Below, one piece after another: positions 1-55,444 of a DNA stretch of 55,444 bases. How positions within the stretch are numbered: position 1 is the first letter of the stretch; each line of letters starts with the position of its first letter. A program made the translations under genes and the position numbers. The notes under the pieces were generated by a model. It was not told the origin of the DNA. It was given only the letters and a program-made list of their open reading frames with translations, and searched no databases. Source of the stretch: an uncultured Gammaproteobacteria bacterium (GTDB lineage: Bacteria > Patescibacteriota > Microgenomatia > UBA8517); assembly GCA_964429215.1 (NCBI GenBank), contig CAYSAY010000006.1:1-55444 (forward strand). Direction: 5' to 3'.

Positions 1-2
1 AT

Positions 3-788
3 ACATATGGATTATTATTTAAAATAACACACAAGTTTGCATTTTTAATGATTATTGTAATGGGGTTTTTGTATTTATCCTTTAATACGTTGGAAAGTTT
101 AACATATACAAATTTTGTTTTTTCAAAATTTCATATACATCCGGATCAATTATCTATTATTTTTTATATATTTCTTGCTGAATATACAATTGGAATTAAT
201 TTTAATAGTGCTAAAAAAAATATACAGAAAGGTATAGTTAAGTTGTTAAAGATTGAAACACTAATTGTTCCACTTGTAATTTTTATTTTTTTGAATAATA
301 TCGTCGGAATAGTTGATAAAATGAAGGATGATGTTTTTTATATGTCTACCCATATTTTTAGTAGTACAGAAGAAAAATATGAATTTAAACTTGGTAAAAA
401 GTTTTATAATTTTACTGAATTTATTATAAATAACACCGAAAAGGACTCTAAAATTCTTATACCACCTTTTTCTGCTTATCCTTGGCCACAATCAGGTAAC
501 TCGGTTTACATGCGATATTTTTTGTTTCCAAGAACTTTGGTAAGTGGTAATGAGTTCTCGTCTGTTTTGGATATTAATCAATTTGATTATGTTTTGATCG
601 CATGGGGCGAGACACCTTCTACATCAGGCGAATACACACACGGTTGGCCAAAATTTGATGTGTCCGCCGAATATATTTTATTTTTAAATGATAATGGAAC
701 AACTTCAAAGGCAAATGAAAATTATGTTTACGATAAAAACAAAGATAACGAAGTGTGGGGTATTATTAAGGTTAATAAATTAAAATGA
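3..788 (+). CDS. C-terminal part of a membrane protein, probably a GT-C-like glycosyltransferase; 5' end truncated by the window edge
   Basis: The reading frame of the 48..788 ORF stays open back to nt 3 with no upstream stop, so the true start probably lies outside the window. Hydrophobic N-terminal part followed by a soluble tail. ATGA overlap with the next gene. Confidence 0.4.
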   Translation, partial: TYGLLFKITHKFAFLMIIVMGFLYLSFNTLESLTYTNFVFSKFHIHPDQLSIIFYIFLAEYTIGINFNSAKKNIQKGIVKLLKIETLIVPLVIFIFLNNIVGIVDKMKDDVFYMSTHIFSSTEEKYEFKLGKKFYNFTEFIINNTEKDSKILIPPFSAYPWPQSGNSVYMRYFLFPRTLVSGNEFSSVLDINQFDYVLIAWGETPSTSGEYTHGWPKFDVSAEYILFLNDNGTTSKANENYVYDKNKDNEVWGIIKVNKLK

Positions 789-2119
789 GCACAATTTTAA
801 TGTTGATTTTGTTAATAGTTTTGGGATACTTAATGACTAAGGTTTTAATCAAATCTGTTGGTTTTTTTGAAGCTTTGAGTTTAGGTTTACTGTTGTCAAT
901 TGGCATATCTACTTTTTTGATTTTTATATATTCATGGGTTGGTATAAAAATAACAGTTTTATCTGTGGTAGTTATGCTTTTTTTGTTAATTATTACTAGC
1001 CTTTTAATATGTAAGAAATTAAAAGTTGGTGTCCTGCAATTATCAAGTTTTAAATTTGGAAATATTGGTGAATTTACTTGGACTGAAAGAATTGTTATAT
1101 TATTGATAATTGGATCTTTAGGGTTAAGTTTTTTTCTGTCATTGTATTTTCCAATAACTGTGTGGGATGCATTAGCATTATATGATTTTAGAGCTAAAAT
1201 TATTACTGAGACAGGTTTTTTTGTTCAAGTTGCTAGAAACTATGAATATTTTGCACATTATCCGTTGTTTACATCACTTTCACATACAGTTTTTTATCTT
1301 GTTGGTATAACTAATCCCCAGTTTGTATATTCAATGCTTTTTATTTGTTTTGGAACTGTTTTTTTCATTAATCTGAAAAAAATATCAAACAGGAGAGTTG
1401 CATTAGTTGCAACTTTGTTACTTATTACTATTCCTGAGATATTTCAACATTCTACGATTGCATACACCAATCTTCCATATACAATCTTTTATGTTTCAGG
1501 ATTAATATATCTTTACAACGCATATATAAATGAACGATTAGACATGTTGTTAGTCTCGTCACTTTTAATCGGCTTAAGTACATGGGTAAGGTCAGATTTA
1601 CCGTTTTGGTTAACTGGTATTTTGTTTGTTATCACACTTTCGGTTATTAAAAAAAGTATTAAGCCAATTCTAATATATTTAGTACCTTTTTTGGTTATTC
1701 AACAGCCTTGGAGTAGATTTAACTCAAGTATGTTTGGTAAAAGTTATTCGACAGTTGGACAAGTAACTAACGCAAGCTCCTCTTTAATGCAGGGGATCGA
1801 CATTAATCGTCTGATAGATATATTTATGTATATTTACAATAATGTATTTGTTACTTGGGGTGCACTTTCTGTTTTGTTTATTTCGTTTGTAATTATAAGT
1901 ATTGTAAATAAATCTATCAAAAAAACATTATTTTTCTTAGGATTTATAATAGTTAATTTATTTTTATTGTTTGTTGGAACTTACTTGTTTAGCATGAATG
2001 TTAATGAGTGGAAAGAAATTGCTGATTCTGCAGTTAGAATGTCTATGTTCTTTCCACCTTTGATGCTTTACTATATCAGTATTGTAATAGGTAAAACAGA
2101 TATCAAACTATTAAAATGA
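785..2119 (+). CDS. polytopic membrane protein, GT-C-like glycosyltransferase candidate
   Basis: 444 aa with many hydrophobic segments. Acidic/aromatic motif VWDALALYDF after the early TM helices. Operon context with other glycosyltransferases. ATGA overlaps at both ends. Confidence 0.5.
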   Translation: MSTILMLILLIVLGYLMTKVLIKSVGFFEALSLGLLLSIGISTFLIFIYSWVGIKITVLSVVVMLFLLIITSLLICKKLKVGVLQLSSFKFGNIGEFTWTERIVILLIIGSLGLSFFLSLYFPITVWDALALYDFRAKIITETGFFVQVARNYEYFAHYPLFTSLSHTVFYLVGITNPQFVYSMLFICFGTVFFINLKKISNRRVALVATLLLITIPEIFQHSTIAYTNLPYTIFYVSGLIYLYNAYINERLDMLLVSSLLIGLSTWVRSDLPFWLTGILFVITLSVIKKSIKPILIYLVPFLVIQQPWSRFNSSMFGKSYSTVGQVTNASSSLMQGIDINRLIDIFMYIYNNVFVTWGALSVLFISFVIISIVNKSIKKTLFFLGFIIVNLFLLFVGTYLFSMNVNEWKEIADSAVRMSMFFPPLMLYYISIVIGKTDIKLLK

Positions 2120-3288
2120 AACAAAAAATTGCATGGTTACATCCACACTTTTTATATTGGACAGGTGGTACAAAATATATATTGGCCGTTGTACAAGAAT
2201 TGTCTAAAAAATATGAAATTACAATTTTTACTGAAGGGTATAGCGATGAGATTAAAAAAGATTTTGATAAGTTAAATATCAAGGTTGTTAAAATATCTAA
2301 TTTTTCTACTAATAAATTAATTTATTGGGTGTTTTTACCAATTATTTTAATATCAGAGCTAATAATCTTAAGAAAGAGATTGCCTAAATTTTACAGAATT
2401 GTTTCTAGTATGTTTCCAATGAATATCGTTGCCAATATACTAAGTCGTAAAAACCATGTCCAATTCGTTTTTGAACCGTTTGCTTTTTTTCACGATAAAA
2501 AAATGATTGGTGGATATCCATTTATCGTACGTAACTTAATGCAAATTGCTCGTTTATTGTATTGTTGGCTAGATACCTATTTTACAAAATCGTCCAAAGT
2601 TTTGATGACAGTCAACAATGGTGTATCAAAATGGATTATGAAAGTTTATCGACGGAAATCAATACCTGCGTATTTAATAGTAGATACTAAAAAGTTTAAG
2701 AAAATTACGAGTAGTCGGTTTGATAAGTTATTCACTGATAAATTACTTGTGCTGCATAGTACTGATTTAACGCCCTTAAAAAGGACACCCTTTGTAATTA
2801 GTGGTTTTAAGGATGTGGTTAAACAGGTTCCAAATGCCTTATTACTTATAACAACACCATTTGATGTATCAAATAAATCTAAACAGATTACTGATTATGC
2901 GGAAAAATATGGTATTTCTAAAAATGTTGTAGTATTGGGATTTGTAAAAAATAAAGATTTGGCATCATTGTATTCAAGAGTTGATTGTGCTGTTTATGCT
3001 GGAGTAGGAGATGGTGCAAGCGCCTGTAGTTATTTTGTTTTGGAAGTAATGTCGTCTCAAACACCAGTTGTGCGAACTTCTGATTCTGTGGAAGAGGTTG
3101 AGGAGAATAAGTCAGGATATTTATTCAAACCTGAAGATAAAGAAAAGATGGTAAGTTCCATTGTTAAGCTTCTAAAAGATAAAAAATTGTCATTAAAGAT
3201 GGGTGTTGCGGCTAGAAATAGAATTAAAAATGTATATACCAATGAAGTTGTTGCTAAAAGTTTTAAAGATGCATTTGAACAAATATAA
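2116..3288 (+). CDS. GT-B fold glycosyltransferase (family 4-like)
   Basis: 390 aa. C-terminal domain has a GT4-type E-x7-E region (SYFVLEVMSSQTPVV...SGYLF). Typical length. Confidence 0.8.
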   Translation: MKQKIAWLHPHFLYWTGGTKYILAVVQELSKKYEITIFTEGYSDEIKKDFDKLNIKVVKISNFSTNKLIYWVFLPIILISELIILRKRLPKFYRIVSSMFPMNIVANILSRKNHVQFVFEPFAFFHDKKMIGGYPFIVRNLMQIARLLYCWLDTYFTKSSKVLMTVNNGVSKWIMKVYRRKSIPAYLIVDTKKFKKITSSRFDKLFTDKLLVLHSTDLTPLKRTPFVISGFKDVVKQVPNALLLITTPFDVSNKSKQITDYAEKYGISKNVVVLGFVKNKDLASLYSRVDCAVYAGVGDGASACSYFVLEVMSSQTPVVRTSDSVEEVEENKSGYLFKPEDKEKMVSSIVKLLKDKKLSLKMGVAARNRIKNVYTNEVVAKSFKDAFEQI

Positions 3289-3302
3289 TCGAATAAATTG
3301 TT

Positions 3303-3713
3303 ATGCTTGAAAAAATAATTATAGATAATAGACTAGTTGCATTAATTATGCGGTCAACTGCGGAGGTTACATCTTCAACTTTTTTCTCTCCACCGGAGTT
3401 AAATTTTCAGATGTCAATCTTTAAAAGGGAGAAAGATTTTGTGGAGAAACCACATTTTCATAAAAAGGTAATTAGAAAAATTGATAGGGTGGAACAATTT
3501 TTATATATATTAGAAGGTCAAATGCGCGTTGATTTTTTTGATAAAAAGGGTATATTAACAAAGACAAAGCGAATAAAAAAAGGTGACAGTATTCTGATAA
3601 TTAGGGGAATACATGGAATAAAAATGATTAGTAATTGTAAAGCAATATCAATTAAACAAGGTCCTTTTTTAGGCGATTTGAATGACAAAATAGAAGTAAA
3701 AACATACAAATGA
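3303..3713 (+). CDS. small cupin-fold protein (WbuC/WxcM-like sugar-nucleotide-associated cupin)
   Basis: 136 aa. PHFHKK...EQFLYILEGQMRVDFFDKKG pattern resembles a cupin metal-site and beta-barrel signature. ATGA-coupled to the downstream sugar aminotransferase. Confidence 0.5.
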   Translation: MLEKIIIDNRLVALIMRSTAEVTSSTFFSPPELNFQMSIFKREKDFVEKPHFHKKVIRKIDRVEQFLYILEGQMRVDFFDKKGILTKTKRIKKGDSILIIRGIHGIKMISNCKAISIKQGPFLGDLNDKIEVKTYK

Positions 3714-4822
3714 TACCAGTTTTTGAACCAATAATCACAGATGATGACATTAAATCGGTAACTGATGCCTTAAAAAAAGGACAGATATCTGGAAATTATG
3801 GAGATGCACTTGTTGATCTTGAGAAGGCTTGTGCTGACTATCACGGAGTTAAATATGCTTCTTCAGTAAATAGTGGATCGTCTGCTTTACAATTGGCAGT
3901 TGATGCACTTGGCATACATGAGGGTGATGAGGTTCTTGTCTCAACTTTTACAAATATTGCTACATGTTTGGCAATCACACATGCAGGAGCAACCCCAGTT
4001 GCTGTAGATTCAGAACCTGATACATGGAATATGGATATTAATAAGATAGAGGATAAGATAACTAAAAAAACTAAAGCCATAATTACGGTCCATATTTATG
4101 GACACCCAGTTGATATGGATCCTTTATTAAAAATTGTAAGTAAGCATAACCTATATTTAATCGAAGATGCCGCTGAAGCTCAGGGTGCAGAATACAAAGG
4201 GAAAAAAGTTGGTTGTTTCGGTACAGTTGGCTGTCTTAGTTTCTATGGTAATAAAACAATAACGACAGGTGAGGGTGGTATGGTGATCACTAATGATAAA
4301 AAGGTAATAGACAAAGTAAATCTTTTGAAAAATCTTGCGTTTGAAATCCCAAGATATTTACATTGGTATGCTGGATATAATTACAGAATGCCAAATTATG
4401 TAGCTGCGATGGCTGTATCTCAAATGAAACGTATAAATACAATAGTTAGTTTAAAGAGGCAGATTGCTGCGTGGTATAAAAAATACCTTAATAATGTTGA
4501 GGGTGTTATTCTTCCTGTGGAAAAGACATATGCCAAAAACATTTATTGGATGTACGGTATAGTTATTGACCCAGCGCATTTTGGACGTACTAGAGAACAA
4601 GTAATGGAAAAGCTCAATGAACTGGGAATTGATTCACGTGCATTTTTTATACCAATGAATACCCAACCAGTTTTTAGAAAAATGGGATTGTTTAAGGGAG
4701 TTTCGTGTCCAGTAGCAGAAAATTTGGGTATAAATGGATTATATTTGCCATCCGGGTACAATTTAACTGAAAAAAATGTTGAAGAAGTGTGTTCCAAATT
4801 AATTTCCCTTAAACGAGAATAA
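3710..4822 (+). CDS. DegT/DnrJ/EryC1/StrS-family PLP-dependent sugar aminotransferase
   Basis: 370 aa. N-terminal IPVFEP; SGSSALQLA; DAAEAQGA; SFYGNKTITTGEGGMV with the expected PLP-lysine context. Confidence 0.85.
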   Translation: MIPVFEPIITDDDIKSVTDALKKGQISGNYGDALVDLEKACADYHGVKYASSVNSGSSALQLAVDALGIHEGDEVLVSTFTNIATCLAITHAGATPVAVDSEPDTWNMDINKIEDKITKKTKAIITVHIYGHPVDMDPLLKIVSKHNLYLIEDAAEAQGAEYKGKKVGCFGTVGCLSFYGNKTITTGEGGMVITNDKKVIDKVNLLKNLAFEIPRYLHWYAGYNYRMPNYVAAMAVSQMKRINTIVSLKRQIAAWYKKYLNNVEGVILPVEKTYAKNIYWMYGIVIDPAHFGRTREQVMEKLNELGIDSRAFFIPMNTQPVFRKMGLFKGVSCPVAENLGINGLYLPSGYNLTEKNVEEVCSKLISLKRE

Positions 4823-4823
4823 T

Positions 4824-5534
4824 ATGGTTAATAAAAGTGATTTTCATGGAATTCCATATATAAATAAAAAGCGAAAGTCACCACACGGATTTCTAGTCGG
4901 TTATATTTATAAAATATTTCAAAAGCATTCAGTTTTACCCGATGATGTTGTCATCCGGGACATGCGAAAAGGAGCAAATTTATTGGATATGGGTTGTGGT
5001 GATGGTGATTTTTGTTTTAAAAACGACTTTAATTTTGATAAAATTATTGGAATTGACGTTTCTGATTTTAGGATTAGGAATGCAATCAAGAAAAGTTTAA
5101 AATTGAACCATAAAAAATATATTTTTCAAACTGGCGATATGGATAGTAAATTGCCATTTAGGTCCGGTTATTTTGACACAATCGTAATGATAGCCGCATT
5201 TCAATATTGTTTTGATCCTTATTTTACCCTGCGAGAATTGAATCGAGTTTTAAAAAAGGGTGGGGTAATGTATATCCAAGTGACTAATCTTGCGTGGATC
5301 GTGTATCGTATACAACTTTTATTTGGAAAACAACTTTTTACATCATTGGCACATTTTCAAACCTGGGATGGAGGTATTTTGCATTACTTCACTTTTAAGT
5401 CGCTTTCAGACTTGATTAATAAATGTGGCTTTAAAGTAACCTATAAATCTTGTTCGGGATTATTTAGAAATATTAAACTGATCTATCCATCGTTATTAGC
5501 TAGTGATATTATAATAAAAGCAATCAAAAAATGA
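4824..5534 (+). CDS. class I SAM-dependent methyltransferase
   Basis: Motif I LLDMGCGDGDF; downstream FDTIVMIAAFQY and LKKGGVMYI, typical of the Methyltransf_11/23 fold. Confidence 0.75.
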   Translation: MVNKSDFHGIPYINKKRKSPHGFLVGYIYKIFQKHSVLPDDVVIRDMRKGANLLDMGCGDGDFCFKNDFNFDKIIGIDVSDFRIRNAIKKSLKLNHKKYIFQTGDMDSKLPFRSGYFDTIVMIAAFQYCFDPYFTLRELNRVLKKGGVMYIQVTNLAWIVYRIQLLFGKQLFTSLAHFQTWDGGILHYFTFKSLSDLINKCGFKVTYKSCSGLFRNIKLIYPSLLASDIIIKAIKK

Positions 5535-6367
5535 AAAACTGGTATTATTTTTACAAATATAGTATTTTACTTGGAATTAGATTTTTTCTAAAAGGTAATT
5601 TTAAATTTAGCAAAGAAGCGTTAAAAAGAATTATTATACCAATGGATATTGCAAGGTATTTTGAAATTCCAGCTACTTTCCGGTATTTAGATGCAAAGGC
5701 TAACGAAAAAATTTTAGATATTTCAAGTCCGAAATTAATTAGTTTTTACATTTCTGAAAAAATAAAGTCTGTTGTATATGGTACAGATGTTTGGAACAAA
5801 GAGATTATAGAGTGGAAAAAAATAAAATCTAACGTAATTTTTAATAGAAATTTAACTAGAAATTTAAAATTAAATACAGTTGATGGTAGAAAACTACCAT
5901 ATAAAAAGAATTTTTTTGATAAGATATTTAGTGTTTCTGTGATTGAGCACATAGAGAAGAATGGTGATACTGCATGTATCAGAGAGCTGGCTAGGGTTTT
6001 GAAACCTGGTGGTAAAATTGTCATTACTACGCCTTTTGGTAGTGAATATAAAGAAAATTGGGTTTCAAGAGATGCGTATGGTAATAAATTTGATGGGGAT
6101 AAACCAGTTTTTTTATCTAGAATTTATGATAAAAAGAATTTAAAAACACGCTTAATTGATCCTTCAGGGTTAAAACTTGAATCGAGAATCATATGTAATG
6201 AAAGATTCCCAATAATAACTACTATTTACACGCATACTCTTCCATTATCGCCACTGTTTGGGCTAATATTTCCACTTTTAGCTAAATTGACACTTCATGA
6301 AGGTCAATATGTTGGAGATAAAAATAATATATTGATTGTATTAAGAAAAGATGCAGATAAAGCGTAA
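5531..6367 (+). CDS. probable SAM-dependent methyltransferase
   Basis: ILDISSPKL (degenerate motif I), FDKIFSVSVIEHI, LKPGGKIVITTP. ATGA overlap with the upstream methyltransferase. Confidence 0.6.
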   Translation: MKNWYYFYKYSILLGIRFFLKGNFKFSKEALKRIIIPMDIARYFEIPATFRYLDAKANEKILDISSPKLISFYISEKIKSVVYGTDVWNKEIIEWKKIKSNVIFNRNLTRNLKLNTVDGRKLPYKKNFFDKIFSVSVIEHIEKNGDTACIRELARVLKPGGKIVITTPFGSEYKENWVSRDAYGNKFDGDKPVFLSRIYDKKNLKTRLIDPSGLKLESRIICNERFPIITTIYTHTLPLSPLFGLIFPLLAKLTLHEGQYVGDKNNILIVLRKDADKA

Positions 6368-7502
6368 GAAACCCAACATTGTTGTTATACATAATATTGT
6401 ATCGCCTCACGTAGAACCACTGTTTAAAGAGTTGTCAAAAGATAATAATTTAACTGTATTTTATTGCGCACAGAAAGAAGATAATCGAAACTGGGTTAAA
6501 AAGCCTGTCGGATTTAAGTATAAAATATTACCAAATTTTTCATTAAAAATAAAAGGTAAAGATCTTTTTACGTATTTTATAAATCCTACAATTGTATCCG
6601 AATTGATCAAAATAAATCCTGATGTTGTAATTGTTTCTGGATGGGACCTGTTTGCATATCAGATTTCTTTTTTGTACTGTCTTATTAAGAAAGTTAAATT
6701 AGTTATATGGTCAGGGAGCACCAATTATGAACCAAGTTGGAGAAGATCGATATCTTTACCTTTTGTAAAGTTTATGGTTAGAAATGCTAACGCATATATC
6801 GCTTATGGGACGCGGTCACGTGATTATCTTGTGAAATTGGGGGCAAAGAAGGATGAAATTTTTATTTCTTACAATACAACAAATGTAATTGCATATATAA
6901 ATGATATTGATTCTCAGAAAAGAAATATTATTAAAACGAGACTAGGGCTTACAAATAAAAAAGTGATACTTTATTACGGTCAGATAATTGATCGTAAAGG
7001 TGTTGATGTTCTAGTTAAGGCATTCGATATAGTTCACTCCAAGATTAAAAATTCTACATTGTTGTTAATAGGGGATGGAGACAGTGTAAATCGTATAAAA
7101 TTTCTAATCAATAAATTAAAAATTGATAATGTTGTTATTTTGCCAGATGTTGGTGATAATAAAATGGTTGAATACTATAAATTAGCAGATGTATTTGTGT
7201 TGCCATCTCGTGAAGAAGTATGGGGTTTGGTTGTAAATCAAGCAATGGCATCAAGCTTGCCTGTTATTGTTTCAAATTCAGTAGGTTCTGGCGTAGACCT
7301 TGTTAAAAATTTTAAGAATGGATTTATCTTTGATACCGACAATGTGGTTGATTTAGCCAAAAAAATATATTATGTCTTAACTGATGAGGAAAGAAGAATT
7401 AAAATGTGTAAGTGTTCTAGTCAATTTATTTTAAATTTACAACCAAATAAAACAGTTGTAAATTTTAATAATGCGATTAAATATGTAGAAAATGAAAAAT
7501 AA
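6351..7502 (+). CDS. GT-B fold glycosyltransferase (family 4-like)
   Basis: 383 aa. YYGQIIDRKGVDVL...LPSREEVWGLVVNQAMASSLPVIVSNSVG...NGFIF, the canonical GT4 C-terminal domain. Confidence 0.8.
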   Translation: MQIKRKKPNIVVIHNIVSPHVEPLFKELSKDNNLTVFYCAQKEDNRNWVKKPVGFKYKILPNFSLKIKGKDLFTYFINPTIVSELIKINPDVVIVSGWDLFAYQISFLYCLIKKVKLVIWSGSTNYEPSWRRSISLPFVKFMVRNANAYIAYGTRSRDYLVKLGAKKDEIFISYNTTNVIAYINDIDSQKRNIIKTRLGLTNKKVILYYGQIIDRKGVDVLVKAFDIVHSKIKNSTLLLIGDGDSVNRIKFLINKLKIDNVVILPDVGDNKMVEYYKLADVFVLPSREEVWGLVVNQAMASSLPVIVSNSVGSGVDLVKNFKNGFIFDTDNVVDLAKKIYYVLTDEERRIKMCKCSSQFILNLQPNKTVVNFNNAIKYVENEK

Positions 7503-8250
7503 ACTAAAAACAAAGTTGTTCCAATTTTATAACAAAAATACAAAGTATTTTGATCATATGGATAAAACACATGATAGCGATTATTTTGACTCAATAATTC
7601 GTTTAATAAATAATAATAATTTGAAGATAAAGGATAAGAAAATACTTGATGTGGGATGTGGTGCGGGATCTTTAGCCAAAGTATTAAAAGAATTATATGC
7701 TTGTAAAAATATTTGGGGTATAGACATTAGTAAACTAGGTAACCCATCAAGATATTTAAATTTTATCCGCGGTAGTGCTGATGATATGCCTATTGAAAAT
7801 GAATCTTTCGATTACGTTTTTTGTTCTGACGTTTTGGAGCATGTAGTCGATCCTAAAAAAGTGATTTCTGAGAGTTGTAGAGTTTTAAAGAGTAAGGGCT
7901 ATCTAATTATACGTACGCCTAATGGATTGTCACCATTATTACAGGGTTTTACAAAATATTTTACGCTTACTAATTTATTTAAATATTATTTAGGTCAAAA
8001 AAATGGTTTAGTAAATATTGTCAGGCTAAAGCCGAATTTATCCATGAAAACTATCGGGGGAGATTTGGACGCTGTTCATTCACTTTCATATACAGATTTG
8101 TTAACAGAGCTTAAATTAATGGGTTTAAAAATAGTTGAATCTGAAAGTTGGGGCGGTGGTCCTAAAAAAATGAAAATAATCAGATTTTTAAATTACCTAC
8201 CTTTGGTTAGTTATTTAGGTTCTTCAATTACACTTGTTGCAAGAAAATAA
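7492..8250 (+). CDS. class I SAM-dependent methyltransferase
   Basis: Motif I ILDVGCGAGSL; FDYVFCSDVLEHV; LKSKGYLIIRTPN. Confidence 0.8.
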   Translation: MKNKLKTKLFQFYNKNTKYFDHMDKTHDSDYFDSIIRLINNNNLKIKDKKILDVGCGAGSLAKVLKELYACKNIWGIDISKLGNPSRYLNFIRGSADDMPIENESFDYVFCSDVLEHVVDPKKVISESCRVLKSKGYLIIRTPNGLSPLLQGFTKYFTLTNLFKYYLGQKNGLVNIVRLKPNLSMKTIGGDLDAVHSLSYTDLLTELKLMGLKIVESESWGGGPKKMKIIRFLNYLPLVSYLGSSITLVARK

Positions 8251-8252
8251 TT

Positions 8253-8954
8253 TCATACCTTTTTCAGTACGAAAAAATGATGATATGGGTAAAATATTCT
8301 ACTTTTTTCTGATTCAATTTCTAAACCTGAATTATTAATTATTTCACGAATTTTGCTGATTGAAAGTCCACTTCTTCCCATCTCCCAAAAGTGCGGCTTT
8401 ATCGTTCCCAATTTTTTTAAAAAGAAAAAAGGTATGTAAAAATTGACATAAATTGGTTCAAATGGCTTTAATCTGAAAAAATTAAATATCGGATCAAAGA
8501 ATGTTGCGTAGAATGGTTGAAACGCAAAGGAAATGTAAAAACATGCATACGGTAAAGAAATAATAATATACTTTTTTGAAACTCTTCTTAATTCAAGCAA
8601 CCCTTTCTTCAGTTTACTAAACGGAATGTGCTCAAGAACTTGAAAAGCACATACGCAATCATAGCTATTATCTTTGATTGGTATTTTAGTTACATCATAA
8701 ATTATGTCTGGATTTAAATTTTTATCAATATCGGCGCTTGTATATTTAAACCCTCTTTTTTCCATTATGGTCCCGAACATCCCAGTGCCTTTACCTATTT
8801 CTAATATACTTTTAGAACCTGTTTTGAAGATTAAATCTTGTTGAAACCAATAGTCAATCCATAAATTAAAATTTATGTTATGTTCTTGGCTATAATAATC
8901 ACTTTTGGGTTGTTTATTTGTCACTTTTTGCTTAATTTTTATAATATTATACAT
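8253..8954 (-). CDS. class I SAM-dependent methyltransferase
   Basis: ILEIGKGTGMFG, ADID, YDCVCAFQVLEHIP. Convergent with the previous gene, with only a 2-nt gap. Confidence 0.7.
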   Translation of the reverse strand: MYNIIKIKQKVTNKQPKSDYYSQEHNINFNLWIDYWFQQDLIFKTGSKSILEIGKGTGMFGTIMEKRGFKYTSADIDKNLNPDIIYDVTKIPIKDNSYDCVCAFQVLEHIPFSKLKKGLLELRRVSKKYIIISLPYACFYISFAFQPFYATFFDPIFNFFRLKPFEPIYVNFYIPFFFLKKLGTIKPHFWEMGRSGLSISKIREIINNSGLEIESEKSRIFYPYHHFFVLKKV

Positions 8955-9015
8955 CTTGACAAAATATTTAAGTAATATCGAAAATGTTTTGATTTGACTG
9001 TTGATTGATCATATT

Positions 9016-9045
9016 TTGAATAAATAATTAGATAAATAGTATAAT
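9016..9045 (+). promoter_or_regulatory. candidate sigma70-type promoter giving a leaderless or near-leaderless mRNA
   Basis: TTGAAT (9016-9021), 18-nt spacer, TATAAT (9040-9045), then 6 nt to ATG 9052. No Shine-Dalgarno motif. Confidence 0.35.
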
Positions 9046-9051
9046 TAACTG

Positions 9052-10494
9052 ATGATTGAAAATATAATACCTTTTTTAAAATTTTCTGATGCAGCAAAAT
9101 ATGCTGATGTGGCTAGAAATTTGTTATTAAATAATAGTTTTAATTCCTTTTTTAACTTTTGGGGATCAAATAACGCAAATTGGATTCAGCCTGTTACTCC
9201 CTATTCAATAATTTTATTTTTTAAACTATTTGGAATAAATGATTTTGCAATTATTGCCACATCATTTTTTTACTTTGTTTTGTCATTAGTATTTGTTTTT
9301 CTTTTAACACAAAAGATTTATAAAGATAAACTAACTTCTATTTTATCGACTGTCGCAGTTGGGTTTAATTACAACTTAATTAATTATGCAACTAGTGGGG
9401 CTTCTGAAACTCCGTTTATATTTGAATTAGTTGCTGGAACTTATTTCCTGTCATTAAAGAAATGGTGGGGGAATGTATTGGGAGTTATATTTATGATTCT
9501 AATGTACTTTACCCGTCCACAAGCAATAATTTACATCTTTGGTTTAATTTTGTATTACTTTATTAGTAACTATAGCTGGAAGAAAAGTTTGGTATATACA
9601 TTTTTGACATTTTTGGTTGGTACACTCATTTACGCTATATTTTCAAAACAGGGTTTAATAGCTGTGACACAGAACTTGCCGGGAATGGCAGTTTCTAATT
9701 CGCTTCGTGGATCTACAGTTGATTTTAACTTAGTAGTTATAATCAAAAAAGTTTTTTACAACTTATATAATTTTTATAAGGCACTACCTGAAATAATGAA
9801 TCCTTATTTATTTGTTTTGTCTGTAATTGGTTTATTTTCCTCCTTCGCCAAGGCTTCGAAGGACAGGCTTCAACAATCTTTTAATCTATCTGTGCTATTC
9901 ATGGCAGGACTAACATTTTTAGTTACAGCATTAACCATTCCGTTTTATAGATATTTGCATCCAGTAGTACCTCTAATTTATATTGTTGGGGTGGGGGCAC
10001 TGGTTGAAATTTTTAAAGAACACAAATTTAAAAATATCATTGCTACTTTGTTAATTCTATTTTTTGCAGTGGGGCAGACTTTGGGAATTGTATTTTTGGA
10101 TTCTAGATTTGAAAGAAAAACACACAATGTAGGTAAAGCTCCAATCTATGCAGAAATGTCCTATAAATTAAAGGAAATTACTGGGAACGATGATGTAATC
10201 CTAACAAACCTTGATACTTGGGGAAGTTGGTACGGGGAAAGAAAAACTATTTGGTTCCCACTTGAGCCTAGTATGATTTTACCTGTAAAAGAAAATATTG
10301 ATTATATATATTTAACATCATACAAAATGGATGATGAAAATTACTATATGGGTAAAGAATGGAGAGAGATATTTACTAATCCTAAAACTCAAAAAGTATT
10401 ACCTGATTATAAATTTGTTGGGGAATATGAATTTAAGGCAGAGGATAATTATGAGAGGGAAAATGGTAGGGCAGTACTCCTTGTAAGGGATTGA
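9052..10494 (+). CDS. GT-C fold membrane glycosyltransferase (ArnT/PMT_2-like)
   Basis: 480 aa. N-terminal FSDAAKYADVARNLL motif, about 10 or more hydrophobic segments, soluble C-terminal domain of about 120 aa. Confidence 0.6.
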   Translation: MIENIIPFLKFSDAAKYADVARNLLLNNSFNSFFNFWGSNNANWIQPVTPYSIILFFKLFGINDFAIIATSFFYFVLSLVFVFLLTQKIYKDKLTSILSTVAVGFNYNLINYATSGASETPFIFELVAGTYFLSLKKWWGNVLGVIFMILMYFTRPQAIIYIFGLILYYFISNYSWKKSLVYTFLTFLVGTLIYAIFSKQGLIAVTQNLPGMAVSNSLRGSTVDFNLVVIIKKVFYNLYNFYKALPEIMNPYLFVLSVIGLFSSFAKASKDRLQQSFNLSVLFMAGLTFLVTALTIPFYRYLHPVVPLIYIVGVGALVEIFKEHKFKNIIATLLILFFAVGQTLGIVFLDSRFERKTHNVGKAPIYAEMSYKLKEITGNDDVILTNLDTWGSWYGERKTIWFPLEPSMILPVKENIDYIYLTSYKMDDENYYMGKEWREIFTNPKTQKVLPDYKFVGEYEFKAEDNYERENGRAVLLVRD

Positions 10495-10525
10495 CAAAAT
10501 AGTGTATAATTACGGCAGATCATCA

Positions 10526-10581
10526 GGGAGAAACGACCACTTGTCTGTGTGACAATGTGCTACGCCTCCCATTTTATTTTT
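10526..10581 (+). terminator. candidate intrinsic terminator between convergent genes
   Basis: GGGAG (10526-10530) pairs with CTCCC (10566-10570). Inner pairing CAC-TTGTC / GACAA-t-GTG around loop TGTGT. Followed by ATTTTATTTTT (10571-10581). Locally more GC-rich than its surroundings. Confidence 0.5.
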
Positions 10582-10587
10582 CTAGGA

Positions 10588-11115
10588 TTACCTGTATTCA
10601 ACTTTCTCTTTGTCCCTTATTAGAAAAACTTTATGATTTTGGAACTTGTTTAGCAAACTTGATTCTGATTTTCTATTTGGGATTATGATAGATAATAATT
10701 TATTAGATTTTAGTAGAAATTCATGTAAGCAGTAGAAATCTCCATCTCCCGAAACAATTACTGCTTTATTATAATTCTTATATTCAATAGCCGAAGAATG
10801 AAGCACAATCTCTGCATCGATGTTACCTTTCGCAACACCATGGCTGTCCATAACAGTAGGTTTAAAAATTAAAATATATCCATAAGATTTTAATGCATCA
10901 TATAGTTTTTGATTTTGCTTTATATATCCTACAAACAAAAATGCCTTTGATACTTTAAATTTATTCTTTAAATATTTATGAAATTTATTGAAATCTAACT
11001 TCCATCCTTTGTAAATTAGTTTGTTATGCTTAAATATATCTTTTGAAGTTCCTAAATTTAGATTTTGACTGTCAATAAATGCATAGACAATATCTTTTTT
11101 AATTGATTTGGCCAT
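10588..11115 (-). CDS. NYN-domain (LabA-like, PIN-related) putative ribonuclease
   Basis: 175 aa. N-terminal VYAFIDSQNLNLG, central NIDAEIV, and VIVSGDGDFYCL, the acidic-residue pattern typical of NYN domains. Confidence 0.75.
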   Translation of the reverse strand: MAKSIKKDIVYAFIDSQNLNLGTSKDIFKHNKLIYKGWKLDFNKFHKYLKNKFKVSKAFLFVGYIKQNQKLYDALKSYGYILIFKPTVMDSHGVAKGNIDAEIVLHSSAIEYKNYNKAVIVSGDGDFYCLHEFLLKSNKLLSIIIPNRKSESSLLNKFQNHKVFLIRDKEKVEYR

Positions 11116-11154
11116 ATATTAAATATACTCCAACTGTTTCTATTTTGGAAACTG

Positions 11155-11183
11155 TTCACAGATTAATAACGACAGGGTATACT
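11155..11183 (+). promoter_or_regulatory. candidate sigma70-type promoter, leaderless arrangement
   Basis: TTCACA (11155-11160), 17-nt spacer, TATACT (11178-11183), 6 nt, GTG start at 11190. Confidence 0.4.
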
Positions 11184-11189
11184 TGAGTA

Positions 11190-12389
11190 GTGAAAAAGGT
11201 AAATTGGTACATATTAATTCCAATTTTGGCACTGTTTTTGGTTTCTGGTTATTATGTTGTAACTACCAGCAGTTTGGTACGGTTTTGGGCGGATGATTTT
11301 TGTTCTGCAGTATTCTTGAGAAATAATGGCTACTTACAATCACAAATTATGTGGTGGAATGGATGGACCGGCAGGTATTCATATATTGCGTTTCTTGACC
11401 TTGTTCAATTATTTGGTTTAAATGGTGCAAAGATATTACCTATTATTCAATATCTTTTAATTTTTTTAATTGGATTTCCGTATTCGTTAATTTCTATTTT
11501 TTATTTAACAACTTCTCCTAATATTATTCAGACATTTTATTGGATGACAGGATCATTAAATTATTTTGCACCATTTATATTTTTAAATGGATTTTTATTA
11601 CTTTTATTTAAACCTATTCGCAAATGGACTTTGTTTGCTGGTTTTATGACACTTTTAATCTCAACAGGTTTTTCTGAGGCGTTTGGGGTAGCTAATATTT
11701 TGTTGTTATCTCTTCTCTTTTTGATTCTTAAAAATACTGATCAACGAAAGATTCTTATAGTTGGGATAGTATCCACCGTTTTGTCACTTGGCGTAATGTA
11801 CATTGCACCTGGTAACGCTGTGAGAAGTGCTACAGTCAATCATCCTGAAAGTATTGGTGCATTAATAACTAGTACTTTGATTTATTCTAAGTGGTATTTA
11901 ATTCATCTAATGTACATTAAATCTTTTGTTTTATCAGTTTTAGTAGTAATATCTGGAGCATTTGTATTCTTAAAGGCTAAGACTAAATATTTTACTAGTC
12001 CAAAGTTAGTATTACTTTATTCTTCTTTGTTTATGATAGCTGTAACACTTGCAGTTGTTGGCCTTACTTATCAAGCTATGAATTGGGAACCACCAGAAAG
12101 AGTAATGAGTATAGTTAACAATATGATTATTTTGGCTACAGTTATATTTTCTATTGCTTTGTTTCAGATTTTTCAAAATTCAGTTTCAAAAACTTTTTCT
12201 CGATTAGCCTTTGCTGTTTTAGTTCTGCTACTTACTTATTCTGTTAGTCTTGATTGGGGAAAGGTAAAGAATGAACTTAAAGTATCAGCTAATTCCCCAA
12301 CTCACATGGCTGTGGGTAAACTTGATGGATTAACCGAAAATAATGGATGGGTGGCAACATGTATAGCAGGATACAATAAATTAGACTAA
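11190..12389 (+). CDS. polytopic membrane protein, GT-C-like candidate (GTG start)
   Basis: 399 aa with about 10 hydrophobic segments. Early loop motif RFWADDFCS. Glycan-locus context. Confidence 0.45.
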   Translation: MKKVNWYILIPILALFLVSGYYVVTTSSLVRFWADDFCSAVFLRNNGYLQSQIMWWNGWTGRYSYIAFLDLVQLFGLNGAKILPIIQYLLIFLIGFPYSLISIFYLTTSPNIIQTFYWMTGSLNYFAPFIFLNGFLLLLFKPIRKWTLFAGFMTLLISTGFSEAFGVANILLLSLLFLILKNTDQRKILIVGIVSTVLSLGVMYIAPGNAVRSATVNHPESIGALITSTLIYSKWYLIHLMYIKSFVLSVLVVISGAFVFLKAKTKYFTSPKLVLLYSSLFMIAVTLAVVGLTYQAMNWEPPERVMSIVNNMIILATVIFSIALFQIFQNSVSKTFSRLAFAVLVLLLTYSVSLDWGKVKNELKVSANSPTHMAVGKLDGLTENNGWVATCIAGYNKLD

Positions 12390-12399
12390 AATATATCTA

Positions 12400-13677
12400 G
12401 TGCAAAAATATATAGAAAAGGCTAGAAACATAGTATTCTCTGGAACGGCAAAAGACACCTATGTTTTGTTTTTAGGGAACTTATTTTCAGCCTTTTGGGG
12501 ATTTGTTTTTACTGTATTTGTCTCCCGTGAATTGAGCCGAAATGATTTTGGAGTTTTTTCTGCCGCTTTAAATTTAGTTATCATTTTATCTTCACTTGCA
12601 GATATTGGCATAACTTCTGGACTTGTAAATTTTGTTTCTAAGAACTCTAATGCAGGGGAGGAAGCACTTTCTCATAAATATGAAAAAGCAGGGCTTGTGA
12701 TTAGGCTTGTGATGATTACATTACTTTCTGGAATCGTAATTATATTTGCTCCATTTATATCTAAATCTATGCTTGCAACTACTGACCCAATGGTTGCTAT
12801 TTGGGCATCAATAATTTCTTTTGTTTTGTTTGTACCTATGTATTTCCCTTCAGTATTGCAAGCAAAGCGAAAATTTTTGAAATCTGTAATTGTTGATAAT
12901 TTATATTATATATTTAGGCTTGTTGCCTTATTTGGTTTTATTTATTTTGGAACCATAAGCCTATACATTGCATTTTCAACTGCAATATTTGGGTTTGTTG
13001 TAAGTTTAGTTGTCAGTTTTGTGTTTTTGGGTGTTAAGTTTTTGAAATCAAAACCTGACTTTAATATTTATAAAGAACTGATTAAGTTTTCTGGTTGGAT
13101 TGGTGTTAATAGGATTATTTCATCAGTATCTGGGAGACTTGATATACAAATGCTTGCATCTATCGCAGGAGCTACTGCTACTGCACTTTACTCAATTCCT
13201 TCAAGGCTTTCATCATTTATTGTAATTTTAACTTCGAGCTTTTCTGCAGTTCTTGCACCTAGGTTTGCTGCATTTCAAAACAAAGAGCAAGAAAAAAAAT
13301 ATTTAGTTAAAGCTTCTTTTGCATTGATTCCAATTATTTTAATTACTATCCTCTGGGTAATATTTGCAAAACCATTTATGTTTATACTTTTTCCTAATTA
13401 TATGGATTCTGTGCCGATATTTCAGGCTTTAACCTTATCTATGATTCCATTTATTTTAACTGCACCATCTGTTGCTGCAATTATTTATGCTATGAGAAAG
13501 AATGTTTATATTGGAGCATTTAGTTTCTTTCAGATTGTAATAATATTTTTACTTAATTCTTATTTTATTCCAAAGTATGGTCCTATTGGCCCAACAGTAA
13601 CTTATGGAATAACAAATACTATTCTTGCTGTATATACTTGGGTAATTGTAATTAAATATTATTGGTATCAAAAGTAG
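12400..13677 (+). CDS. Wzx-like oligosaccharide/polysaccharide flippase (MOP superfamily; GTG start)
   Basis: 425 aa with about 12 TM segments. The N-terminal region (VSRELSRNDFGVFSAALNL) is typical of polysaccharide biosynthesis (Polysacc_synt) proteins. Confidence 0.7.
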   Translation: MQKYIEKARNIVFSGTAKDTYVLFLGNLFSAFWGFVFTVFVSRELSRNDFGVFSAALNLVIILSSLADIGITSGLVNFVSKNSNAGEEALSHKYEKAGLVIRLVMITLLSGIVIIFAPFISKSMLATTDPMVAIWASIISFVLFVPMYFPSVLQAKRKFLKSVIVDNLYYIFRLVALFGFIYFGTISLYIAFSTAIFGFVVSLVVSFVFLGVKFLKSKPDFNIYKELIKFSGWIGVNRIISSVSGRLDIQMLASIAGATATALYSIPSRLSSFIVILTSSFSAVLAPRFAAFQNKEQEKKYLVKASFALIPIILITILWVIFAKPFMFILFPNYMDSVPIFQALTLSMIPFILTAPSVAAIIYAMRKNVYIGAFSFFQIVIIFLLNSYFIPKYGPIGPTVTYGITNTILAVYTWVIVIKYYWYQK

Positions 13678-15524
13678 TTTTGTAACCACAGTTCAAGCAT
13701 CAAAAGATTCCACTTTTTATTATTAGAGTTAAGTTCTATTTCGCTTATATTGATAAATTCATTTAATTTAGACTTTTTGTTTAAAACGGTTTTGTTAAAG
13801 TAACTATTTAAATCACCTTTGAACCAATCTTCAAGAGAAATGGTAAATCCCATCTTTGGTCTATACAAATTTTCTTTTGGTACAATTTTTTCGAGTGCTT
13901 TTTTAAATATGTATTTTGATTCGCCACCTTTAACCTTTAAGTTAAATGGAATTTGACATCCTAATTCAATCATTTTATGGTCTAATAGTGGAGACCTTGT
14001 CTCTAAACTATTTGCCATACTTGCGATATCCATTTTTGTTAGTAGTTGATCTGGGAGAAAATATAATAGATCAAATTTTAAGCCAGCATCTTTTAAATCT
14101 TTCCCTTTAAATTCATTAAATGTTTTTCTTACGTATTTGTATAAATTTTTGTTGGTGTGTGTTTTAGAAAATGGAACGTTAGACATCTTAATTATTTCGT
14201 CTATTGGGAATACTTGGTTGTAGGATACAAATTTTTCATATAACGGCAGTTTTGATTTGTTTACAAAATTTTCAAATTTACTTAAATATTTATTATCAGA
14301 AATGGATGTCAGAATTTTAATTCCTCCTGCAGCTGCTGGTCTTAAATTATTGATCCAAAAATTAAAATCTACGTCTCTTTTCAATCTCTCATATCTATTT
14401 GGATAACCTGCAAAATTTTCGTCTCCTCCGTCTCCATTTAAAATTACTTTAACATGCTTTCTTGCTTCTTTACATATCATAGTTGAAACAAGTGAGCTAT
14501 TGTCAGAGAATGGTTCTTCATACTGATATGCAATTTCTGGTAAATGATTTATATCAGTTGGTTTAGCTAGAATTTCTGTGTGATCAGTATGATATTTTTT
14601 ACTTATATTCCTTGCATATTTTTCCTCACTCCATTTTTTATTTTGATATTTAATAGTAAATGTTTTAATTTTAGATTCAGAGTTTAATGCCATCATTGCA
14701 ACAACTGCGCTAGAGTCAACTCCACCTGATAGAAAGGCACCAATTGGGACATCAGATATCATTCTTAGTTTCGTAGATTCTTCTAGAGTTTCTAAAATTT
14801 TACTAGACCAATCATTTTCACTAAGGTTCAATTTATTTTCAAATGATGGTTCCCAATATTTTTTGTTAATAAATATTTTTCTTTTAATGTCGATTTTTAT
14901 ATAATGGCCCGGTTCTAGTTTGTTTATGTTTTTAAATCCTGTTAGTGGTGCTGGAACATATCCGTAAAGAAAATATTTTTGAATAGCTAGACTGTCAGGT
15001 GTTGCTGTTACTTCTGATTGCGATAGAATTGCCTTTAGCTCTGATGAAAAAATAAAACAATTTTCGTCACGATAATATTTTAGTGGCTTTTTTCCAATTC
15101 TGTCCCGTGCTAAAAAAATTGTTTCTTCGTGAGTATCATACACTGCAAATGCAAACATTCCTCGCATGTGGTCTACACATTTTTCTTTGTATTTAGCGTA
15201 AAGAGCAAGTATTACTTCTGTATCTGAATTAGAATTAAATTTATAACCTAATTTAATTAACTTATCTTTTTCCTCTTGAAAATTATATATTTCATTATTT
15301 GAAACCAATACGTACCTATCAATGTAGCTCATTGGTTGATTGCCTTTTTTACTTAGATCAATTATTGCTAGTCTGTTGTGTCCGAATCCTACATTTTTTG
15401 TTCTGGAAATGTAATAACCTGTAGAGTCGGGACCCCTATGGTCAATTTTATTTGTCATTTGTTGGAGTTGATACTTTGTTACTTCGTTACTATTAAAGTA
15501 TATTTTTCCTGATATTCCACACAT
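13668..15524 (-). CDS. AsnB-family glutamine-dependent amidotransferase (asparagine synthase-like)
   Basis: 618 aa. N-terminal MCGISG (Cys2 Ntn nucleophile). PP-loop FLSGGVDSSAV. Typical length. Confidence 0.9.
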   Translation of the reverse strand: MCGISGKIYFNSNEVTKYQLQQMTNKIDHRGPDSTGYYISRTKNVGFGHNRLAIIDLSKKGNQPMSYIDRYVLVSNNEIYNFQEEKDKLIKLGYKFNSNSDTEVILALYAKYKEKCVDHMRGMFAFAVYDTHEETIFLARDRIGKKPLKYYRDENCFIFSSELKAILSQSEVTATPDSLAIQKYFLYGYVPAPLTGFKNINKLEPGHYIKIDIKRKIFINKKYWEPSFENKLNLSENDWSSKILETLEESTKLRMISDVPIGAFLSGGVDSSAVVAMMALNSESKIKTFTIKYQNKKWSEEKYARNISKKYHTDHTEILAKPTDINHLPEIAYQYEEPFSDNSSLVSTMICKEARKHVKVILNGDGGDENFAGYPNRYERLKRDVDFNFWINNLRPAAAGGIKILTSISDNKYLSKFENFVNKSKLPLYEKFVSYNQVFPIDEIIKMSNVPFSKTHTNKNLYKYVRKTFNEFKGKDLKDAGLKFDLLYFLPDQLLTKMDIASMANSLETRSPLLDHKMIELGCQIPFNLKVKGGESKYIFKKALEKIVPKENLYRPKMGFTISLEDWFKGDLNSYFNKTVLNKKSKLNEFINISEIELNSNNKKWNLLMLELWLQNYF

Positions 15525-15563
15525 GACTGTTATTTTAAAACATTTGGGTTAAAATTAAAGCAG

Positions 15564-16403
15564 ATGAAAATATTTGCTCATACTTTGTTTAAAAATAGTG
15601 AGAAGTGGCTTTGGTACTCAGTAACCTCTGTGATTGACCATGTGGATAAACTTCTTCTTTGGGATACTGGATCAACTGATAATTCCTGGGAGATTGCAAA
15701 AGTTCTTAAGGCAAAATACAAAGATAAAATTGATCTTAAGCAGTATGGCGAAGTAACATCTGAAACCTTTCCAATTGCTAGGCAGGCGATGTTAGATGTA
15801 ACTGATGCTGATTGGTTTATTGTTGTTGATGATGATGAAATTTGGTGGAAGGAATCGATACAAAAGTTAATACAGTGTATCAAAAGTACCAAAAGTATCA
15901 AAGGTGTTGATTGCATCGTTGTTCCTACAATTAATTTAGTTGGGGATGTCTATCATAAATTGCCTGAAGGTGCTGGAAGGTACAAATTTGGTAATAAGGT
16001 AGGACATTATAATTTACGAGCAGTTAGAAGAAATATAGAAGGATTACATTCTGCAGGTCTCCATGGTGTATGGGGCTGGGCTGATAAAAATGGAAAACAG
16101 ATTCAAGAAAGAAATACTTTTGAAATTATTGACGCCTCTTATTTACATACTACATTTTTGCCACGGTCAAATGATGTTAAAGATATTAATAATGTTCCCA
16201 AAAGATTTAAAAAAATAAAATATGAAATTGGTGAAGAATTTTCAAAAGATTTTTATTACCCTGAAGTATTTTTTTGCGATAAACCTGATTTAGTTCCTAG
16301 CCTTTGGCAAAGAATGGATTTTTCATTTTGGTTAAAATCTTTAGTTCTTACTCCACTTAGGAAATTAAAAAGAAAATTTGTAACGGGAAAGGTCGGTTAC
16401 TAA
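15564..16403 (+). CDS. GT-A fold glycosyltransferase (family 2-like)
   Basis: 279 aa. LLWDTGSTDNSWEI and FIVVDDDEIWW (DxD-type motif). TAATG overlap with the downstream GT-C-like gene. Confidence 0.65.
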   Translation: MKIFAHTLFKNSEKWLWYSVTSVIDHVDKLLLWDTGSTDNSWEIAKVLKAKYKDKIDLKQYGEVTSETFPIARQAMLDVTDADWFIVVDDDEIWWKESIQKLIQCIKSTKSIKGVDCIVVPTINLVGDVYHKLPEGAGRYKFGNKVGHYNLRAVRRNIEGLHSAGLHGVWGWADKNGKQIQERNTFEIIDASYLHTTFLPRSNDVKDINNVPKRFKKIKYEIGEEFSKDFYYPEVFFCDKPDLVPSLWQRMDFSFWLKSLVLTPLRKLKRKFVTGKVGY

Positions 16404-17569
16404 TGTTTAAAAACAAAAAAGTGTTAGTTTATTTACTGTTATTAGTATTAGTAAGTTTAGGTCATTTAATTTTTGTGTTTCGTACAAATACATTTTTCTC
16501 AATTGATGATTTTTTTGAAATAGCATATTTTAGAAACCATTCCATCTTGCAATTCGTTCCAGACTTTTTGGTCCATGGTGATATAAATGAATTTACAAGG
16601 ATTGTGGGGTTTGTTGCATTTGCTTTATTGCAAAAAGTATTTGGTATTAACCATATAGCATTTGATGTAGCCATGTTTGCTACTCATACAATTAATTTAG
16701 TTTTGTTGTTTTTTGTTGTTCGTAAATTAACTAAAAATGATTTTGCATCTTTTTTTGTAAGTTTGATATTTAATAAAAATTATTTATTTTATTATTCTAA
16801 TATTCATGAAAATCTACTTGCAACTTTTTGTATCTTAACAATATTTTTCTTTTTGTATTACCCTAAGAAGTTTTATTTAAGTGTAATTTCATTTGTTTTG
16901 GCATTATTTAGTAAAGAAACTGCAGTTACATTACCACTCGTGCTTTTTGCTATTTCTTTGTTTTACAAATTGGAACGTAAGAAGATATTCTATCTGTTGT
17001 TAATTTCTGGGCTCTTTGCAATTTATGCTGGTTATTTTTTTGTAACCAAAAAAGTTCTTGGAGACAATTTTGTATACACTCCTGCCTCGAGAATAGTTGA
17101 TTTATTTAGGGGATATTTATATTTTATTGATTACAAAATAATTGCACTTTGTGTAGGCCTTGCAATTTATTATAAAAAATATAAATTATTGCCTTTGTTT
17201 TTAACTGTTTTTATAACCTTAACTCCTGCATCAATGCTAGTGAATAGACGAGAGATGTATTATGTTTACATGCCATTTTTATATTTAATGATTTTCCTAT
17301 CAATGTTACTTCCAAAATTAAACATAAAGACATCAATTTTGTATATATTAGTATTTTTTATATTTGGTGGAAGATCAATCCTTCCTAGAATTGCATGGCA
17401 AAACTTCCCTAATTGGCAAAAGGTGTCAATGTATAGTGTTATGGACAGGGTGGAGAGTGGCAGTAATGACTTTTCTGATTTAAACTTAGAAAGAGATGCA
17501 AAATCTATGATAGGTTCTGGTACAACTGATTTATTTATCGAACAAAGAAGAAAGGAAAGAAATGATTAA
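16403..17569 (+). CDS. polytopic membrane protein, GT-C-like candidate
   Basis: 388 aa. Early motif FFSIDDFFEIAYF, many hydrophobic segments, short soluble tail. Confidence 0.5.
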   Translation: MFKNKKVLVYLLLLVLVSLGHLIFVFRTNTFFSIDDFFEIAYFRNHSILQFVPDFLVHGDINEFTRIVGFVAFALLQKVFGINHIAFDVAMFATHTINLVLLFFVVRKLTKNDFASFFVSLIFNKNYLFYYSNIHENLLATFCILTIFFFLYYPKKFYLSVISFVLALFSKETAVTLPLVLFAISLFYKLERKKIFYLLLISGLFAIYAGYFFVTKKVLGDNFVYTPASRIVDLFRGYLYFIDYKIIALCVGLAIYYKKYKLLPLFLTVFITLTPASMLVNRREMYYVYMPFLYLMIFLSMLLPKLNIKTSILYILVFFIFGGRSILPRIAWQNFPNWQKVSMYSVMDRVESGSNDFSDLNLERDAKSMIGSGTTDLFIEQRRKERND

Positions 17570-18791
17570 TTTCACCGCTTGGCCTGAAATGCTTGCATGG
17601 CCTTATTTAATGCTTAATGGATGGTTACCATATAGGGATATTGCAATTGCACATAATCCACTTTTGCTTTTTGATTTGGTTATTTTTTTCAAATTATTTG
17701 GAGTGGGAATAATGCAACTTAAAATTTATACCTGGATTTTAATTGCGTTTAATACATGGCTCACCTTTTTTGTAACCAAAAAGTTTTGGTCTCAAAAAAT
17801 AGGATTACTTACGTCAGTATTATATATATTGTTTTGTATTATTTATCAAGGTAATGGATTATGGTTTGACTTGGCATTAACTCCTTTTGCATTGCTTCTG
17901 TATTTATTTGTCCGTGAGAAAAAATATGCTTATGCTGGTTTAATTTTTGCTCTGGGATTTTTGACGAAGCAAACGTTTGTATATTTCGCATTGCCGGTGG
18001 CAATTGCGATAGTACAAAGTACAGAGTACAAAGTACTTAGAATAAAACAATTTTTACTAGGTGGATTTCCTGTTGCTGTGATCTTTGCTTTAATTTTATC
18101 TATTTTTGGAATATTGGATGATTATTATAATTGGGCAATTAAATTTGGAATTTTCTATTTACCTAATGCGGATGGTCAAATTTTATTACCGAACTTAAAA
18201 CAATTCATTTTTGCAATTTCTCCTTTTGGCGTTTTAATTTTTAATTCTGAACTATTAATTATTACTTTTGCGCTTGTTGGTGCTCTAGGCGTTTATCCTA
18301 GATGGGAGTTGTTTCATTTTCAACCTGCCTTGCCGTTTCTGTCGATTGTTTTAGCTTCTTTTGTTTATTCAAAGAGAAATATTTTTTTAAATAGTCTAAT
18401 AATAGTATGTAGTATGTTGTATGTTGTATATGGGGTAGGTAGACAACTGGGGGTAAATACAAGATTTTTCGAGCCAGAAGTTCAAAAGGTAACTTCTGAA
18501 ATTACTAAACACAAACCGCTAGTTTCTAATATCTATGTAATTAACTATTGGGATAATGTATATGCGTTGACTAATACATTTCCTAATAGTCCATTAATTC
18601 CTTATATTCCTTGGTATTTAGATTATCAGGGAAGTAAACAAAGTATCCTTGATGGATTGAAAGCTAAATCTCCTGAGTTAATAGTAATTGGTGAGAGAGA
18701 TAAAATTTTTCCTGAATTGTACATTTTTGTAGACAATTACTATTCGTGTAATGTGGTTGAAAAGAAGGTAGAATTGTGTGAGAAAAATTAA
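17562..18791 (+). CDS. polytopic membrane protein, GT-C-like candidate
   Basis: 409 aa. Early motif GWLPYRDIAIAHNPL, multiple TM segments, soluble C-terminal domain of about 110 aa. Confidence 0.5.
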   Translation: MINFTAWPEMLAWPYLMLNGWLPYRDIAIAHNPLLLFDLVIFFKLFGVGIMQLKIYTWILIAFNTWLTFFVTKKFWSQKIGLLTSVLYILFCIIYQGNGLWFDLALTPFALLLYLFVREKKYAYAGLIFALGFLTKQTFVYFALPVAIAIVQSTEYKVLRIKQFLLGGFPVAVIFALILSIFGILDDYYNWAIKFGIFYLPNADGQILLPNLKQFIFAISPFGVLIFNSELLIITFALVGALGVYPRWELFHFQPALPFLSIVLASFVYSKRNIFLNSLIIVCSMLYVVYGVGRQLGVNTRFFEPEVQKVTSEITKHKPLVSNIYVINYWDNVYALTNTFPNSPLIPYIPWYLDYQGSKQSILDGLKAKSPELIVIGERDKIFPELYIFVDNYYSCNVVEKKVELCEKN

Positions 18792-18796
18792 AAACT

Positions 18797-19711
18797 ATGA
18801 AGATTGCAATTGTTAATAAATATCAATTTAAAGTAAATAGAGGTGCGGAGACTTATGTCGCTGAACTTGCCAAAAGATTATCACAAAAACATGAGGTGGA
18901 TATATTAACGAGAATAAACTGGCAAAAAAAATATGATGTTGTTATTCCTACTAATGGCAGGTTACAAGTTTTTTTGACGAGATTGTTTACATGGCTTACT
19001 GGTGCAAAGATGGTTGTTTCTGGTCAGTCGGGGATTGGTTGGGATGATAGGTTAAACCTTTATGCTATGCCTAATGCTTTTGTTGCACTATCTACAAAGG
19101 CTCTTGATTGGGCAAAAAAAGTTAATCCTTTAATAAATTCAGTATATATTCCAAATGGTGCTGATCTTGATCGTTTTACCACTAAACCAACGACTAAAAG
19201 CCAAAAGCTAAAGACCATTCTTTCTGTCGGAGCGTTTACTGAGCAAAAAAGGCATGAGTTGGTTATAAAAGCTGTGGCTAAACTTAAAAATGTAAAATTG
19301 ATTATTGCTGGAGGTGGGGGAGATAAATTGGAAGATATAAAGATATTAGGTGAACAGTTATTAGGTAAAAACAATTTTGAAATAATTCAGACTACTAATG
19401 ATAAAATGCCTGATATTTACAATAGAGCTGATATTTTTACTTTAGCATCAAACCCATCTGAATCATTTGGAATTGTTTTAGTTGAGGCTATGGCATCTAA
19501 TCTTCCTGTTGTTGCTACTGATGATCCAGTCAGAAAAGAAATTGTGGGGGAAGCTGGTTTGTTTATTGATCCTACCAAAACAAAAGAATACTCAAAGGCT
19601 TTGGAAAAAGCATTGAATACCAATTGGAGAGAAAAGCCAAGAAAACAGGCAGAAAAATTTGATTGGGATAATATAGCAAATCAATATGAAGAACTATTTA
19701 CTACTATTTAG
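18797..19711 (+). CDS. GT-B fold glycosyltransferase (family 4-like, short)
   Basis: 304 aa. LSVGAFTEQKRHEL...LASNPSESFGIVLVEAMASNLPVVATDD...AGLFIDP. Confidence 0.8.
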   Translation: MKIAIVNKYQFKVNRGAETYVAELAKRLSQKHEVDILTRINWQKKYDVVIPTNGRLQVFLTRLFTWLTGAKMVVSGQSGIGWDDRLNLYAMPNAFVALSTKALDWAKKVNPLINSVYIPNGADLDRFTTKPTTKSQKLKTILSVGAFTEQKRHELVIKAVAKLKNVKLIIAGGGGDKLEDIKILGEQLLGKNNFEIIQTTNDKMPDIYNRADIFTLASNPSESFGIVLVEAMASNLPVVATDDPVRKEIVGEAGLFIDPTKTKEYSKALEKALNTNWREKPRKQAEKFDWDNIANQYEELFTTI

Positions 19712-20948
19712 TATTTTTGTCATAGCTCTGTTTGTCAGATTTTACAATTTTGAGAATAGGATAACTTTTGGTCCTGAGCAAGCTAGAAGTTTGATGGTTT
19801 CTGCAAATTATATCCAAGATAAACCTTCTTTATTGGGCCAAGAGTATTTTAGGGCAAATTCAATGGGGCATAAATTATTTACTAGTGCATTGTTTAATTA
19901 TTCTCTTGTGCCACTATTATTAGTAACTGATTATGAACCTTATTTAATTACTATCTACTTTGTTTTATTAAATGTTTTTATAGGTATTGTTTTCTACTGG
20001 GTATGTAAAAAAATATATAGTAAAAAAGTAGCTATTATTTCACTTATTTTGTTTTTGTTTAATTCTTACATGGTTTACCATTCTCTGTTTATCTGGGTGC
20101 TAAATTATTTACCACTACTTGGAATAATAAGTATTTATTTAGTTTGGAAAATAAATAAGCAAAGCTTGCCACTTCGTGGTAAAAGAAAATCGACATTGCT
20201 GGACATATTTTTACTTGGCGTAACTTCAGGTATAGGTTTTGGCCTTGAATATTTATATTTAATTGCGATTTTGATAATCTTGATTTTCCTTTTGAAATAT
20301 TCAAAAGATAAATTTAAAAGCATGGCCATATTTATTCTGGGTGGAGCTATTGGAGATTTTCCACAAGTTCTATTTGATGTAAGGCATGATTTTTATCATT
20401 TAACATCATTGTGGCAATATGCGCTAGACACATTTTCTGGTACTTCTGATGCTGGATTTACTTATTATCATTTTCTAATGTTTTGGCCTGTTGGAATATT
20501 ATTTTTATCTTTACTTGTAGCTACAATTTACAAACATAACAAAGTTGGTGCAGTTGTAATTATTATTTTATATATTTTACTTAACTTGAATTCAAATTTA
20601 ATTGATTTTAATAAACCTGTTGGGATGGAAGTGGGTTTAAATTATAAAGCTTTAAAAACTACTGCAAAAGAAATTGCTGATAATGTCGGAGATAAATTTA
20701 ATTTAGTGACCTTATATGATTTTGATACTCGTGCATATACATTAAGATATTTTGTCCAATATGTTTATGGCAAAAAGCCTTTAAATGATGTGGAATATAG
20801 AACTGCAAATGAAATATTTGCATTGGCAAAGTATGATTACGACTTTGAAAAAAATAATCCATGGGAATTAAATGTATTTAAGCCTTATAATATAGAAAAG
20901 ATAAGGCCAATTGGGCAAGGTTATTATTTATTTAAATTAACAAAATGA
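19686..20948 (+). CDS. GT-C fold membrane glycosyltransferase candidate (ArnT-like)
   Basis: 420 aa. N-terminal VRFYNFENRITFGPEQARS motif, many TM segments, soluble C-terminal domain. Confidence 0.55.
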   Translation: MKNYLLLFSIFVIALFVRFYNFENRITFGPEQARSLMVSANYIQDKPSLLGQEYFRANSMGHKLFTSALFNYSLVPLLLVTDYEPYLITIYFVLLNVFIGIVFYWVCKKIYSKKVAIISLILFLFNSYMVYHSLFIWVLNYLPLLGIISIYLVWKINKQSLPLRGKRKSTLLDIFLLGVTSGIGFGLEYLYLIAILIILIFLLKYSKDKFKSMAIFILGGAIGDFPQVLFDVRHDFYHLTSLWQYALDTFSGTSDAGFTYYHFLMFWPVGILFLSLLVATIYKHNKVGAVVIIILYILLNLNSNLIDFNKPVGMEVGLNYKALKTTAKEIADNVGDKFNLVTLYDFDTRAYTLRYFVQYVYGKKPLNDVEYRTANEIFALAKYDYDFEKNNPWELNVFKPYNIEKIRPIGQGYYLFKLTK

Positions 20949-21790
20949 TAAAAGTTTCAGTAATTATTCCTACATATAATGAAGAAAGCGTAATAATCGA
21001 ATGTTTAAGTTCGTTATCAAAACAAACTTATAAAGATTTTGAAGTAAGAGTTGTTGATGATGGAAGCAGTGACGGTACTGCGCTGAAGCTACGTACCACA
21101 GTTGATAAATTAATTTACAAGATAACAATTTTAGAACAGAAGCATAAAGGTCCTGGAGCAGGGAGAAATATGGGGGCAAAACAGGCAAAGGGTGACATTT
21201 TAGTGTTTGTTGATGCAGATATGACTTTTGACAAGCATTTTATAAAAAATTTAGTTAAACCTATCTTGTTAAAGAAATCAAAAGGGACTTTTTCTAAAGA
21301 TGAAATTGTGAGTAATTGGGATAAACCGTTGTCCCGTGCATACAATCTAAATGAAGGTTGGGAAAATAAAAAAAGGCACCCTAAGAATTACCCTGATACT
21401 CAAAAAGTTTTTCGCGCTATCTTAAAATCAGAATTTGATAAAGTTGGGGGATTTACTCCTGGAGGGTATAACGATGATTGGAGTTTGTCTGAAAAATTAG
21501 GTTATGATGCTACTCTTGCAGAGAAAGCTATCTTCTTCCATAAAAATCCTGATAACTTGAAGGAAATTTATAATCATGCAAAATGGGTGGGTAAAAGGCA
21601 GTATAAGCTAGGTATGCTTGGTTATTTAATAGGATTAGTTAGAAGTTCCCTGCCTATTTCTTTAGTTGTTGGGTTAACAAAAGCATTTATTTATGGCCAG
21701 CCTGCATTTTTGATTTTCAAGATTGTATATGACTTTGGTGTGTTTGTAGGAATTCTTAATTTTGTATTTACTAAAAAAGGATCAAAATGA
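20945..21790 (+). CDS. GT-A family 2 glycosyltransferase with a C-terminal membrane anchor (polyprenyl-phosphate sugar synthase-like; DPM1/ArnC/GtrB type)
   Basis: VSVIIPTYNEE, VVDDGSSDGT, VFVDADM (DxD). Two C-terminal hydrophobic helices (LGYLIGLVRSSLPISLVVGL...FLIFKIVYDFGVFVGILNFVF). Confidence 0.8.
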   Translation: MIKVSVIIPTYNEESVIIECLSSLSKQTYKDFEVRVVDDGSSDGTALKLRTTVDKLIYKITILEQKHKGPGAGRNMGAKQAKGDILVFVDADMTFDKHFIKNLVKPILLKKSKGTFSKDEIVSNWDKPLSRAYNLNEGWENKKRHPKNYPDTQKVFRAILKSEFDKVGGFTPGGYNDDWSLSEKLGYDATLAEKAIFFHKNPDNLKEIYNHAKWVGKRQYKLGMLGYLIGLVRSSLPISLVVGLTKAFIYGQPAFLIFKIVYDFGVFVGILNFVFTKKGSK

Positions 21791-23079
21791 TTTACATTGT
21801 ATTGCTCTTGGGTCTTCTTGTTCGATTAATTTCCCTTAATCAGTCACTTTGGTTAGATGAGGCGACTACTGCACTTGTTTCTAAAATGCCGATTGTAGAT
21901 TTTTTTACAAAGTTTATGCCTGCTGATTTTCATCCACCACTTTACTACTTGGTCATTAGCTATTGGTCGTTAGTCGTTGGCCACACGGAGATTGCATTGC
22001 GTATACCATCCGTGATATTTGGGGTACTAACAGTTTATGTAGTTTACTTAGTTGCAAAAGAAATTAAATTTAAAAAACCACTTTATCCTGCATTAATGCT
22101 TGCTACATCAGGGCTTCATATTTATTATTCACAGGAAGCAAGAATGTATGGGATGGTTACTTGGTTGGTTAGTTGTTTGGTACTTAGTTATTTAAGACGG
22201 AAGTGGGTAATGTTTTCTATTCTACTTTGTTTAATATTTTTAACTGATTACTTATCAATTTTAATTGTTCCTGCGTTACTCGTGTATGTTTTAATTTACG
22301 ATAGACAAAGTGTCAAAAGATTTTTGTATTCATTAGCTCCATTGTTTGTCACGTTTGTTGTTTGGTTGCCTACTTTTGCAAATCAAATAGGCCAAGGACT
22401 TGCCGTAAAATCATCACAATCAGAATGGTGGAATATTTTAGGCCCTGTTACGTTCAAAAATATTGCGTTAATTCCAGCTAAATTCATTATTGGAAGAGTT
22501 AGTTTGGATGATAAATCTTTATATGCTGTATTGATTGCAGTTTTAGTAGCTATTTTTGGTTATTCAATTATGAAAGCAAAAAACAAATTATTATGGTCCT
22601 GGTTTGGAGTGTCAATATTACTTGGAATTGCAGTTTCATTTTATGTACCTACTTTGACCTATTTTAGGTACTTATTTGTTTTACCTGCTTTCTATTTACT
22701 TATATCTGAAAATATTAGTAAAAAATTATTTTATTCAGTATTGATTATTAATATCGTTACAAGTGGAGCTTATTTATTTTTGCCTAAATTTCATAGAGAG
22801 AACTGGAGAAGTGCGGCAAATATAATAGGGAGCGAAAGAATAGTTTTTCCTGTCAATTCACAAAAAGAAGGACTTACTTACTACGGTAAGGCTAGTCAAA
22901 TAATTTCAAAGGAGCAATTAACTAAAGAAGATAATAAAATTTGGTTATCTAGGTATGTTTGGGATATATTTGATCCAACTGACTTAACACGTAAATATAT
23001 AGAGGATTTAGGTTATAATAAAGTTACAGAAGTAAACCTAAATGGTGTAATTCTATATAAATATGAGAATCGCAATTGA
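21787..23079 (+). CDS. GT-C fold membrane glycosyltransferase (PMT_2/ArnT-like)
   Basis: 430 aa. The motif LNQSLWLDEATTAL directly after TM1 is a classic ArnT/PMT_2 first-loop signature. About 10 TM segments plus a soluble C-terminus. Confidence 0.7.
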   Translation: MIYIVLLLGLLVRLISLNQSLWLDEATTALVSKMPIVDFFTKFMPADFHPPLYYLVISYWSLVVGHTEIALRIPSVIFGVLTVYVVYLVAKEIKFKKPLYPALMLATSGLHIYYSQEARMYGMVTWLVSCLVLSYLRRKWVMFSILLCLIFLTDYLSILIVPALLVYVLIYDRQSVKRFLYSLAPLFVTFVVWLPTFANQIGQGLAVKSSQSEWWNILGPVTFKNIALIPAKFIIGRVSLDDKSLYAVLIAVLVAIFGYSIMKAKNKLLWSWFGVSILLGIAVSFYVPTLTYFRYLFVLPAFYLLISENISKKLFYSVLIINIVTSGAYLFLPKFHRENWRSAANIIGSERIVFPVNSQKEGLTYYGKASQIISKEQLTKEDNKIWLSRYVWDIFDPTDLTRKYIEDLGYNKVTEVNLNGVILYKYENRN

Positions 23080-24148
23080 TCTATCACCAATTATTTATGG
23101 AACAGGTGTGTCACATTATCGTTTGAATCTTGTATCTAATTTACTAAATATTGATTCAAAAGATGAATATGTATTATTTGGTGGCTCTTTGAGGAGACTT
23201 AAAGAATTAAAAACTAAAATCAATAAACTTGCAGAAGGTCATAATGCTGTTACAAAGACTTTTCCTATACCTCCAAGATTTGCAAACATTATTTGGAATA
23301 AGCTACATGTTCTTCCAATTGAGAGATTGATTGGTAATTTTGATTTATTGCATACCTCTGACTGGGCAGAACCACCTTCAAGATTCACTAAAGTAACCAC
23401 AATTCATGATTTAGTACCTTTAGTGCTTCCTAAATTTACTCCTCGAATTATTGTAGATACACATAAGGAAAGATTGAATTGGGTAGCCAAGGAATCAAAA
23501 TTAATAATTGTTCCATCCATTGCTACTAAAAATGATTTAATAGAATTAGGGTTTGAGAAGGAGAGAATTAGAGTGGTTTATGAAGCCCCAAATTTTAATA
23601 AGGCAACTAGTACTGAAGTGGAAAGGGTTATGAAAAAATATGGAATACGAGAAGATTATATTCTTTCAATTGGTGTCAATCCTAGAAAGAATATAAATAG
23701 ATCCATTGAGGCCTTTAATTTAGCTAAAAGTGGAAGGAATATAAAGTATATTGTTGCAGGTGAAAAAAGATCATCTGACCATGATTATCAAAGAGGGGTT
23801 AGGTTTTTAGGTCATGTTGACGGAATGGATATGGCAGGTTTAATTACTGGAGCTAAAGCTTTATTATATGCATCATTATATGAAGGATTTGGAATTCCAA
23901 TTATTGATGCCTTTAATTGTGAAGTTCCTGTAATAACATCAAATATTTCTAGTATGCCAGAAGCAGCAGGAGGTGCCGCAGTTCTTGTTGATCCATTCAA
24001 AGTAAACTCCATTGCAAGTGGAATTGAAGATGCTTTAACAAAACCTAAAACTTTGATTGCTAAAGGATTGAAACAAGCCGAAAAGTATTCTTGGAAAAAG
24101 AATGCTGAAGAAACATTAAAAGTCTACAAGGAGGCAATTGAAAAATAA
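23063..24148 (+). CDS. GT-B fold glycosyltransferase (family 4)
   Basis: 361 aa. YILSIGVNPRKN...ASLYEGFGIPIIDAFNCEVPVITSNISSMPEAAGGAAVLVDP. Confidence 0.85.
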   Translation: MRIAIDLSPIIYGTGVSHYRLNLVSNLLNIDSKDEYVLFGGSLRRLKELKTKINKLAEGHNAVTKTFPIPPRFANIIWNKLHVLPIERLIGNFDLLHTSDWAEPPSRFTKVTTIHDLVPLVLPKFTPRIIVDTHKERLNWVAKESKLIIVPSIATKNDLIELGFEKERIRVVYEAPNFNKATSTEVERVMKKYGIREDYILSIGVNPRKNINRSIEAFNLAKSGRNIKYIVAGEKRSSDHDYQRGVRFLGHVDGMDMAGLITGAKALLYASLYEGFGIPIIDAFNCEVPVITSNISSMPEAAGGAAVLVDPFKVNSIASGIEDALTKPKTLIAKGLKQAEKYSWKKNAEETLKVYKEAIEK

Positions 24149-25301
24149 TATATCAATTGCATATATTTTAACTTTTGCCAAACATACATGGTTCTGGCTG
24201 GGTATTTGGATATTTTACTATTTAAGATTTACAAACTATGCTGGAATTGGATTAATAGAAACAGTTTTAATAGTTACGATGACATTGACTGAAATTCCTA
24301 CTGGAGCTGTGGCAGACCTTCTAGGTAAAAGAAAAACTCTTATTCTTGCATTTTTACTTGAAGCAATTGGTGCATTTATTTTTGCTTATTCACCAAATTT
24401 CAATATTATTTTAATATCTGTTTTTATAATGTGTGTTGGTGGAACTTTTTATTCCGGCACTCTCGATGCGTTAGTTTTTGATTCGCTTAAATCGGTAGGC
24501 AAGGAGTCAAAATTTGATAAAGTGATTTCGAATATTAGTTCGATTTCACTTATAACTCCTGCGTTGTGTGGTCTTATAGGTGGATATTTGTATGTAATAG
24601 GATTCAGAATACCTTTTATACTAAATGCTATTGGTTATACCCTTGGTATGATAGCTGCGTTTTTTTTAGTTGAACCTAAAATTGATACAGTTAAGTTTTC
24701 ATTAACTGGATATTTTGATCAGATGAAAAATGGAATAAAACAACTATTTAAAGATCGCACTATAATTAAAAATACTTTATTATTATTGTCGATAGGAACA
24801 ATATTGATAATTTCGGGGGAAATGTTGGATAGTTTTTTGAGTTTTGAATTTGGGTTTAATAATATCCAAATGGGGTATTTATGGTCGGGATTGTTTGTAA
24901 TTTCTGCTATATCTTCACAATTTACTTCTTTTATTAAGAAAACTTTTGGTGTTCATAACTCAATAATTTATATTGGAATTATTGTTTGTATAACATTTCT
25001 ACTAGCACCTTTTTTGGGTATTATATTAGGCGGAACAATATTGTTCTTGAGAAGAAGTGTACAAAGTATTTTATCTAATTTAACTTCAGAAGAAATCAAT
25101 ATAAATACAGAATCAAAATACAGAGCAACTACCATATCAACTTTTAATATGTTGAACAATATTCCATATGTATTTCTCGCCTTTTTTATCGGAAGTATTT
25201 CAGATATTATTTCTGCAAAAACAGTTTCGCTTTACCTTGGAGTAATATTAATTATCCTTTTAGGAATTATCCTGTTTAGGCGAAGGAGAGATTCTTTTTA
25301 A
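24138..25301 (+). CDS. MFS-type transporter (TTG start in the ORF track; start uncertain)
   Basis: 387 aa with about 12 TM segments. MFS motif-A-like GAVADLLGKRKTLIL between TM2 and TM3. Confidence 0.65.
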   Translation: MKNNISIAYILTFAKHTWFWLGIWIFYYLRFTNYAGIGLIETVLIVTMTLTEIPTGAVADLLGKRKTLILAFLLEAIGAFIFAYSPNFNIILISVFIMCVGGTFYSGTLDALVFDSLKSVGKESKFDKVISNISSISLITPALCGLIGGYLYVIGFRIPFILNAIGYTLGMIAAFFLVEPKIDTVKFSLTGYFDQMKNGIKQLFKDRTIIKNTLLLLSIGTILIISGEMLDSFLSFEFGFNNIQMGYLWSGLFVISAISSQFTSFIKKTFGVHNSIIYIGIIVCITFLLAPFLGIILGGTILFLRRSVQSILSNLTSEEININTESKYRATTISTFNMLNNIPYVFLAFFIGSISDIISAKTVSLYLGVILIILLGIILFRRRRDSF

Positions 25302-25527
25302 GTTTTTCAATATCCTGACCATGTTTATCAGATCTTAATTGATTAGCATCAACTTTTCTTTCAATAGAATCTAATTGTGTTTGTATATCTTGAATATCTT
25401 CTTTAATTGATGATTCTAGTTTTTTGAGATCGTCTTTGGAAGCTAGTTTTTCTATTGCCGGTAAGATGACTTCTTCAATACCTTGATTGAATAAATCTAT
25501 AATTTCCTTTTTATCTTGGTCAGTCAT
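25276..25527 (-). CDS. small charged coiled-coil protein, function unknown
   Basis: 83 aa, heptad-like charged sequence (LESSIKEDIQDIQTQLDSIERKV). Fills what would otherwise be the largest non-coding gap in the locus. Overlaps the MFS 3' end by 26 nt. Confidence 0.4.
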   Translation of the reverse strand: MTDQDKKEIIDLFNQGIEEVILPAIEKLASKDDLKKLESSIKEDIQDIQTQLDSIERKVDANQLRSDKHGQDIEKLKKNLSFA

Positions 25528-25580
25528 AATCTCATGATAATACTGACTTAATATCTAGTCAATGATACAATCTAGATAGA

Positions 25581-26759
25581 ATGATTATAAGCAAAGCTTG
25601 TGACAAGAAACTTGTCATCGGAATAGATGGGAATGAGGCAAATGTAAAAAATAGAGTAGGGGTAAATAAATATGCCTTTGAAATGCTCTGGGGTTTACAA
25701 AAGTTGAATGAAAAGAAGCCAATTCCTAGCAGTCTCATAGTTTATCTTAAAAATGAGCCACTTTCTGATTTGCCAAAAGAAACAAAAAATTTTAAGTACA
25801 AAGTGTTAATTGGTGGAGGACTTTGGATACTTACAAAACTTACTCCATATCTCCTCCGTAATCCGGAGAAGATAGAAATTTTATTTTCACCAAGTCACTA
25901 TGTACCACCCATATTGACAATTCCTCGAGTATGTTCAATAATGGATCTAGGTTATCTCGAATTTTCGGGACAATTTGAAAAAAAGGTGCTTTGGCAGTTG
26001 AAGTACTGGACTGCTATTTCGGTTTTTGCCTCAAAACAGATACTAACTATATCAGAAGCATCTAAAAAAGACATTGTACGACATTATCCTTTTGCCTCAA
26101 ATAAAGTTACTGCTACGCACTTAGGATACGATGACGACAAGTTTAAAACTGATATCTCTGAAAAACTTGTACGACAAGTAAAAAATAAGTACTCTATAGT
26201 TAACGAGTATATATTGTTTGTAAGCACTCTGAAACCCTCTAAAAATGTAGAAGGTCTGATTAGGGCATACAAGGTGTTAAGTAGTGATAACACTATTCTT
26301 GATTTACCACAGCTTGTCATAGCAGGTAAAAATGGATGGATGTATGAAAGTATCACAAAACTTATTAAGGATTTAGAATTAGAAGATAAAGTTATTTTAC
26401 CTGGATTTATTGAAGATGATGAAAAGGGTCCATTAATGTCAGGAGCTAAAGTTTTTGTAATGCCATCATTTTGGGAGGGGTTTGGACTAGATGCACTTTC
26501 TGCTTTTGCTACTGGAATACCTGTTGTAATTTCTAATGCTGGATCTTTTCCAGAAGTTGGAGGAGATGCTGCAGTTTATGTAGATCCAAATAAAGTTGAA
26601 AGTATTGCCGAAGGAATTAAAAAAGTTTTAAATATGAAGGGATTAGAATATAATAGTAGAAGGGAGTTAGGTTTTAAACAAATTAAGAAATTTAGTTGGG
26701 AAGTGTGTGCTATTAAAACGTTAGAAGCAATTGAAAATGTTACAAGACAAAAACGGTAA
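25581..26759 (+). CDS. GT-B fold glycosyltransferase (family 4)
   Basis: 392 aa. YILFVSTLKPSKN...PSFWEGFGLDALSAFATGIPVVISNAGSFPEVGGDAAVYVDP. Confidence 0.85.
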   Translation: MIISKACDKKLVIGIDGNEANVKNRVGVNKYAFEMLWGLQKLNEKKPIPSSLIVYLKNEPLSDLPKETKNFKYKVLIGGGLWILTKLTPYLLRNPEKIEILFSPSHYVPPILTIPRVCSIMDLGYLEFSGQFEKKVLWQLKYWTAISVFASKQILTISEASKKDIVRHYPFASNKVTATHLGYDDDKFKTDISEKLVRQVKNKYSIVNEYILFVSTLKPSKNVEGLIRAYKVLSSDNTILDLPQLVIAGKNGWMYESITKLIKDLELEDKVILPGFIEDDEKGPLMSGAKVFVMPSFWEGFGLDALSAFATGIPVVISNAGSFPEVGGDAAVYVDPNKVESIAEGIKKVLNMKGLEYNSRRELGFKQIKKFSWEVCAIKTLEAIENVTRQKR

Positions 26760-27333
26760 AAAATTAACAATGGGAGAGGCTTTGCCTAAAATAGTTACTA
26801 GGTTGTCTAATTACTTTCTTGATTTTGAATTAATGTTACTTCGTTGGGTCGGTCATATTCCTTCACATGGTTTACGTAATATGAAATATAGGTTTTTTGG
26901 AATTAAATTAGGAAAGGGTTCTACTTTTCATATGTGGGCTAATTTTTTCAATCCAAAGAATATTGAGATAGGTGAAGATACTATTATTGGTGATCATGCA
27001 TTTTTGGATGGAAGAGATAAGTTAACTATTGGAAGTCATACTGATATTGCATCCGCTGTTATGATTTATAATTCAGAACATGATCTTTCAAAGGATGACT
27101 TTTCTGCAATAGTTGCACCAGTTGAGATTGGAGATTATGTTTTTATAGGTCCAAGAGTAACTATTATGCCAGGAGTTAAAGTTGGAAAGGGGGCAGTTGT
27201 TGCTGGAGGTGCAGTAGTAACTAAAGATGTGGAACCTTTTACCATAGTTGGTGGAGTTCCTGCAAAATTAATAGGTGAAAGGAAGAATAAAAATCCAAAT
27301 TACAAGCTTGGGAGGGCAAGACTTTTTCAATGA
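26731..27333 (+). CDS. hexapeptide-repeat (left-handed beta-helix) acetyltransferase, WbbJ/WcaF/maltose O-acetyltransferase-like
   Basis: IEIGEDTIIGDHAFL...IGSHTDIAS...IGDYVFIGPRVTIMPGVKVGKGAVVAGGAVVTKDV..VGGVPAK. The true start may be the internal ATG at 26770. Confidence 0.8.
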   Translation: MKMLQDKNGKKLTMGEALPKIVTRLSNYFLDFELMLLRWVGHIPSHGLRNMKYRFFGIKLGKGSTFHMWANFFNPKNIEIGEDTIIGDHAFLDGRDKLTIGSHTDIASAVMIYNSEHDLSKDDFSAIVAPVEIGDYVFIGPRVTIMPGVKVGKGAVVAGGAVVTKDVEPFTIVGGVPAKLIGERKNKNPNYKLGRARLFQ

Positions 27334-27860
27334 GTAGAAACATTGGAGTAATATTTTTCCTATTGTCATTAGTTATGGCCTTTTATGTTTTGCCTAAAAG
27401 CCCAGAATTTCCTAAACCTCCAAATGATGCTGTTCAATCAAACGAACCTGCTGATATCGAAAGTACAGACAGAAGAGGTTACTATACAAATTTAAGCAGG
27501 GAGGAAATAATCAAGCATTATGAGAATGAATTTAACGTAGTTAATGGATTTGATATCTATACACCAAGACTGAATTATCCTCCAGAGGAAGCACCAGCTC
27601 TAATTAGAGATCAAACAAAAAGCACTTATTTGGAGGAAATTGTTCATCCTCTTCGTGAATCAATTTATATCAATGGCTTTGAACCTCAAACTAATGAGTA
27701 CGCTCAATATTTTGACGGTAAAAAATGGAATCAAAAAATTATTGTAAGATACGTTAGGGGCCCAATTTGGGTAAGAATATTTACAGTGTTTGGGGCCAGT
27801 ATGCTTGCCTATTTTTTAATTTTAGAAATCAAAAATGCAAAATATCTCAAAAAAATATAA
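27330..27860 (+). CDS. hypothetical bitopic membrane protein (TM at each end, exposed loop of about 110 aa)
   Basis: 176 aa. N-terminal IGVIFFLLSLVMAFYVL and C-terminal IFTVFGASMLAYFLILEI hydrophobic helices. Translationally coupled to neighbours on both sides. Confidence 0.45.
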   Translation: MSRNIGVIFFLLSLVMAFYVLPKSPEFPKPPNDAVQSNEPADIESTDRRGYYTNLSREEIIKHYENEFNVVNGFDIYTPRLNYPPEEAPALIRDQTKSTYLEEIVHPLRESIYINGFEPQTNEYAQYFDGKKWNQKIIVRYVRGPIWVRIFTVFGASMLAYFLILEIKNAKYLKKI

Positions 27861-29136
27861 TAATCTATTTAAATTTGTATTAACTGCAATTTTAATTTTT
27901 GTACCTTTGTTTCCTAAATTCCCTGCTTTTCGTATTCCTGGAATATATGTAGCTATACGACTTGAAGATTTTTTGATATTTGGAGCATTAGTTGTATTCT
28001 TGATTCCACTTTTGTCTAATATTAAGAACTTTTTGACTGATAAACTATCGAGATCAATTTTGTTATTTATCTTAGTAGGATTTATATCTTTAATTTCTGG
28101 TATCTACCTTACTCAGACTGTGGCTCCAACAATTGGATTTTTGCATTGGATCAGAAGGGTTGAATATCTTTCTCTATTTTTCATAGGTTATGTTTATATT
28201 AGTCATGAATCAAGACAATCGTTATTTGAGTATGTTGTTAAGGTTTTGTTATTAGTTAACTTTTTCATATTTTTGTATGGAATTGGTCAACATTACCTAA
28301 ATTTTCCTGTGATAATTACACAGAATGAGGAATACTCTAAAGGAATTGCACTACGTTGGATTCCTGGAGCTCATATAAATTCAACTTTTGGTGGTCATTA
28401 CGATCTTGCTTCTTACCTTGTGTTAACTATACCAATTTTTGTAACAGCATTTTTTGTATTCAAAAACAAACTTAGTAAGTTTATTTTGGCTTCATCAATC
28501 GCTTCAGGATTCTGGTTGTTGTCTGTTGCTGTATCAAGAATCTCAATTGTTGCATTCTTGATTGCCACAACTTTTTCATTGTTTTTAATGAAAAAGTATA
28601 AAGAACTTTTAGTGTTTGGGCTTATTAGTGTTATTGCTTTTGGTTTCTCTCCTGATTTAAGGGCAAGATATGGAAGAATATATGATGTGTTAAAGGAAAA
28701 GATAACATTTGTAACAGTAGCTTATGCACAGGAAAAAGAGGTTTTTGAAGATAGATCTTCTTCTATCAGATTTGTCGTTGAATGGCCGAGGGCGTTAAGA
28801 GCGTTTTATAAGAACCCAATACTCGGGACAGGATACTCATCAATATCTTTGGCAACTGATAATGATTACCTTAGGGCATTAGGTGAAACAGGTATTTTAG
28901 GTTTAATGGTATTTTTATTTGTTTTGTTTAATGTCTTTAAAAGTTTAATAAATTATAAGTTTACAGATAATTTAGAGTCTGCTTTTACTGCAAGTATATT
29001 GGGGTCATTTGTTGGTATACTTGTGACAGCTGTATTTATTGACATCTTTGAAGCGTCAAAATTTGCAACTATCTTTTGGTTGATTTTAGGGCTAACAATT
29101 GGTCAAATGAATAAAATAAATTTATCAACAAAATAA
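27835..29136 (+). CDS. O-antigen ligase/polymerase-like membrane protein (Wzy_C-type)
   Basis: 433 aa with about 10-12 TM segments. SRISIVAFLIA segment and PILGTGYSS...DNDYLRALGETGILGL, which matches the HNxYL..E.G..G signature region of Wzy_C proteins. Confidence 0.7.
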   Translation: MQNISKKYNNLFKFVLTAILIFVPLFPKFPAFRIPGIYVAIRLEDFLIFGALVVFLIPLLSNIKNFLTDKLSRSILLFILVGFISLISGIYLTQTVAPTIGFLHWIRRVEYLSLFFIGYVYISHESRQSLFEYVVKVLLLVNFFIFLYGIGQHYLNFPVIITQNEEYSKGIALRWIPGAHINSTFGGHYDLASYLVLTIPIFVTAFFVFKNKLSKFILASSIASGFWLLSVAVSRISIVAFLIATTFSLFLMKKYKELLVFGLISVIAFGFSPDLRARYGRIYDVLKEKITFVTVAYAQEKEVFEDRSSSIRFVVEWPRALRAFYKNPILGTGYSSISLATDNDYLRALGETGILGLMVFLFVLFNVFKSLINYKFTDNLESAFTASILGSFVGILVTAVFIDIFEASKFATIFWLILGLTIGQMNKINLSTK

Positions 29137-29139
29137 TAT

Positions 29140-30537
29140 ATGAACAACTTAATTAATCGCATGAAAGGTGTCATGAAAAATGAGTATTTTATTTTGGTGA
29201 TCATTTTGTTGTTAGGATTTGCAGTCCGACTATATAAAATTGATAATCCTATTGCAGACTGGCATTCTTGGCGCCAAGCAGATACTGCTGCAGTTTCTAG
29301 AAACTTTGTTAAAAGTGGAATAAATATGTTTTATCCTACTTATGATGATGTAAGTAGTATACAAAGTGGTAAAGACAATCCAACAGGGATAAGAATGGTT
29401 GAATTTCCTATATATAACGCAATGCATGCTCTATTATTCAAGACTTTTGGTACATTTAGCTTAGAGAAATGGGGAAGATTGTTGACTGCATTTATTTCCT
29501 TAGTAACTGCGTTCTTTTTATATTTATTAGGTAAAAAACATTATTCATCTAAAGTTGGTTTATTATCTGCATTTTTTTACCTTTTACTTCCTTTTAATGT
29601 TTATTTTACAAGAGTAGTTTTGCCTGACCCAATTGGTGTTATGTTTGCGGTCTCGGGACTATACTTTTTTGGTATATCTAATGTATTTTCTGCATTACTC
29701 TTTGCCTTAGCACTTCTGCAAAAACCTTTTTTTGCGGTTTATTTGATACCTTTGATTCCAGATTTCTTAAAAAAGGAAAAATTAAAGACTAATTTAATAT
29801 TTTCTATATTAGCTTTTTCACCTTTTGTGATTTGGCGTTATTGGACTGGAATTCATCCTGAAGGTATACCTTTTTATGAATGGGCGTTTAATGGAGATAG
29901 AATAAGATTTCATCCTGCCTTTTTCAGGTGGTTATTTGGAGAGAGAATTGGAATATTGATCTTAGGTACTTGGGGACTTGTGCCTTTTGCTTTTGGGATA
30001 ATGAGAAAATTAAAAAACAAGTTTAGTATATTATTTTTACTTTCAAGTCTTATATATTTAGTAGTTGTTGCTACAGCAAATGTTAGACATGATTATTATC
30101 AAATATTAATTATTCCATCAATTGCTATGACTTTGGCGTTGGGAACTACATGGCTATTTAAAAGGTCAAAGATTTTACTTGTCTTAAGTTTAGTTACTAT
30201 GTTTTTATTAAGTTGGGATAGAATAAAACCTTTTTACCAAGTTAACCATCCAGAACTTATGGTAGTAGGAAAAATAGTTGATGAGACACTCCCTAAGGAC
30301 GCTAAAATAGTCATTCCTTATAATGGAGATACTGCTTTTTTGTATCAAACCAATAGAAAAGGGTGGCCTGCAGTAGATAATTCAATTGATAATATAATAG
30401 AGAGAGGTGCTGACTATTATGTCTCTATAGATTTAGGAAGTACAGACACTGTAAACTTCTCCAAAAGATTTGAGACTGTTGCTAGAACAAATCAGTACAT
30501 AATCTTGGATTTACACAAGGAAATAATTTCAAAATGA
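29140..30537 (+). CDS. GT-C fold membrane glycosyltransferase (family 39/ArnT-like)
   Basis: 465 aa. VRLYKIDNPIADWHSWRQADTAAVSRNF first-loop motif, many TM segments, soluble C-terminal domain. Confidence 0.65.
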   Translation: MNNLINRMKGVMKNEYFILVIILLLGFAVRLYKIDNPIADWHSWRQADTAAVSRNFVKSGINMFYPTYDDVSSIQSGKDNPTGIRMVEFPIYNAMHALLFKTFGTFSLEKWGRLLTAFISLVTAFFLYLLGKKHYSSKVGLLSAFFYLLLPFNVYFTRVVLPDPIGVMFAVSGLYFFGISNVFSALLFALALLQKPFFAVYLIPLIPDFLKKEKLKTNLIFSILAFSPFVIWRYWTGIHPEGIPFYEWAFNGDRIRFHPAFFRWLFGERIGILILGTWGLVPFAFGIMRKLKNKFSILFLLSSLIYLVVVATANVRHDYYQILIIPSIAMTLALGTTWLFKRSKILLVLSLVTMFLLSWDRIKPFYQVNHPELMVVGKIVDETLPKDAKIVIPYNGDTAFLYQTNRKGWPAVDNSIDNIIERGADYYVSIDLGSTDTVNFSKRFETVARTNQYIILDLHKEIISK

Positions 30538-31733
30538 AAATTTTAATGCTTTTGCCGTTTTTACCAATTGACCAGATGTCTGGTGGTCAGACTCGTTGGT
30601 ACCACTTAATTAAATTTTTATCTAAAAATCATGAAATTACTGTAATGTCTTTGATTAGAGGCGATAGAGAAAAAGAGTTAGCATATCTTCCTGAAATCGA
30701 AAAATATTGTGAGAAAGTTTTAGTTTTTGATAGACCTAAATCCCCTTGGACTTTTCGGAATTTATTTTTAACTTTAGTTACTTTTAATCCACTTGTTGTT
30801 ATTCGTAACTTTTCAATGGAGGAAAAAGCAGCAATTAAAAAAGAACTTGAAACCAATAAATATGATGTTATTCATGCCGAAACTTTTTATGTCATGCCCC
30901 ATATACCAAATACAAAAGTTCCAATAATTCTTGTTGAACCTACTATAGAATTTTCTGTTTATGGTCACTATGCAGAGAATGAAGTGCCTTGGATTTTGAG
31001 ATTTATTTATATGTTTGACGTTATTAAATTAAAATTTTGGGAAAAATATTATTGGAAAAGGGCAAGTAAATTATTTGCTGTTTCAGAGGAAGATAAACAA
31101 ATCATGGAAAAGGAGATGCCTGGAATTGATGTTGGGATAATACCTAATGGAGTTGATGTTAGCTATTTCGACCAAAAGAAAGTTGTAAAAAAGAAACCAC
31201 AGAGAATTTTGTATCATGGGGACTACAAATGGATGCAAAATGTAGAAGCGGTAAACATCCTTATTAAAGATATCTGGCCTTTAATAAAAAAAGAAGTAAA
31301 AGGATCAAAGCTTTGGATATCAGGAAGATCAATTCCTGAGAAAGTTAAAGAATTAACAAAAAATGATAGTGATATTGAAATCACTGAATCAATTAGGGAT
31401 AACAGGGATGTGTTTAAGGCGGCATCAGTGCTGGTTGTTCCTATAATGAGTCCTGGTGGAACTCGTCTAAAAGTTCTTGAAGCTATGGCAGCAGGTCTAC
31501 CTGTTGTATCTACTCCTGTTGGAGTTGCAGGACTTGATATTGTTTCTGGTACTCATGCACTTGTTTCTTCTGATGTTAAAGAATTGGCTGATATGGCTAT
31601 TAAAATATTAAAAAATAAAGATTTATCTAATAACCTTAGTAACTCTGGAAAAGATTTTGTTAAAAACAACTTTGATTGGAAGGCTATTGTGGATAAATTG
31701 GATGTTGTATATAAAGAATCTAAAAATAAATGA
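30534..31733 (+). CDS. GT-B fold glycosyltransferase (family 4)
   Basis: 399 aa. PFLPIDQMSGGQTR N-terminus; GGTRLKVLEAMAAGLPVVSTPVG C-terminal domain. Confidence 0.85.
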   Translation: MKILMLLPFLPIDQMSGGQTRWYHLIKFLSKNHEITVMSLIRGDREKELAYLPEIEKYCEKVLVFDRPKSPWTFRNLFLTLVTFNPLVVIRNFSMEEKAAIKKELETNKYDVIHAETFYVMPHIPNTKVPIILVEPTIEFSVYGHYAENEVPWILRFIYMFDVIKLKFWEKYYWKRASKLFAVSEEDKQIMEKEMPGIDVGIIPNGVDVSYFDQKKVVKKKPQRILYHGDYKWMQNVEAVNILIKDIWPLIKKEVKGSKLWISGRSIPEKVKELTKNDSDIEITESIRDNRDVFKAASVLVVPIMSPGGTRLKVLEAMAAGLPVVSTPVGVAGLDIVSGTHALVSSDVKELADMAIKILKNKDLSNNLSNSGKDFVKNNFDWKAIVDKLDVVYKESKNK

Positions 31734-32254
31734 AAATAGCAATTGATGCACGATTATATGGACCAGGACATACAGGAAATGGTAGATATACCATGATGTT
31801 AATTGATAATTTGACCAAGATCGATACTACTAATAAGTATTATGTTCTGCTTAGAAAAGAATATTTTGATAACCTTAATTTACCAAAAAACTTTAAGAAG
31901 ATTCTTGCAGATTTTAATCATTATTCTTTTGAAGAGCAAATTAAATTACCATTTATATTATATAAATTAAATATTGATCTTGTTCATTTTCCACATATAA
32001 ATGTTCCGGTATTCTACCGTGGTAATTATATTGTTACGATTCACGATTTAATTATGCACAAATTTAAAGGAGGATCAGCAACTACTAGGAAGTTCCCAAT
32101 TTATCAGATTTGGAGAATGGGCTATCATCTTGCTTTTGCAAAAGCTGTATATGGGGCAAATAAAATAATAGTACCAAGTCAGAGTGTCAAAAATGAAGTA
32201 ATTTCTTTTTATAAAATTCAACCGAATAAAGTGGAGGTAACTTATGAAGGGTGA
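31730..32254 (+). CDS. GT4 glycosyltransferase, N-terminal (acceptor) Rossmann domain only; first half of a split gene
   Basis: 174 aa. MKIAIDAR...HFPH...TIHDL...IIVPSQSVKNEV...KVEVTYEG then stop. Aligns by eye with the N-domain of the intact paralog at 23063..24148. Confidence 0.7.
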   Translation: MKIAIDARLYGPGHTGNGRYTMMLIDNLTKIDTTNKYYVLLRKEYFDNLNLPKNFKKILADFNHYSFEEQIKLPFILYKLNIDLVHFPHINVPVFYRGNYIVTIHDLIMHKFKGGSATTRKFPIYQIWRMGYHLAFAKAVYGANKIIVPSQSVKNEVISFYKIQPNKVEVTYEG

Positions 32255-32786
32255 TTACTTTGTCTTTGTGGGGAATGCGTATCCTCATAAAAATTTGGAA
32301 AGATTAGTTAAGGCAGTTGTAAAACTTAATGAAAAACAAAAGGTTGTATTAAAAATTTCATCTAGTAGGAATATTTTTACTGGAAGATTAGAAAAACTTA
32401 TTAAGAGCCAAAATTCTAGTAAATATATTGAGTTATTAGGATATGTATCAGATAGCGACCTTTCTAAGTTATATAAAAATTCTGTTGCATTTGTTTTTCC
32501 TACTCTTGCTGAAGGTTTTGGTTTGCCTCCACTTGAAGCTATTAGAGCAGGTACTTTGGCAGTCGTCTCAGATATACCTGTACTTAAAGAAGTATATCAA
32601 GATTCAGTTAATTATTTTGATCCCACAAGTATTGAATCGATTGCAAAAGAACTAGAAATAATTTTAAAAATGACAGCTGATGAAAGAAAGAAAAAAATAT
32701 TATTTGCACAGAATTATATTAAAAAGTATTCATGGCTTAAAATGGCAAAAGAAACACTTAAAATATATGAGGGGAATTCAAAATGA
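32244..32786 (+). CDS. GT4 glycosyltransferase, C-terminal (donor) Rossmann domain only; second half of a split gene
   Basis: 180 aa. DYFVFVGNAYPHKN...PTLAEGFGLPPLEAIRAGTLAVVSDIPVLKEV. ATG 32244 is preceded by GGAGG (32233-32237). Confidence 0.75.
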   Translation: MKGDYFVFVGNAYPHKNLERLVKAVVKLNEKQKVVLKISSSRNIFTGRLEKLIKSQNSSKYIELLGYVSDSDLSKLYKNSVAFVFPTLAEGFGLPPLEAIRAGTLAVVSDIPVLKEVYQDSVNYFDPTSIESIAKELEIILKMTADERKKKILFAQNYIKKYSWLKMAKETLKIYEGNSK

Positions 32787-33427
32787 AAAAGAAAACCTAT
32801 TTATATTCAGTTGTTTTAGTGCTTATTTTTCTAGCTACTATAATTGCTTTTTATTGGTTTTCTAAATCTCCATATTTTTTAAGTGTAGATACTTGGATTA
32901 AGGCAAATGTTGTTACTTATGTAATTTTTTTATTTTTATACAAAACTGTTGGTGTTTTATTTCCACCAATTCCTGGAGGATTAGTTACATTAGCATCTAT
33001 ACCTTTTTTGGGATGGATTAATGCTTATTTGATAGATTTTTTTGGAAGTATTTGCGGAGGAATAATTGCTTATTATTTAGCTAAGAAATATGGTCACCCA
33101 CTTTTGTTAAAAATTTTTGGAGAAGATATAGCAAGAAAGATCGAAAGTATTAAAGTAAAGAAAAATAGAGAAATTGAAGCTGTATTTACATATAGGTTGG
33201 CATTGGGAAGTACAATTCTTGAGGCTGTTTACTATGGAGCAGGTTTTTTAAAAATTGGGTTTAGAAATTTTTTGATCGGGAGTATTATCTCACATACACT
33301 GGTCGGAGTTCCTACCTTTTTTCTTGCCAGTAATATATTAAATGGTGAAAATATAATATTGACTGTGCTAATTACTATAGTTGGAATTGTTTTTGTCTTA
33401 TTTACAAAAGGGAGATATTTTGAATGA
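32783..33427 (+). CDS. DedA/TVP38-TMEM64 (VTT/SNARE-associated domain) family membrane protein
   Basis: 214 aa with 5-6 hydrophobic segments. VGVLFPPIPGG motif typical of the VTT domain. Confidence 0.6.
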   Translation: MKKKTYLYSVVLVLIFLATIIAFYWFSKSPYFLSVDTWIKANVVTYVIFLFLYKTVGVLFPPIPGGLVTLASIPFLGWINAYLIDFFGSICGGIIAYYLAKKYGHPLLLKIFGEDIARKIESIKVKKNREIEAVFTYRLALGSTILEAVYYGAGFLKIGFRNFLIGSIISHTLVGVPTFFLASNILNGENIILTVLITIVGIVFVLFTKGRYFE

Positions 33428-34590
33428 TTGAAACAGAGCTTGATAATCTTAAAATTGCAATTGTATATGATAGGGTAAATAAATTTGGTGGGGCGGAGAG
33501 AGTTCTTATGGCGCTTCATGAAATGTTTCCTGATGCACCACTTTACACTTCTGTATATGACAAAGAAAATGCTCCCTGGGCAAAGAATTTTCCTAGTGTG
33601 CATACTTCTTTTCTACAAAAAATTCCTATTTTAAGAAATTACCATGAATTAATGGGCTGGCTTATGCCATTAGCATTTGAACAATTCGATTTTAATGAAT
33701 ATGATGTTGTAATTTCAGTTACTTCAGAAGCGGCAAAAGGAATTATTACAAATTCCAACACTTTCCACTATTGTTATATATTAACTCCAACTAGATATCT
33801 TTGGAGTGGAAGAGATTTTTATTTAAATAATCCACCAAAAATATTTAAGATTTTCCCTTTCTATAAATATATTTCTTGGCCATTTCTTACTTATGTCAAA
33901 TGGTGGGATAAAGTGGCAAGCCAAAGGCCTGACAAAATTATTTCAATTTCAACCGAAGTACAAAAAAGAATTAAAAAATATTACGATCGAGATTCTGAAA
34001 TTATATTTCCTCCAGTTATTACGCCAGAAGTAGCATTAGTAAAACATCCAAAGGATGGTACATATTACTTTATTCATGGACGATTTGAACCATATAAAAG
34101 ACTTGATTTAATAATTGATACGTTTATTAATTTAGACTATCAGCTTGTAGTATCAGGAAGTGGTTCAGAATTTAATAAATACAAAGATAATAATTACAAA
34201 AATATAAAATTTATCGAAAAACCTTCAGACGCTGAATTATCAGATTTATATTTAAACGCAAAGGCATTTTTAATGCCACAAGATGAAGACTTTGGAATTA
34301 CATCAGTTGAAGCGCAAAGTTATGGTGTCCCTGTTATTGCTTTTCGAAGTGGTGGAGCGCTTGATACGGTAATTGAAAATAAAACTGGAGTTTTCTTTGA
34401 TAGGCAAAAAGTTGGTGATTTAAAGCAAGCAATTGCAAAATTTGATACAATGAGTTTTAATAGAGAGAACTTAATCAAAAATGCTGAAAAATTTAGCAAA
34501 GACCGATTCAAAAGAGAATTACAAAGATCACTTGTACGCTCTTATTCTAGCTGGAGGAGGGGGAACACGACTTTGGCCAAAATCACTTGA
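33424..34590 (+). CDS. GT-B fold glycosyltransferase (family 4)
   Basis: 388 aa. KIAIVYDRVNKFGGAERVL N-terminus; MPQDEDFGITSVEAQSYGVPVIAFRSGGALDTV..TGVFF. The last 30 or so codons overlap the next gene. Confidence 0.8.
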   Translation: MIETELDNLKIAIVYDRVNKFGGAERVLMALHEMFPDAPLYTSVYDKENAPWAKNFPSVHTSFLQKIPILRNYHELMGWLMPLAFEQFDFNEYDVVISVTSEAAKGIITNSNTFHYCYILTPTRYLWSGRDFYLNNPPKIFKIFPFYKYISWPFLTYVKWWDKVASQRPDKIISISTEVQKRIKKYYDRDSEIIFPPVITPEVALVKHPKDGTYYFIHGRFEPYKRLDLIIDTFINLDYQLVVSGSGSEFNKYKDNNYKNIKFIEKPSDAELSDLYLNAKAFLMPQDEDFGITSVEAQSYGVPVIAFRSGGALDTVIENKTGVFFDRQKVGDLKQAIAKFDTMSFNRENLIKNAEKFSKDRFKRELQRSLVRSYSSWRRGNTTLAKIT

Positions 34591-35623
34591 AAAAACTCCA
34601 AAACAATTTTTAAAAATATTTAATGGTAAGACCTTAGTCGAAGTGACAGGCGAAAGACTAAACAAATTGTTACCTTGGGAAAAAATATTTGTTGTTACTA
34701 CCTCGAAACCTTACGGAGATGAAATTAAAAAACTTTTGCCTAAAGTTCCAAAAGAAAATATTTTAGTAGAACCTGAGAGAAGAGATAGTGCAGCAGCACA
34801 TGCTCTTGGTGCTGTTTATATTTTAAATAAGGATCCAGAAGCTGTGATAATTAATGCAGCCTCAGATCATTTTGTTACTCCTCAATTAAATTATGAAAAA
34901 ACAATGCTTGCAGCTAGTAAATTTGCTTTTGAACAGAATGGGTTAATTGCAGTTGGTATTCGTCCTCAATATCCACATTCAGGACTAGGACATCTTAAAA
35001 AGGGTGAACGAGTTTCTACTTCAGAGGGAAGATTTGTATTTAAATTAGATAAATTCGTTGAAAAACCACCAATTGAAATTGCAAAAAAATATACAGAATC
35101 TGGTGAATATTTTTGGAATGCCAATCATTATGTGTGGAGAGCAGATAAATTTTTACAGGAAGTAAAAATGTATGCAAAAGTATTAGATGAAGGTATTTCA
35201 AAGATAGCCAAAAGCATTGGGACGAGTATAGAACAAAATACTATTGAGACTGAATATAAAAAGTTTGAAAAAATTTCAGTAGATTATGCGATATCTGAGA
35301 AATCAAAAGATTTTTATATGATAATTGCTGATTATAGCTGGACGGATATTGGAGATTGGAATGAGGTTTGGAAGAATTTACCAAAAGATGCATCTGGAAA
35401 CGTAATAATTACGAGTGGTGAAAAAGGTGGAGAAGTAATTAATATTGATACAACAGATGCTCTGATCCATTCTGATGGAAGATTAATAGCTGCAATTGAT
35501 GTTGATAATTTAATTATTGTTGATACCAAAGAAGCTCTTCTTATTTGTTCTAAAAGCCATGCTCAGTCAGTTAAAAAAATTGTTGAGAAGCTGAAAGAAG
35601 AGGGACGAAAAGAACTCCTTTAA
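34481..35623 (+). CDS. manC: mannose-1-phosphate guanylyltransferase-like sugar-phosphate nucleotidyltransferase (no C-terminal PMI/cupin domain)
   Basis: LILAGGGGTRLWPKS; EPERRDSAAA; YFWNANHYVW. The real start may be the in-frame TTG at 34532, which would shrink the 110-nt overlap. Confidence 0.8.
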   Translation: MLKNLAKTDSKENYKDHLYALILAGGGGTRLWPKSLEKTPKQFLKIFNGKTLVEVTGERLNKLLPWEKIFVVTTSKPYGDEIKKLLPKVPKENILVEPERRDSAAAHALGAVYILNKDPEAVIINAASDHFVTPQLNYEKTMLAASKFAFEQNGLIAVGIRPQYPHSGLGHLKKGERVSTSEGRFVFKLDKFVEKPPIEIAKKYTESGEYFWNANHYVWRADKFLQEVKMYAKVLDEGISKIAKSIGTSIEQNTIETEYKKFEKISVDYAISEKSKDFYMIIADYSWTDIGDWNEVWKNLPKDASGNVIITSGEKGGEVINIDTTDALIHSDGRLIAAIDVDNLIIVDTKEALLICSKSHAQSVKKIVEKLKEEGRKELL

Positions 35624-35627
35624 AATT

Positions 35628-36278
35628 ATGTTTTTTGAAATTACAAAAAGAATCATAGACGTTATTGCCTCATCAATATTATTAATAATATTTTTGCATG
35701 TAATGATTGTCACAGCAATTGCAATTAAAATTACTTCCCCTGGACCAATATTGGTTGAAAAAAACAATAAAACTGCACAACGAGTTGGTAAAAATGGAAA
35801 AATATTTTATCATTTTAAATTTAGATCAATGATGGTTAATGCTTATGAAATAATTAAAACCGATCCAAAATTTAAGAAACTTTATCTTGAGTATAAAAAT
35901 TCAAATTTTAAGCTACATAAAGATCCAAGGGTTACTAAAGTTGGTAAGTTTATTAGAAAATATTCAATTGATGAAACTCCACAATTTATAAATGTTTTAA
36001 AGGGTGAAATGAGCCTTGTAGGTCCTAGACCATGCTTTGTAGATGAACTTGAAGCTCAAAAGAAAAAATTTCCTGCATGTGAGAAATATATTAAGGAGAT
36101 GCTAAAAGTTAAGCCTGGTATTACTGGTTATTGGCAAGTTGAAGGTAGAAGTAATGTCAATTTTGACAAACGTGTTGAGATGGATGCATATTATGCAAGG
36201 AAAAGATCATTATTTTTTGATATATTAATAATTCTAAAAACACCTTGGGCTATGATAAGCGGTAGGGGTGCTGTATAA
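35628..36278 (+). CDS. small monotopic phosphoglycosyl transferase (bacterial sugar transferase, PglC/WbaP C-terminal domain type); priming enzyme
   Basis: 216 aa. One N-terminal re-entrant helix; ITSPGPILV; FKFRSM; DPRVTKVGKFIRKYSIDETPQFINVLKGEMSLVGPRP. Confidence 0.9.
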   Translation: MFFEITKRIIDVIASSILLIIFLHVMIVTAIAIKITSPGPILVEKNNKTAQRVGKNGKIFYHFKFRSMMVNAYEIIKTDPKFKKLYLEYKNSNFKLHKDPRVTKVGKFIRKYSIDETPQFINVLKGEMSLVGPRPCFVDELEAQKKKFPACEKYIKEMLKVKPGITGYWQVEGRSNVNFDKRVEMDAYYARKRSLFFDILIILKTPWAMISGRGAV

Positions 36279-36287
36279 TTTTTATAG

Positions 36288-38243
36288 ATGAATAATGATT
36301 CTGCCATTTTAATTCCAAAAATTGATCCTACTAAGGGTGATACATCTATTGAATCCAATATAATTGAGGTTAAGCGAAAAAGAAAAATAAAACCGATATT
36401 TATAATTATTCCTTCAATTATTGTAGTTATTGTTTTGTTAATAGCGATTCCTGCAATGTTGTTTTTGTCAAAGTTAAATACTGTTTATACAGATTTAAAA
36501 CCATTGGTTGCGACAATAAATATTGAAGATACTGTTAAATTAAAAACTGATTTGGAAACTATAAAAAAATCAGTTAATAGTTTAAAGAAGTCGTTTGCAT
36601 TAGTATCGTGGATGAAGATTTTTCCATATGCTGGAAAGTATGTAGAAGATTTTGATCATGCACTAAAAGCTGGTACTTATACATTAGATGCAGGGGATAT
36701 TACTTTAACGACAGTTGAACCATATTTAACAGTTTTAGGTTTTAAGGATGATGGAAAAGACAGTGGTCAGACATCGCAAGAGAGAATTGATTTTATAGTA
36801 AATTCTATACCTGAAATTTTGCCAAAAGCTGGTGAAATATCTGATAAATTTGTAAAAGCTGAAGAAGAATTAAATAATATTGATCCTAATGATTATCCTG
36901 AAAAATTTAGAAATATAGATCTTCGTGAAAAACTTAAAAAAGCACTTGAGTTATTTAAAGATGTTTCAAAATATGTGTCTGAGAGTAAACCATTGTTAGA
37001 GTCTGCACCGTATTTACTTGGTCTTGATAGTGATCGACAATATTTAGTACTTTTTCAGAATGACAAGGAGTTAAGACCAACTGGTGGATTTTTGACGGCT
37101 TACTCAATTATGAAAGTATCCAAAGCTAAATTTGAGCCTGTATCATCCGATGATATTTACAACTTAGACAGCAAATATAAACCATTTTTACCTGCTCCCG
37201 AGCCAATAGTAGATTTAATTAAAGGTCCTTATGTTTTGTCTCAAAATATACGTCTTCGTGATATGAATTATAGTCCTGACTTTAAAGTTGGCATGGATTT
37301 GTTTACTAAAGAGGCTGAAACTATTGGTTTAACTGGAATAGATGGAATAATTGCTGTGGATACTGGACTTTTGGTTAATTTACTTGATGCAATGGGCGAG
37401 ATTGGAGTTCCTGGATTTGGTAATTTTTCAACAAAAGTTGAACCAAAGTGCAACTGCCCACAAGTCATTTATGAACTAGAGAGCTTTGCCGATGTTGAAG
37501 GACCAATTATATGGGATCCAGTTACTGGAAAAATTATTTTGAGACCTAAAAATTCTGATAATAGAAAAAAGATAATAGGTCCTCTTATGAATTCAATCTT
37601 AGCTAATGCCTTTGGTGCCACAAAAGAAAAACTTCCAAAATTAGTTGAGGGCGTATTCAAATCTGTTACAGAGAAACATGTGCTGTTTTATTTATTTGAT
37701 GAAAGTGCCCAGAAGGCTGTAGAAGGATTTGGAATTGCAGGTAGAATTGAAGAATATACAAGCGGAGACTATCTGCATATTAGCGATTCTAATTTGGGAG
37801 GAAGAAAATCAAATTTATATGTTAAACAAGAAGTAGAACAAGAAATAGTCGCATTAAAGGATGGGATTTTAGAAAAAACTGTCACGATTACATATAAAAA
37901 TCCTGAAAAATTTGATGGTTGGTTAAATTCAGTTTTACCTAACTGGGTTAGAATTTATGTACCAGAAGATTCGAAGTTAGTCGCAGTAGAAGGATTGGAG
38001 AAAGAATATGAAACAGTTTCAGAATTAGGAAAAACTGTTTTTTCTGGTTACTTTAAATTGCGTCCTGAAGGTGTATCAAAAGTTACTTTTAAATATACAT
38101 TACCATTTAAAAAACCAGCTGATTTTAGAATGATGATACAGAAACAACCGGGTACAGATATGCCTTTATATACTGTGAGAACTTCTAAATATGAGGAGGA
38201 GTTTTTGTTAAAAACTGATAAGGAATTAAGAATAAAACTGTAA
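36288..38243 (+). CDS. DUF4012-domain membrane-anchored protein
   Basis: 651 aa. Single N-terminal TM helix. YLVLFQNDKELRPTGGFLTAYS motif, as I recall it for DUF4012 proteins found next to cell-envelope glycan loci. Confidence 0.65.
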   Translation: MNNDSAILIPKIDPTKGDTSIESNIIEVKRKRKIKPIFIIIPSIIVVIVLLIAIPAMLFLSKLNTVYTDLKPLVATINIEDTVKLKTDLETIKKSVNSLKKSFALVSWMKIFPYAGKYVEDFDHALKAGTYTLDAGDITLTTVEPYLTVLGFKDDGKDSGQTSQERIDFIVNSIPEILPKAGEISDKFVKAEEELNNIDPNDYPEKFRNIDLREKLKKALELFKDVSKYVSESKPLLESAPYLLGLDSDRQYLVLFQNDKELRPTGGFLTAYSIMKVSKAKFEPVSSDDIYNLDSKYKPFLPAPEPIVDLIKGPYVLSQNIRLRDMNYSPDFKVGMDLFTKEAETIGLTGIDGIIAVDTGLLVNLLDAMGEIGVPGFGNFSTKVEPKCNCPQVIYELESFADVEGPIIWDPVTGKIILRPKNSDNRKKIIGPLMNSILANAFGATKEKLPKLVEGVFKSVTEKHVLFYLFDESAQKAVEGFGIAGRIEEYTSGDYLHISDSNLGGRKSNLYVKQEVEQEIVALKDGILEKTVTITYKNPEKFDGWLNSVLPNWVRIYVPEDSKLVAVEGLEKEYETVSELGKTVFSGYFKLRPEGVSKVTFKYTLPFKKPADFRMMIQKQPGTDMPLYTVRTSKYEEEFLLKTDKELRIKL

Positions 38244-38261
38244 TATGAACACTAAGTGTGA

Positions 38262-38801
38262 ATGAGAAATTATTCTTCAGAAGGCATTGTTTTATCTCAT
38301 AAAAATTTTGGCGAAGCAGACAGACTATTGATTGTACTTTCTAACAATTATGGAAAGTTAAGTCTTGTTGCCAAAGGTGTAAGGAAGATTAAATCAAAAA
38401 AAAGGGGTCAAATTGAAATATTTTCCAAAATTAAATTTAGCGCAGTAAAAGGTCATGGAATAGATATTATGACTGAGGCAGATTTGTTGAATGATTATTC
38501 AGGTGTTCGGGTTAATTTAAATAAAATTTCGCTCGCTTACTATTTCTGTGAAGTAGTTAATAAAATTACCCATGAGGGTGAGCAGGTGTCTCAAGTTTTT
38601 GGACTTTTGTCGTTAGTATTAGAAGAACTTGAACAAACAACAAAACTGAAAGAATTACGGGTGAAGTTTATTTATGATTTGTTAACTGATATGGGTTATT
38701 GGCCAGTAGGAAGAAAATTAACTGAGGCTGATATTGTGTTAGATGATGTAATTGAAAGAAAAATTAATTCTGTCAGAGTTGGTAAGGCTGTGCTACAATG
38801 A
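38262..38801 (+). CDS. recO: DNA repair protein RecO (short form)
   Basis: 179 aa. EGIVLSHKNFGEADRLLIVLSNNYGKLSLVAKGVRK, the RecO N-terminal OB-fold signature. Confidence 0.75.
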   Translation: MRNYSSEGIVLSHKNFGEADRLLIVLSNNYGKLSLVAKGVRKIKSKKRGQIEIFSKIKFSAVKGHGIDIMTEADLLNDYSGVRVNLNKISLAYYFCEVVNKITHEGEQVSQVFGLLSLVLEELEQTTKLKELRVKFIYDLLTDMGYWPVGRKLTEADIVLDDVIERKINSVRVGKAVLQ

Positions 38802-39205
38802 TATATATGAAGGGGTACAAAGCAAATATTGAAAAGCAAACAGAAGAGAATACTAAATTTCGTCAGGTTCGTTACACTTCAAAACATTTGCAGTTAGTAT
38901 TGATGGCATTAAAACCAAAAGAAGAAATTGGTTTTGAAATTCATGAAGAAAATGATCAATTTTTTAGATTTGAAAGTGGGACTGGGCAAGTTACTATTGA
39001 TGAAAGGGTTGCAGATTTAAATAGTGGTGATTGTGTAATTGTACCTGCTGGAGCAAGACATAATATCGTAAACACATCAGAAACAGATTATTTAAAGTTT
39101 TACACGTTGTATAGTCCTCCACATCATAAAGACAAAACTATCCATGAGACAAAGGAAGATGCTTTAAAGGACAAAGAAGAATTTGATGGCGTTACTTCTG
39201 AGTAG
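38798..39205 (+). CDS. cupin-domain protein
   Basis: 135 aa. Cupin motif 2 GDCVIVPAGARHNIVN. ATGA overlap with recO. Confidence 0.7.
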   Translation: MIYMKGYKANIEKQTEENTKFRQVRYTSKHLQLVLMALKPKEEIGFEIHEENDQFFRFESGTGQVTIDERVADLNSGDCVIVPAGARHNIVNTSETDYLKFYTLYSPPHHKDKTIHETKEDALKDKEEFDGVTSE

Positions 39206-39225
39206 AATTGTAATATAATTACCCC

Positions 39226-40584
39226 ATGGACTTGAAAGATAAAATTGCATCACTTGCTAAAAGACGCGGTTTTGTTTTCCCTTCTTCAGAAATATATGGT
39301 GGAATGGCTAATACTTGGGATTTTGGACCAATGGGTACACTTCTTAAAAATAACATTCGTGACTTATGGGTTAAAACGTTTGTAACTGACAAAGATAACA
39401 TGGTGATGATTGACGCTGCCTCAATTCTTCGACCTGAAGTATGGGGTGCATCGGGGCACTTGGCAGGGTTTAACGAAGCGCTCATAGACTGCAAAGAGTG
39501 TAAAAATAGAGCCAGGGCAGATCATTTAGTAGAGAATACTGAACTTGGTATTATGGTTGAAGGACTTTCTTTTGAGGAGCTAGAAAAAATTGTAACCGAT
39601 AACAAAATAAAATGCCCTAAGTGTGGAAAATTTAATTGGACAGCAATCAGAAAGTTTAATCAACTTGTTGAAGTTAAACTTGGTGTTTTGGAAGAGGGTA
39701 AAAACTTGGCTTATCTAAGAGGAGAAATAGCTCAAGGTATATTTTTAAATTTTAAAAACGTAATTGATTCAACTCGCGTTAAAGTTCCTTTTGGTATAGC
39801 ACAAGTAGGTAAAGCTTATAGAAATGAGATAACCATGGGACAGTTTGTTCATAGAAGTTTTGAGTTTGATTTAATGGAGTTTGAATATTTTATCAAAGAT
39901 GAAAACTGGAATGAAGTATTTGATTTGTTTAGCAAAGAAATGTGGCGGTTTGCACTTGATTTGGGATTAAATGAGAAAAAGTTAAGATGGAGAGAACACG
40001 AAGAAACTGAAAGATCTCATTATTCTAAAAAAACTGCTGATATTGAATATGAATATCCATACGGTTTTAAAGAAATGTTTGGTATTGCTTATAGAACTAA
40101 TTTTGATCTTACTAATCATGCTACTAATTCAGGAAAGGACTTAAGTTTTGTTGATCCTCAAACAAATGAAAAATATGTACCTCATGTAATTGAACCAACC
40201 TTTGGATTATCAAGACTTACAGGTATTACTCTTTTTGATGCATATACAGAAGATGGTGATAGAGTTTATCTAAAACTTAATCCTAAAATTGCACCTTATA
40301 AAGTTGCTGTCTTCCCACTTCTTGGAAATAAACCTGAATTAACTAAAAAGGCGAGGGAAGTTTATTCTGAACTTAAGAAAACTTTAAATGTAACCTGGGA
40401 TGATAGAGGAAATATTGGAAAGCGTTATTTTGCACAAGATGAAATTGGTACTCCTTGGTGTGTTACAGTTGATTTTGATACTGAAAAAGACAATTCAGTA
40501 ACAGTTCGTGATCGTGATACAGGTAAACAAGAAAGAATAGAAATTTCAATGCTTCAAGAATATTTTAGTGAAAAGTTAAAATAA
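39226..40584 (+). CDS. glyQS: glycine--tRNA ligase (class II, homodimeric GlyQS type)
   Basis: 452 aa. KRRGFVFPSSEIYGG..NTWDFGPMG; RPETAQG-like LRGEIAQGIF; GKAYRNEI; EPTFGLSRL; RYFAQDEIGTPWCVTVD. Confidence 0.95.
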   Translation: MDLKDKIASLAKRRGFVFPSSEIYGGMANTWDFGPMGTLLKNNIRDLWVKTFVTDKDNMVMIDAASILRPEVWGASGHLAGFNEALIDCKECKNRARADHLVENTELGIMVEGLSFEELEKIVTDNKIKCPKCGKFNWTAIRKFNQLVEVKLGVLEEGKNLAYLRGEIAQGIFLNFKNVIDSTRVKVPFGIAQVGKAYRNEITMGQFVHRSFEFDLMEFEYFIKDENWNEVFDLFSKEMWRFALDLGLNEKKLRWREHEETERSHYSKKTADIEYEYPYGFKEMFGIAYRTNFDLTNHATNSGKDLSFVDPQTNEKYVPHVIEPTFGLSRLTGITLFDAYTEDGDRVYLKLNPKIAPYKVAVFPLLGNKPELTKKAREVYSELKKTLNVTWDDRGNIGKRYFAQDEIGTPWCVTVDFDTEKDNSVTVRDRDTGKQERIEISMLQEYFSEKLK

Positions 40585-40955
40585 TGAAAATTATTAAAAA
40601 AACTGAAGCGATTCATGTAGATAAACCTGAAGGGACAAAAGTAGATTATTATCTTCGCGATGAGTATGAGGTTCATTACAATGAACAGTTTGCAGGTTCA
40701 ACCCAAACGTGGCATCATCATGAAAAAATTTCAGAAACATTATTTATAATTGAGGGTGAATTGACGGCTAAGTGGAAAGAAAATGATGTAGAAAAAACTC
40801 AAATTGTTTCAACTGGAGATCTTATTGAATCAGAAAATACTTCACATACTTTTGTTAATCATACAGATAAAATCGTTAAATTTATAGTTATTAAACAAGT
40901 TTTAACAGGAGAAAATAAAGTCGATCTGCTTAAAAACGATAAAGTGATTGATTAA
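40584..40955 (+). CDS. cupin-domain protein
   Basis: 123 aa. TWHHHEKISETLFIIEGEL (HxH..E) and GDLIESENTSHTFVN. TAATG 1-nt overlap with glyQS. Confidence 0.7.
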   Translation: MKIIKKTEAIHVDKPEGTKVDYYLRDEYEVHYNEQFAGSTQTWHHHEKISETLFIIEGELTAKWKENDVEKTQIVSTGDLIESENTSHTFVNHTDKIVKFIVIKQVLTGENKVDLLKNDKVID

Positions 40956-40957
40956 CC

Positions 40958-40994
40958 ATACCGAGGTGGCAATAGTAATCCACTCCCGAAGTGG
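40958..40994. repeat. 37-nt repeat copy 1 (ATACCGAGGTGGCAATAGTAATCCACTCCCGAAGTGG) with an internal hairpin
   Basis: Identical to 41680..41716, same orientation. CCACT / AGTGG 5-bp stem with CCCGA loop. Alternative pairing GGTGG / CCACT. Confidence 0.9.
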
Positions 40995-40997
40995 AAT

Positions 40998-41669
40998 TTA
41001 ATCAAAAGTTAGATGCTTTATATTTTCCAATTCTTTTTGATAATCAGCGTTATCTGTAACAAAGTTTTTGTATGAGTCGTCGGTTTTAAAACTACTCAAT
41101 ATATCGTCTTTTATACAAAATGGAAATTTAGTTTGATTTAAATATTCTGGAAGTGAGGACCATTCGTATTTTATCAGTTTGTCAATATCTGCAACTATTG
41201 CAGATGAATAAGGATTCAAATGTATATATCTTGAAACATGCAACAATTGTTCTTCACTGTCAATTCTAACAGCTTTAAATTGGCCTTGAAATAAAGGCCC
41301 TACTCTTTCATTTTTAATATTAAAATACCGCACATGGCTATTTTGTAAGTTAGCTAATAATTTTGAAATCCCATTGTCATTATTTTGTTTTAACAGCAAA
41401 TGAAAATGATTTGGCATCAAGCAATACGAAATAATATCAGTATTGGTTTTTTCCTTTGCTAATCTACTCCATATTTCTTGCCTTTGATCACCAGCAAGCG
41501 TCATGAATTTTGAAAATTTAACAGGGTGATCAAGATAATTGTAGTATTTTAGTAGTAATAAAAAACGACGGTATTCATATTTAGATTTAAAAATTGGTCG
41601 TTTATTAACACCGCGATTAAATATATGGTAGTAATAATTAGTTATTAATGGTGTCTGACGTGCTGGCAT
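40998..41669 (-). CDS. HUH-Y1 (IS200-like / REP-associated tyrosine transposase, COG1943-type) transposase
   Basis: 223 aa. YYHIFNRGVNKRPIF N-terminus; HUH motif MPNHFHLLL; catalytic-Tyr region VSRYIHLNPYSSAIV. Confidence 0.8.
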   Translation of the reverse strand: MPARQTPLITNYYYHIFNRGVNKRPIFKSKYEYRRFLLLLKYYNYLDHPVKFSKFMTLAGDQRQEIWSRLAKEKTNTDIISYCLMPNHFHLLLKQNNDNGISKLLANLQNSHVRYFNIKNERVGPLFQGQFKAVRIDSEEQLLHVSRYIHLNPYSSAIVADIDKLIKYEWSSLPEYLNQTKFPFCIKDDILSSFKTDDSYKNFVTDNADYQKELENIKHLTFD

Positions 41670-41679
41670 ATTTCATTGT

Positions 41680-41716
41680 ATACCGAGGTGGCAATAGTAA
41701 TCCACTCCCGAAGTGG
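41680..41716. repeat. 37-nt repeat copy 2
   Basis: Perfect match to 40958..40994 in direct orientation. Its first base abuts the TACAAT -10-like box of the transposase gene (minus strand, 41680..41675). Confidence 0.9.
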
Positions 41717-41724
41717 GATGCTAG

Positions 41725-42453
41725 TTGACAACTAACCTATTTAAATTGCAAAATGATAATATGAATTTAACTTCAAGTAGTAAAAAATATTTTCCATTTA
41801 TACTTTTAGGTGTTGGAATACTTATATTGGTTTTTGTATTTATATTTATTAAAAATAGAAATTCAGATGTTGTGGTTGACGACACAGAAACTCTTGCTGA
41901 AGTTGCATTTAAAGATAGACCATTTGCATCATTGACTCCTACATCTGACGGACATTATATAAATTTAAAAATAGATAAAATAACTTTACCTAAGGCAGTT
42001 TCACTTGATTATGAATTACTCTACTCACTTCCTGATGGTAGAACCCAAGGAGTTCCTGGAACAGTTGATTTGAAAGGTGAGAAATCATTTGAAAGAAAGT
42101 TGCTATTGGGATCTGAATCAAATGGAAAATTTAGATATGATGAAGGTGTTGTTGATGGAAGTTTAACCGTTAGACTTCGAAACTCAAATGGAAAGTTAAT
42201 GGTAAAGTTTTCTACAAAGTGGCATTTGCAATCAACAGATCAGGAATTAACATCTATTGATCAAAACTTCACATATGTAATGGATAAGAAACCAAAAGGG
42301 ATGTACTTTGTAACAATGGAAACATTTGGATTAATGGATAGCACTGTTTCCGAAGTAGCCTCAGGTCCATATGGAATATTTGCTTCAGAAGAATTACCTG
42401 CTGGAACAGCAGAAGGGTGGAAAGTCGTTTCTTCAAATATCTTCTTCAAATAA
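41725..42453 (+). CDS. hypothetical membrane-anchored protein (start uncertain: TTG 41725 or ATG 41761)
   Basis: 242 aa. One N-terminal TM helix (YFPFILLGVGILILVFVFIFI) followed by a probably beta-rich soluble domain. No recognisable motif. Confidence 0.45.
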   Translation: MTTNLFKLQNDNMNLTSSSKKYFPFILLGVGILILVFVFIFIKNRNSDVVVDDTETLAEVAFKDRPFASLTPTSDGHYINLKIDKITLPKAVSLDYELLYSLPDGRTQGVPGTVDLKGEKSFERKLLLGSESNGKFRYDEGVVDGSLTVRLRNSNGKLMVKFSTKWHLQSTDQELTSIDQNFTYVMDKKPKGMYFVTMETFGLMDSTVSEVASGPYGIFASEELPAGTAEGWKVVSSNIFFK

Positions 42454-42526
42454 TTACTACTTTATTTTCTAAATATATATTTTTTGGTTAGGCTTAATTG
42501 ATGTACTTTGTTCGGTGAAAACCCTC

Positions 42527-42555
42527 TTGACAAGTCGTGAAAGAAATATCAAAAT
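42527..42555 (+). promoter_or_regulatory. candidate dcw (mraZ) promoter
   Basis: Perfect -35 TTGACA (42527-42532), 17-nt spacer, CAAAAT (42550-42555), about 65 nt upstream of the mraZ ATG. Confidence 0.45.
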
Positions 42556-42580
42556 GGATAGTAATGGAGGGAAATGGAGG
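42553..42580 (+). promoter_or_regulatory. candidate MraZ operator: three direct AATGGA boxes at exact 10-bp phasing
   Basis: AATGGA at 42553-42558, 42563-42568 and 42573-42578. Boxes 2 and 3 extend to AATGGAGG. The array overlaps the putative -10 and lies immediately upstream of mraZ. Confidence 0.55.
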
Positions 42581-42620
42581 AATTCCACATAACTCACATC
42601 TGCCCAGATGAATAAATATA

Positions 42621-43055
42621 ATGTTATTAGGAACATATCAGGTCAAAGTGTCAGCTTCACGAAGAGTCTTTATTCCTGCCCCCTTTCGAGAAACGTTGGG
42701 AGAGAACTTAATTTTAGCCAAATGGTACGAACAATGTTTGGTATTAATTGCCGATAGTAGCTGGCAGGCTCTTTACAATAGGTTGGTAGGGGATCAGAAG
42801 ATAATTGTTTCTCCGATCCGAGAAACAGAAAGATTTATCTTAGGATCTGCTTATAATACAACACCAGATGAACAGGGAAGAATTGTAATACCTGAATTAT
42901 TATCTCATTTTGCAAACCTAACTTATGAAATAAGTTTCATAGGTTTAGGTGACAGAGTTGAGATTTGGGACAGTAGGATTTGGGAAGAAAAACAAAAGTC
43001 GTTAGCTAAAGAAGCATTTGAAATAATTGAGAATTTGGCAAACAAAAAGGATTAA
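42621..43055 (+). CDS. mraZ: transcriptional regulator MraZ
   Basis: 144 aa. LLGTYQVKVSASRRVFIPAPFRE and a second half DEQGRIVIPELL (two SpoVT/AbrB-like repeats). First gene of a dcw-type cluster. Confidence 0.9.
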   Translation: MLLGTYQVKVSASRRVFIPAPFRETLGENLILAKWYEQCLVLIADSSWQALYNRLVGDQKIIVSPIRETERFILGSAYNTTPDEQGRIVIPELLSHFANLTYEISFIGLGDRVEIWDSRIWEEKQKSLAKEAFEIIENLANKKD

Positions 43056-43060
43056 AGATT

Positions 43061-43924
43061 ATGACAACTAAATATCACGAAACAGTATTAGTTAAAGAGA
43101 TAAAAAAAGAATTACCAAAAGGTAAGGTAATAGATTGCACACTTGGTACTGGAGGTCATAGTGAAGCCTTAATTAGTAAAGGTTGTGAAGTACTTGGAAT
43201 AGAAGCTGATCCTAAAATGCTTGCAATTGCAAAAGAGCGTTTGGGTAAAGATAAGAATCTTGCCATAAATGGTAAAAAATTAGTTTTAGGTAATTTTGTT
43301 GATATAGATAAAATTGCGAAAGAAAATGGTTTTACTGAAGTTGATGGAATTTTATTTGACTTAGGAGTTTCGAATTTGCACCTTAAGAGTGATGATAGAG
43401 GATTCTCGTTTACAGAAAGTGAACAAGATCTTGATATGAGATTAAACCCTGAGGGTTTAGGAGTAAAAGCATCTGACTTATTAAACGCTTTAAATGTAGG
43501 TCAACTTACAGAAATGTTTAGTAAAGTTATGAACCAAGATTTATCAAGAAGGTGGGCTAGAAGAGTAATAAATACTAGACCATTTAAAACAGTTGCTGAC
43601 TTGAAAGTTGTGGCACACGATATGCCACATAAGCAAAGCTTGCCACATAGTGGTAAAAAAAATTTAGATTCTGCAACTTTGCCGATGTTGGCACTTAGAA
43701 TTGCAGTAAATAGTGAATATGAAAATTTAGTTGAGGTGTTGCCAAAAGCGTTTTCGTTACTTAAAGAGGGTGGCAAACTTTTAATAATAACTTTTCATTC
43801 GGGCGAAGAGAAGATATTGGAAAATAATATTTCTGATAAAGGATACATAATATATCCTTCAAATGAAGAAATATTAGAAAATCCAAGATCAAGGAGTGCG
43901 AAATTACATATTTATACAAAATGA
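43061..43924 (+). CDS. rsmH: 16S rRNA (cytosine1402-N4)-methyltransferase RsmH (MraW)
   Basis: YHETVLVKE; DCTLGTGGHSEAL; DGILFDLGVSNLHL; FHSGEE; NPRSRSAKL. Confidence 0.9.
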   Translation: MTTKYHETVLVKEIKKELPKGKVIDCTLGTGGHSEALISKGCEVLGIEADPKMLAIAKERLGKDKNLAINGKKLVLGNFVDIDKIAKENGFTEVDGILFDLGVSNLHLKSDDRGFSFTESEQDLDMRLNPEGLGVKASDLLNALNVGQLTEMFSKVMNQDLSRRWARRVINTRPFKTVADLKVVAHDMPHKQSLPHSGKKNLDSATLPMLALRIAVNSEYENLVEVLPKAFSLLKEGGKLLIITFHSGEEKILENNISDKGYIIYPSNEEILENPRSRSAKLHIYTK

Positions 43925-43965
43925 AAATAAACATTATGAAAATAAACTTTAAAAAAATAAATATT
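43921..43965. repeat. three tandem 15-nt units at the 5' end of the ftsL-like ORF
   Basis: ATGAAAATAAACATT / ATGAAAATAAACTTT / AAAAAAATAAATATT, encoding MKINI-MKINF-KKINI and giving two in-frame ATG starts. Confidence 0.8.
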
Positions 43966-44220
43966 ATTTGGGGTATTAACCTAATAGTTTTTGCCTTTGT
44001 CGTGTTTTTAGGTATCGAGCAAGCTGGTAAGGGTGCAGAAATATCTAAAATAGAAAAAGAACTTGAAACGCAAATTAGTTTAAAGAGAGATTTATCAGAA
44101 CAAATATTTAATTCTGGAAGTGAAAATAAATTGGGAGATGTAAGTGCCGACCAAGGATTTTCAAAACCTTCAAAAGTTGTTTATATGAACTCCGAGGAGG
44201 TATCATTAACTTTAAAATAA
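43921..44220 (+). CDS. FtsL-like small bitopic cell-division protein (positional call)
   Basis: 99 aa. Single TM helix (IIWGINLIVFAFVVFLGI) followed by a short coiled-coil-like segment. Sits in the canonical slot between rsmH and ftsI. Confidence 0.5.
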   Translation: MKINIMKINFKKINIIWGINLIVFAFVVFLGIEQAGKGAEISKIEKELETQISLKRDLSEQIFNSGSENKLGDVSADQGFSKPSKVVYMNSEEVSLTLK

Positions 44221-44227
44221 TTAAGTT

Positions 44228-45925
44228 ATGATTAATAGACTACATGTTGTAATGCTTGTTTTCGCAGTTTTGTTTTCTCTTGTCTTGTCTAAATTATTTT
44301 ATTGGCAAATTGTAAAAGGTAGTGAACTAAAGCAAGAAGCAAGCTATCAATATAATGGATCAAAGAAAATTACAGCTACACGTGGAAGTATCCTAGCGAA
44401 CGATGGGACATGGTTGGTTGCTAATAGGACTAATTGGTTACTTTTTGCAGAAATACCACTTCTTGATAAATCTTCAAAAGAAATTGCAAATATTCTAGCA
44501 CCTTTAATAGTGGAAAATGATTATCCTTCTGAAGATGAATATAAATTAGGTTTACTGCAGGAGATAGATAGATTACAGGAGATGATGGATCGAAAAGGAG
44601 CTGCTTGGGTACCTTTAAAACATAGGATTCCAACTGATATAAAAAATAAAATTGAAGAATTAAATATTAGTGGATTGGGATTTGATCCTGAAGAAAATAG
44701 ATACTATCCAGAAGGATCAGTATCCGCGCAGCTACTTGGATTTGTGGGTAAAGATAAAGATGGCAATGATACTGGTTATTTTGGTCTTGAGGGTTATCAT
44801 AATATTTCATTATCAGGGAAAGACGGATTTATTCAAAGAGAAAAAGATTTAAAAGGTGTACCGTTTGTGTCATCTAAAACCAGTGAAATTAACTCTGTAC
44901 CTGGAACTGAACTTGTAACTTATATTGATAAGAGAATAAGTAATTTGGCAGATATTAAATTACGAGAAGGAATTGAAAAATATGGTGCAAAAGAAGGATC
45001 AGTTGTTATCATGGATCCAAAAACTGGAGGGATTCTTGCTATGAGCTCTTGGCCATCTTATGATCCTGCTAAATATAATGAATATGAAGGAACGTTATAC
45101 AGAAATCCTGCTATTTCTGATAATTTTGAACCAGGATCTGTATTTAAAGTAATTGTAATGGCTGCTGGGATTGATGCTGGCGTTGTTGAACCTGATACTA
45201 AATGTGATATTTGCGATAAGCCTTTAAAGGTTGATAAATATTATATAGAAACTTGGGATAATAAATATCACCCTGATTCCACAATGACTGATGTAATAGT
45301 TCATTCGGATAACGTAGGAATGAGTTTTGTTGCTCAAAGACTTGGAGAAGATAAAGTATATGAATATCTTGATAAATTTGGTATTGGTAAACTAAGTGGA
45401 GTTGACCTACAGGGAGAATCGAATGTTCCACTACGAAAAAAAGGTACTTGGAATATAGTTGATTTGGTAACTTCTTCATTTGGACAAGGTGTTGCCACAA
45501 CACCAATGCAACTTGTAAGAGCAGTTGGTGCAATAGCTAATGATGGATATCTCGTAACTCCTCAAGTTGTAAATAATAAAAAAATTGAAAAGGTCCAAAT
45601 AATTTCAAAGGAAGCTGCAGACAAAATGACAGAGATAATGATGGACTCTGCAACTCACGGTGAAGCTAAGTGGGCTGATATCAAAGGATTTAGAGTCGCT
45701 GGAAAAACTGGAACAGCACAAATTCCAATTGCAGGTCATTATGATGCTGAAAAGACTATTGCAAGTTTTGTTGGGTTTGCTCCAGCGGAAGATCCAAAGT
45801 TTGTTATGATAGTAACTTTAAAGGAGCCACAAAGTTCTCCTTGGGCCTCAGAAACTGCTGCTCCTTTGTGGTATTCTATATCTCGAGACCTTTTCAATTA
45901 CTTTGGCATTCAGCCAGATAATTAG
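44228..45925 (+). CDS. ftsI: class B penicillin-binding protein (FtsI/PBP2-type peptidoglycan D,D-transpeptidase)
   Basis: 565 aa. N-terminal TM helix; SxxK (PGSVFK); SxN (HSDN); KTG (GKTGTAQ). Confidence 0.9.
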   Translation: MINRLHVVMLVFAVLFSLVLSKLFYWQIVKGSELKQEASYQYNGSKKITATRGSILANDGTWLVANRTNWLLFAEIPLLDKSSKEIANILAPLIVENDYPSEDEYKLGLLQEIDRLQEMMDRKGAAWVPLKHRIPTDIKNKIEELNISGLGFDPEENRYYPEGSVSAQLLGFVGKDKDGNDTGYFGLEGYHNISLSGKDGFIQREKDLKGVPFVSSKTSEINSVPGTELVTYIDKRISNLADIKLREGIEKYGAKEGSVVIMDPKTGGILAMSSWPSYDPAKYNEYEGTLYRNPAISDNFEPGSVFKVIVMAAGIDAGVVEPDTKCDICDKPLKVDKYYIETWDNKYHPDSTMTDVIVHSDNVGMSFVAQRLGEDKVYEYLDKFGIGKLSGVDLQGESNVPLRKKGTWNIVDLVTSSFGQGVATTPMQLVRAVGAIANDGYLVTPQVVNNKKIEKVQIISKEAADKMTEIMMDSATHGEAKWADIKGFRVAGKTGTAQIPIAGHYDAEKTIASFVGFAPAEDPKFVMIVTLKEPQSSPWASETAAPLWYSISRDLFNYFGIQPDN

Positions 45926-45973
45926 GTATACTATTAACAATTAATATATTAAAGTCATGAATATTGGAAAATT

Positions 45974-47263
45974 ATGAATATAAAAGTACAAGGAGGCCAA
46001 GTTCTATCAGGTACAATCACGCCTTCTGGAAGTAAAAATTCAGCAGTTGCAGTAATTCCAGCCACGATTCTTTTTGATAAACCAATAACACTTAAAAATA
46101 TTCCTGATATAACTGATGTAACAAGATTGGTGTCAATTTTAGAAAATATGGGCTCAAAAATATCTTGGGACAAGGAAAATAACAGTCTTACAATAGATAA
46201 TTCTGAAATTAAATACAGCCCAGTTACCAAAGAAAACATTGGTAATATGAGAGGCACATCACTTCTTTGGGGTCCAATGCTTGCAAGATTTGGGAAGGTT
46301 TCGTTTGAGGAATTACCTGGAGGCTGTACTTTAGGCATAAGGCCACTAGGAGCACACTATGATGCGTTTAAATCGCTAGGTGTAGATATTGAGCTCTCAT
46401 CTCAAAGTGTCGTAATGGATGCTAAATCTGCCAAATCTGCAACCATTTGGTTAGCTGATATGAGTCCAACTGTAACTGAAAATGCAGTAATGTTGTCTGC
46501 AACTTTAAAAGGTACAACAACAATAATTGGTGCAGCTTCTGAACCTCAAGTACAGGATTTATGTAGACTGTTAGTAACGTCAGGCGCCAAGATAGAGGGC
46601 ATTGGTTCAAGTGTGTTAACAATTGTTGGTGTGTCAGAATTGACTCCACCTAAAGAATATGAAATATTCCCAGACCACTATGAAATAGCAACATTTTTAG
46701 CTTTAGGTGCGACTACTGGTGGAGAAATAAGGGTAAATAATGCAATGCCTGATTTGTTTGGTCAAATTGACCATGTGTTTTCAGAGTTTGGTATTAATAT
46801 TAGGTATGAGGATAAAACTGCTATTGTTTCTGGTGGGCAAAAAATAAAAATTAATAATGAAGGTAATGGCACTTTGGACATTAAAGCTCAGCCTTGGCCA
46901 GGGCTTCCTGTTGATATGCTTCCACTTTTTATCCCAATTGCGTTATCAGCCGAAAGTGGAAGTGCACTTTTCCATAATTGGATGTATGAATCTGGACTTT
47001 TCTGGACATCTGAACTTTCAAAACTTGGAGCAAATATTATAATGGCAGATCCTCACAGAGTCATAGTAAATGCTGGAAATAAGCTAGTAGGTGCCAAGTT
47101 AGAAGCTCCATATATCATAAGAGCAGTAGTTGCCATGACAATGTGTGCAATGACGGCAAAGGGTGAAACAACGATCCTAAACGCAGATGCTCTTTATAGG
47201 GGTCATCCTAACTTTGCTAAAAATTTGAAAAACTTAGGTGCTAAAATTGAGGAGACACAGTAA
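45974..47263 (+). CDS. murA: UDP-N-acetylglucosamine 1-carboxyvinyltransferase MurA
   Basis: 429 aa. GSKNSAV; LPGGCTLGIRPL (active-site Cys retained); RGHPNF C-terminal motif. Confidence 0.95.
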   Translation: MNIKVQGGQVLSGTITPSGSKNSAVAVIPATILFDKPITLKNIPDITDVTRLVSILENMGSKISWDKENNSLTIDNSEIKYSPVTKENIGNMRGTSLLWGPMLARFGKVSFEELPGGCTLGIRPLGAHYDAFKSLGVDIELSSQSVVMDAKSAKSATIWLADMSPTVTENAVMLSATLKGTTTIIGAASEPQVQDLCRLLVTSGAKIEGIGSSVLTIVGVSELTPPKEYEIFPDHYEIATFLALGATTGGEIRVNNAMPDLFGQIDHVFSEFGINIRYEDKTAIVSGGQKIKINNEGNGTLDIKAQPWPGLPVDMLPLFIPIALSAESGSALFHNWMYESGLFWTSELSKLGANIIMADPHRVIVNAGNKLVGAKLEAPYIIRAVVAMTMCAMTAKGETTILNADALYRGHPNFAKNLKNLGAKIEETQ

Positions 47264-47274
47264 AAATTTCAAAG

Positions 47275-49215
47275 ATGATTCAATTTGATTCAAGAAAAGT
47301 CAAAAAAGGTGATATCTACGTCGCCGTTAAAGGTTTGACGGTAGATGGACATGATTTTATTGATCAGGCAATTAAAAATGGGGCAAAGCAAGTTTTTGGC
47401 GAGAAAGAAATAAAAAATCCAATGTATATTAGAACACTTAATTCAAGAGTAAAACTTGGAGAACTTGCGAGTGAATATTATGGCGATCCAAGTAAAAAAT
47501 TAAAAGTTATTGGAGTTACTGGCACAAAGGGTAAAACTACTACTTGCCACCTAATCCATCATATTTTAACTCAAAATGGTAAAAAGGCAGGATTAATATC
47601 TACAATTTCTGCACAAGGGTTTCATACAACTGCACCTGATATTTTAACTTTAAATAAAGAATTGTCTCAAATGGTCAAAGATAACTATGAATATGTGGTT
47701 CTTGAAGTTAGTTCTCATGGAATTGATCAGGGTAGAATTGCTGGAATAAAGTTTGATATATCAGTTTTGACTAATTTAGCACCCGAACATTTGGATTATC
47801 ATAAAACATTTAAAGAATATAAAAGAGTTAAGATGATGTTTGTAAATTCTGCAAAATTTAGGGTTTTTAGTCCTAAAACTACTAAATTGAAAATTTTAGA
47901 AGGAGATTTTAATAATATTAATGCAGAAACTGCTATTGAAGTGTGTAAAGAGTTGGGCATTTTGGAATCATCTTCAATAAAAGCACTTAAAACATTTAAA
48001 TTACCTGAAGGAAGATTAGAAGAAATTAAAAATGACAAAGGTTTTAGAGTTTTTGTAGATTTTGCCCATACTCCAGATTCATTGGAAGTAGCCTTAAAAT
48101 ATCTTAAGAGTATAACGAAGGGTAAGTTAATTTCTGTTTTTGGATGTGCTGGTGAGAGGGATCCGCGTAAAAGATCTAGAATGGCTAAAATTTCTACTAG
48201 GATTGCTGACCTTTCTGTATTTACAGCAGAAGATCCTAGGACTGAAAATATTTTTAAAATATTAAAACAAATGAAAAGTGGGGTAATTAGTAAAAGTTAT
48301 GTTTCTATACCAGAAAGAGGAGAAGCTATAGCTTATGCATTATCGATAGCAAAAAAAGGTGATATTGTTGGTGTTTTTGGCAAAGGACATGAGAAGTCTA
48401 TGTGTTATGACTCATATGAGCATCCATGGAGCGATCAAGATTTTATTAAAAACCAATTTGATGGATTTACTGGCCTTGTCGGAATAGTTTTGGCAGGTGG
48501 AAAAGGTAAAAGAATGCATTCAAATTTACCTAAGATTATGCATACTATTGTTGGTAGACCTATGATAGCTTATTCATTAGAAAATTTAAGAAATGCTGGA
48601 ATTAAACAAGTTATCCCCGTTCTTGGATATAGAAGAAATATTGTTTTAAATCGTCTGTCTAAAAATGTGATTTATGCTGTTCAACCAAAACCTCTTGGTA
48701 CTGGTAATGCTGTATTAAATTCTTTCCCAAAAATTTCAAAAGATACTTCTACTTTGCTTGTTATTAATGGAGACGATAGTGCTTTCTACACACCAAAAAC
48801 AATTAAAAATGTTATTGAATTACATTACAAAAATAATTCAATTTTGACATTTGTTAGCTTGATTCAAGAAAATCCTGCTGGTTTAGGTAGGGTTGTGAGG
48901 GATTCTAAAGGGAAGTTATTAGGAACTGTTGAAGAGAAAAATGCTACAGAGGATCAGAAAAAAATAAAAGAGGTTAATGATGGACTTTATATTTTTAATT
49001 ACAAATGGCTTCAAAAGAATATATTTAATATCCAAAAGAATGATGTTGCTAAAGAGTATTATCTTACTGATCTAATCGAGATTGCATTAAATAATAACGA
49101 AATAGTTTCAACTTATACTTTGCCTGATTCATCGGAATGGCAAGGTATTAATACACAAGATCAATTGAAAGAAGCTGAAAAAAAGATGTTGAAAAGACTT
49201 CAAATAAATGAATAA
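47275..49215 (+). CDS. murE: fusion protein: MurE-type Mur ligase (aa 1 to about 395) plus GlmU-type N-terminal pyrophosphorylase/uridyltransferase domain (aa about 400-646, no LbH acetyltransferase domain)
   Basis: MurE part: IGVTGTKGKTTT, DFAHTPDSLE, FGCAGERDPRKR, FTAEDPRTEN, GKGHE. GlmU part: VLAGGKGKRMHSNLPKIMHTIVGRPM, QPKPLGTGNAV, INGDDS, VEEKNATEDQKKIKEVNDGLYIF, KEYYLTDLIEIA, WQGINTQDQL. Confidence 0.85.
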   Translation: MIQFDSRKVKKGDIYVAVKGLTVDGHDFIDQAIKNGAKQVFGEKEIKNPMYIRTLNSRVKLGELASEYYGDPSKKLKVIGVTGTKGKTTTCHLIHHILTQNGKKAGLISTISAQGFHTTAPDILTLNKELSQMVKDNYEYVVLEVSSHGIDQGRIAGIKFDISVLTNLAPEHLDYHKTFKEYKRVKMMFVNSAKFRVFSPKTTKLKILEGDFNNINAETAIEVCKELGILESSSIKALKTFKLPEGRLEEIKNDKGFRVFVDFAHTPDSLEVALKYLKSITKGKLISVFGCAGERDPRKRSRMAKISTRIADLSVFTAEDPRTENIFKILKQMKSGVISKSYVSIPERGEAIAYALSIAKKGDIVGVFGKGHEKSMCYDSYEHPWSDQDFIKNQFDGFTGLVGIVLAGGKGKRMHSNLPKIMHTIVGRPMIAYSLENLRNAGIKQVIPVLGYRRNIVLNRLSKNVIYAVQPKPLGTGNAVLNSFPKISKDTSTLLVINGDDSAFYTPKTIKNVIELHYKNNSILTFVSLIQENPAGLGRVVRDSKGKLLGTVEEKNATEDQKKIKEVNDGLYIFNYKWLQKNIFNIQKNDVAKEYYLTDLIEIALNNNEIVSTYTLPDSSEWQGINTQDQLKEAEKKMLKRLQINE

Positions 49216-50221
49216 AGGCTTTAAAAAATATTCACAAAAAATTGTTACATTTGGTGGTGGAACAGGTCAGTATCATTTACTTTCAGGTTTAAGAGAACTT
49301 AATGCTAATGAAAAAATTACTGCGGTTGCTGGTACGTGGGATAGTGGAGGAAGTTCAGGTAGGCTTCGTTCTGAAATAGGAGTTTTGCCACCAGGAGACC
49401 TAAGACGATGCATTTTGGCCTTAATGAATGATCCTTATCAAAGGTCAGTCGCTCAAAAATTATTTGATGATAGGCTTGAAGATTTGGTAGGGCCACTTAA
49501 AGGACATTCCTTCGGAAATTTATTAACAGCAAGACTTGACAACATTTATAGTGGTCAAGATAGAGGAATTACCGCTGAATGTGAATTGTTTAGAGTGAGA
49601 TCAAAAGTAATGCCTGTTAGCTTGTCTCGAGTTGAATTAATTGCTGAAACAAAAAAAGGAAATCAAATTGTTGGTGAATCCAATATCGATATAAGAAGTA
49701 AAAGCAGATTGTATGATCAATCAGATAAAATTATCAGAATATATTTTGATACCAGTGCTGACATAAATCCATCTGTAATTAGGGAAATTAAAAACGCTGA
49801 TAAAATTATTTTCGCACAAGGAGATTTGTATACTAGTGTATTACCTCATTTATTAGTATCAGGTGTAAGAGAAGCTATTCAAAAATCTAAAGCAAAACTT
49901 ATATTTGTATTAAATTTGATGACTAAACCAGGGGAAACTGATGGGTATAAAGCATCTGACTTTCTTAAATCCATTTTGTTTTATTTAGATGCACCTGGGA
50001 GGCTTGATTATATGTTGGTAAATACTAATAATTTGGACTCTAAAATTCTTTCTATTTATAAAGAAGAGGGCCAAAAAATGGTTGAAGTTGATGAGGAAAA
50101 TATTAAATTAATTGAGCCAAAAATTACGATTGTAAAAAAATCAATTTTAACTTATTTTAAAAAAGAACATTTATTGAGGCATGATTCTTTGAAATTAGCT
50201 AGCGCTTTATTACAAATATAA
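49208..50221 (+). CDS. yvcK: YvcK/GlmR-like (CofD/UPF0052 family) protein
   Basis: 337 aa. IVTFGGGTGQYHLLSGLR; PPGDLRRC; GHSFGNLL; GDLYTSVLPHLLV. 8-nt overlap with the upstream murE-glmU fusion. Confidence 0.85.
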   Translation: MNKGFKKYSQKIVTFGGGTGQYHLLSGLRELNANEKITAVAGTWDSGGSSGRLRSEIGVLPPGDLRRCILALMNDPYQRSVAQKLFDDRLEDLVGPLKGHSFGNLLTARLDNIYSGQDRGITAECELFRVRSKVMPVSLSRVELIAETKKGNQIVGESNIDIRSKSRLYDQSDKIIRIYFDTSADINPSVIREIKNADKIIFAQGDLYTSVLPHLLVSGVREAIQKSKAKLIFVLNLMTKPGETDGYKASDFLKSILFYLDAPGRLDYMLVNTNNLDSKILSIYKEEGQKMVEVDEENIKLIEPKITIVKKSILTYFKKEHLLRHDSLKLASALLQI

Positions 50222-51181
50222 TTATTTGCTGTATCGCAATTTTATTTTAGGAATTAAATAATCGCTAAAAGTTTTTTCAAAATTAAAATTAATTTTATAG
50301 CCCCAGTCCTTAATTGCTTGGTCACTATTTATTTCTTTTGGCCAGCTATCGACAATTTTTTGCCTTTCTTCATTTATTTTGTAACTAATTTTTGCATTCG
50401 GAAAATTTTTTTTGATTTCTGATTCAATTTGTTCAGCAGACACACTAAAACCACCTATTTCATAGATTTTTTCAAAAAGATTGTTTTTTGGAGCCAAAAG
50501 TAGCATCATCAAAATTTCCACTGCGTCAGACATTGCCATAAATGGAATTGTTGTGTCTGGCCTGACAAAACACTCGTAAGATAAATTTTGAGCTGCTGAA
50601 TGGATCATCTCTGATCCGTAATCGCTTGTACCTCCTGATGGTAAAGTGTCTGGCGATAGTAAACCTGGAAATCTAACTGATCTAAAGTCCACTAAATTAT
50701 TTCTATCGATTGTCGTGTCGAGCAATTTGTAATTTCTGGAAAAATATACCCCTAGATTTTCACAGGCTAGTTTTGAAACTCCATATATAGTAATCGGGTT
50801 GCCATGTGCAGCAATTGAACTAGGGAAAATAAATTTAATTGATTTTTTATTTTCTAATCCACTTTTTGTGACAGCTTTTAGAAGATTGAGAGTTCCTGTT
50901 ATGTTTATGTCAGATGCTAATTCAGGATTTTTCTCTCCACCAGTTGAAAGAATTGATGCGAGGTGGAAAACTATATCAATTTTTTGCTCTTTAAAAATAT
51001 TATCAATACTTTCTTTGTCGATAATATCTGATATATAGAATTTAGTTAGTAGTTTTAGAATTTCTGGTTCTGGCTGTTTAATGTCAAGTGCAATAATTTG
51101 ATAGTTTTTTAAATCAGTAATTTTTTTTACTAATCCATAACCCACTTCCCCTGATATGCCCGTTATTAAAACTGTTTCCAT
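50222..51181 (-). CDS. tdh: SDR-type NAD-dependent L-threonine 3-dehydrogenase (extended SDR, epimerase-like fold)
   Basis: 319 aa. [11 protein letters not shown] (Gly-rich NAD motif); YGVSKLACE (YxxxK); VRFPGLLS...PSGGTSDY, resembling SDR-type TDHs. Overlaps and follows kbl. Confidence 0.7.
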
Positions 51182-52323
51182 ATTTTTTCAAAAATTAATA
51201 ATGCATCATCAAGATCCTTTTTGCTGTGTGCTGCAGAATTCATGATTCTTATTCTAGCTTTTCCTTGAGGTACAGTTGGAAATACAATTGCTTTTGCAAA
51301 TAATCCTTCGTTAAATAGTTCTTTGCTCATATCCTGTGCTTTTTTCGATTCTCCTAACATTATTGGAATAATAGGTGACTTGTTGCTTCCAATATCAAAT
51401 CCAATTTTCTTTAAACCATTTTTAAGATATTCTGCATTTGACCAAAGTGTTTTAACCAAATCATCTGATTCTGTAAGTAAATCCACTGCTGCTATACAGG
51501 CTGCTACGTCAGGTATCGTCATTGCGCTACTAAAGAGAAATGGTCTTGCTCTTTGTGTTAACCATTCAATTAATTCAGTATTTCCTGCGACCATTCCTCC
51601 AACAACTCCAAATGCTTTACTCATTGTTCCAACTTCGATATCTACTTTTCCGTGCAAATTAAAGTGATCGACAATACCTCTACCGTTTGATCCTAATACC
51701 CCTTCTCCGTGTGCGTCATCAACCATTAAGATGGCTTTATATTTACTTGTAACTTTATATATTTCATCAAGTGGGGCAATATCGCCATCCATTGAAAAAA
51801 CACCATCGGTTATTACAAGTTTTTTAACATTTGTTGGGGCTGATTTTAATTTTTGTTCTAGGTCATCCGTATTTAAATGTAGATATCTTATTACTTCTGC
51901 TTTACTTAATTTGCAACCATCAATAATACTTGCATGGTTAAGTTCATCTGAAAATATTAGATCATTCTCTCCAACAATTGCAGGAATTACTGCAAGATTT
52001 GCAGTGAATCCGGATTGGAACGTAAGTACACTTTCTACTTTTTTAAATTTTGCCAATTTTTCTTCAAGTGTTTTATGAAGAGATGTGGTACCTGCAATTG
52101 TACGTACAGCAGCAGGTCCTATTCCATACTTTTTGATTGCTTCAATAGCTGCCGATTTTAATTTCTCGTTATTGGCAAGGCCTAAATAATTGTTTGAGCA
52201 AAAGTTTAAGTATGTTTTTGAATTAATTGTAATTTTTGCATCAATTGCACTCTCAAGGGTGAGTATATTATTGTAAAGGCTTTGATCTTTTAAACTTTGA
52301 ACTTCCTTTTTAATCCAGTCCAT
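51166..52323 (-). CDS. kbl: glycine C-acetyltransferase (2-amino-3-ketobutyrate CoA ligase), alpha-oxoamine synthase family
   Basis: 385 aa. NNYLGL; SGFTANL; DDAHGEG; GTMSKAFG (PLP lysine). Paired with the tdh-like gene. Confidence 0.8.
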
Positions 52324-52345
52324 ATGAAGTATAATACACTAGATT

Positions 52346-54577
52346 ATGCAAAGAATACATATGATGGGTGTTTCTGGGAGTGGAATGAGTGGAGTGGCAG
52401 CTCTAGCTACAAAAATGGGGTATTCTGTAACGGGTTGTGATATCAAAAATGGTGGCCATAGCCTCGATCATTTAAATGATTGTGATTTGTTAGTTGTATC
52501 TCCGGCAATTCTATATAATGAAACTCCAGACCCTGAATTACTTCTTGGAAAATCTAAAAATATTGTTACTACTTGGGAGGAATTTTTGGGTGGTACTTTA
52601 GCAAAGAACAAAAAAATGATTGCAATTGCTGGTACGCATGGTAAGTCTACAACTACAGGTATGGTTGGGAAATTATTGGAAGATACTGGTTTTGACCCTC
52701 TGGTAATGATCGGAGCAAATGTTAAAGATTGGGGTGGGAATTCTAGGTTTGGAAATGGAGATTATTTTGTAGTTGAGGCTGATGAATTTAATGATAACTT
52801 TTTACACTATAGTCCCGAGGTTATTATTCTTAATAATATCGAATTTGATCATCCTGATTATTTTAATAGTGAAAAGCAATTATTTGAAAGTTTTCATAAG
52901 TTTATCCAAAGGCTTGTTGGTGAGAAAGTGTTAATAGTGAATTGGGATAACGAAGGTGTCAGAAATTTACTAGATGGGTTAGATACTACAAAATTTAAAT
53001 TAATTAAATATTCAAGAGAAGAGACTGATATTAATTTGAATTTAAAGGTGTTGGGTGATCATAATATAACTAATGCTCTTGGTGTAATTGAATTGGGTAA
53101 AGTTTTAAATATAGATCAAGAAAAAATAATTGAAAGTATTGAAAGCTTTGAAGGGATTGGACGGAGGATGGAAGAAATCGGTAAAAATGTATTTGATGAT
53201 TATGCTCATCACCCTACCGCAATTAAAACAACGTTGAATGGTTTACGAAATAAATATCCGGATGCGACTATTTGGGCAATTATTGAACCTCATGGATATA
53301 AAAGGACAAAGGCGCTACTAAATTTTTATGAAGGTGCGTTTGATTCAACTGATAATGTATTAATTGGACCAATTTATAAAGCCCGTGATGTTATAGATAC
53401 TTCAATTAATTCTGAATCGATTGTAAGTGTCTCAAAGCATAAAAATATAAGATCTTGTGATTCAATTGATCAAATTTTGGAAATTATAAAGAAAGAGAAA
53501 AAAGATGGTGATATCTTTGTTGTTATGGGTGCTGGTAATAGTAATAAATGGGCACAAGAAATTGTTGAAACTATTCATGGACAGACACAAGTAAGTTTTT
53601 CAGATATAACTACTTTAAAAGTTGGAGGAAGAATAAAACATTATTTTGAAGTTAAATCGAAAGAAGAGTTGGTTGAAAAAGTAAATTTAGCAACACAAGA
53701 GAAGTTGCCAATTTTTGTTATAGGTGGGGGAACTGATATTGCTGTTACTGAAAAAGATTTTGATGGGGTAGTGATTAAATATGTTGGTAATAAAATAATA
53801 TTTGTAAATAATATAGTAACCGCTGAATCAGGTGCAGTATGGGATAAATTGGTAGAAGAATCAGTAGATAGAAACTTGGCAGGCATTGAATGTTTGTCTG
53901 GCATACCTGGTACTGTAGGTGCGTCCCCTATACAAAATATTGGCGCTTATGGTCAAGAACTCTCTGAAACGTTTGTTAAATTAACTGCGTATGATATAAA
54001 GAATCAAAAGTTTGTAGAGTTTAGCAAAGAAGAGTGCAAATTTGGTTACAGAGAAAGTATTTTTAAACAAAAAGAATATTGGCAAAAATTTGTAATAATT
54101 GAAGTTACATTAACATTAATTAAAGATGGCAAAGTTTCAGCAAACTATGAATCGTTAAAGGAATATGTAAAAAGTGAAAATCCTACTTTGCAAGAAATTA
54201 GATTTGCAGTTTTAAAAGTTCGATCAGTAAAACTTGTAAATCCATTAGAAATACCAAATGCTGGATCTTTTTTTAAAAACCCAATTGTTACTGAAGATCT
54301 GAAGAATAAACTAATACAAAAATATCCCGATTTAAAATATTTTGCGTTTGGTGAAAATTTCAAAATCCCTGCAGGTTGGTTAATTGAGAAAACAGGATGG
54401 AAAGGTAAAGCATTAGGTCCAGTTAAGGTTTCTGACAAACATGCATTAATTATTACTAACCCAGAAGGTAAAGGGACTTTTGACGATGTTAAAAATCTTG
54501 CAGATAAAATAATGAGTGATGTTAAAAATGAATTTGGTATAGATCTTGAACCAGAAGTACAATATATAAATCTATGA
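52346..54577 (+). CDS. murC: fusion protein: MurC (UDP-MurNAc--L-alanine ligase, aa 1 to about 410) plus MurB (UDP-N-acetylenolpyruvoylglucosamine reductase, aa about 415-743)
   Basis: MurC part: IHMMGVSGSGMSGVA, IAIAGTHGKSTTT, DDYAHHPTAI, MGAGN. MurB part: TTLKVGGRIKHYFEV, FVIGGGTDI, GIPGTVGASPIQNIGAYG, YRESIFK, NAGSFFKNP. Confidence 0.9.
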   Translation: MQRIHMMGVSGSGMSGVAALATKMGYSVTGCDIKNGGHSLDHLNDCDLLVVSPAILYNETPDPELLLGKSKNIVTTWEEFLGGTLAKNKKMIAIAGTHGKSTTTGMVGKLLEDTGFDPLVMIGANVKDWGGNSRFGNGDYFVVEADEFNDNFLHYSPEVIILNNIEFDHPDYFNSEKQLFESFHKFIQRLVGEKVLIVNWDNEGVRNLLDGLDTTKFKLIKYSREETDINLNLKVLGDHNITNALGVIELGKVLNIDQEKIIESIESFEGIGRRMEEIGKNVFDDYAHHPTAIKTTLNGLRNKYPDATIWAIIEPHGYKRTKALLNFYEGAFDSTDNVLIGPIYKARDVIDTSINSESIVSVSKHKNIRSCDSIDQILEIIKKEKKDGDIFVVMGAGNSNKWAQEIVETIHGQTQVSFSDITTLKVGGRIKHYFEVKSKEELVEKVNLATQEKLPIFVIGGGTDIAVTEKDFDGVVIKYVGNKIIFVNNIVTAESGAVWDKLVEESVDRNLAGIECLSGIPGTVGASPIQNIGAYGQELSETFVKLTAYDIKNQKFVEFSKEECKFGYRESIFKQKEYWQKFVIIEVTLTLIKDGKVSANYESLKEYVKSENPTLQEIRFAVLKVRSVKLVNPLEIPNAGSFFKNPIVTEDLKNKLIQKYPDLKYFAFGENFKIPAGWLIEKTGWKGKALGPVKVSDKHALIITNPEGKGTFDDVKNLADKIMSDVKNEFGIDLEPEVQYINL

Positions 54578-55444
54578 AACACATCGATCTAAGAAAAAAA
54601 TATCCAGAATTTGTTTATGAAAGTTCTGCTTGGGTTATTGAAAATAACAATTTATTGATTTCGTTTAAATTTAAAATTGGTGAGGAGTTTGAGTTTAATC
54701 CAAAAATAACTATAAAAAATATTAATGTTGAGAGAATAAATGATATAAAGGCCACGGTGAATAATTTAGTATTTAATATTGGATTAGTCGAAATGTTTTC
54801 TTATTGGAAAGCATTTTGTTCTCCTAAAATAATTGTAAATGCCGGTTATCTTGATGATTACCAGATTAATTGGTGGAAAAAATTACTGAATAATGGAATG
54901 GGACAATATTTCTATGAAAATCAAATTGATTTTCGAGACGAAAAATTTATTGAAATTGTTTCCACCACTCATGTTTTAACGGTCGAACCATTAAAGGTGT
55001 ATGGAAATAAAATATTGGTTCCAGTTGGTGGAGGTAAAGATTCATCTGTTACTTTGGAAATACTTAAAAATAATTTTAATGATGTTAGCTCATTTTTATT
55101 AAATCCATCGAAAGCCTCTTTAGAAACTGTAAAAATTGCAGAAGTTGATTCAGTTATAGTATTAAGAGATCTTGATACACAATTGTTAAATTTAGGTAGC
55201 GAATATTTAAATGGTCATACTCCATTTACAGCTGTATTATCTTTTGTAAGTTTATTGGTTTCCGTAATTGGTGAATATAAGTATTTGATATTTTCAAATG
55301 AACAAAGTTCAAATGAAGGAAATACTAATTATTTAAAAACTGAAATTAATCATCAATACAGTAAGAGTTTTGAATTTGAAAATGATTTTAGAGAATATAA
55401 CAATAAATATCTAAGTAATGTTGATTATTTTAGTTTTCTTAGAC
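54574..55444 (+). CDS. PP-loop ATP-pyrophosphatase-like protein of unknown function; 3' end truncated by the window edge (not in the supplied ORF track)
   Basis: My own translation from ATG 54574 (ATGA overlap with the murC-murB stop) stays open to nt 55444 (290 codons). KILVPVGGGKDSSVTLEILK resembles an SGGxDS PP-loop. NGHTPFTAV lies downstream. Confidence 0.6.
   Translation, partial: MKHIDLRKKYPEFVYESSAWVIENNNLLISFKFKIGEEFEFNPKITIKNINVERINDIKATVNNLVFNIGLVEMFSYWKAFCSPKIIVNAGYLDDYQINWWKKLLNNGMGQYFYENQIDFRDEKFIEIVSTTHVLTVEPLKVYGNKILVPVGGGKDSSVTLEILKNNFNDVSSFLLNPSKASLETVKIAEVDSVIVLRDLDTQLLNLGSEYLNGHTPFTAVLSFVSLLVSVIGEYKYLIFSNEQSSNEGNTNYLKTEINHQYSKSFEFENDFREYNNKYLSNVDYFSFLR

Follow-up and report, generated by a model that had tools for sequence, protein, structure and literature searches.

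The locus examined here raises the question of whether a small gene of the kind labelled as a transposase, bounded by two identical repeats in the same orientation, represents an insertion sequence or a resident gene accompanied by repeats of its own. The window, a term that denotes the whole stretch of 55,444 nucleotides analysed, belongs to a host genome of the Woesebacteria type within the Patescibacteria. On the basis of the observed locus anatomy, conservation, synteny, dispersal of the element, covariation of the stem with the protein lineage, and insertion polymorphism, it is considered reasonably probable that the locus is a vertically inherited, fixed RAYT-like Y1 HUH gene flanked by two cognate elements of approximately 40 nt.

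The sequence ATACCGAGGTGGCAATAGTAATCCACTCCCGAAGTGG occurs exactly twice in the window, at 40958-40994 and 41680-41716, on the same strand and with 0 mismatches, which bears out the identical repeats described in a sequence-only reading of this DNA; the chance expectation for a 37-nt repeat is 0 (100 shuffles). With one mismatch, the repeat grows to 40 nt (40958-40997 and 41680-41719), and no third copy was detected in the 55-kb window at up to three mismatches, in half-motif searches, or with an nhmmer profile of the element. The two copies exactly flank a minus-strand Y1 HUH open reading frame of 223 aa (Table 1), and the ORF list together with a Pfam Y1_Tnp match confirms the earlier claim that the repeats bracket an ORF with PNHFHLLL and RYIHLNP motifs. 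An assembly artefact or a chance duplication might be envisaged, given that such a repeat breaks k-mer graphs; however, no chance copies are expected, and in Logan unitigs from two runs the 37-nt sequence forms a separate unitig with a depth of 31, compared with 12.5, 14.4, and 17.5 for its flanks (approximately twofold). The same repeat-gene-repeat layout also recurs in independent assemblies of relatives from several studies. The doubled depth and the independent assemblies indicate that both repeat copies are real, leaving the artefact a negligible probability.

The downstream copy follows the Y1 stop codon immediately and reaches to within 3 nt of the stop codon of a convergent cupin gene, while the upstream copy is situated within the Y1 promoter region. 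In gene orientation, the upstream element consists of ATCCCAC-TTCGGGA-GTGG-AT, TACTA, the box TTGCCACCTCGG, and TAT, and the same element is found upstream of every orthologue examined. The box is a repeat of the 5' arm of the hairpin plus its loop. The hexamer TACAAT abuts the upstream copy on the minus strand, as the sequence-only reading had placed it. A cTTGTCAA block adjoining the element is kept in most orthologues and is missing in L060, L072, and L073. A promoter role is proposed for the upstream copy and a terminator role for the downstream copy, whose predicted hairpin may terminate the Y1 transcript or shape its 3' end. The window contains neither a tRNA nor a tmRNA gene, which rules out the 3' end of such a gene as the source of the repeat, and no Rfam family matched positions 40400-42300 at E <= 1.

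Table 1. Positions of the Y1 gene, its flanking element copies, and related features in the window.
Feature	Position	Strand	Basis or remark
Y1 HUH nuclease gene, 223 aa	40998..41669	-	NHFH (H88, H90), PLFQGQF, RYIHLNP (Y148)
Upstream (5') element copy, ~40 nt	41680..41719	-	Borders from 31 context clusters
Downstream (3') element copy, full length, direct orientation	40958..40997	-	
Predicted hairpin of upstream element, CCACT TCGGG AGTGG	41702..41716	-	Folding, orthologue covariation; flagged terminator-like
Predicted hairpin of downstream element, TCCACT TCGGG AGTGGA	40980..40995	-	Folding; possible terminator
Box TTGCCACCTCGG of upstream copy	41683..41694	-	Conserved positions +24 to +33, not forced by search pattern
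Box TTGCCACCTCGG of downstream copy	40961..40972	-	
-10-like hexamer TACAAT	41675..41680	-	Pattern match only; 5 nt before ATG, leaderless-type layout
Promoter-like site TTGACA, 18 nt, CAAAAT	41725..41754	+	For divergent 227-aa gene
Divergent 227-aa gene	41761-42453		
Decayed in-frame element remnant in GT4 glycosyltransferase gene (33424-34590)	34024..34059	-	Homologous codons

The identity of the encoded protein was approached through domain models, structure comparison, and motif inspection. Pfam Y1_Tnp matches the 223-aa protein with E = 8e-10, the RAYT equivalog model of NCBIfam, REP_Tyr_transpos, scores 49 bits (under its cutoff of 80), and the residues H88, H90, Y148, N152, and P153 are invariant across 50 homologues. 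A single-sequence search of the PDB returned only noise, and a profile search gave weak matches to ISDra2 TnpA (E = 0.004) and 4ER8 (E = 0.13), so that a fold comparison was needed to place the protein. The AF2 model (pLDDT 89.9) has as its top PDB match 4ER8, the E. coli TnpA-REP bound to a REP hairpin (E = 6.7e-7, target TM 0.70), with ISDra2 and IS608 TnpA ranking next. Short helices are modelled in residues 162-213; no HTH was detected at the C-terminus, and Pfam hits beyond Y1_Tnp were absent at E <= 0.01. The exact protein of the window had no record on look-up, and approximately 7,300 homologues share a uniform length of about 223 aa. The motifs PNHFHLLL, PLFQGQF, and RYIHLNP agree, as judged by inspection rather than with the authors' HMMs, with the subclass 2.1 signature in Table 1 of PMC6006769. 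The gene thus appears to be of the RAYT or TnpA-Y1 class-2 type, with a signature most resembling subclass 2.1 ("TIRYT").

The neighbourhood of the gene demonstrates that it is a long-resident part of the chromosome. The order MraZ, 227-aa protein, Y1, and GlyRS is kept in relatives with protein identities of 60-84%, and the same gene with the same flanking element occupies the same locus even where neighbouring proteins are only 47-60% identical, leaving without support the earlier suggestion of a very young or minimal IS200-like element. There is one Y1 gene in the 55 kb and no adjacent tnpB, and in L017 Y1 is more conserved than its neighbour (76% versus 51% for the 227-aa protein). The Y1 gene is chromosomally fixed, vertically inherited, and long resident, and is not a young insertion sequence. 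An exception is L074, where the neighbours are 79-91% identical to those of the window, yet Y1 is only 68% identical and the hairpin is different, which suggests replacement of the Y1 allele. The identity profile between L074 and the window falls over a wide stretch in the 5' half of Y1 and also at the downstream element; sharp cassette boundaries were rejected because the profile has no clean edges. In L072, a 55% orthologue, Y1 lies between LemA/SET and an M48 peptidase, and in other lineages the LemA-M48 intergenic site carries a solo element instead.

Comparison of relatives also defines the element itself, which is built of a short hairpin with a bulge, ATCCCAC-N7-GTGG(G)AT, followed by TACTA and a box of the form TTG(A/C)CACCTCGG, with sharp borders at -3 and +36 (91 copies in 31 context clusters). 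Regarding the hairpins proposed in the sequence-only reading, the CCACT/AGTGG stem exists, but it is thermodynamically weak when taken alone (-3.9 kcal/mol, z = -1.3), and the alternative GGTGG-N10-CCACT pairing amounts to 4 bp plus a G.T pair. The full-length element folds no better than shuffled sequence (z = -0.5), and recognition may therefore be by sequence, possibly in duplex DNA. Cognate, lineage-specific hairpins flank Y1 on both sides in all 15 of the distinct lineages of orthologues, which extend to 52% identity, and a paralogue at 37% identity likewise carries lineage-specific hairpins on both sides. Among orthologues, stem pairs covary (C-G in 9 versus A-T in 8; T-A in 11 versus C-G in 4), a score matched by 0 of 500 shuffles, and the hairpin stems covary with the lineage of the Y1 protein; as there are essentially two stem types, this covariation reflects few independent events. 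The consensus contains neither a GT[AG]G at the foot of the hairpin, the sole complementary-strand GTGG lying 10 nt from it, nor a GGGGWSAS motif.

The arrangement of the downstream copy differs among relatives. In most relatives, among them the orthologues at 74-76% identity, it is a short inverted hairpin of 19-21 nt, as in a REPtron or TIRtron, whereas the clade of the window has a direct, full-length copy; L005 resembles the window in this respect, and in L001 and L008 the downstream copy is direct with a truncated 3' end. Among RAYTs, an inverted flanking arrangement is the norm, while the end hairpins of IS200/IS605 lie on the same strand, and the IS200 upstream hairpin lies at the gene's 5' end and might there prevent read-through. 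The earlier remark that direct orientation is atypical accordingly holds with respect to RAYTs and does not hold for IS200/IS605. In orthologues outside the clade of the window, the box reads TTGACAC(C/A)TCGG and lies 17 nt from the -10 hexamer, a spacing that applies to most of them, with L072 better fitted by 18 nt; the distance from the hexamer to the ATG is 5 nt in most orthologues, L070, L071, and L072 being different.

Beyond the Y1 locus, the search pattern retrieved 4 loci in GTDB genomes and 57 metagenome loci, comprising 91 copies in 31 clusters of flanking sequence, several of which represent the same orthologous site. Strict matches number 1-3 per GTDB genome, compared with 2 copies in the 55 kb of the window, and the strictness of the pattern makes these copy counts lower bounds. 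Further copies, for which the sequence-only reading had proposed a search, were found in related genomes, and relatives also carry repeats around the gene; the single-copy, syntenic state of the gene at this locus and the membership of the 37-mer in a dispersed family support the suggestion that this is a domesticated RAYT with a REP-like sequence of its own. Element copies adjoin gene ends, flank lexA on both sides in one lineage, face either way with respect to neighbouring genes, and are present in frame inside a glycosyltransferase and UppP. In the GT4 glycosyltransferase gene of the window, a decayed remnant with approximately 61% nucleotide identity to the element encodes PEVALVKHPKDG where the intact element of relatives encodes PEVAIVNHSRGG, and the element DNA is identical between GT4 proteins that are only 43% identical. 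The retention of many copies at orthologous sites over such distances is explained by a host function or by continual homogenisation no less well than by transposition.

The element is nonetheless mobile, as evidenced by filled and empty sites among close relatives and by unusual duplications of 18 and 34 nt. In L061, the element after lexA is accompanied by an 18-nt target duplication, and the corresponding sites in L062 and L020 are empty; in L013, a perfect 34-nt duplication surrounds the element. Overall, host-sequence duplications of 17, 18, and 34 nt surround the element, and a diverged duplication of about 41 nt surrounds a cargo insertion; IS200/IS605 elements, by comparison, make no target duplication. 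Sites beside the element after lexA and after an MraY-like gene carry differing cargo genes in close relatives. The earlier idea of a 37-bp target duplication gains from the 18-34-nt duplications in relatives as a possible origin of the direct arrangement, but such a duplication cannot mark the first arrival of the gene, since in older branches the gene already occupies this locus and is followed by an inverted hairpin. In addition, the genome of L009 and L074 contains a type-A element standing alone, although the hairpins around its syntenic Y1 are of a different type. Inverted doublets resembling REPINs were not seen among the copies found. The absence of the pattern from viral contigs led to rejection of a phage origin. 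A LexA operator, considered because two copies flank lexA in one lineage, was likewise rejected, given a lexA orthologue at 71% identity without flanking elements, the empty sites in close relatives, and the copies inside ORFs. The placement of Y1 in L072 raised the idea that solo elements are scars of lost Y1 genes, which was discarded owing to the orientation misfit and the in-frame copies.

For the favoured reading of a fixed gene with cognate elements, a mechanism can be proposed by analogy with TnpA-REP and IS608 TnpA. At replication forks, the Y1 enzyme would recognise the element hairpin in single-stranded DNA, cut and religate the DNA at the border of the element, and thereby now and then place a copy of the element at a new site, whereas the gene itself would not move. 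On this analogy, single-stranded DNA is the putative substrate, the protein would act catalytically on the element, and Y1 is its putative mover. In the clade of the window, a full-length copy of the upstream element in direct orientation would have replaced the ancestral downstream hairpin, which was short and inverted, probably by template switching or by gene conversion that started from the palindromic stem common to both, giving rise to the perfect 37-nt direct repeat. A more far-reaching version, which appears rather improbable, holds that the element marks a Y1-driven insertion reaction so far undescribed, in which a boundary nick followed by strand transfer or template switching at the fork inserts the element or adjoining whole genes and leaves long target duplications of variable length. 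If this were true, the element-adjacent sites after lexA and the MraY-like gene would be cassette hot spots, and the 37-nt element repeat around the Y1 gene would count among such duplications.

Several other explanations share part of this evidence. The element of about 40 nt could be a cis-acting host module, such as a promoter, insulator, terminator, or operator for a regulator binding duplex DNA, with the Y1 gene merely one of its carriers and the Y1 protein taking no part in its spread. The TTGACA provided by the box at a conserved 17-nt spacing from the -10 hexamer in most Y1 orthologues, the terminator-like hairpin with a T-rich tail, the copies bordering genes and flanking lexA, their retention at orthologous sites, and the lack of a strong fold in the long form are all consistent with such a module. 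It is nevertheless judged unlikely, as copies lie in both orientations to neighbouring genes and in frame within ORFs, every lineage examined has a cognate hairpin on both sides of Y1 whose stem changes with the Y1 lineage, insertion polymorphism with target duplication is the behaviour of mobile DNA, and a conserved unit of 40 nt far exceeds the usual length of an operator.

Mobility of the gene itself is envisaged in two further ways. The gene plus one element could form a 722-nt cassette, cut at equivalent positions in the two direct copies, released as a circle, and integrating into solo elements that serve as landing pads or scars. The exact flanking of the gene by direct repeats, the position of the L072 Y1 at a site where other lineages hold a solo element, the incongruence of the L074 Y1 allele and hairpin type with their neighbours, and the varied cargo genes at element-adjacent sites in close relatives would all suit this proposal. 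However, the locus of the gene is constant from 60% to 100% identity, the short inverted downstream hairpin of most lineages cannot support such a reaction, the LemA-M48 solo element is oriented opposite to the expectation from L072, a 700-nt gene could not have left in-frame solo copies as scars within GT4 and UppP, and the drop in identity between the window and L074 lacks sharp edges at the elements, making the cassette improbable. An active or very recently arrived insertion sequence of the IS200/IS605 type with identical ends is suggested by the Y1_Tnp domain, the same-strand hairpins at both ends, and the perfect identity of those ends, but appears highly improbable for a single-copy gene with synteny conserved in distant relatives, a Y---NP motif rather than the Y---Q of IS200 (PMC6006769), no adjacent tnpB, element copies without the gene at many sites, and no hits in viral contigs.

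The fixed gene with its cognate elements bears on how domesticated Y1 nucleases copy REP-like repeats and on the existence of DNA partners for the sizeable subclass 2.1 ("TIRYT") group. Thousands of Patescibacteria proteins of about 223 aa are annotated as "transposase", a label that most likely designates a fixed host gene and not an insertion sequence. The tiny genomes of Patescibacteria, the clearly defined cognate element, and its few copies make this a small and tractable system, in which relatives provide natural variants, including direct and inverted downstream copies and stems that changed with the protein; additionally, the target duplications of 18-34 nt, together with the filled and empty sites, limit the ways in which copying could proceed.

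Compared with known systems, the locus shares with IS200/IS605 elements (IS608, ISDra2, IS200) the HUH/Y1 fold and same-strand hairpins at both ends, and with IS200 an upstream hairpin at the 5' end of the gene. It differs in its Y motif, which has NP and not Q, in a protein of 223 aa, in a gene that is not multicopy, lacks tnpB, and is syntenic over long evolutionary distances, in two ends that share one 37-nt sequence where those elements have different left and right ends, and in solo element copies with 18-34-nt duplications; TnpA-IS200, assigned to subclass 1.1, has the Y---Q motif and is a short, core-only protein of approximately 150 aa (PMC6006769). Canonical RAYT/REPtron systems (E. 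coli TnpA-REP 4ER8, Pseudomonas REPIN-RAYT) provide the nearest solved fold with Y---NP, and resemble the locus in having a single vertically inherited gene between cognate short palindromic repeats, with a repeat that is dispersed mostly beside gene ends, sometimes in frame, and that changes together with the protein. In contrast to them, the element here has neither GT[AG]G at the hairpin foot nor REPIN doublets, reaches only a few copies in each genome where those repeats number tens to hundreds, combines a hairpin with a half-unit box, flanks the gene of the window in direct orientation, and inserts with long target duplications, and the protein falls below the cutoff of the NCBIfam RAYT model (49 versus 80 bits).

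The closest resemblance is to TnpA-Y1 subclass 2.1 (Quentin et al. 2018, PMC6006769), which corresponds to RAYT Group 1 (Bertels et al. 2017, PMC5581495) and to TIRYT/TIRtron (Di Nocera et al. 2013, PMC3733652), and whose signature comprises NH[YF]H, FQ, and Y[IV]HLNP (PMC6006769). Unlike TIRtrons, which have long terminal inverted repeats, many with GGGGWSAS, the window has direct repeats without GGGGWSAS. A C-terminal HTH-like domain (Bac_DnaA_C, HTH_23, or HTH_28) as in TIRYTs gave no Pfam hit at E <= 0.01, and the AF2 model places short helices in this region. The flanking copies in the window are direct and full length, in contrast to subclass 2.1, and the host is a member of the Patescibacteria; the main text of PMC6006769 names no Patescibacteria, candidate phyla, Microgenomates, Parcubacteria, or Woesebacteria, and a search of the available literature retrieved no RAYT/REP-like system described for Patescibacteria. 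Furthermore, Quentin et al. reported no REP-like structures around subclass 2.1 genes (PMC6006769), whereas a covarying hairpin is present here on both sides of the gene. The locus can thus be viewed as a new variant within the RAYT/TIRYT type, with a catalytic mechanism presumably analogous to that of its relatives, and it shares with subclass 2.1/TIRYT the motif signature, a length above 200 aa with a C-terminal extension past the HUH core, a low gene copy number, flanking repeats that are non-GTAG-REP and belong to moderately abundant families, and, in most relatives of the window, two flanking hairpins inverted like TIRs.

The sequence-only reading had described two identical 37-nt repeats enclosing a minus-strand gene for a 223-aa HUH nuclease (hereafter Y1), and this observation is confirmed: the copies of ATACCGAGGTGGCAATAGTAATCCACTCCCGAAGTGG lie on the same strand with 0 mismatches, a pair for which the chance expectation in the window is none, and extend to 40 nt with one mismatch, and the enclosed ORF contains PNHFHLLL and RYIHLNP. 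Both copies are genuine, since the 37-mer forms a separate unitig with a depth of 31 against 12.5-17.5 for its flanks, about 2x (unitigs from two public runs), and independent assemblies of relatives carry the same repeat-Y1-repeat layout. The TACAAT -10-like box, which had been placed as abutting the upstream copy, is present 5 nt from the Y1 ATG but overlaps the first base of that copy. The proposed CCACT/AGTGG hairpin likewise exists, weak when taken alone (-3.9 kcal/mol, z = -1.3). No further copies were detected in the window by searches allowing up to three mismatches, by half-motif searches or by an nhmmer profile of the element.

Coordinates of the repeats, genes and duplications discussed (L-numbers denote the loci of relatives compared)
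Feature	Locus	Position	Detail
Downstream copy	window	40958-40997	37-mer 40958-40994
Upstream copy	window	41680-41719	37-mer 41680-41716
Y1 gene	window	40998-41669	minus strand
TACAAT box	window	41680..41675	minus strand
GT4 gene	window	33424-34590
Element remnant in GT4	window	34024-34059	encodes PEVALVKHPKDG
Y1 orthologue	L074	3001-3672	68%
Y1 orthologue	L072	3001-3672	55%
Y1 paralogue	L009	4075-4743	37%
GC-richer stretch	L009	540-700
Elements bracketing lexA	L037	3395-3431; 4149-4185	direct
Other GC-rich hairpins	L037	3340-3390; 4205-4225
Element in GT4	L018	797-833	encodes PEVAIVNHSRGG
Element in UppP/BacA	L010	651-691	encodes SHIGSGLLLSPRD
lexA	L010	3145-3750	71% orthologue
Duplication, lexA end	L061	5253-5270; 5321-5338	18 nt, perfect
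Duplication, MraY-like gene end	L013	5711-5744; 5797-5830	34 nt, perfect
Gene-end copies, MraY-like	L016	1719	17 nt, degenerate
Gene-end copies, MraY-like	L067	2276	17 nt, degenerate
Gene-end copies, MraY-like	L052	1835; 1953	17 nt, degenerate
Two-gene module after lexA, lexA-end duplicate, short element	L020	10645-11252; 11257-11318	ORFs of 140 and 62 aa
Extra ORF	L052	926-1822	298 aa
Extra ORF	L067	1706-2080	124 aa

The Y1 protein of the window matches the Pfam family Y1_Tnp (E = 8e-10) and scores 49 bits with the NCBIfam RAYT equivalog, under the cutoff of 80. Approximately 7,300 database proteins match it at E <= 1e-5; within the top 120, nearly every protein is 222-225 aa long, and those with a named source belong to Patescibacteria/Woesebacteria. 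In an alignment of 50 homologues with 50-100% identity, H88, H90, Y148, N152, and P153 are invariant. PDB searches by sequence alone gave weak matches, and the confident AlphaFold model (pLDDT 89.9, pTM 0.87) has as its top fold match 4ER8, the E. coli TnpA-REP with REP hairpin bound (E = 6.7e-7, target TM 0.70), followed by the TnpA proteins of ISDra2 and IS608. The signature NHFH / FQ / YIHLNP is identical to that of TnpA-Y1 subclass 2.1 (PMC6006769). The counterpart of this subclass in Bertels et al. 2017 (PMC5581495) is RAYT Group 1, and Quentin et al. (PMC6006769) regard the 'TIRYT' described by Di Nocera et al. 2013 (PMC3733652) as a probable counterpart.

Y1 orthologues with 78-84% identity share a neighbourhood composed of MraZ-RsmH, a divergent 225-228-aa protein, Y1, cupin/GlyRS, and RecO, and this synteny is also kept at 74-76%, 68%, and 60-61% Y1 identity. 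Conservation is usually higher for Y1 than for its neighbours (in L017, 76% against 51% for the 227-aa protein). Judged from these comparisons, Y1 is a resident gene and not a newly inserted one. The closest relative by neighbours, L074 (GlyRS 91% and MraZ 79% identical to the window), nevertheless has a Y1 just 68% identical, and its hairpin differs as well (TACACC-TCGGG-GGTGTA, direct on both sides); nucleotide identity with the window dips over the 5' half of Y1 and the downstream element, with edges that are not sharp. In L074 the protein and the hairpin have thus changed in concert, through replacement or through rapid co-evolution. The same genome contains in L009 a Y1 paralogue with its own, unrelated flanking repeats, AAGGTTTGACCTT (direct) and TACCTTTA (inverted), so that several Y1 genes, each accompanied by separate repeats, can coexist in one genome.

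Upstream of Y1, every orthologue examined displays a hairpin, a short spacer (mostly TACTA), and a TTGACAC(C/A)TCGG box. In most lineages outside the window clade, 17 nt separate this box from a -10-like hexamer, which in the majority of these lies 5 nt from the ATG, and in most orthologues a conserved cTTGTCAA block forms, on the opposite strand, a -35-like hexamer for the divergent gene. The window clade has TTGCCA in the box, and just 8-9 nt separate it from the -10 hexamer, indicating that the promoter layout has shifted too. The stems vary by lineage (ATCCCAC/GTGGGAT, GTACAC/GTGTAC or TACACC/GGTGTA) and covary (C-G 9 vs A-T 8; T-A 11 vs C-G 4), with 84% of cells paired vs 74% in shuffles and a covariation score reached by 0/500 shuffles, a signal that rests on few independent changes. 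Downstream of Y1, the hairpin is a short, perfect, inverted copy of the upstream one in L017, L043, L049, and L065 (most 74-76% orthologues), L071, and L060, where it folds strongly (z ~ -3.5 to -4); it is inverted but degenerate in L033 and L045, a perfect palindrome compatible with either orientation in L070, and direct in L074. The window clade carries a direct long form, which the window and L005 have in full and L001 and L008 in a 3'-truncated version; the direct 37-nt repeat is probably a derived state of the clade. The complete copies are identical within each genome and differ between genomes at two variable sites (T and C in both copies of the window, A and A in both of L005), which suggests, from these two genomes, that copies are homogenised within a genome.

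With the search pattern CCACNTCGGGAGTGNNTTACTATT, written in gene orientation, the element was found at 4 loci in three GTDB genomes and at 57 metagenome loci, and the viral contigs searched gave no match. Adding the previously retrieved Y1 loci and the window to the pattern loci gave 91 element copies in 31 flanking contexts. Beyond the pattern-fixed positions, a sharp onset of conservation at -3 (ATC) and its end at ~+36 (CTCGG-T/G-A-T) define a unit of ~40 nt, ATCCCAC-CTCGGGA-GTGG-AT, TACTA, and TTG(C/A)CACCTCGG, outside which the sequence is unrelated between contexts; as written, the unit amounts to a hairpin plus a half-unit repeating the hairpin's 5' arm and loop.

Element copies occur straight after stop codons in both orientations relative to the neighbouring gene. 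In L037, lexA has direct full-length copies on either side at a distance of 754 nt and is thus laid out like the window Y1; such bracketing is also found in L053, L060, and L063. Further sites lie after a MraY-like gene and between LemA and M48 peptidase genes; L072 has a Y1 orthologue between LemA/SET and M48 peptidase, and L019, L022, L051, and L066 have a solo element in the LemA-M48 intergenic site, in the orientation opposite to that expected from L072. Some copies are in frame within genes. One occupies the linker between the domains of a GT4 glycosyltransferase (L018 and orthologues, L057), with DNA identical even between GT4 proteins 43% identical, and the window GT4 gene retains a decayed remnant at homologous codons (~61% nucleotide identity). 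Another lies within an intact UppP/BacA gene (L010, GW2011_GWB1_33_38; also L044 and L059), and in L010 the Pfam BacA profile is covered end to end. Additionally, other GC-rich hairpin families, such as GTACAC-ATCGGAG-GTGTAC and (T)ACCACC-TCGC-GGGTGGT(A), adjoin element copies in L037 and in the flanks of L049, L035, L054, L062, and L016, the former type also flanking a 64% Y1 orthologue in L060. Near ftsZ in L009, a GC-richer ORF-free stretch directly upstream of a solo element could be a structured RNA.

Insertion footprints were also observed. In L061, 10 nt, the element and another 2 nt come after the lexA stop region AGAAGGTATACTAATTAA, and then the same 18 nt recur; this lexA 3' site is empty in the close relatives L062 and L020 (lexA 96-97% identical). 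In L013, the 3' end of the MraY-like gene is duplicated around the element, and L016, L067, and L052 have degenerate copies of the same 3' end behind the element. The element behaves as mobile DNA; long, variable-length target duplications are not a known footprint of IS200/IS605 or of REPINs. The lexA gene of L010 has the element on neither side, and its upstream region contains a long GGTTCGGAACCCG...CGGGTTCCGAACC palindrome. In L020, lexA is followed by a two-gene module consisting of a 140-aa retropepsin-like ORF (DSGAD motif) and a 62-aa ORF, then by a second, diverged version of the lexA 3' end (~41 nt) and a short element copy; this duplicate is closer to the lexA allele of other strains than to L020's own. 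Extra ORFs separate the MraY-like gene from the element in L052 and L067, L016 is without one, and the MraY-like protein is 92-96% identical among these related strains; the site resembles a hot spot where gene content varies beside the element.

Considering the observed anatomy, conservation, dispersal, covariation, and insertion polymorphism, the locus is probably REPtron/TIRtron-like, with a domesticated Y1 HUH nuclease gene that stays at one chromosomal site between copies of its cognate element. The interpretation offered by the sequence-only reading is partly supported: a domesticated RAYT with its own repeat is borne out by the conserved synteny and the flanking and dispersed repeats, and a young insertion sequence is rejected by the synteny and the Y---NP motif, which, together with the independent assemblies, leave very little room for an active IS200-like insertion sequence and practically none for an assembly artefact. 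A host cis-regulatory module unrelated to Y1 catalysis would accommodate the promoter-like spacing and the conservation at orthologous sites, but is unlikely in view of the in-frame copies, the copies in both orientations, the stems that change in step with the Y1 lineage, and the insertion footprints. Less likely still is a 722-nt gene-plus-element cassette integrating into solo elements; the exact bracketing of Y1 by direct copies, the presence of Y1 in L072 at a site holding a solo element elsewhere, and the Y1/neighbour incongruence of L074 favour such a cassette, whereas long-term synteny, the inverted downstream hairpins of most lineages, and the orientation mismatch at the LemA-M48 site argue against it.

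For the REPtron/TIRtron-like locus, catalysis and substrate form can be proposed by analogy with TnpA-REP and IS608 TnpA, the biochemistry of which is established. The Y1 enzyme would bind the hairpin on single-stranded DNA, nick and rejoin near the element border, and occasionally seed new element copies. At the level of sequence patterns, the upstream copy, placed within the putative Y1 promoter region, may also insulate the gene from read-through, and the downstream copy may close the transcription unit. In the window clade, a direct, full-length copy of the upstream element would have taken the place of the ancestral inverted short hairpin, most plausibly by template switching or gene conversion starting from the 7-nt stem that both have in common, and that or a similar process may keep both copies identical.

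Compared with RAYT/REP and TIRYT/TIR, the locus appears to work alike. As in RAYT/REP, the Y1 protein is of class 2 by signature and fold, its gene is single and inherited vertically, and the cognate repeats that flank it are also dispersed; GT[AG]G is absent from the hairpin foot. The locus likewise differs from REPIN systems in having neither REPIN doublets nor high copy number, and from TIRs in having no GGGGWSAS motif. As to the C-terminal HTH (helix-turn-helix) domain of the subclass 2.1/TIRYT group, Pfam gave nothing besides Y1_Tnp at E <= 0.01, and the AlphaFold model has short helices in residues 162-213. No RAYT/REP-like system was found described in Patescibacteria by literature search. 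REP copies lying in frame within genes, and TIR families of moderate abundance, have been described before (PMC6006769, PMC3733652). For subclass 2.1, Quentin et al. (PMC6006769) reported no REP-like structures; the subclass 2.1-like protein here clearly has them. Most valuable as a lead is that a defined cognate element, natural variants of orientation, and long target duplications at insertion sites occur together, a combination through which the copying mechanism of REP-like elements could become testable.

Follow-up and report, generated by a model that had tools for sequence, protein, structure and literature searches.

Bifunctional GlmU is commonly regarded as the almost universal and essential bacterial route to UDP-GlcNAc, which has made the enzyme a drug target. 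A 'truncated GlmU' consisting of the N-terminal part only has been described in RefSeq genomes, for which 'an unidentified acetyltransferase' was inferred (Fong et al. 2026, bioRxiv 10.64898/2026.06.23.733835). Natural chimeras of Mur enzymes are also on record, namely MurE-MurF, MurC-Ddl, MurC-MurB, MurG-MurC, MurD-FtsW and MraY-MurG (PMC10214165), and the GlmR (YvcK) protein of B. subtilis has a GlmS-stimulating role (PMC6171935, PMC7525490).

In the window, by which we mean the whole 55,444-nt stretch of DNA analyzed here, a single ORF of 646 amino acids (47275..49215, + strand) carries a MurE-type Mur ligase followed by the uridyltransferase domain of GlmU. Judged from its sequence, this ORF is quite probably a genuine two-enzyme MurE/GlmU-uridyltransferase chimera of a Woesebacteria-like bacterium within the ultra-small CPR/Patescibacteria, with the origin and gene unit proposed below; if so, a large uncultivated bacterial group retains the uridyltransferase half alone, wired into its Mur ligase genes. 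The C-terminal domain resembles the truncated GlmU of Fong et al. (2026) in being uridyltransferase-only and without LbH; that protein, however, is stand-alone and found in cultured taxa that also have NagU, whereas the domain described here is fused to MurE within the dcw/mur cluster and is a member of a large family found in the CPR. There is also a likeness to the described Mur chimeras (PMC10214165): here too, two peptidoglycan-precursor enzymes encoded by adjacent dcw genes share one polypeptide, their steps not always being consecutive, with a Mur enzyme in-frame with another cell-wall precursor enzyme and the arrangement conserved across taxa. A chimera of the MurC-MurB type is even present in the same window. 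Unlike the partners in those chimeras, which are Mur, Ddl or membrane-step enzymes, the partner of MurE here is a hexosamine-nucleotide enzyme. The terms 'GlmU' and 'nucleotidyl' occur 0 times in PMC10214165, a survey that excluded sequences from unidentified species, and we found no description of a MurE::GlmU-NTD fusion in the literature. The fusion adds a variant to known Mur chimeras and to split GlmU, and extends the list of the former by a new class.

The fusion ORF and its spread

Pfam assigned to the 646-aa product Mur_ligase N (residues 1-48), M (81-194) and C (246-371) domains, followed by NTP_transferase (403-640). Motifs of both enzymes were found (GTKGKTT, DFAHTPDS, GERDPRKR, AEDPRTEN, GKGHE, LAGGKGKRM..LPK, LGTGNAV, EEKNAT, EVNDG and EYYLTDLI), and their key residues showed no variation in 22 aligned homologues. 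Moreover, in a confident AF2 model of the chimera (pLDDT 89.9, pTM 0.87), one half superposes on MurE and the other on the N-terminal domain of GlmU. The initial claim of a sequence-only reading of this locus, that MurE and the GlmU N-terminal domain form one ORF, was thus borne out, with all of its stated elements present in the sequence.

Could this ORF be an artefact, with adjacent murE and glmU genes joined by an overlooked stop codon, a frameshift or a chimeric assembly? Three related loci (L007, L020 and L094) do have murE unfused, with the GlmU domain encoded by a separate gene behind it. Against such an artefact, independent assemblies of three runs (X1, X2 and X3) yielded contigs with 0 differences at the junction (48440-48490), which is also without indel in a ~97% identical strain, X4 (depth 61); the linker between MurE and GlmU is unbroken in 22/22 aligned homologues; and GC content is even along the fusion gene. 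Fusion loci come from many independent assemblies, and at least 120 protein clusters (630-693 aa, 54-98% identity; Woesebacteria/Microgenomates), drawn from NCBI, JGI, ENA and Logan assemblies, share this architecture. The probability of an assembly error is therefore practically nil, and the architecture is widespread in its family rather than a one-off. The fusion proteins are annotated as nothing more than "MurE" or "Mur ligase family protein", and metabolic reconstructions built on these names could therefore list such genomes as lacking the uridyltransferase step.

The two halves of the chimera

Residues 1-395 (47275..48459, + strand) form a compact three-domain Mur ligase. This half scored 417 bits against the NCBIfam murE model TIGR01085 (cut-off 257) and 407 bits against the DAP-type equivalog NF001126 (cut-off 373), but 236 bits against the L-Lys-type NF010628, under its cut-off of 536. 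It contains the P-loop GTKGKTT (83-89), DFAHTP (262-267), R295, EDPR (319-322) and GKGHE (369-373), and K186 occupies what we take to be the site where other Mur ligases carry a carbamylated lysine. Foldseek matched this half of the model to E. coli MurE (1e8c, TM 0.73) and M. tuberculosis MurE (2xja, E 1e-33); relative to solved MurE chains it lacks ~80-100 aa, at the N-terminus and in the middle domain. Profiles, solved-structure matches and predicted fold agree with the earlier view that this half is a complete Mur ligase, and from sequence and fold it would be the cell's MurE, adding the third residue, a diamino acid, to UDP-MurNAc-L-Ala-D-Glu. The Arg of the MurE DNPR motif goes with meso-DAP specificity. 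The corresponding site reads EDPR here, E319, D320 and R322 being without variation in the 22 homologues, and it aligns with the DNPR of B. pertussis and M. tuberculosis MurE and also with the DDPR of Thermotoga MurE. The latter, which is the best solved match of this half, was deposited as an LD-lysine ligase, and EDPR therefore leaves DAP specificity unsettled; meso-DAP is most likely the diamino acid added, as far as the sequence indicates.

The remainder of the ORF (48460..49215, + strand) consists of a short linker (residues ~396-402) and a GlmU-type GlcNAc-1-P uridyltransferase domain (~403-643). The best profile match of the C-terminal 251 aa was the GlmU model NF010934 (222.7 bits), and GlmU models overall scored 200-223 bits; the score against the TIGR01173 equivalog, 202 bits, is below its cut-off of 367, and only positions 2-241 of 447 of the GlmU profile were covered. 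The domain is 33-35% identical to Gram-positive GlmU, and the GlmU structure 1g97 superposed on it in Foldseek at 1.7 A over 241 columns. With the bifunctional GlmU of E. coli, S. pneumoniae and M. tuberculosis (TIGR01173) it has in common the fold, the signature loop and the catalytic, metal-binding and GlcNAc-binding residues: in the alignment, R413, K420, Q470, T476 and D500 correspond to R15, K22, Q72, T78 and D102 of S. pneumoniae GlmU, and E553, N568, Y596 and N626 to its E154, N169, Y197 and N227. Together with G475 and G538, which were also mapped onto GlmU, these residues are invariant in the 22 homologues, and the set covers the catalytic Arg and Lys, the uracil-binding Gln, the two metal ligands and the GlcNAc-binding Thr, Glu and Asn. 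The sequence-only reading had placed a GlmU pyrophosphorylase domain from about residue 400 onward, and profiles, the PDB match and the predicted fold all uphold it. Two differences from bifunctional GlmU concern motifs of this domain: firstly, the Thr of the LxxGxGTxM signature (Thr14) is a Lys (K412), at a position that is variable among the 22 homologues; secondly, an insertion specific to the fusion's clade follows the metal-binding Asp, giving GDDSAFY in place of GD(T/V)PL, and could entail kinetics or a sugar preference differing from those of GlmU.

These two differences bear on whether the domain serves another sugar phosphate: MurNAc-1-P (a MurU-like salvage feeding MurC-MurE), Glc-1-P (as RmlA or GalU), Man-1-P, or GlcN-1-P acetylated after uridylylation. 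The fold is common to all of these enzymes, no acetyltransferase was seen nearby, and a Mur ligase would be a fitting fusion partner for an enzyme of UDP-MurNAc salvage. Matches to the other models were nevertheless weak (RmlA 51, ManC 64 and MurU 48 bits, about four-fold below GlmU), excluding, besides MurU, the RmlA/ManC-type identity that had been raised as a possible objection, and in the PDB search GlmU chains reached E 1e-43 as compared to 1e-8 or worse for other enzymes. The equivalents of T78, E154, N169, Y197 and N227, which we take to be the GlcNAc contacts in GlmU structures, are all invariant; sister lineages fill the same operon slot with a GlmU-type bifunctional enzyme; and a ManC-type enzyme is already encoded by a separate gene of the window (34481-35623). 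We consider a different sugar substrate unlikely, and a GlcNAc-1-P uridyltransferase remains our preferred reading.

What the chimera does lack, as compared to bifunctional GlmU, is the entire LbH acetyltransferase/trimerisation domain, while its uridyltransferase domain is appended to MurE. Pfam gave 0 Hexapep matches in the ORF, the match to the GlmU profiles stops at position 241, and the C-terminus aligns to S. pneumoniae GlmU residue ~246, presumably within the linker helix ahead of the LbH domain; the claim that the acetyltransferase domain is missing is thereby substantiated. Without LbH, the canonical GlmU homotrimer cannot form. In the case of E. coli GlmU, N-terminal fragments on their own reportedly keep uridyltransferase activity. 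Sequence and fold together suggest that the C-terminal ~245 residues convert GlcNAc-1-P and UTP to UDP-GlcNAc and PPi; because the trimerisation/acetyltransferase domain is missing, this half would act as a tethered monomeric uridyltransferase, unable to acetylate GlcN-1-P.

An LbH-less GlmU family and the supply of GlcNAc-1-P

GlmU domains without LbH make up a large family in the CPR, whose members are usually stand-alone proteins of 250 aa encoded in the mur cluster. Among the 149 nearest representatives at 50% identity, Hexapep was present in 26 and Mur-ligase domains in 10, and most were stand-alone proteins of ~250 aa; stand-alone LbH-less genes lie in the mur cluster in L007, L020, L089, L094, L095 and L099. 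In other loci (L091, L096-98) the domain is fused to MurC instead, as NTD::MurC, and an NJ tree places the MurE-fused domains in a single cluster, apart from the MurC-fused ones. In L005, L165 and L166 the slot 3' of murE, by yvcK and murC::murB, is taken by an archaeal-type bifunctional sugar-1-P nucleotidylyltransferase/acetyltransferase with NTP-transferase and LbH domains (called by TIGR03992, 273 bits, in L005, and by Pfam NTP_transferase and Hexapep/LbH in the other two), the remaining operon being alike. This enzyme retains LbH, is not fused to MurE and belongs to another subfamily, the window's domain scoring 93 bits against TIGR03992 as compared to 223 against bacterial GlmU; it is presumably a functional equivalent for UDP-GlcNAc formation, and its presence marks the slot as that of a UDP-GlcNAc-forming enzyme.

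These comparative data suggest that the gene for LbH-less GlmU lies between murE and murC in this lineage, and that loss of a stop codon in compact, gene-overlapping genomes may have joined it to MurE on the left or to MurC on the right, depending on the clade. With a fusion partner that differs between clades and two reactions that do not follow one another, substrate channelling is a less likely benefit than co-expression at a fixed 1:1 ratio or co-assembly with further Mur enzymes.

Since the acetylating half of GlmU is left out, the acetylated sugar phosphate must arrive by another route, and GlcNAc-1-P must be supplied by another enzyme or by salvage. One tentative possibility is that Woesebacteria-like CPR gave up the GlmU acetyltransferase route, obtain GlcNAc-1-P by salvage or a eukaryote-like path, and hold the uridyltransferase in a Mur-ligase assembly. 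NTD::APH kinase, PGM/PMM::NTD and NTD::HAD fusions in the domain family point in this direction, though they come from members other than this genome. Salvaged GlcNAc might then be phosphorylated at C1 by an APH-type kinase, or GlcN-6-P might be converted to GlcNAc-6-P and on to GlcNAc-1-P as in eukaryotes; the assembly would comprise MurE::GlmU-NTD and MurC::MurB, with YvcK/GlmR and GlmS as the supply valve. The origin of GlcNAc-1-P in CPR bacteria thereby becomes a concrete question of dependence on a host or on salvage.

yvcK and the mur gene cluster

The gene that follows the fusion (49208..50221, + strand) encodes a YvcK/GlmR protein of the CofD-like UDP-GlcNAc-binding family, as had been proposed (TIGR01826, 255 bits, cut-off 196; Pfam CofD, 252 bits; PDB 2O2Z, E 3e-51), and its start overlaps the stop of the chimera by the expected 8 nt (ATGAATAA, 49208..49215, + strand), read directly from the sequence. 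Tyr265 and Arg301 are required for UDP-GlcNAc binding by B. subtilis GlmR, as cited in PMC10128056. With B. subtilis numbering taken as equal to that of the B. halodurans chain, Y284 and R324 of the window's YvcK align with these two residues and are invariant in 11 CPR YvcK proteins; the UDP-GlcNAc-binding Tyr and Arg of B. subtilis and L. monocytogenes GlmR are thus shared.

This protein is also relevant to the idea that the GlmU-like domain is a non-enzymatic UDP-GlcNAc/UTP sensor regulating MurE, with UDP-GlcNAc made by YvcK or by a NagU/UAP-type enzyme. Listeria GlmR has been reported to form UDP-GlcNAc from GlcNAc-1-P and UTP, with D40, D41 and N198 as proposed catalytic residues (PMC10128056), alternative uridyltransferases occur in bacteria with a partial GlmU (bioRxiv 10.64898/2026.06.23.733835), and the fused activities are non-consecutive steps. 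In the window's YvcK, however, only the D40 counterpart is kept (D45), two of the three proposed catalytic residues being changed (D41 to S46, N198 to H214); among the 11 CPR proteins S46 is nearly invariant, and position 214 is His in those of Woesebacteria type and Asn in three others. Furthermore, yvcK is dispensable at the locus in sister strain X4, the catalytic Arg and Lys and both metal ligands of the GlmU domain (R413, K420, D500, N626) do not vary among 22 homologues with identities as low as 55%, and the frequency of stand-alone copies of the domain is more in keeping with an enzyme than with a regulatory add-on. We regard a pure sensor role as very unlikely; on the enzymatic reading, YvcK/GlmR, with its UDP-GlcNAc-binding residues kept, probably tunes hexosamine supply via GlmS.

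Upstream of the fusion lies murA, encoding UDP-GlcNAc enolpyruvyl transferase (45974..47263, + strand; Pfam EPSP_synthase, 201 bits, full length), which ends 11 nt ahead of it and, in every related locus that extends far enough upstream, immediately precedes either the fusion or yvcK. MurA is the first consumer of UDP-GlcNAc, and UDP-GlcNAc from the GlmU half would feed it. We infer co-transcription of murA, the fusion and yvcK only from the 11-nt gap and the 8-nt overlap. The proposal that these three genes form a unit is supported by related loci: the GlmU domain, yvcK and often glmS co-occur in the mur cluster in several arrangements, with yvcK at most one gene away from the fusion in 11/13 informative loci and glmS adjacent in L001, L004, L083, L165 and L167. 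Adjacency of yvcK is not obligatory, as it is cleanly missing from the locus in the nearest strain (X4/L081, ~97% identical), which argues against an obligate partnership with the fusion, and is absent from the flank in L084. The proximity of glmS to yvcK in related loci fits the GlmS-stimulating role in B. subtilis and lends comparative support from outside the Firmicutes to a functional link between YvcK/GlmR, GlmS and UDP-GlcNAc formation. In contrast to the yvcJ-glmR-yvcL operon of Firmicutes (PMC10986989), a context absent from the window, yvcK here is part of a mur cluster and overlaps a GlmU-domain gene, its neighbors being murE::glmU-NTD upstream and an antisense SDR/kbl pair downstream.

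After this inserted antisense pair, the next mur gene of the cluster is a murC::murB chimera (52346..54577, + strand; 743 aa; Pfam Mur_ligase N/M/C, FAD_binding_4 and MurB_C), which is kept beside the fusion in L001-L004, L081-L085 and L167. Division and cell-wall genes upstream of murA are mraZ (42621-43055; Pfam MraZ), rsmH/mraW (43061-43924; Methyltransf_5), a small ftsL-like ORF (43921-44220) and an ftsI-type PBP gene (44228-45925; PBP_dimer and Transpeptidase), all on the + strand, an order that is also found in L001-L004, L083, L084 and L165-L168.

A MurE-GlmU chimera in a single reading frame

The gene at 47275..49215 (+ strand; window GC ~31%) is a single ORF of 646 aa, murE::glmU-NTD, that starts where murA ends 11 nt to its 5' side. 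The sequence-only reading had taken it for a MurE half joined to a GlmU-type half without an acetyltransferase domain, and the ORF table, Pfam and NCBIfam bore this out: firstly, Pfam recognised Mur_ligase N, M and C domains at residues 1-48, 81-194 and 246-371, and NTP_transferase at 403-640; secondly, residues 1-395 scored 417 against the NCBIfam model TIGR01085 murE (cut-off 257) and 407 against the DAP-type MurE equivalog NF001126 (cut-off 373); thirdly, eleven GlmU equivalog models were the best matches of the last 251 residues, at up to 222.7 bits as compared to 51 for RmlA, 64 for ManC-type and 48 for MurU families; fourthly, the GlmU models aligned to this C-terminus over profile positions 2-241 of ~450 only, and Pfam found no hexapeptide domain in the chimera. 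Because the left-handed beta-helix (LbH) acetyltransferase feature was looked for and is missing, the chimera lies outside the bifunctional GlmU equivalog.

The chimera is real, and an assembly error or frameshift at the junction, which the same reading had named as something that would refute it, does not explain it. Logan contigs assembled independently from three sequencing runs (X1, X2 and X3) cover 46900-50700 with zero differences across the junction, that from X1 as one 9.6-kb contig at depth 23, and a fourth run, X4 (~97% identical, depth 61), has substitutions in the chimera gene and no indel. As to how widespread the architecture is, a search of 5.8 billion proteins recovered at least 120 clusters, 630-693 aa long and 54-98% identical, that combine Mur-ligase and NTP_transferase domains in this way; they come from NCBI, JGI, ENA and Logan assemblies. 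Near-complete contigs with the fusion include Ga0395806_0000003 (951 kb), JBGPIV010000001.1 (690 kb), Ga0172379_10000004 (593 kb), Ga0265292_1000015 (549 kb) and LBOW01000001.1. Named homologues carry MurE or 'Mur ligase family protein' labels and belong to Woesebacteria or the Patescibacteria group, and an alignment of 22 chimera homologues shows a short linker without breaks.

A confident AlphaFold2 model built on this alignment (pLDDT 89.9, pTM 0.87) superposes in its N-terminal part on MurE of E. coli, M. tuberculosis, S. aureus and T. maritima (target-normalised TM at most 0.73), and in its C-terminal part on 1g97 (1.7 Å, 241 columns), the matched portion being the pyrophosphorylase domain of S. 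pneumoniae GlmU with bound UDP-GlcNAc. Through a phmmer alignment, R15, K22, Q72, G77/T78, D102, G139, E154, N169, Y197 and N227 of S. pneumoniae GlmU correspond to chimera R413, K420, Q470, G475/T476, D500, G538, E553, N568, Y596 and N626, all invariant in the 22 homologues; we take the Arg and Lys to be catalytic, the Gln to bind uracil, two further residues to be the metal ligands and others to contact GlcNAc. The chimera terminates at the equivalent of S. pneumoniae residue ~246, presumably inside the long helix that connects to the LbH domain. GlmU residues K25, Q76 and D105 are needed for activity, as cited in a study of Listeria GlmR (PMC10128056), and a defective S. aureus GlmU variant maps to position 169 (bioRxiv 10.64898/2026.06.23.733835). 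Unlike canonical GlmU, the chimera has Lys (K412) in place of the signature Thr, at a variable position, and, following the first metal ligand, a GDDSAFY motif peculiar to its clade.

The MurE half retains the P-loop, DFAHTP, GERD, GKGHE and K186, the last of which we take to be the position of the carbamylated lysine in other Mur ligases. In place of DNPR it has EDPR, whose Arg is invariant. DAP is the more probable substrate, a preference that stops short of settled because the best solved match, a T. maritima MurE that was deposited as an LD-lysine ligase, aligns DDPR there. These comparisons establish that the MurE-type half and the GlmU-type uridyltransferase site are intact and that the acetyltransferase domain is absent. 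We infer that the C-terminal half works like the uridyltransferase domain of GlmU, and the chimera probably performs both the MurE ligase and the uridyltransferase reaction.

Natural Mur chimeras are well known. A 2023 survey, from which unidentified species were excluded, lists six partner pairs, and the MurE-GlmU pair is absent from these (PMC10214165). In full-text literature searches, neither MurE-GlmU chimeras nor GlmU in CPR/Patescibacteria turned up; chimera sequences are already in public databases under generic names.

The mur cluster, yvcK and glmS

Within the mur cluster, the position of the chimera beside yvcK and glmS is conserved. In the window, yvcK (49208..50221, +) was confirmed as a YvcK-family gene (TIGR01826, 255 versus a cut-off of 196) that overlaps the chimera by 8 nt (ATGAATAA), as the sequence-only reading had it. 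The window proteins were compared with 168 related loci; the genome-contig scan, with full-length alignment, used patterns from the MurE half and matched mainly ordinary MurE (~8 loci useful), and the relatives sampled in the metagenome scan were those of at most 50% identity among the matches listed. The gene order mraZ-rsmH-ftsL-ftsI-murA-murE::NTD-...-murC::murB recurs in Woesebacteria-like loci (L001-L004, L081-L087, L093, L167 and L168). Leaving out L086 and L093 as too short, yvcK lies at most one gene from the fusion in 11 of 13 informative loci: it is directly 3' in the window, L001, L002, L083, L167 and L168, and between murA and the fusion in L003, L004, L085, L087 and the P0045 contig, where glmS, a HAD-like gene or a GNAT sometimes intervenes. 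It is missing from the fusion flank in L084 and L081/L082. The gene glmS adjoins these genes in L001, L004, L083, L165 and L167, and is found in the locus of unfused lineages too (L005, L007, L020 and L095).

The strain of run X4, represented by L081/L082, lacks exactly 1033 nt with yvcK (window 49196-50230; L081 6722/6723) and has 18 unrelated nt instead, so that its 644-aa chimera abuts the antisense SDR gene; yvcK shows a presence/absence polymorphism. Since L001, L002 and L168 have the window's order, its absence is most simply a recent loss.

B. subtilis YvcK binds UDP-GlcNAc and stimulates GlmS (PMC6171935, PMC7525490), and by analogy the window's YvcK probably does the same: it retains Y284 and R324, the counterparts of Y265 and R301, which bind UDP-GlcNAc. 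Listeria GlmR has three residues proposed to catalyse its uridyltransferase activity (PMC10128056), and two of these differ in the window's YvcK. UDP-GlcNAc from the chimera would supply MurA, encoded just 5'. Gene spacing suggests that the chimera is co-transcribed with its neighbours; predicted promoters and terminators were about as frequent as in shuffled sequence, and Rfam had no match in the window.

A second chimera, murC::murB (52346-54577, +; 743 aa, MurC N-terminal and MurB C-terminal), adjoins the MurE chimera in most related loci and is two separate genes in L168. Between yvcK and murC::murB lies an antisense pair (50222-52323, -), a Kbl/BioF-family acyltransferase (563 bits with TIGR01825; 506 with the glycine C-acetyltransferase model NF005394, cut-off 460) and an 'epimerase-like' SDR; the two probably represent threonine dehydrogenase and Kbl. 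L001, L083 and L167 have glmS in this interval instead. The window's MurA (45974-47263, +) shares 33-36% identity with the MurA that L001-L004 and L083-L085 encode at that position, loci whose FtsI, MurE and YvcK are 49-74% identical to those of the window; its identity is 58% with the L006 MurA and 99% with the L081 one. By these identities, murA looks like an in-place swap of a MurA paralogue or xenologue.

Relatives of the LbH-less domain and the supply of GlcNAc-1-P

Outside the fusion clade, the LbH-less domain is a separate ~248-aa gene within the mur cluster, adjoining yvcK (L020, L094, L095 and L133) or murC or murA (L089 and L099). Elsewhere it is fused to the N-terminus of MurC in a 666-aa protein (L091, 9992-11992; L096 and L098, 9971-11971; L097, 5208-7208), in the order murE - NTD::murC - murB - murA. 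In a quick neighbour-joining tree without support values, all MurE-fused domains cluster, separate from the MurC-fused ones, which fits a single fusion to each of the two neighbours. Such fusions probably arose when the stop codon separating two closely spaced genes was lost. Because the partner varies (MurE or MurC) and the steps are non-consecutive, co-expression or co-assembly is favoured over channelling as the benefit of fusion.

In the sister CPR lineages L005, L165 and L166, an archaeal-type NTP-transferase+LbH gene (4226-5476, 8001-9239 and 8001-9236, respectively) lies directly 3' of an unfused murE, and the rest of the operon, including murC::murB, is the same. This is a positional replacement, and it marks the slot as that of the UDP-GlcNAc-forming enzyme. 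L007 has such a gene too (11161-12417), with a stand-alone bacterial-type GlmU N-terminal domain beside it on the 3' side. TIGR03992 gives the L005 and L007 proteins 263-273 bits (L005 273), just below its cut-off of 292, and a small HAD/NIF-like gene usually follows 3'.

An exhaustive HMMER search with the domain alone yielded 937 representatives at E < 1e-30. Pfam was run on 149 of the best 150 (the one left out carries a PGM/PMM domain) and recognised Hexapep (LbH) in 26, Mur-ligase domains in 10, HAD in at least 7, and an APH-type kinase and an SDR in one each. Stand-alone proteins of ~250 aa form the majority of those scanned, and several family proteins of GlmU-like length (~470 aa) have a DxDxT HAD-like C-terminal domain and no LbH.

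The 55-kb window contains no gene for GlmS, GlmM/PGM or LbH-GlmU, nor an acetylation enzyme for GlcNAc-1-P supply. N-terminal-only GlmU also occurs in some RefSeq species, in which the acetyltransferase was inferred to be an unidentified one (bioRxiv 10.64898/2026.06.23.733835). The window's hexapeptide acetyltransferase (26731-27333) is WcaF/O-acetyltransferase-like, sits in the glycan locus and is not a credible GlcN-1-P acetyltransferase. In L083, a 166-aa GNAT is encoded opposite yvcK; its operon (13062-18109, -) also contains glmS and three genes resembling ATP-citrate lyase (ATP-grasp/citrate-binding, CoA-ligase and citrate-synthase-like). Further GNATs occur near NTD genes in the P0045 contig and L020. 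The L083 GNAT found no homologue but itself among 5.8 billion sequences and no informative PDB match, and we rejected GNATs as the missing acetyltransferase because they are not a conserved partner. The best 120 relatives of the archaeal-type L005 protein shared no 'longest contig' value with fusion-bearing contigs; there is a weak suggestion that the archaeal-type GlmU and the fusion are alternative solutions. Fusions of the LbH-less domain to other partners (APH-type kinase, PGM/PMM mutase, HAD-like and SDR; P0151, P0227, P0154, P0140, P0205, P0142, P0158, P0161 and P0149) may be clues to GlcNAc-1-P supply, hinting by analogy at a mutase, an anomeric kinase or a HAD enzyme.

The surface-glycan locus and other features

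Positions 1-38243 form a large surface-glycan locus, which encodes five PMT_2-type GT-C proteins, a DUF6056 protein, many GT4/GT2 transferases, Wzy-like and flippase proteins, a DegT aminotransferase, four methyltransferases, an antisense AsnB-like amidotransferase, the WcaF-like acetyltransferase, ManC (34481-35623), a priming sugar transferase and a DUF4012 protein. One GT4 glycosyltransferase is spread over two ORFs on the + strand (31730-32254, Glyco_transf_4; 32244-32786, Glycos_transf_1) that overlap by 11 nt, and is a split or frameshifted gene. The ManC ORF overlaps a glycosyltransferase (33424-34590) by 110 nt; because its NTP_transferase match begins at residue 20, the true start is probably further downstream. 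Finally, an IS200-like Y1 transposase ORF of 223 aa (40998-41669, -) lies antisense between an aminoacyl-tRNA synthetase gene and mraZ, and L167 has a 223-aa Y1_Tnp gene at the matching position.
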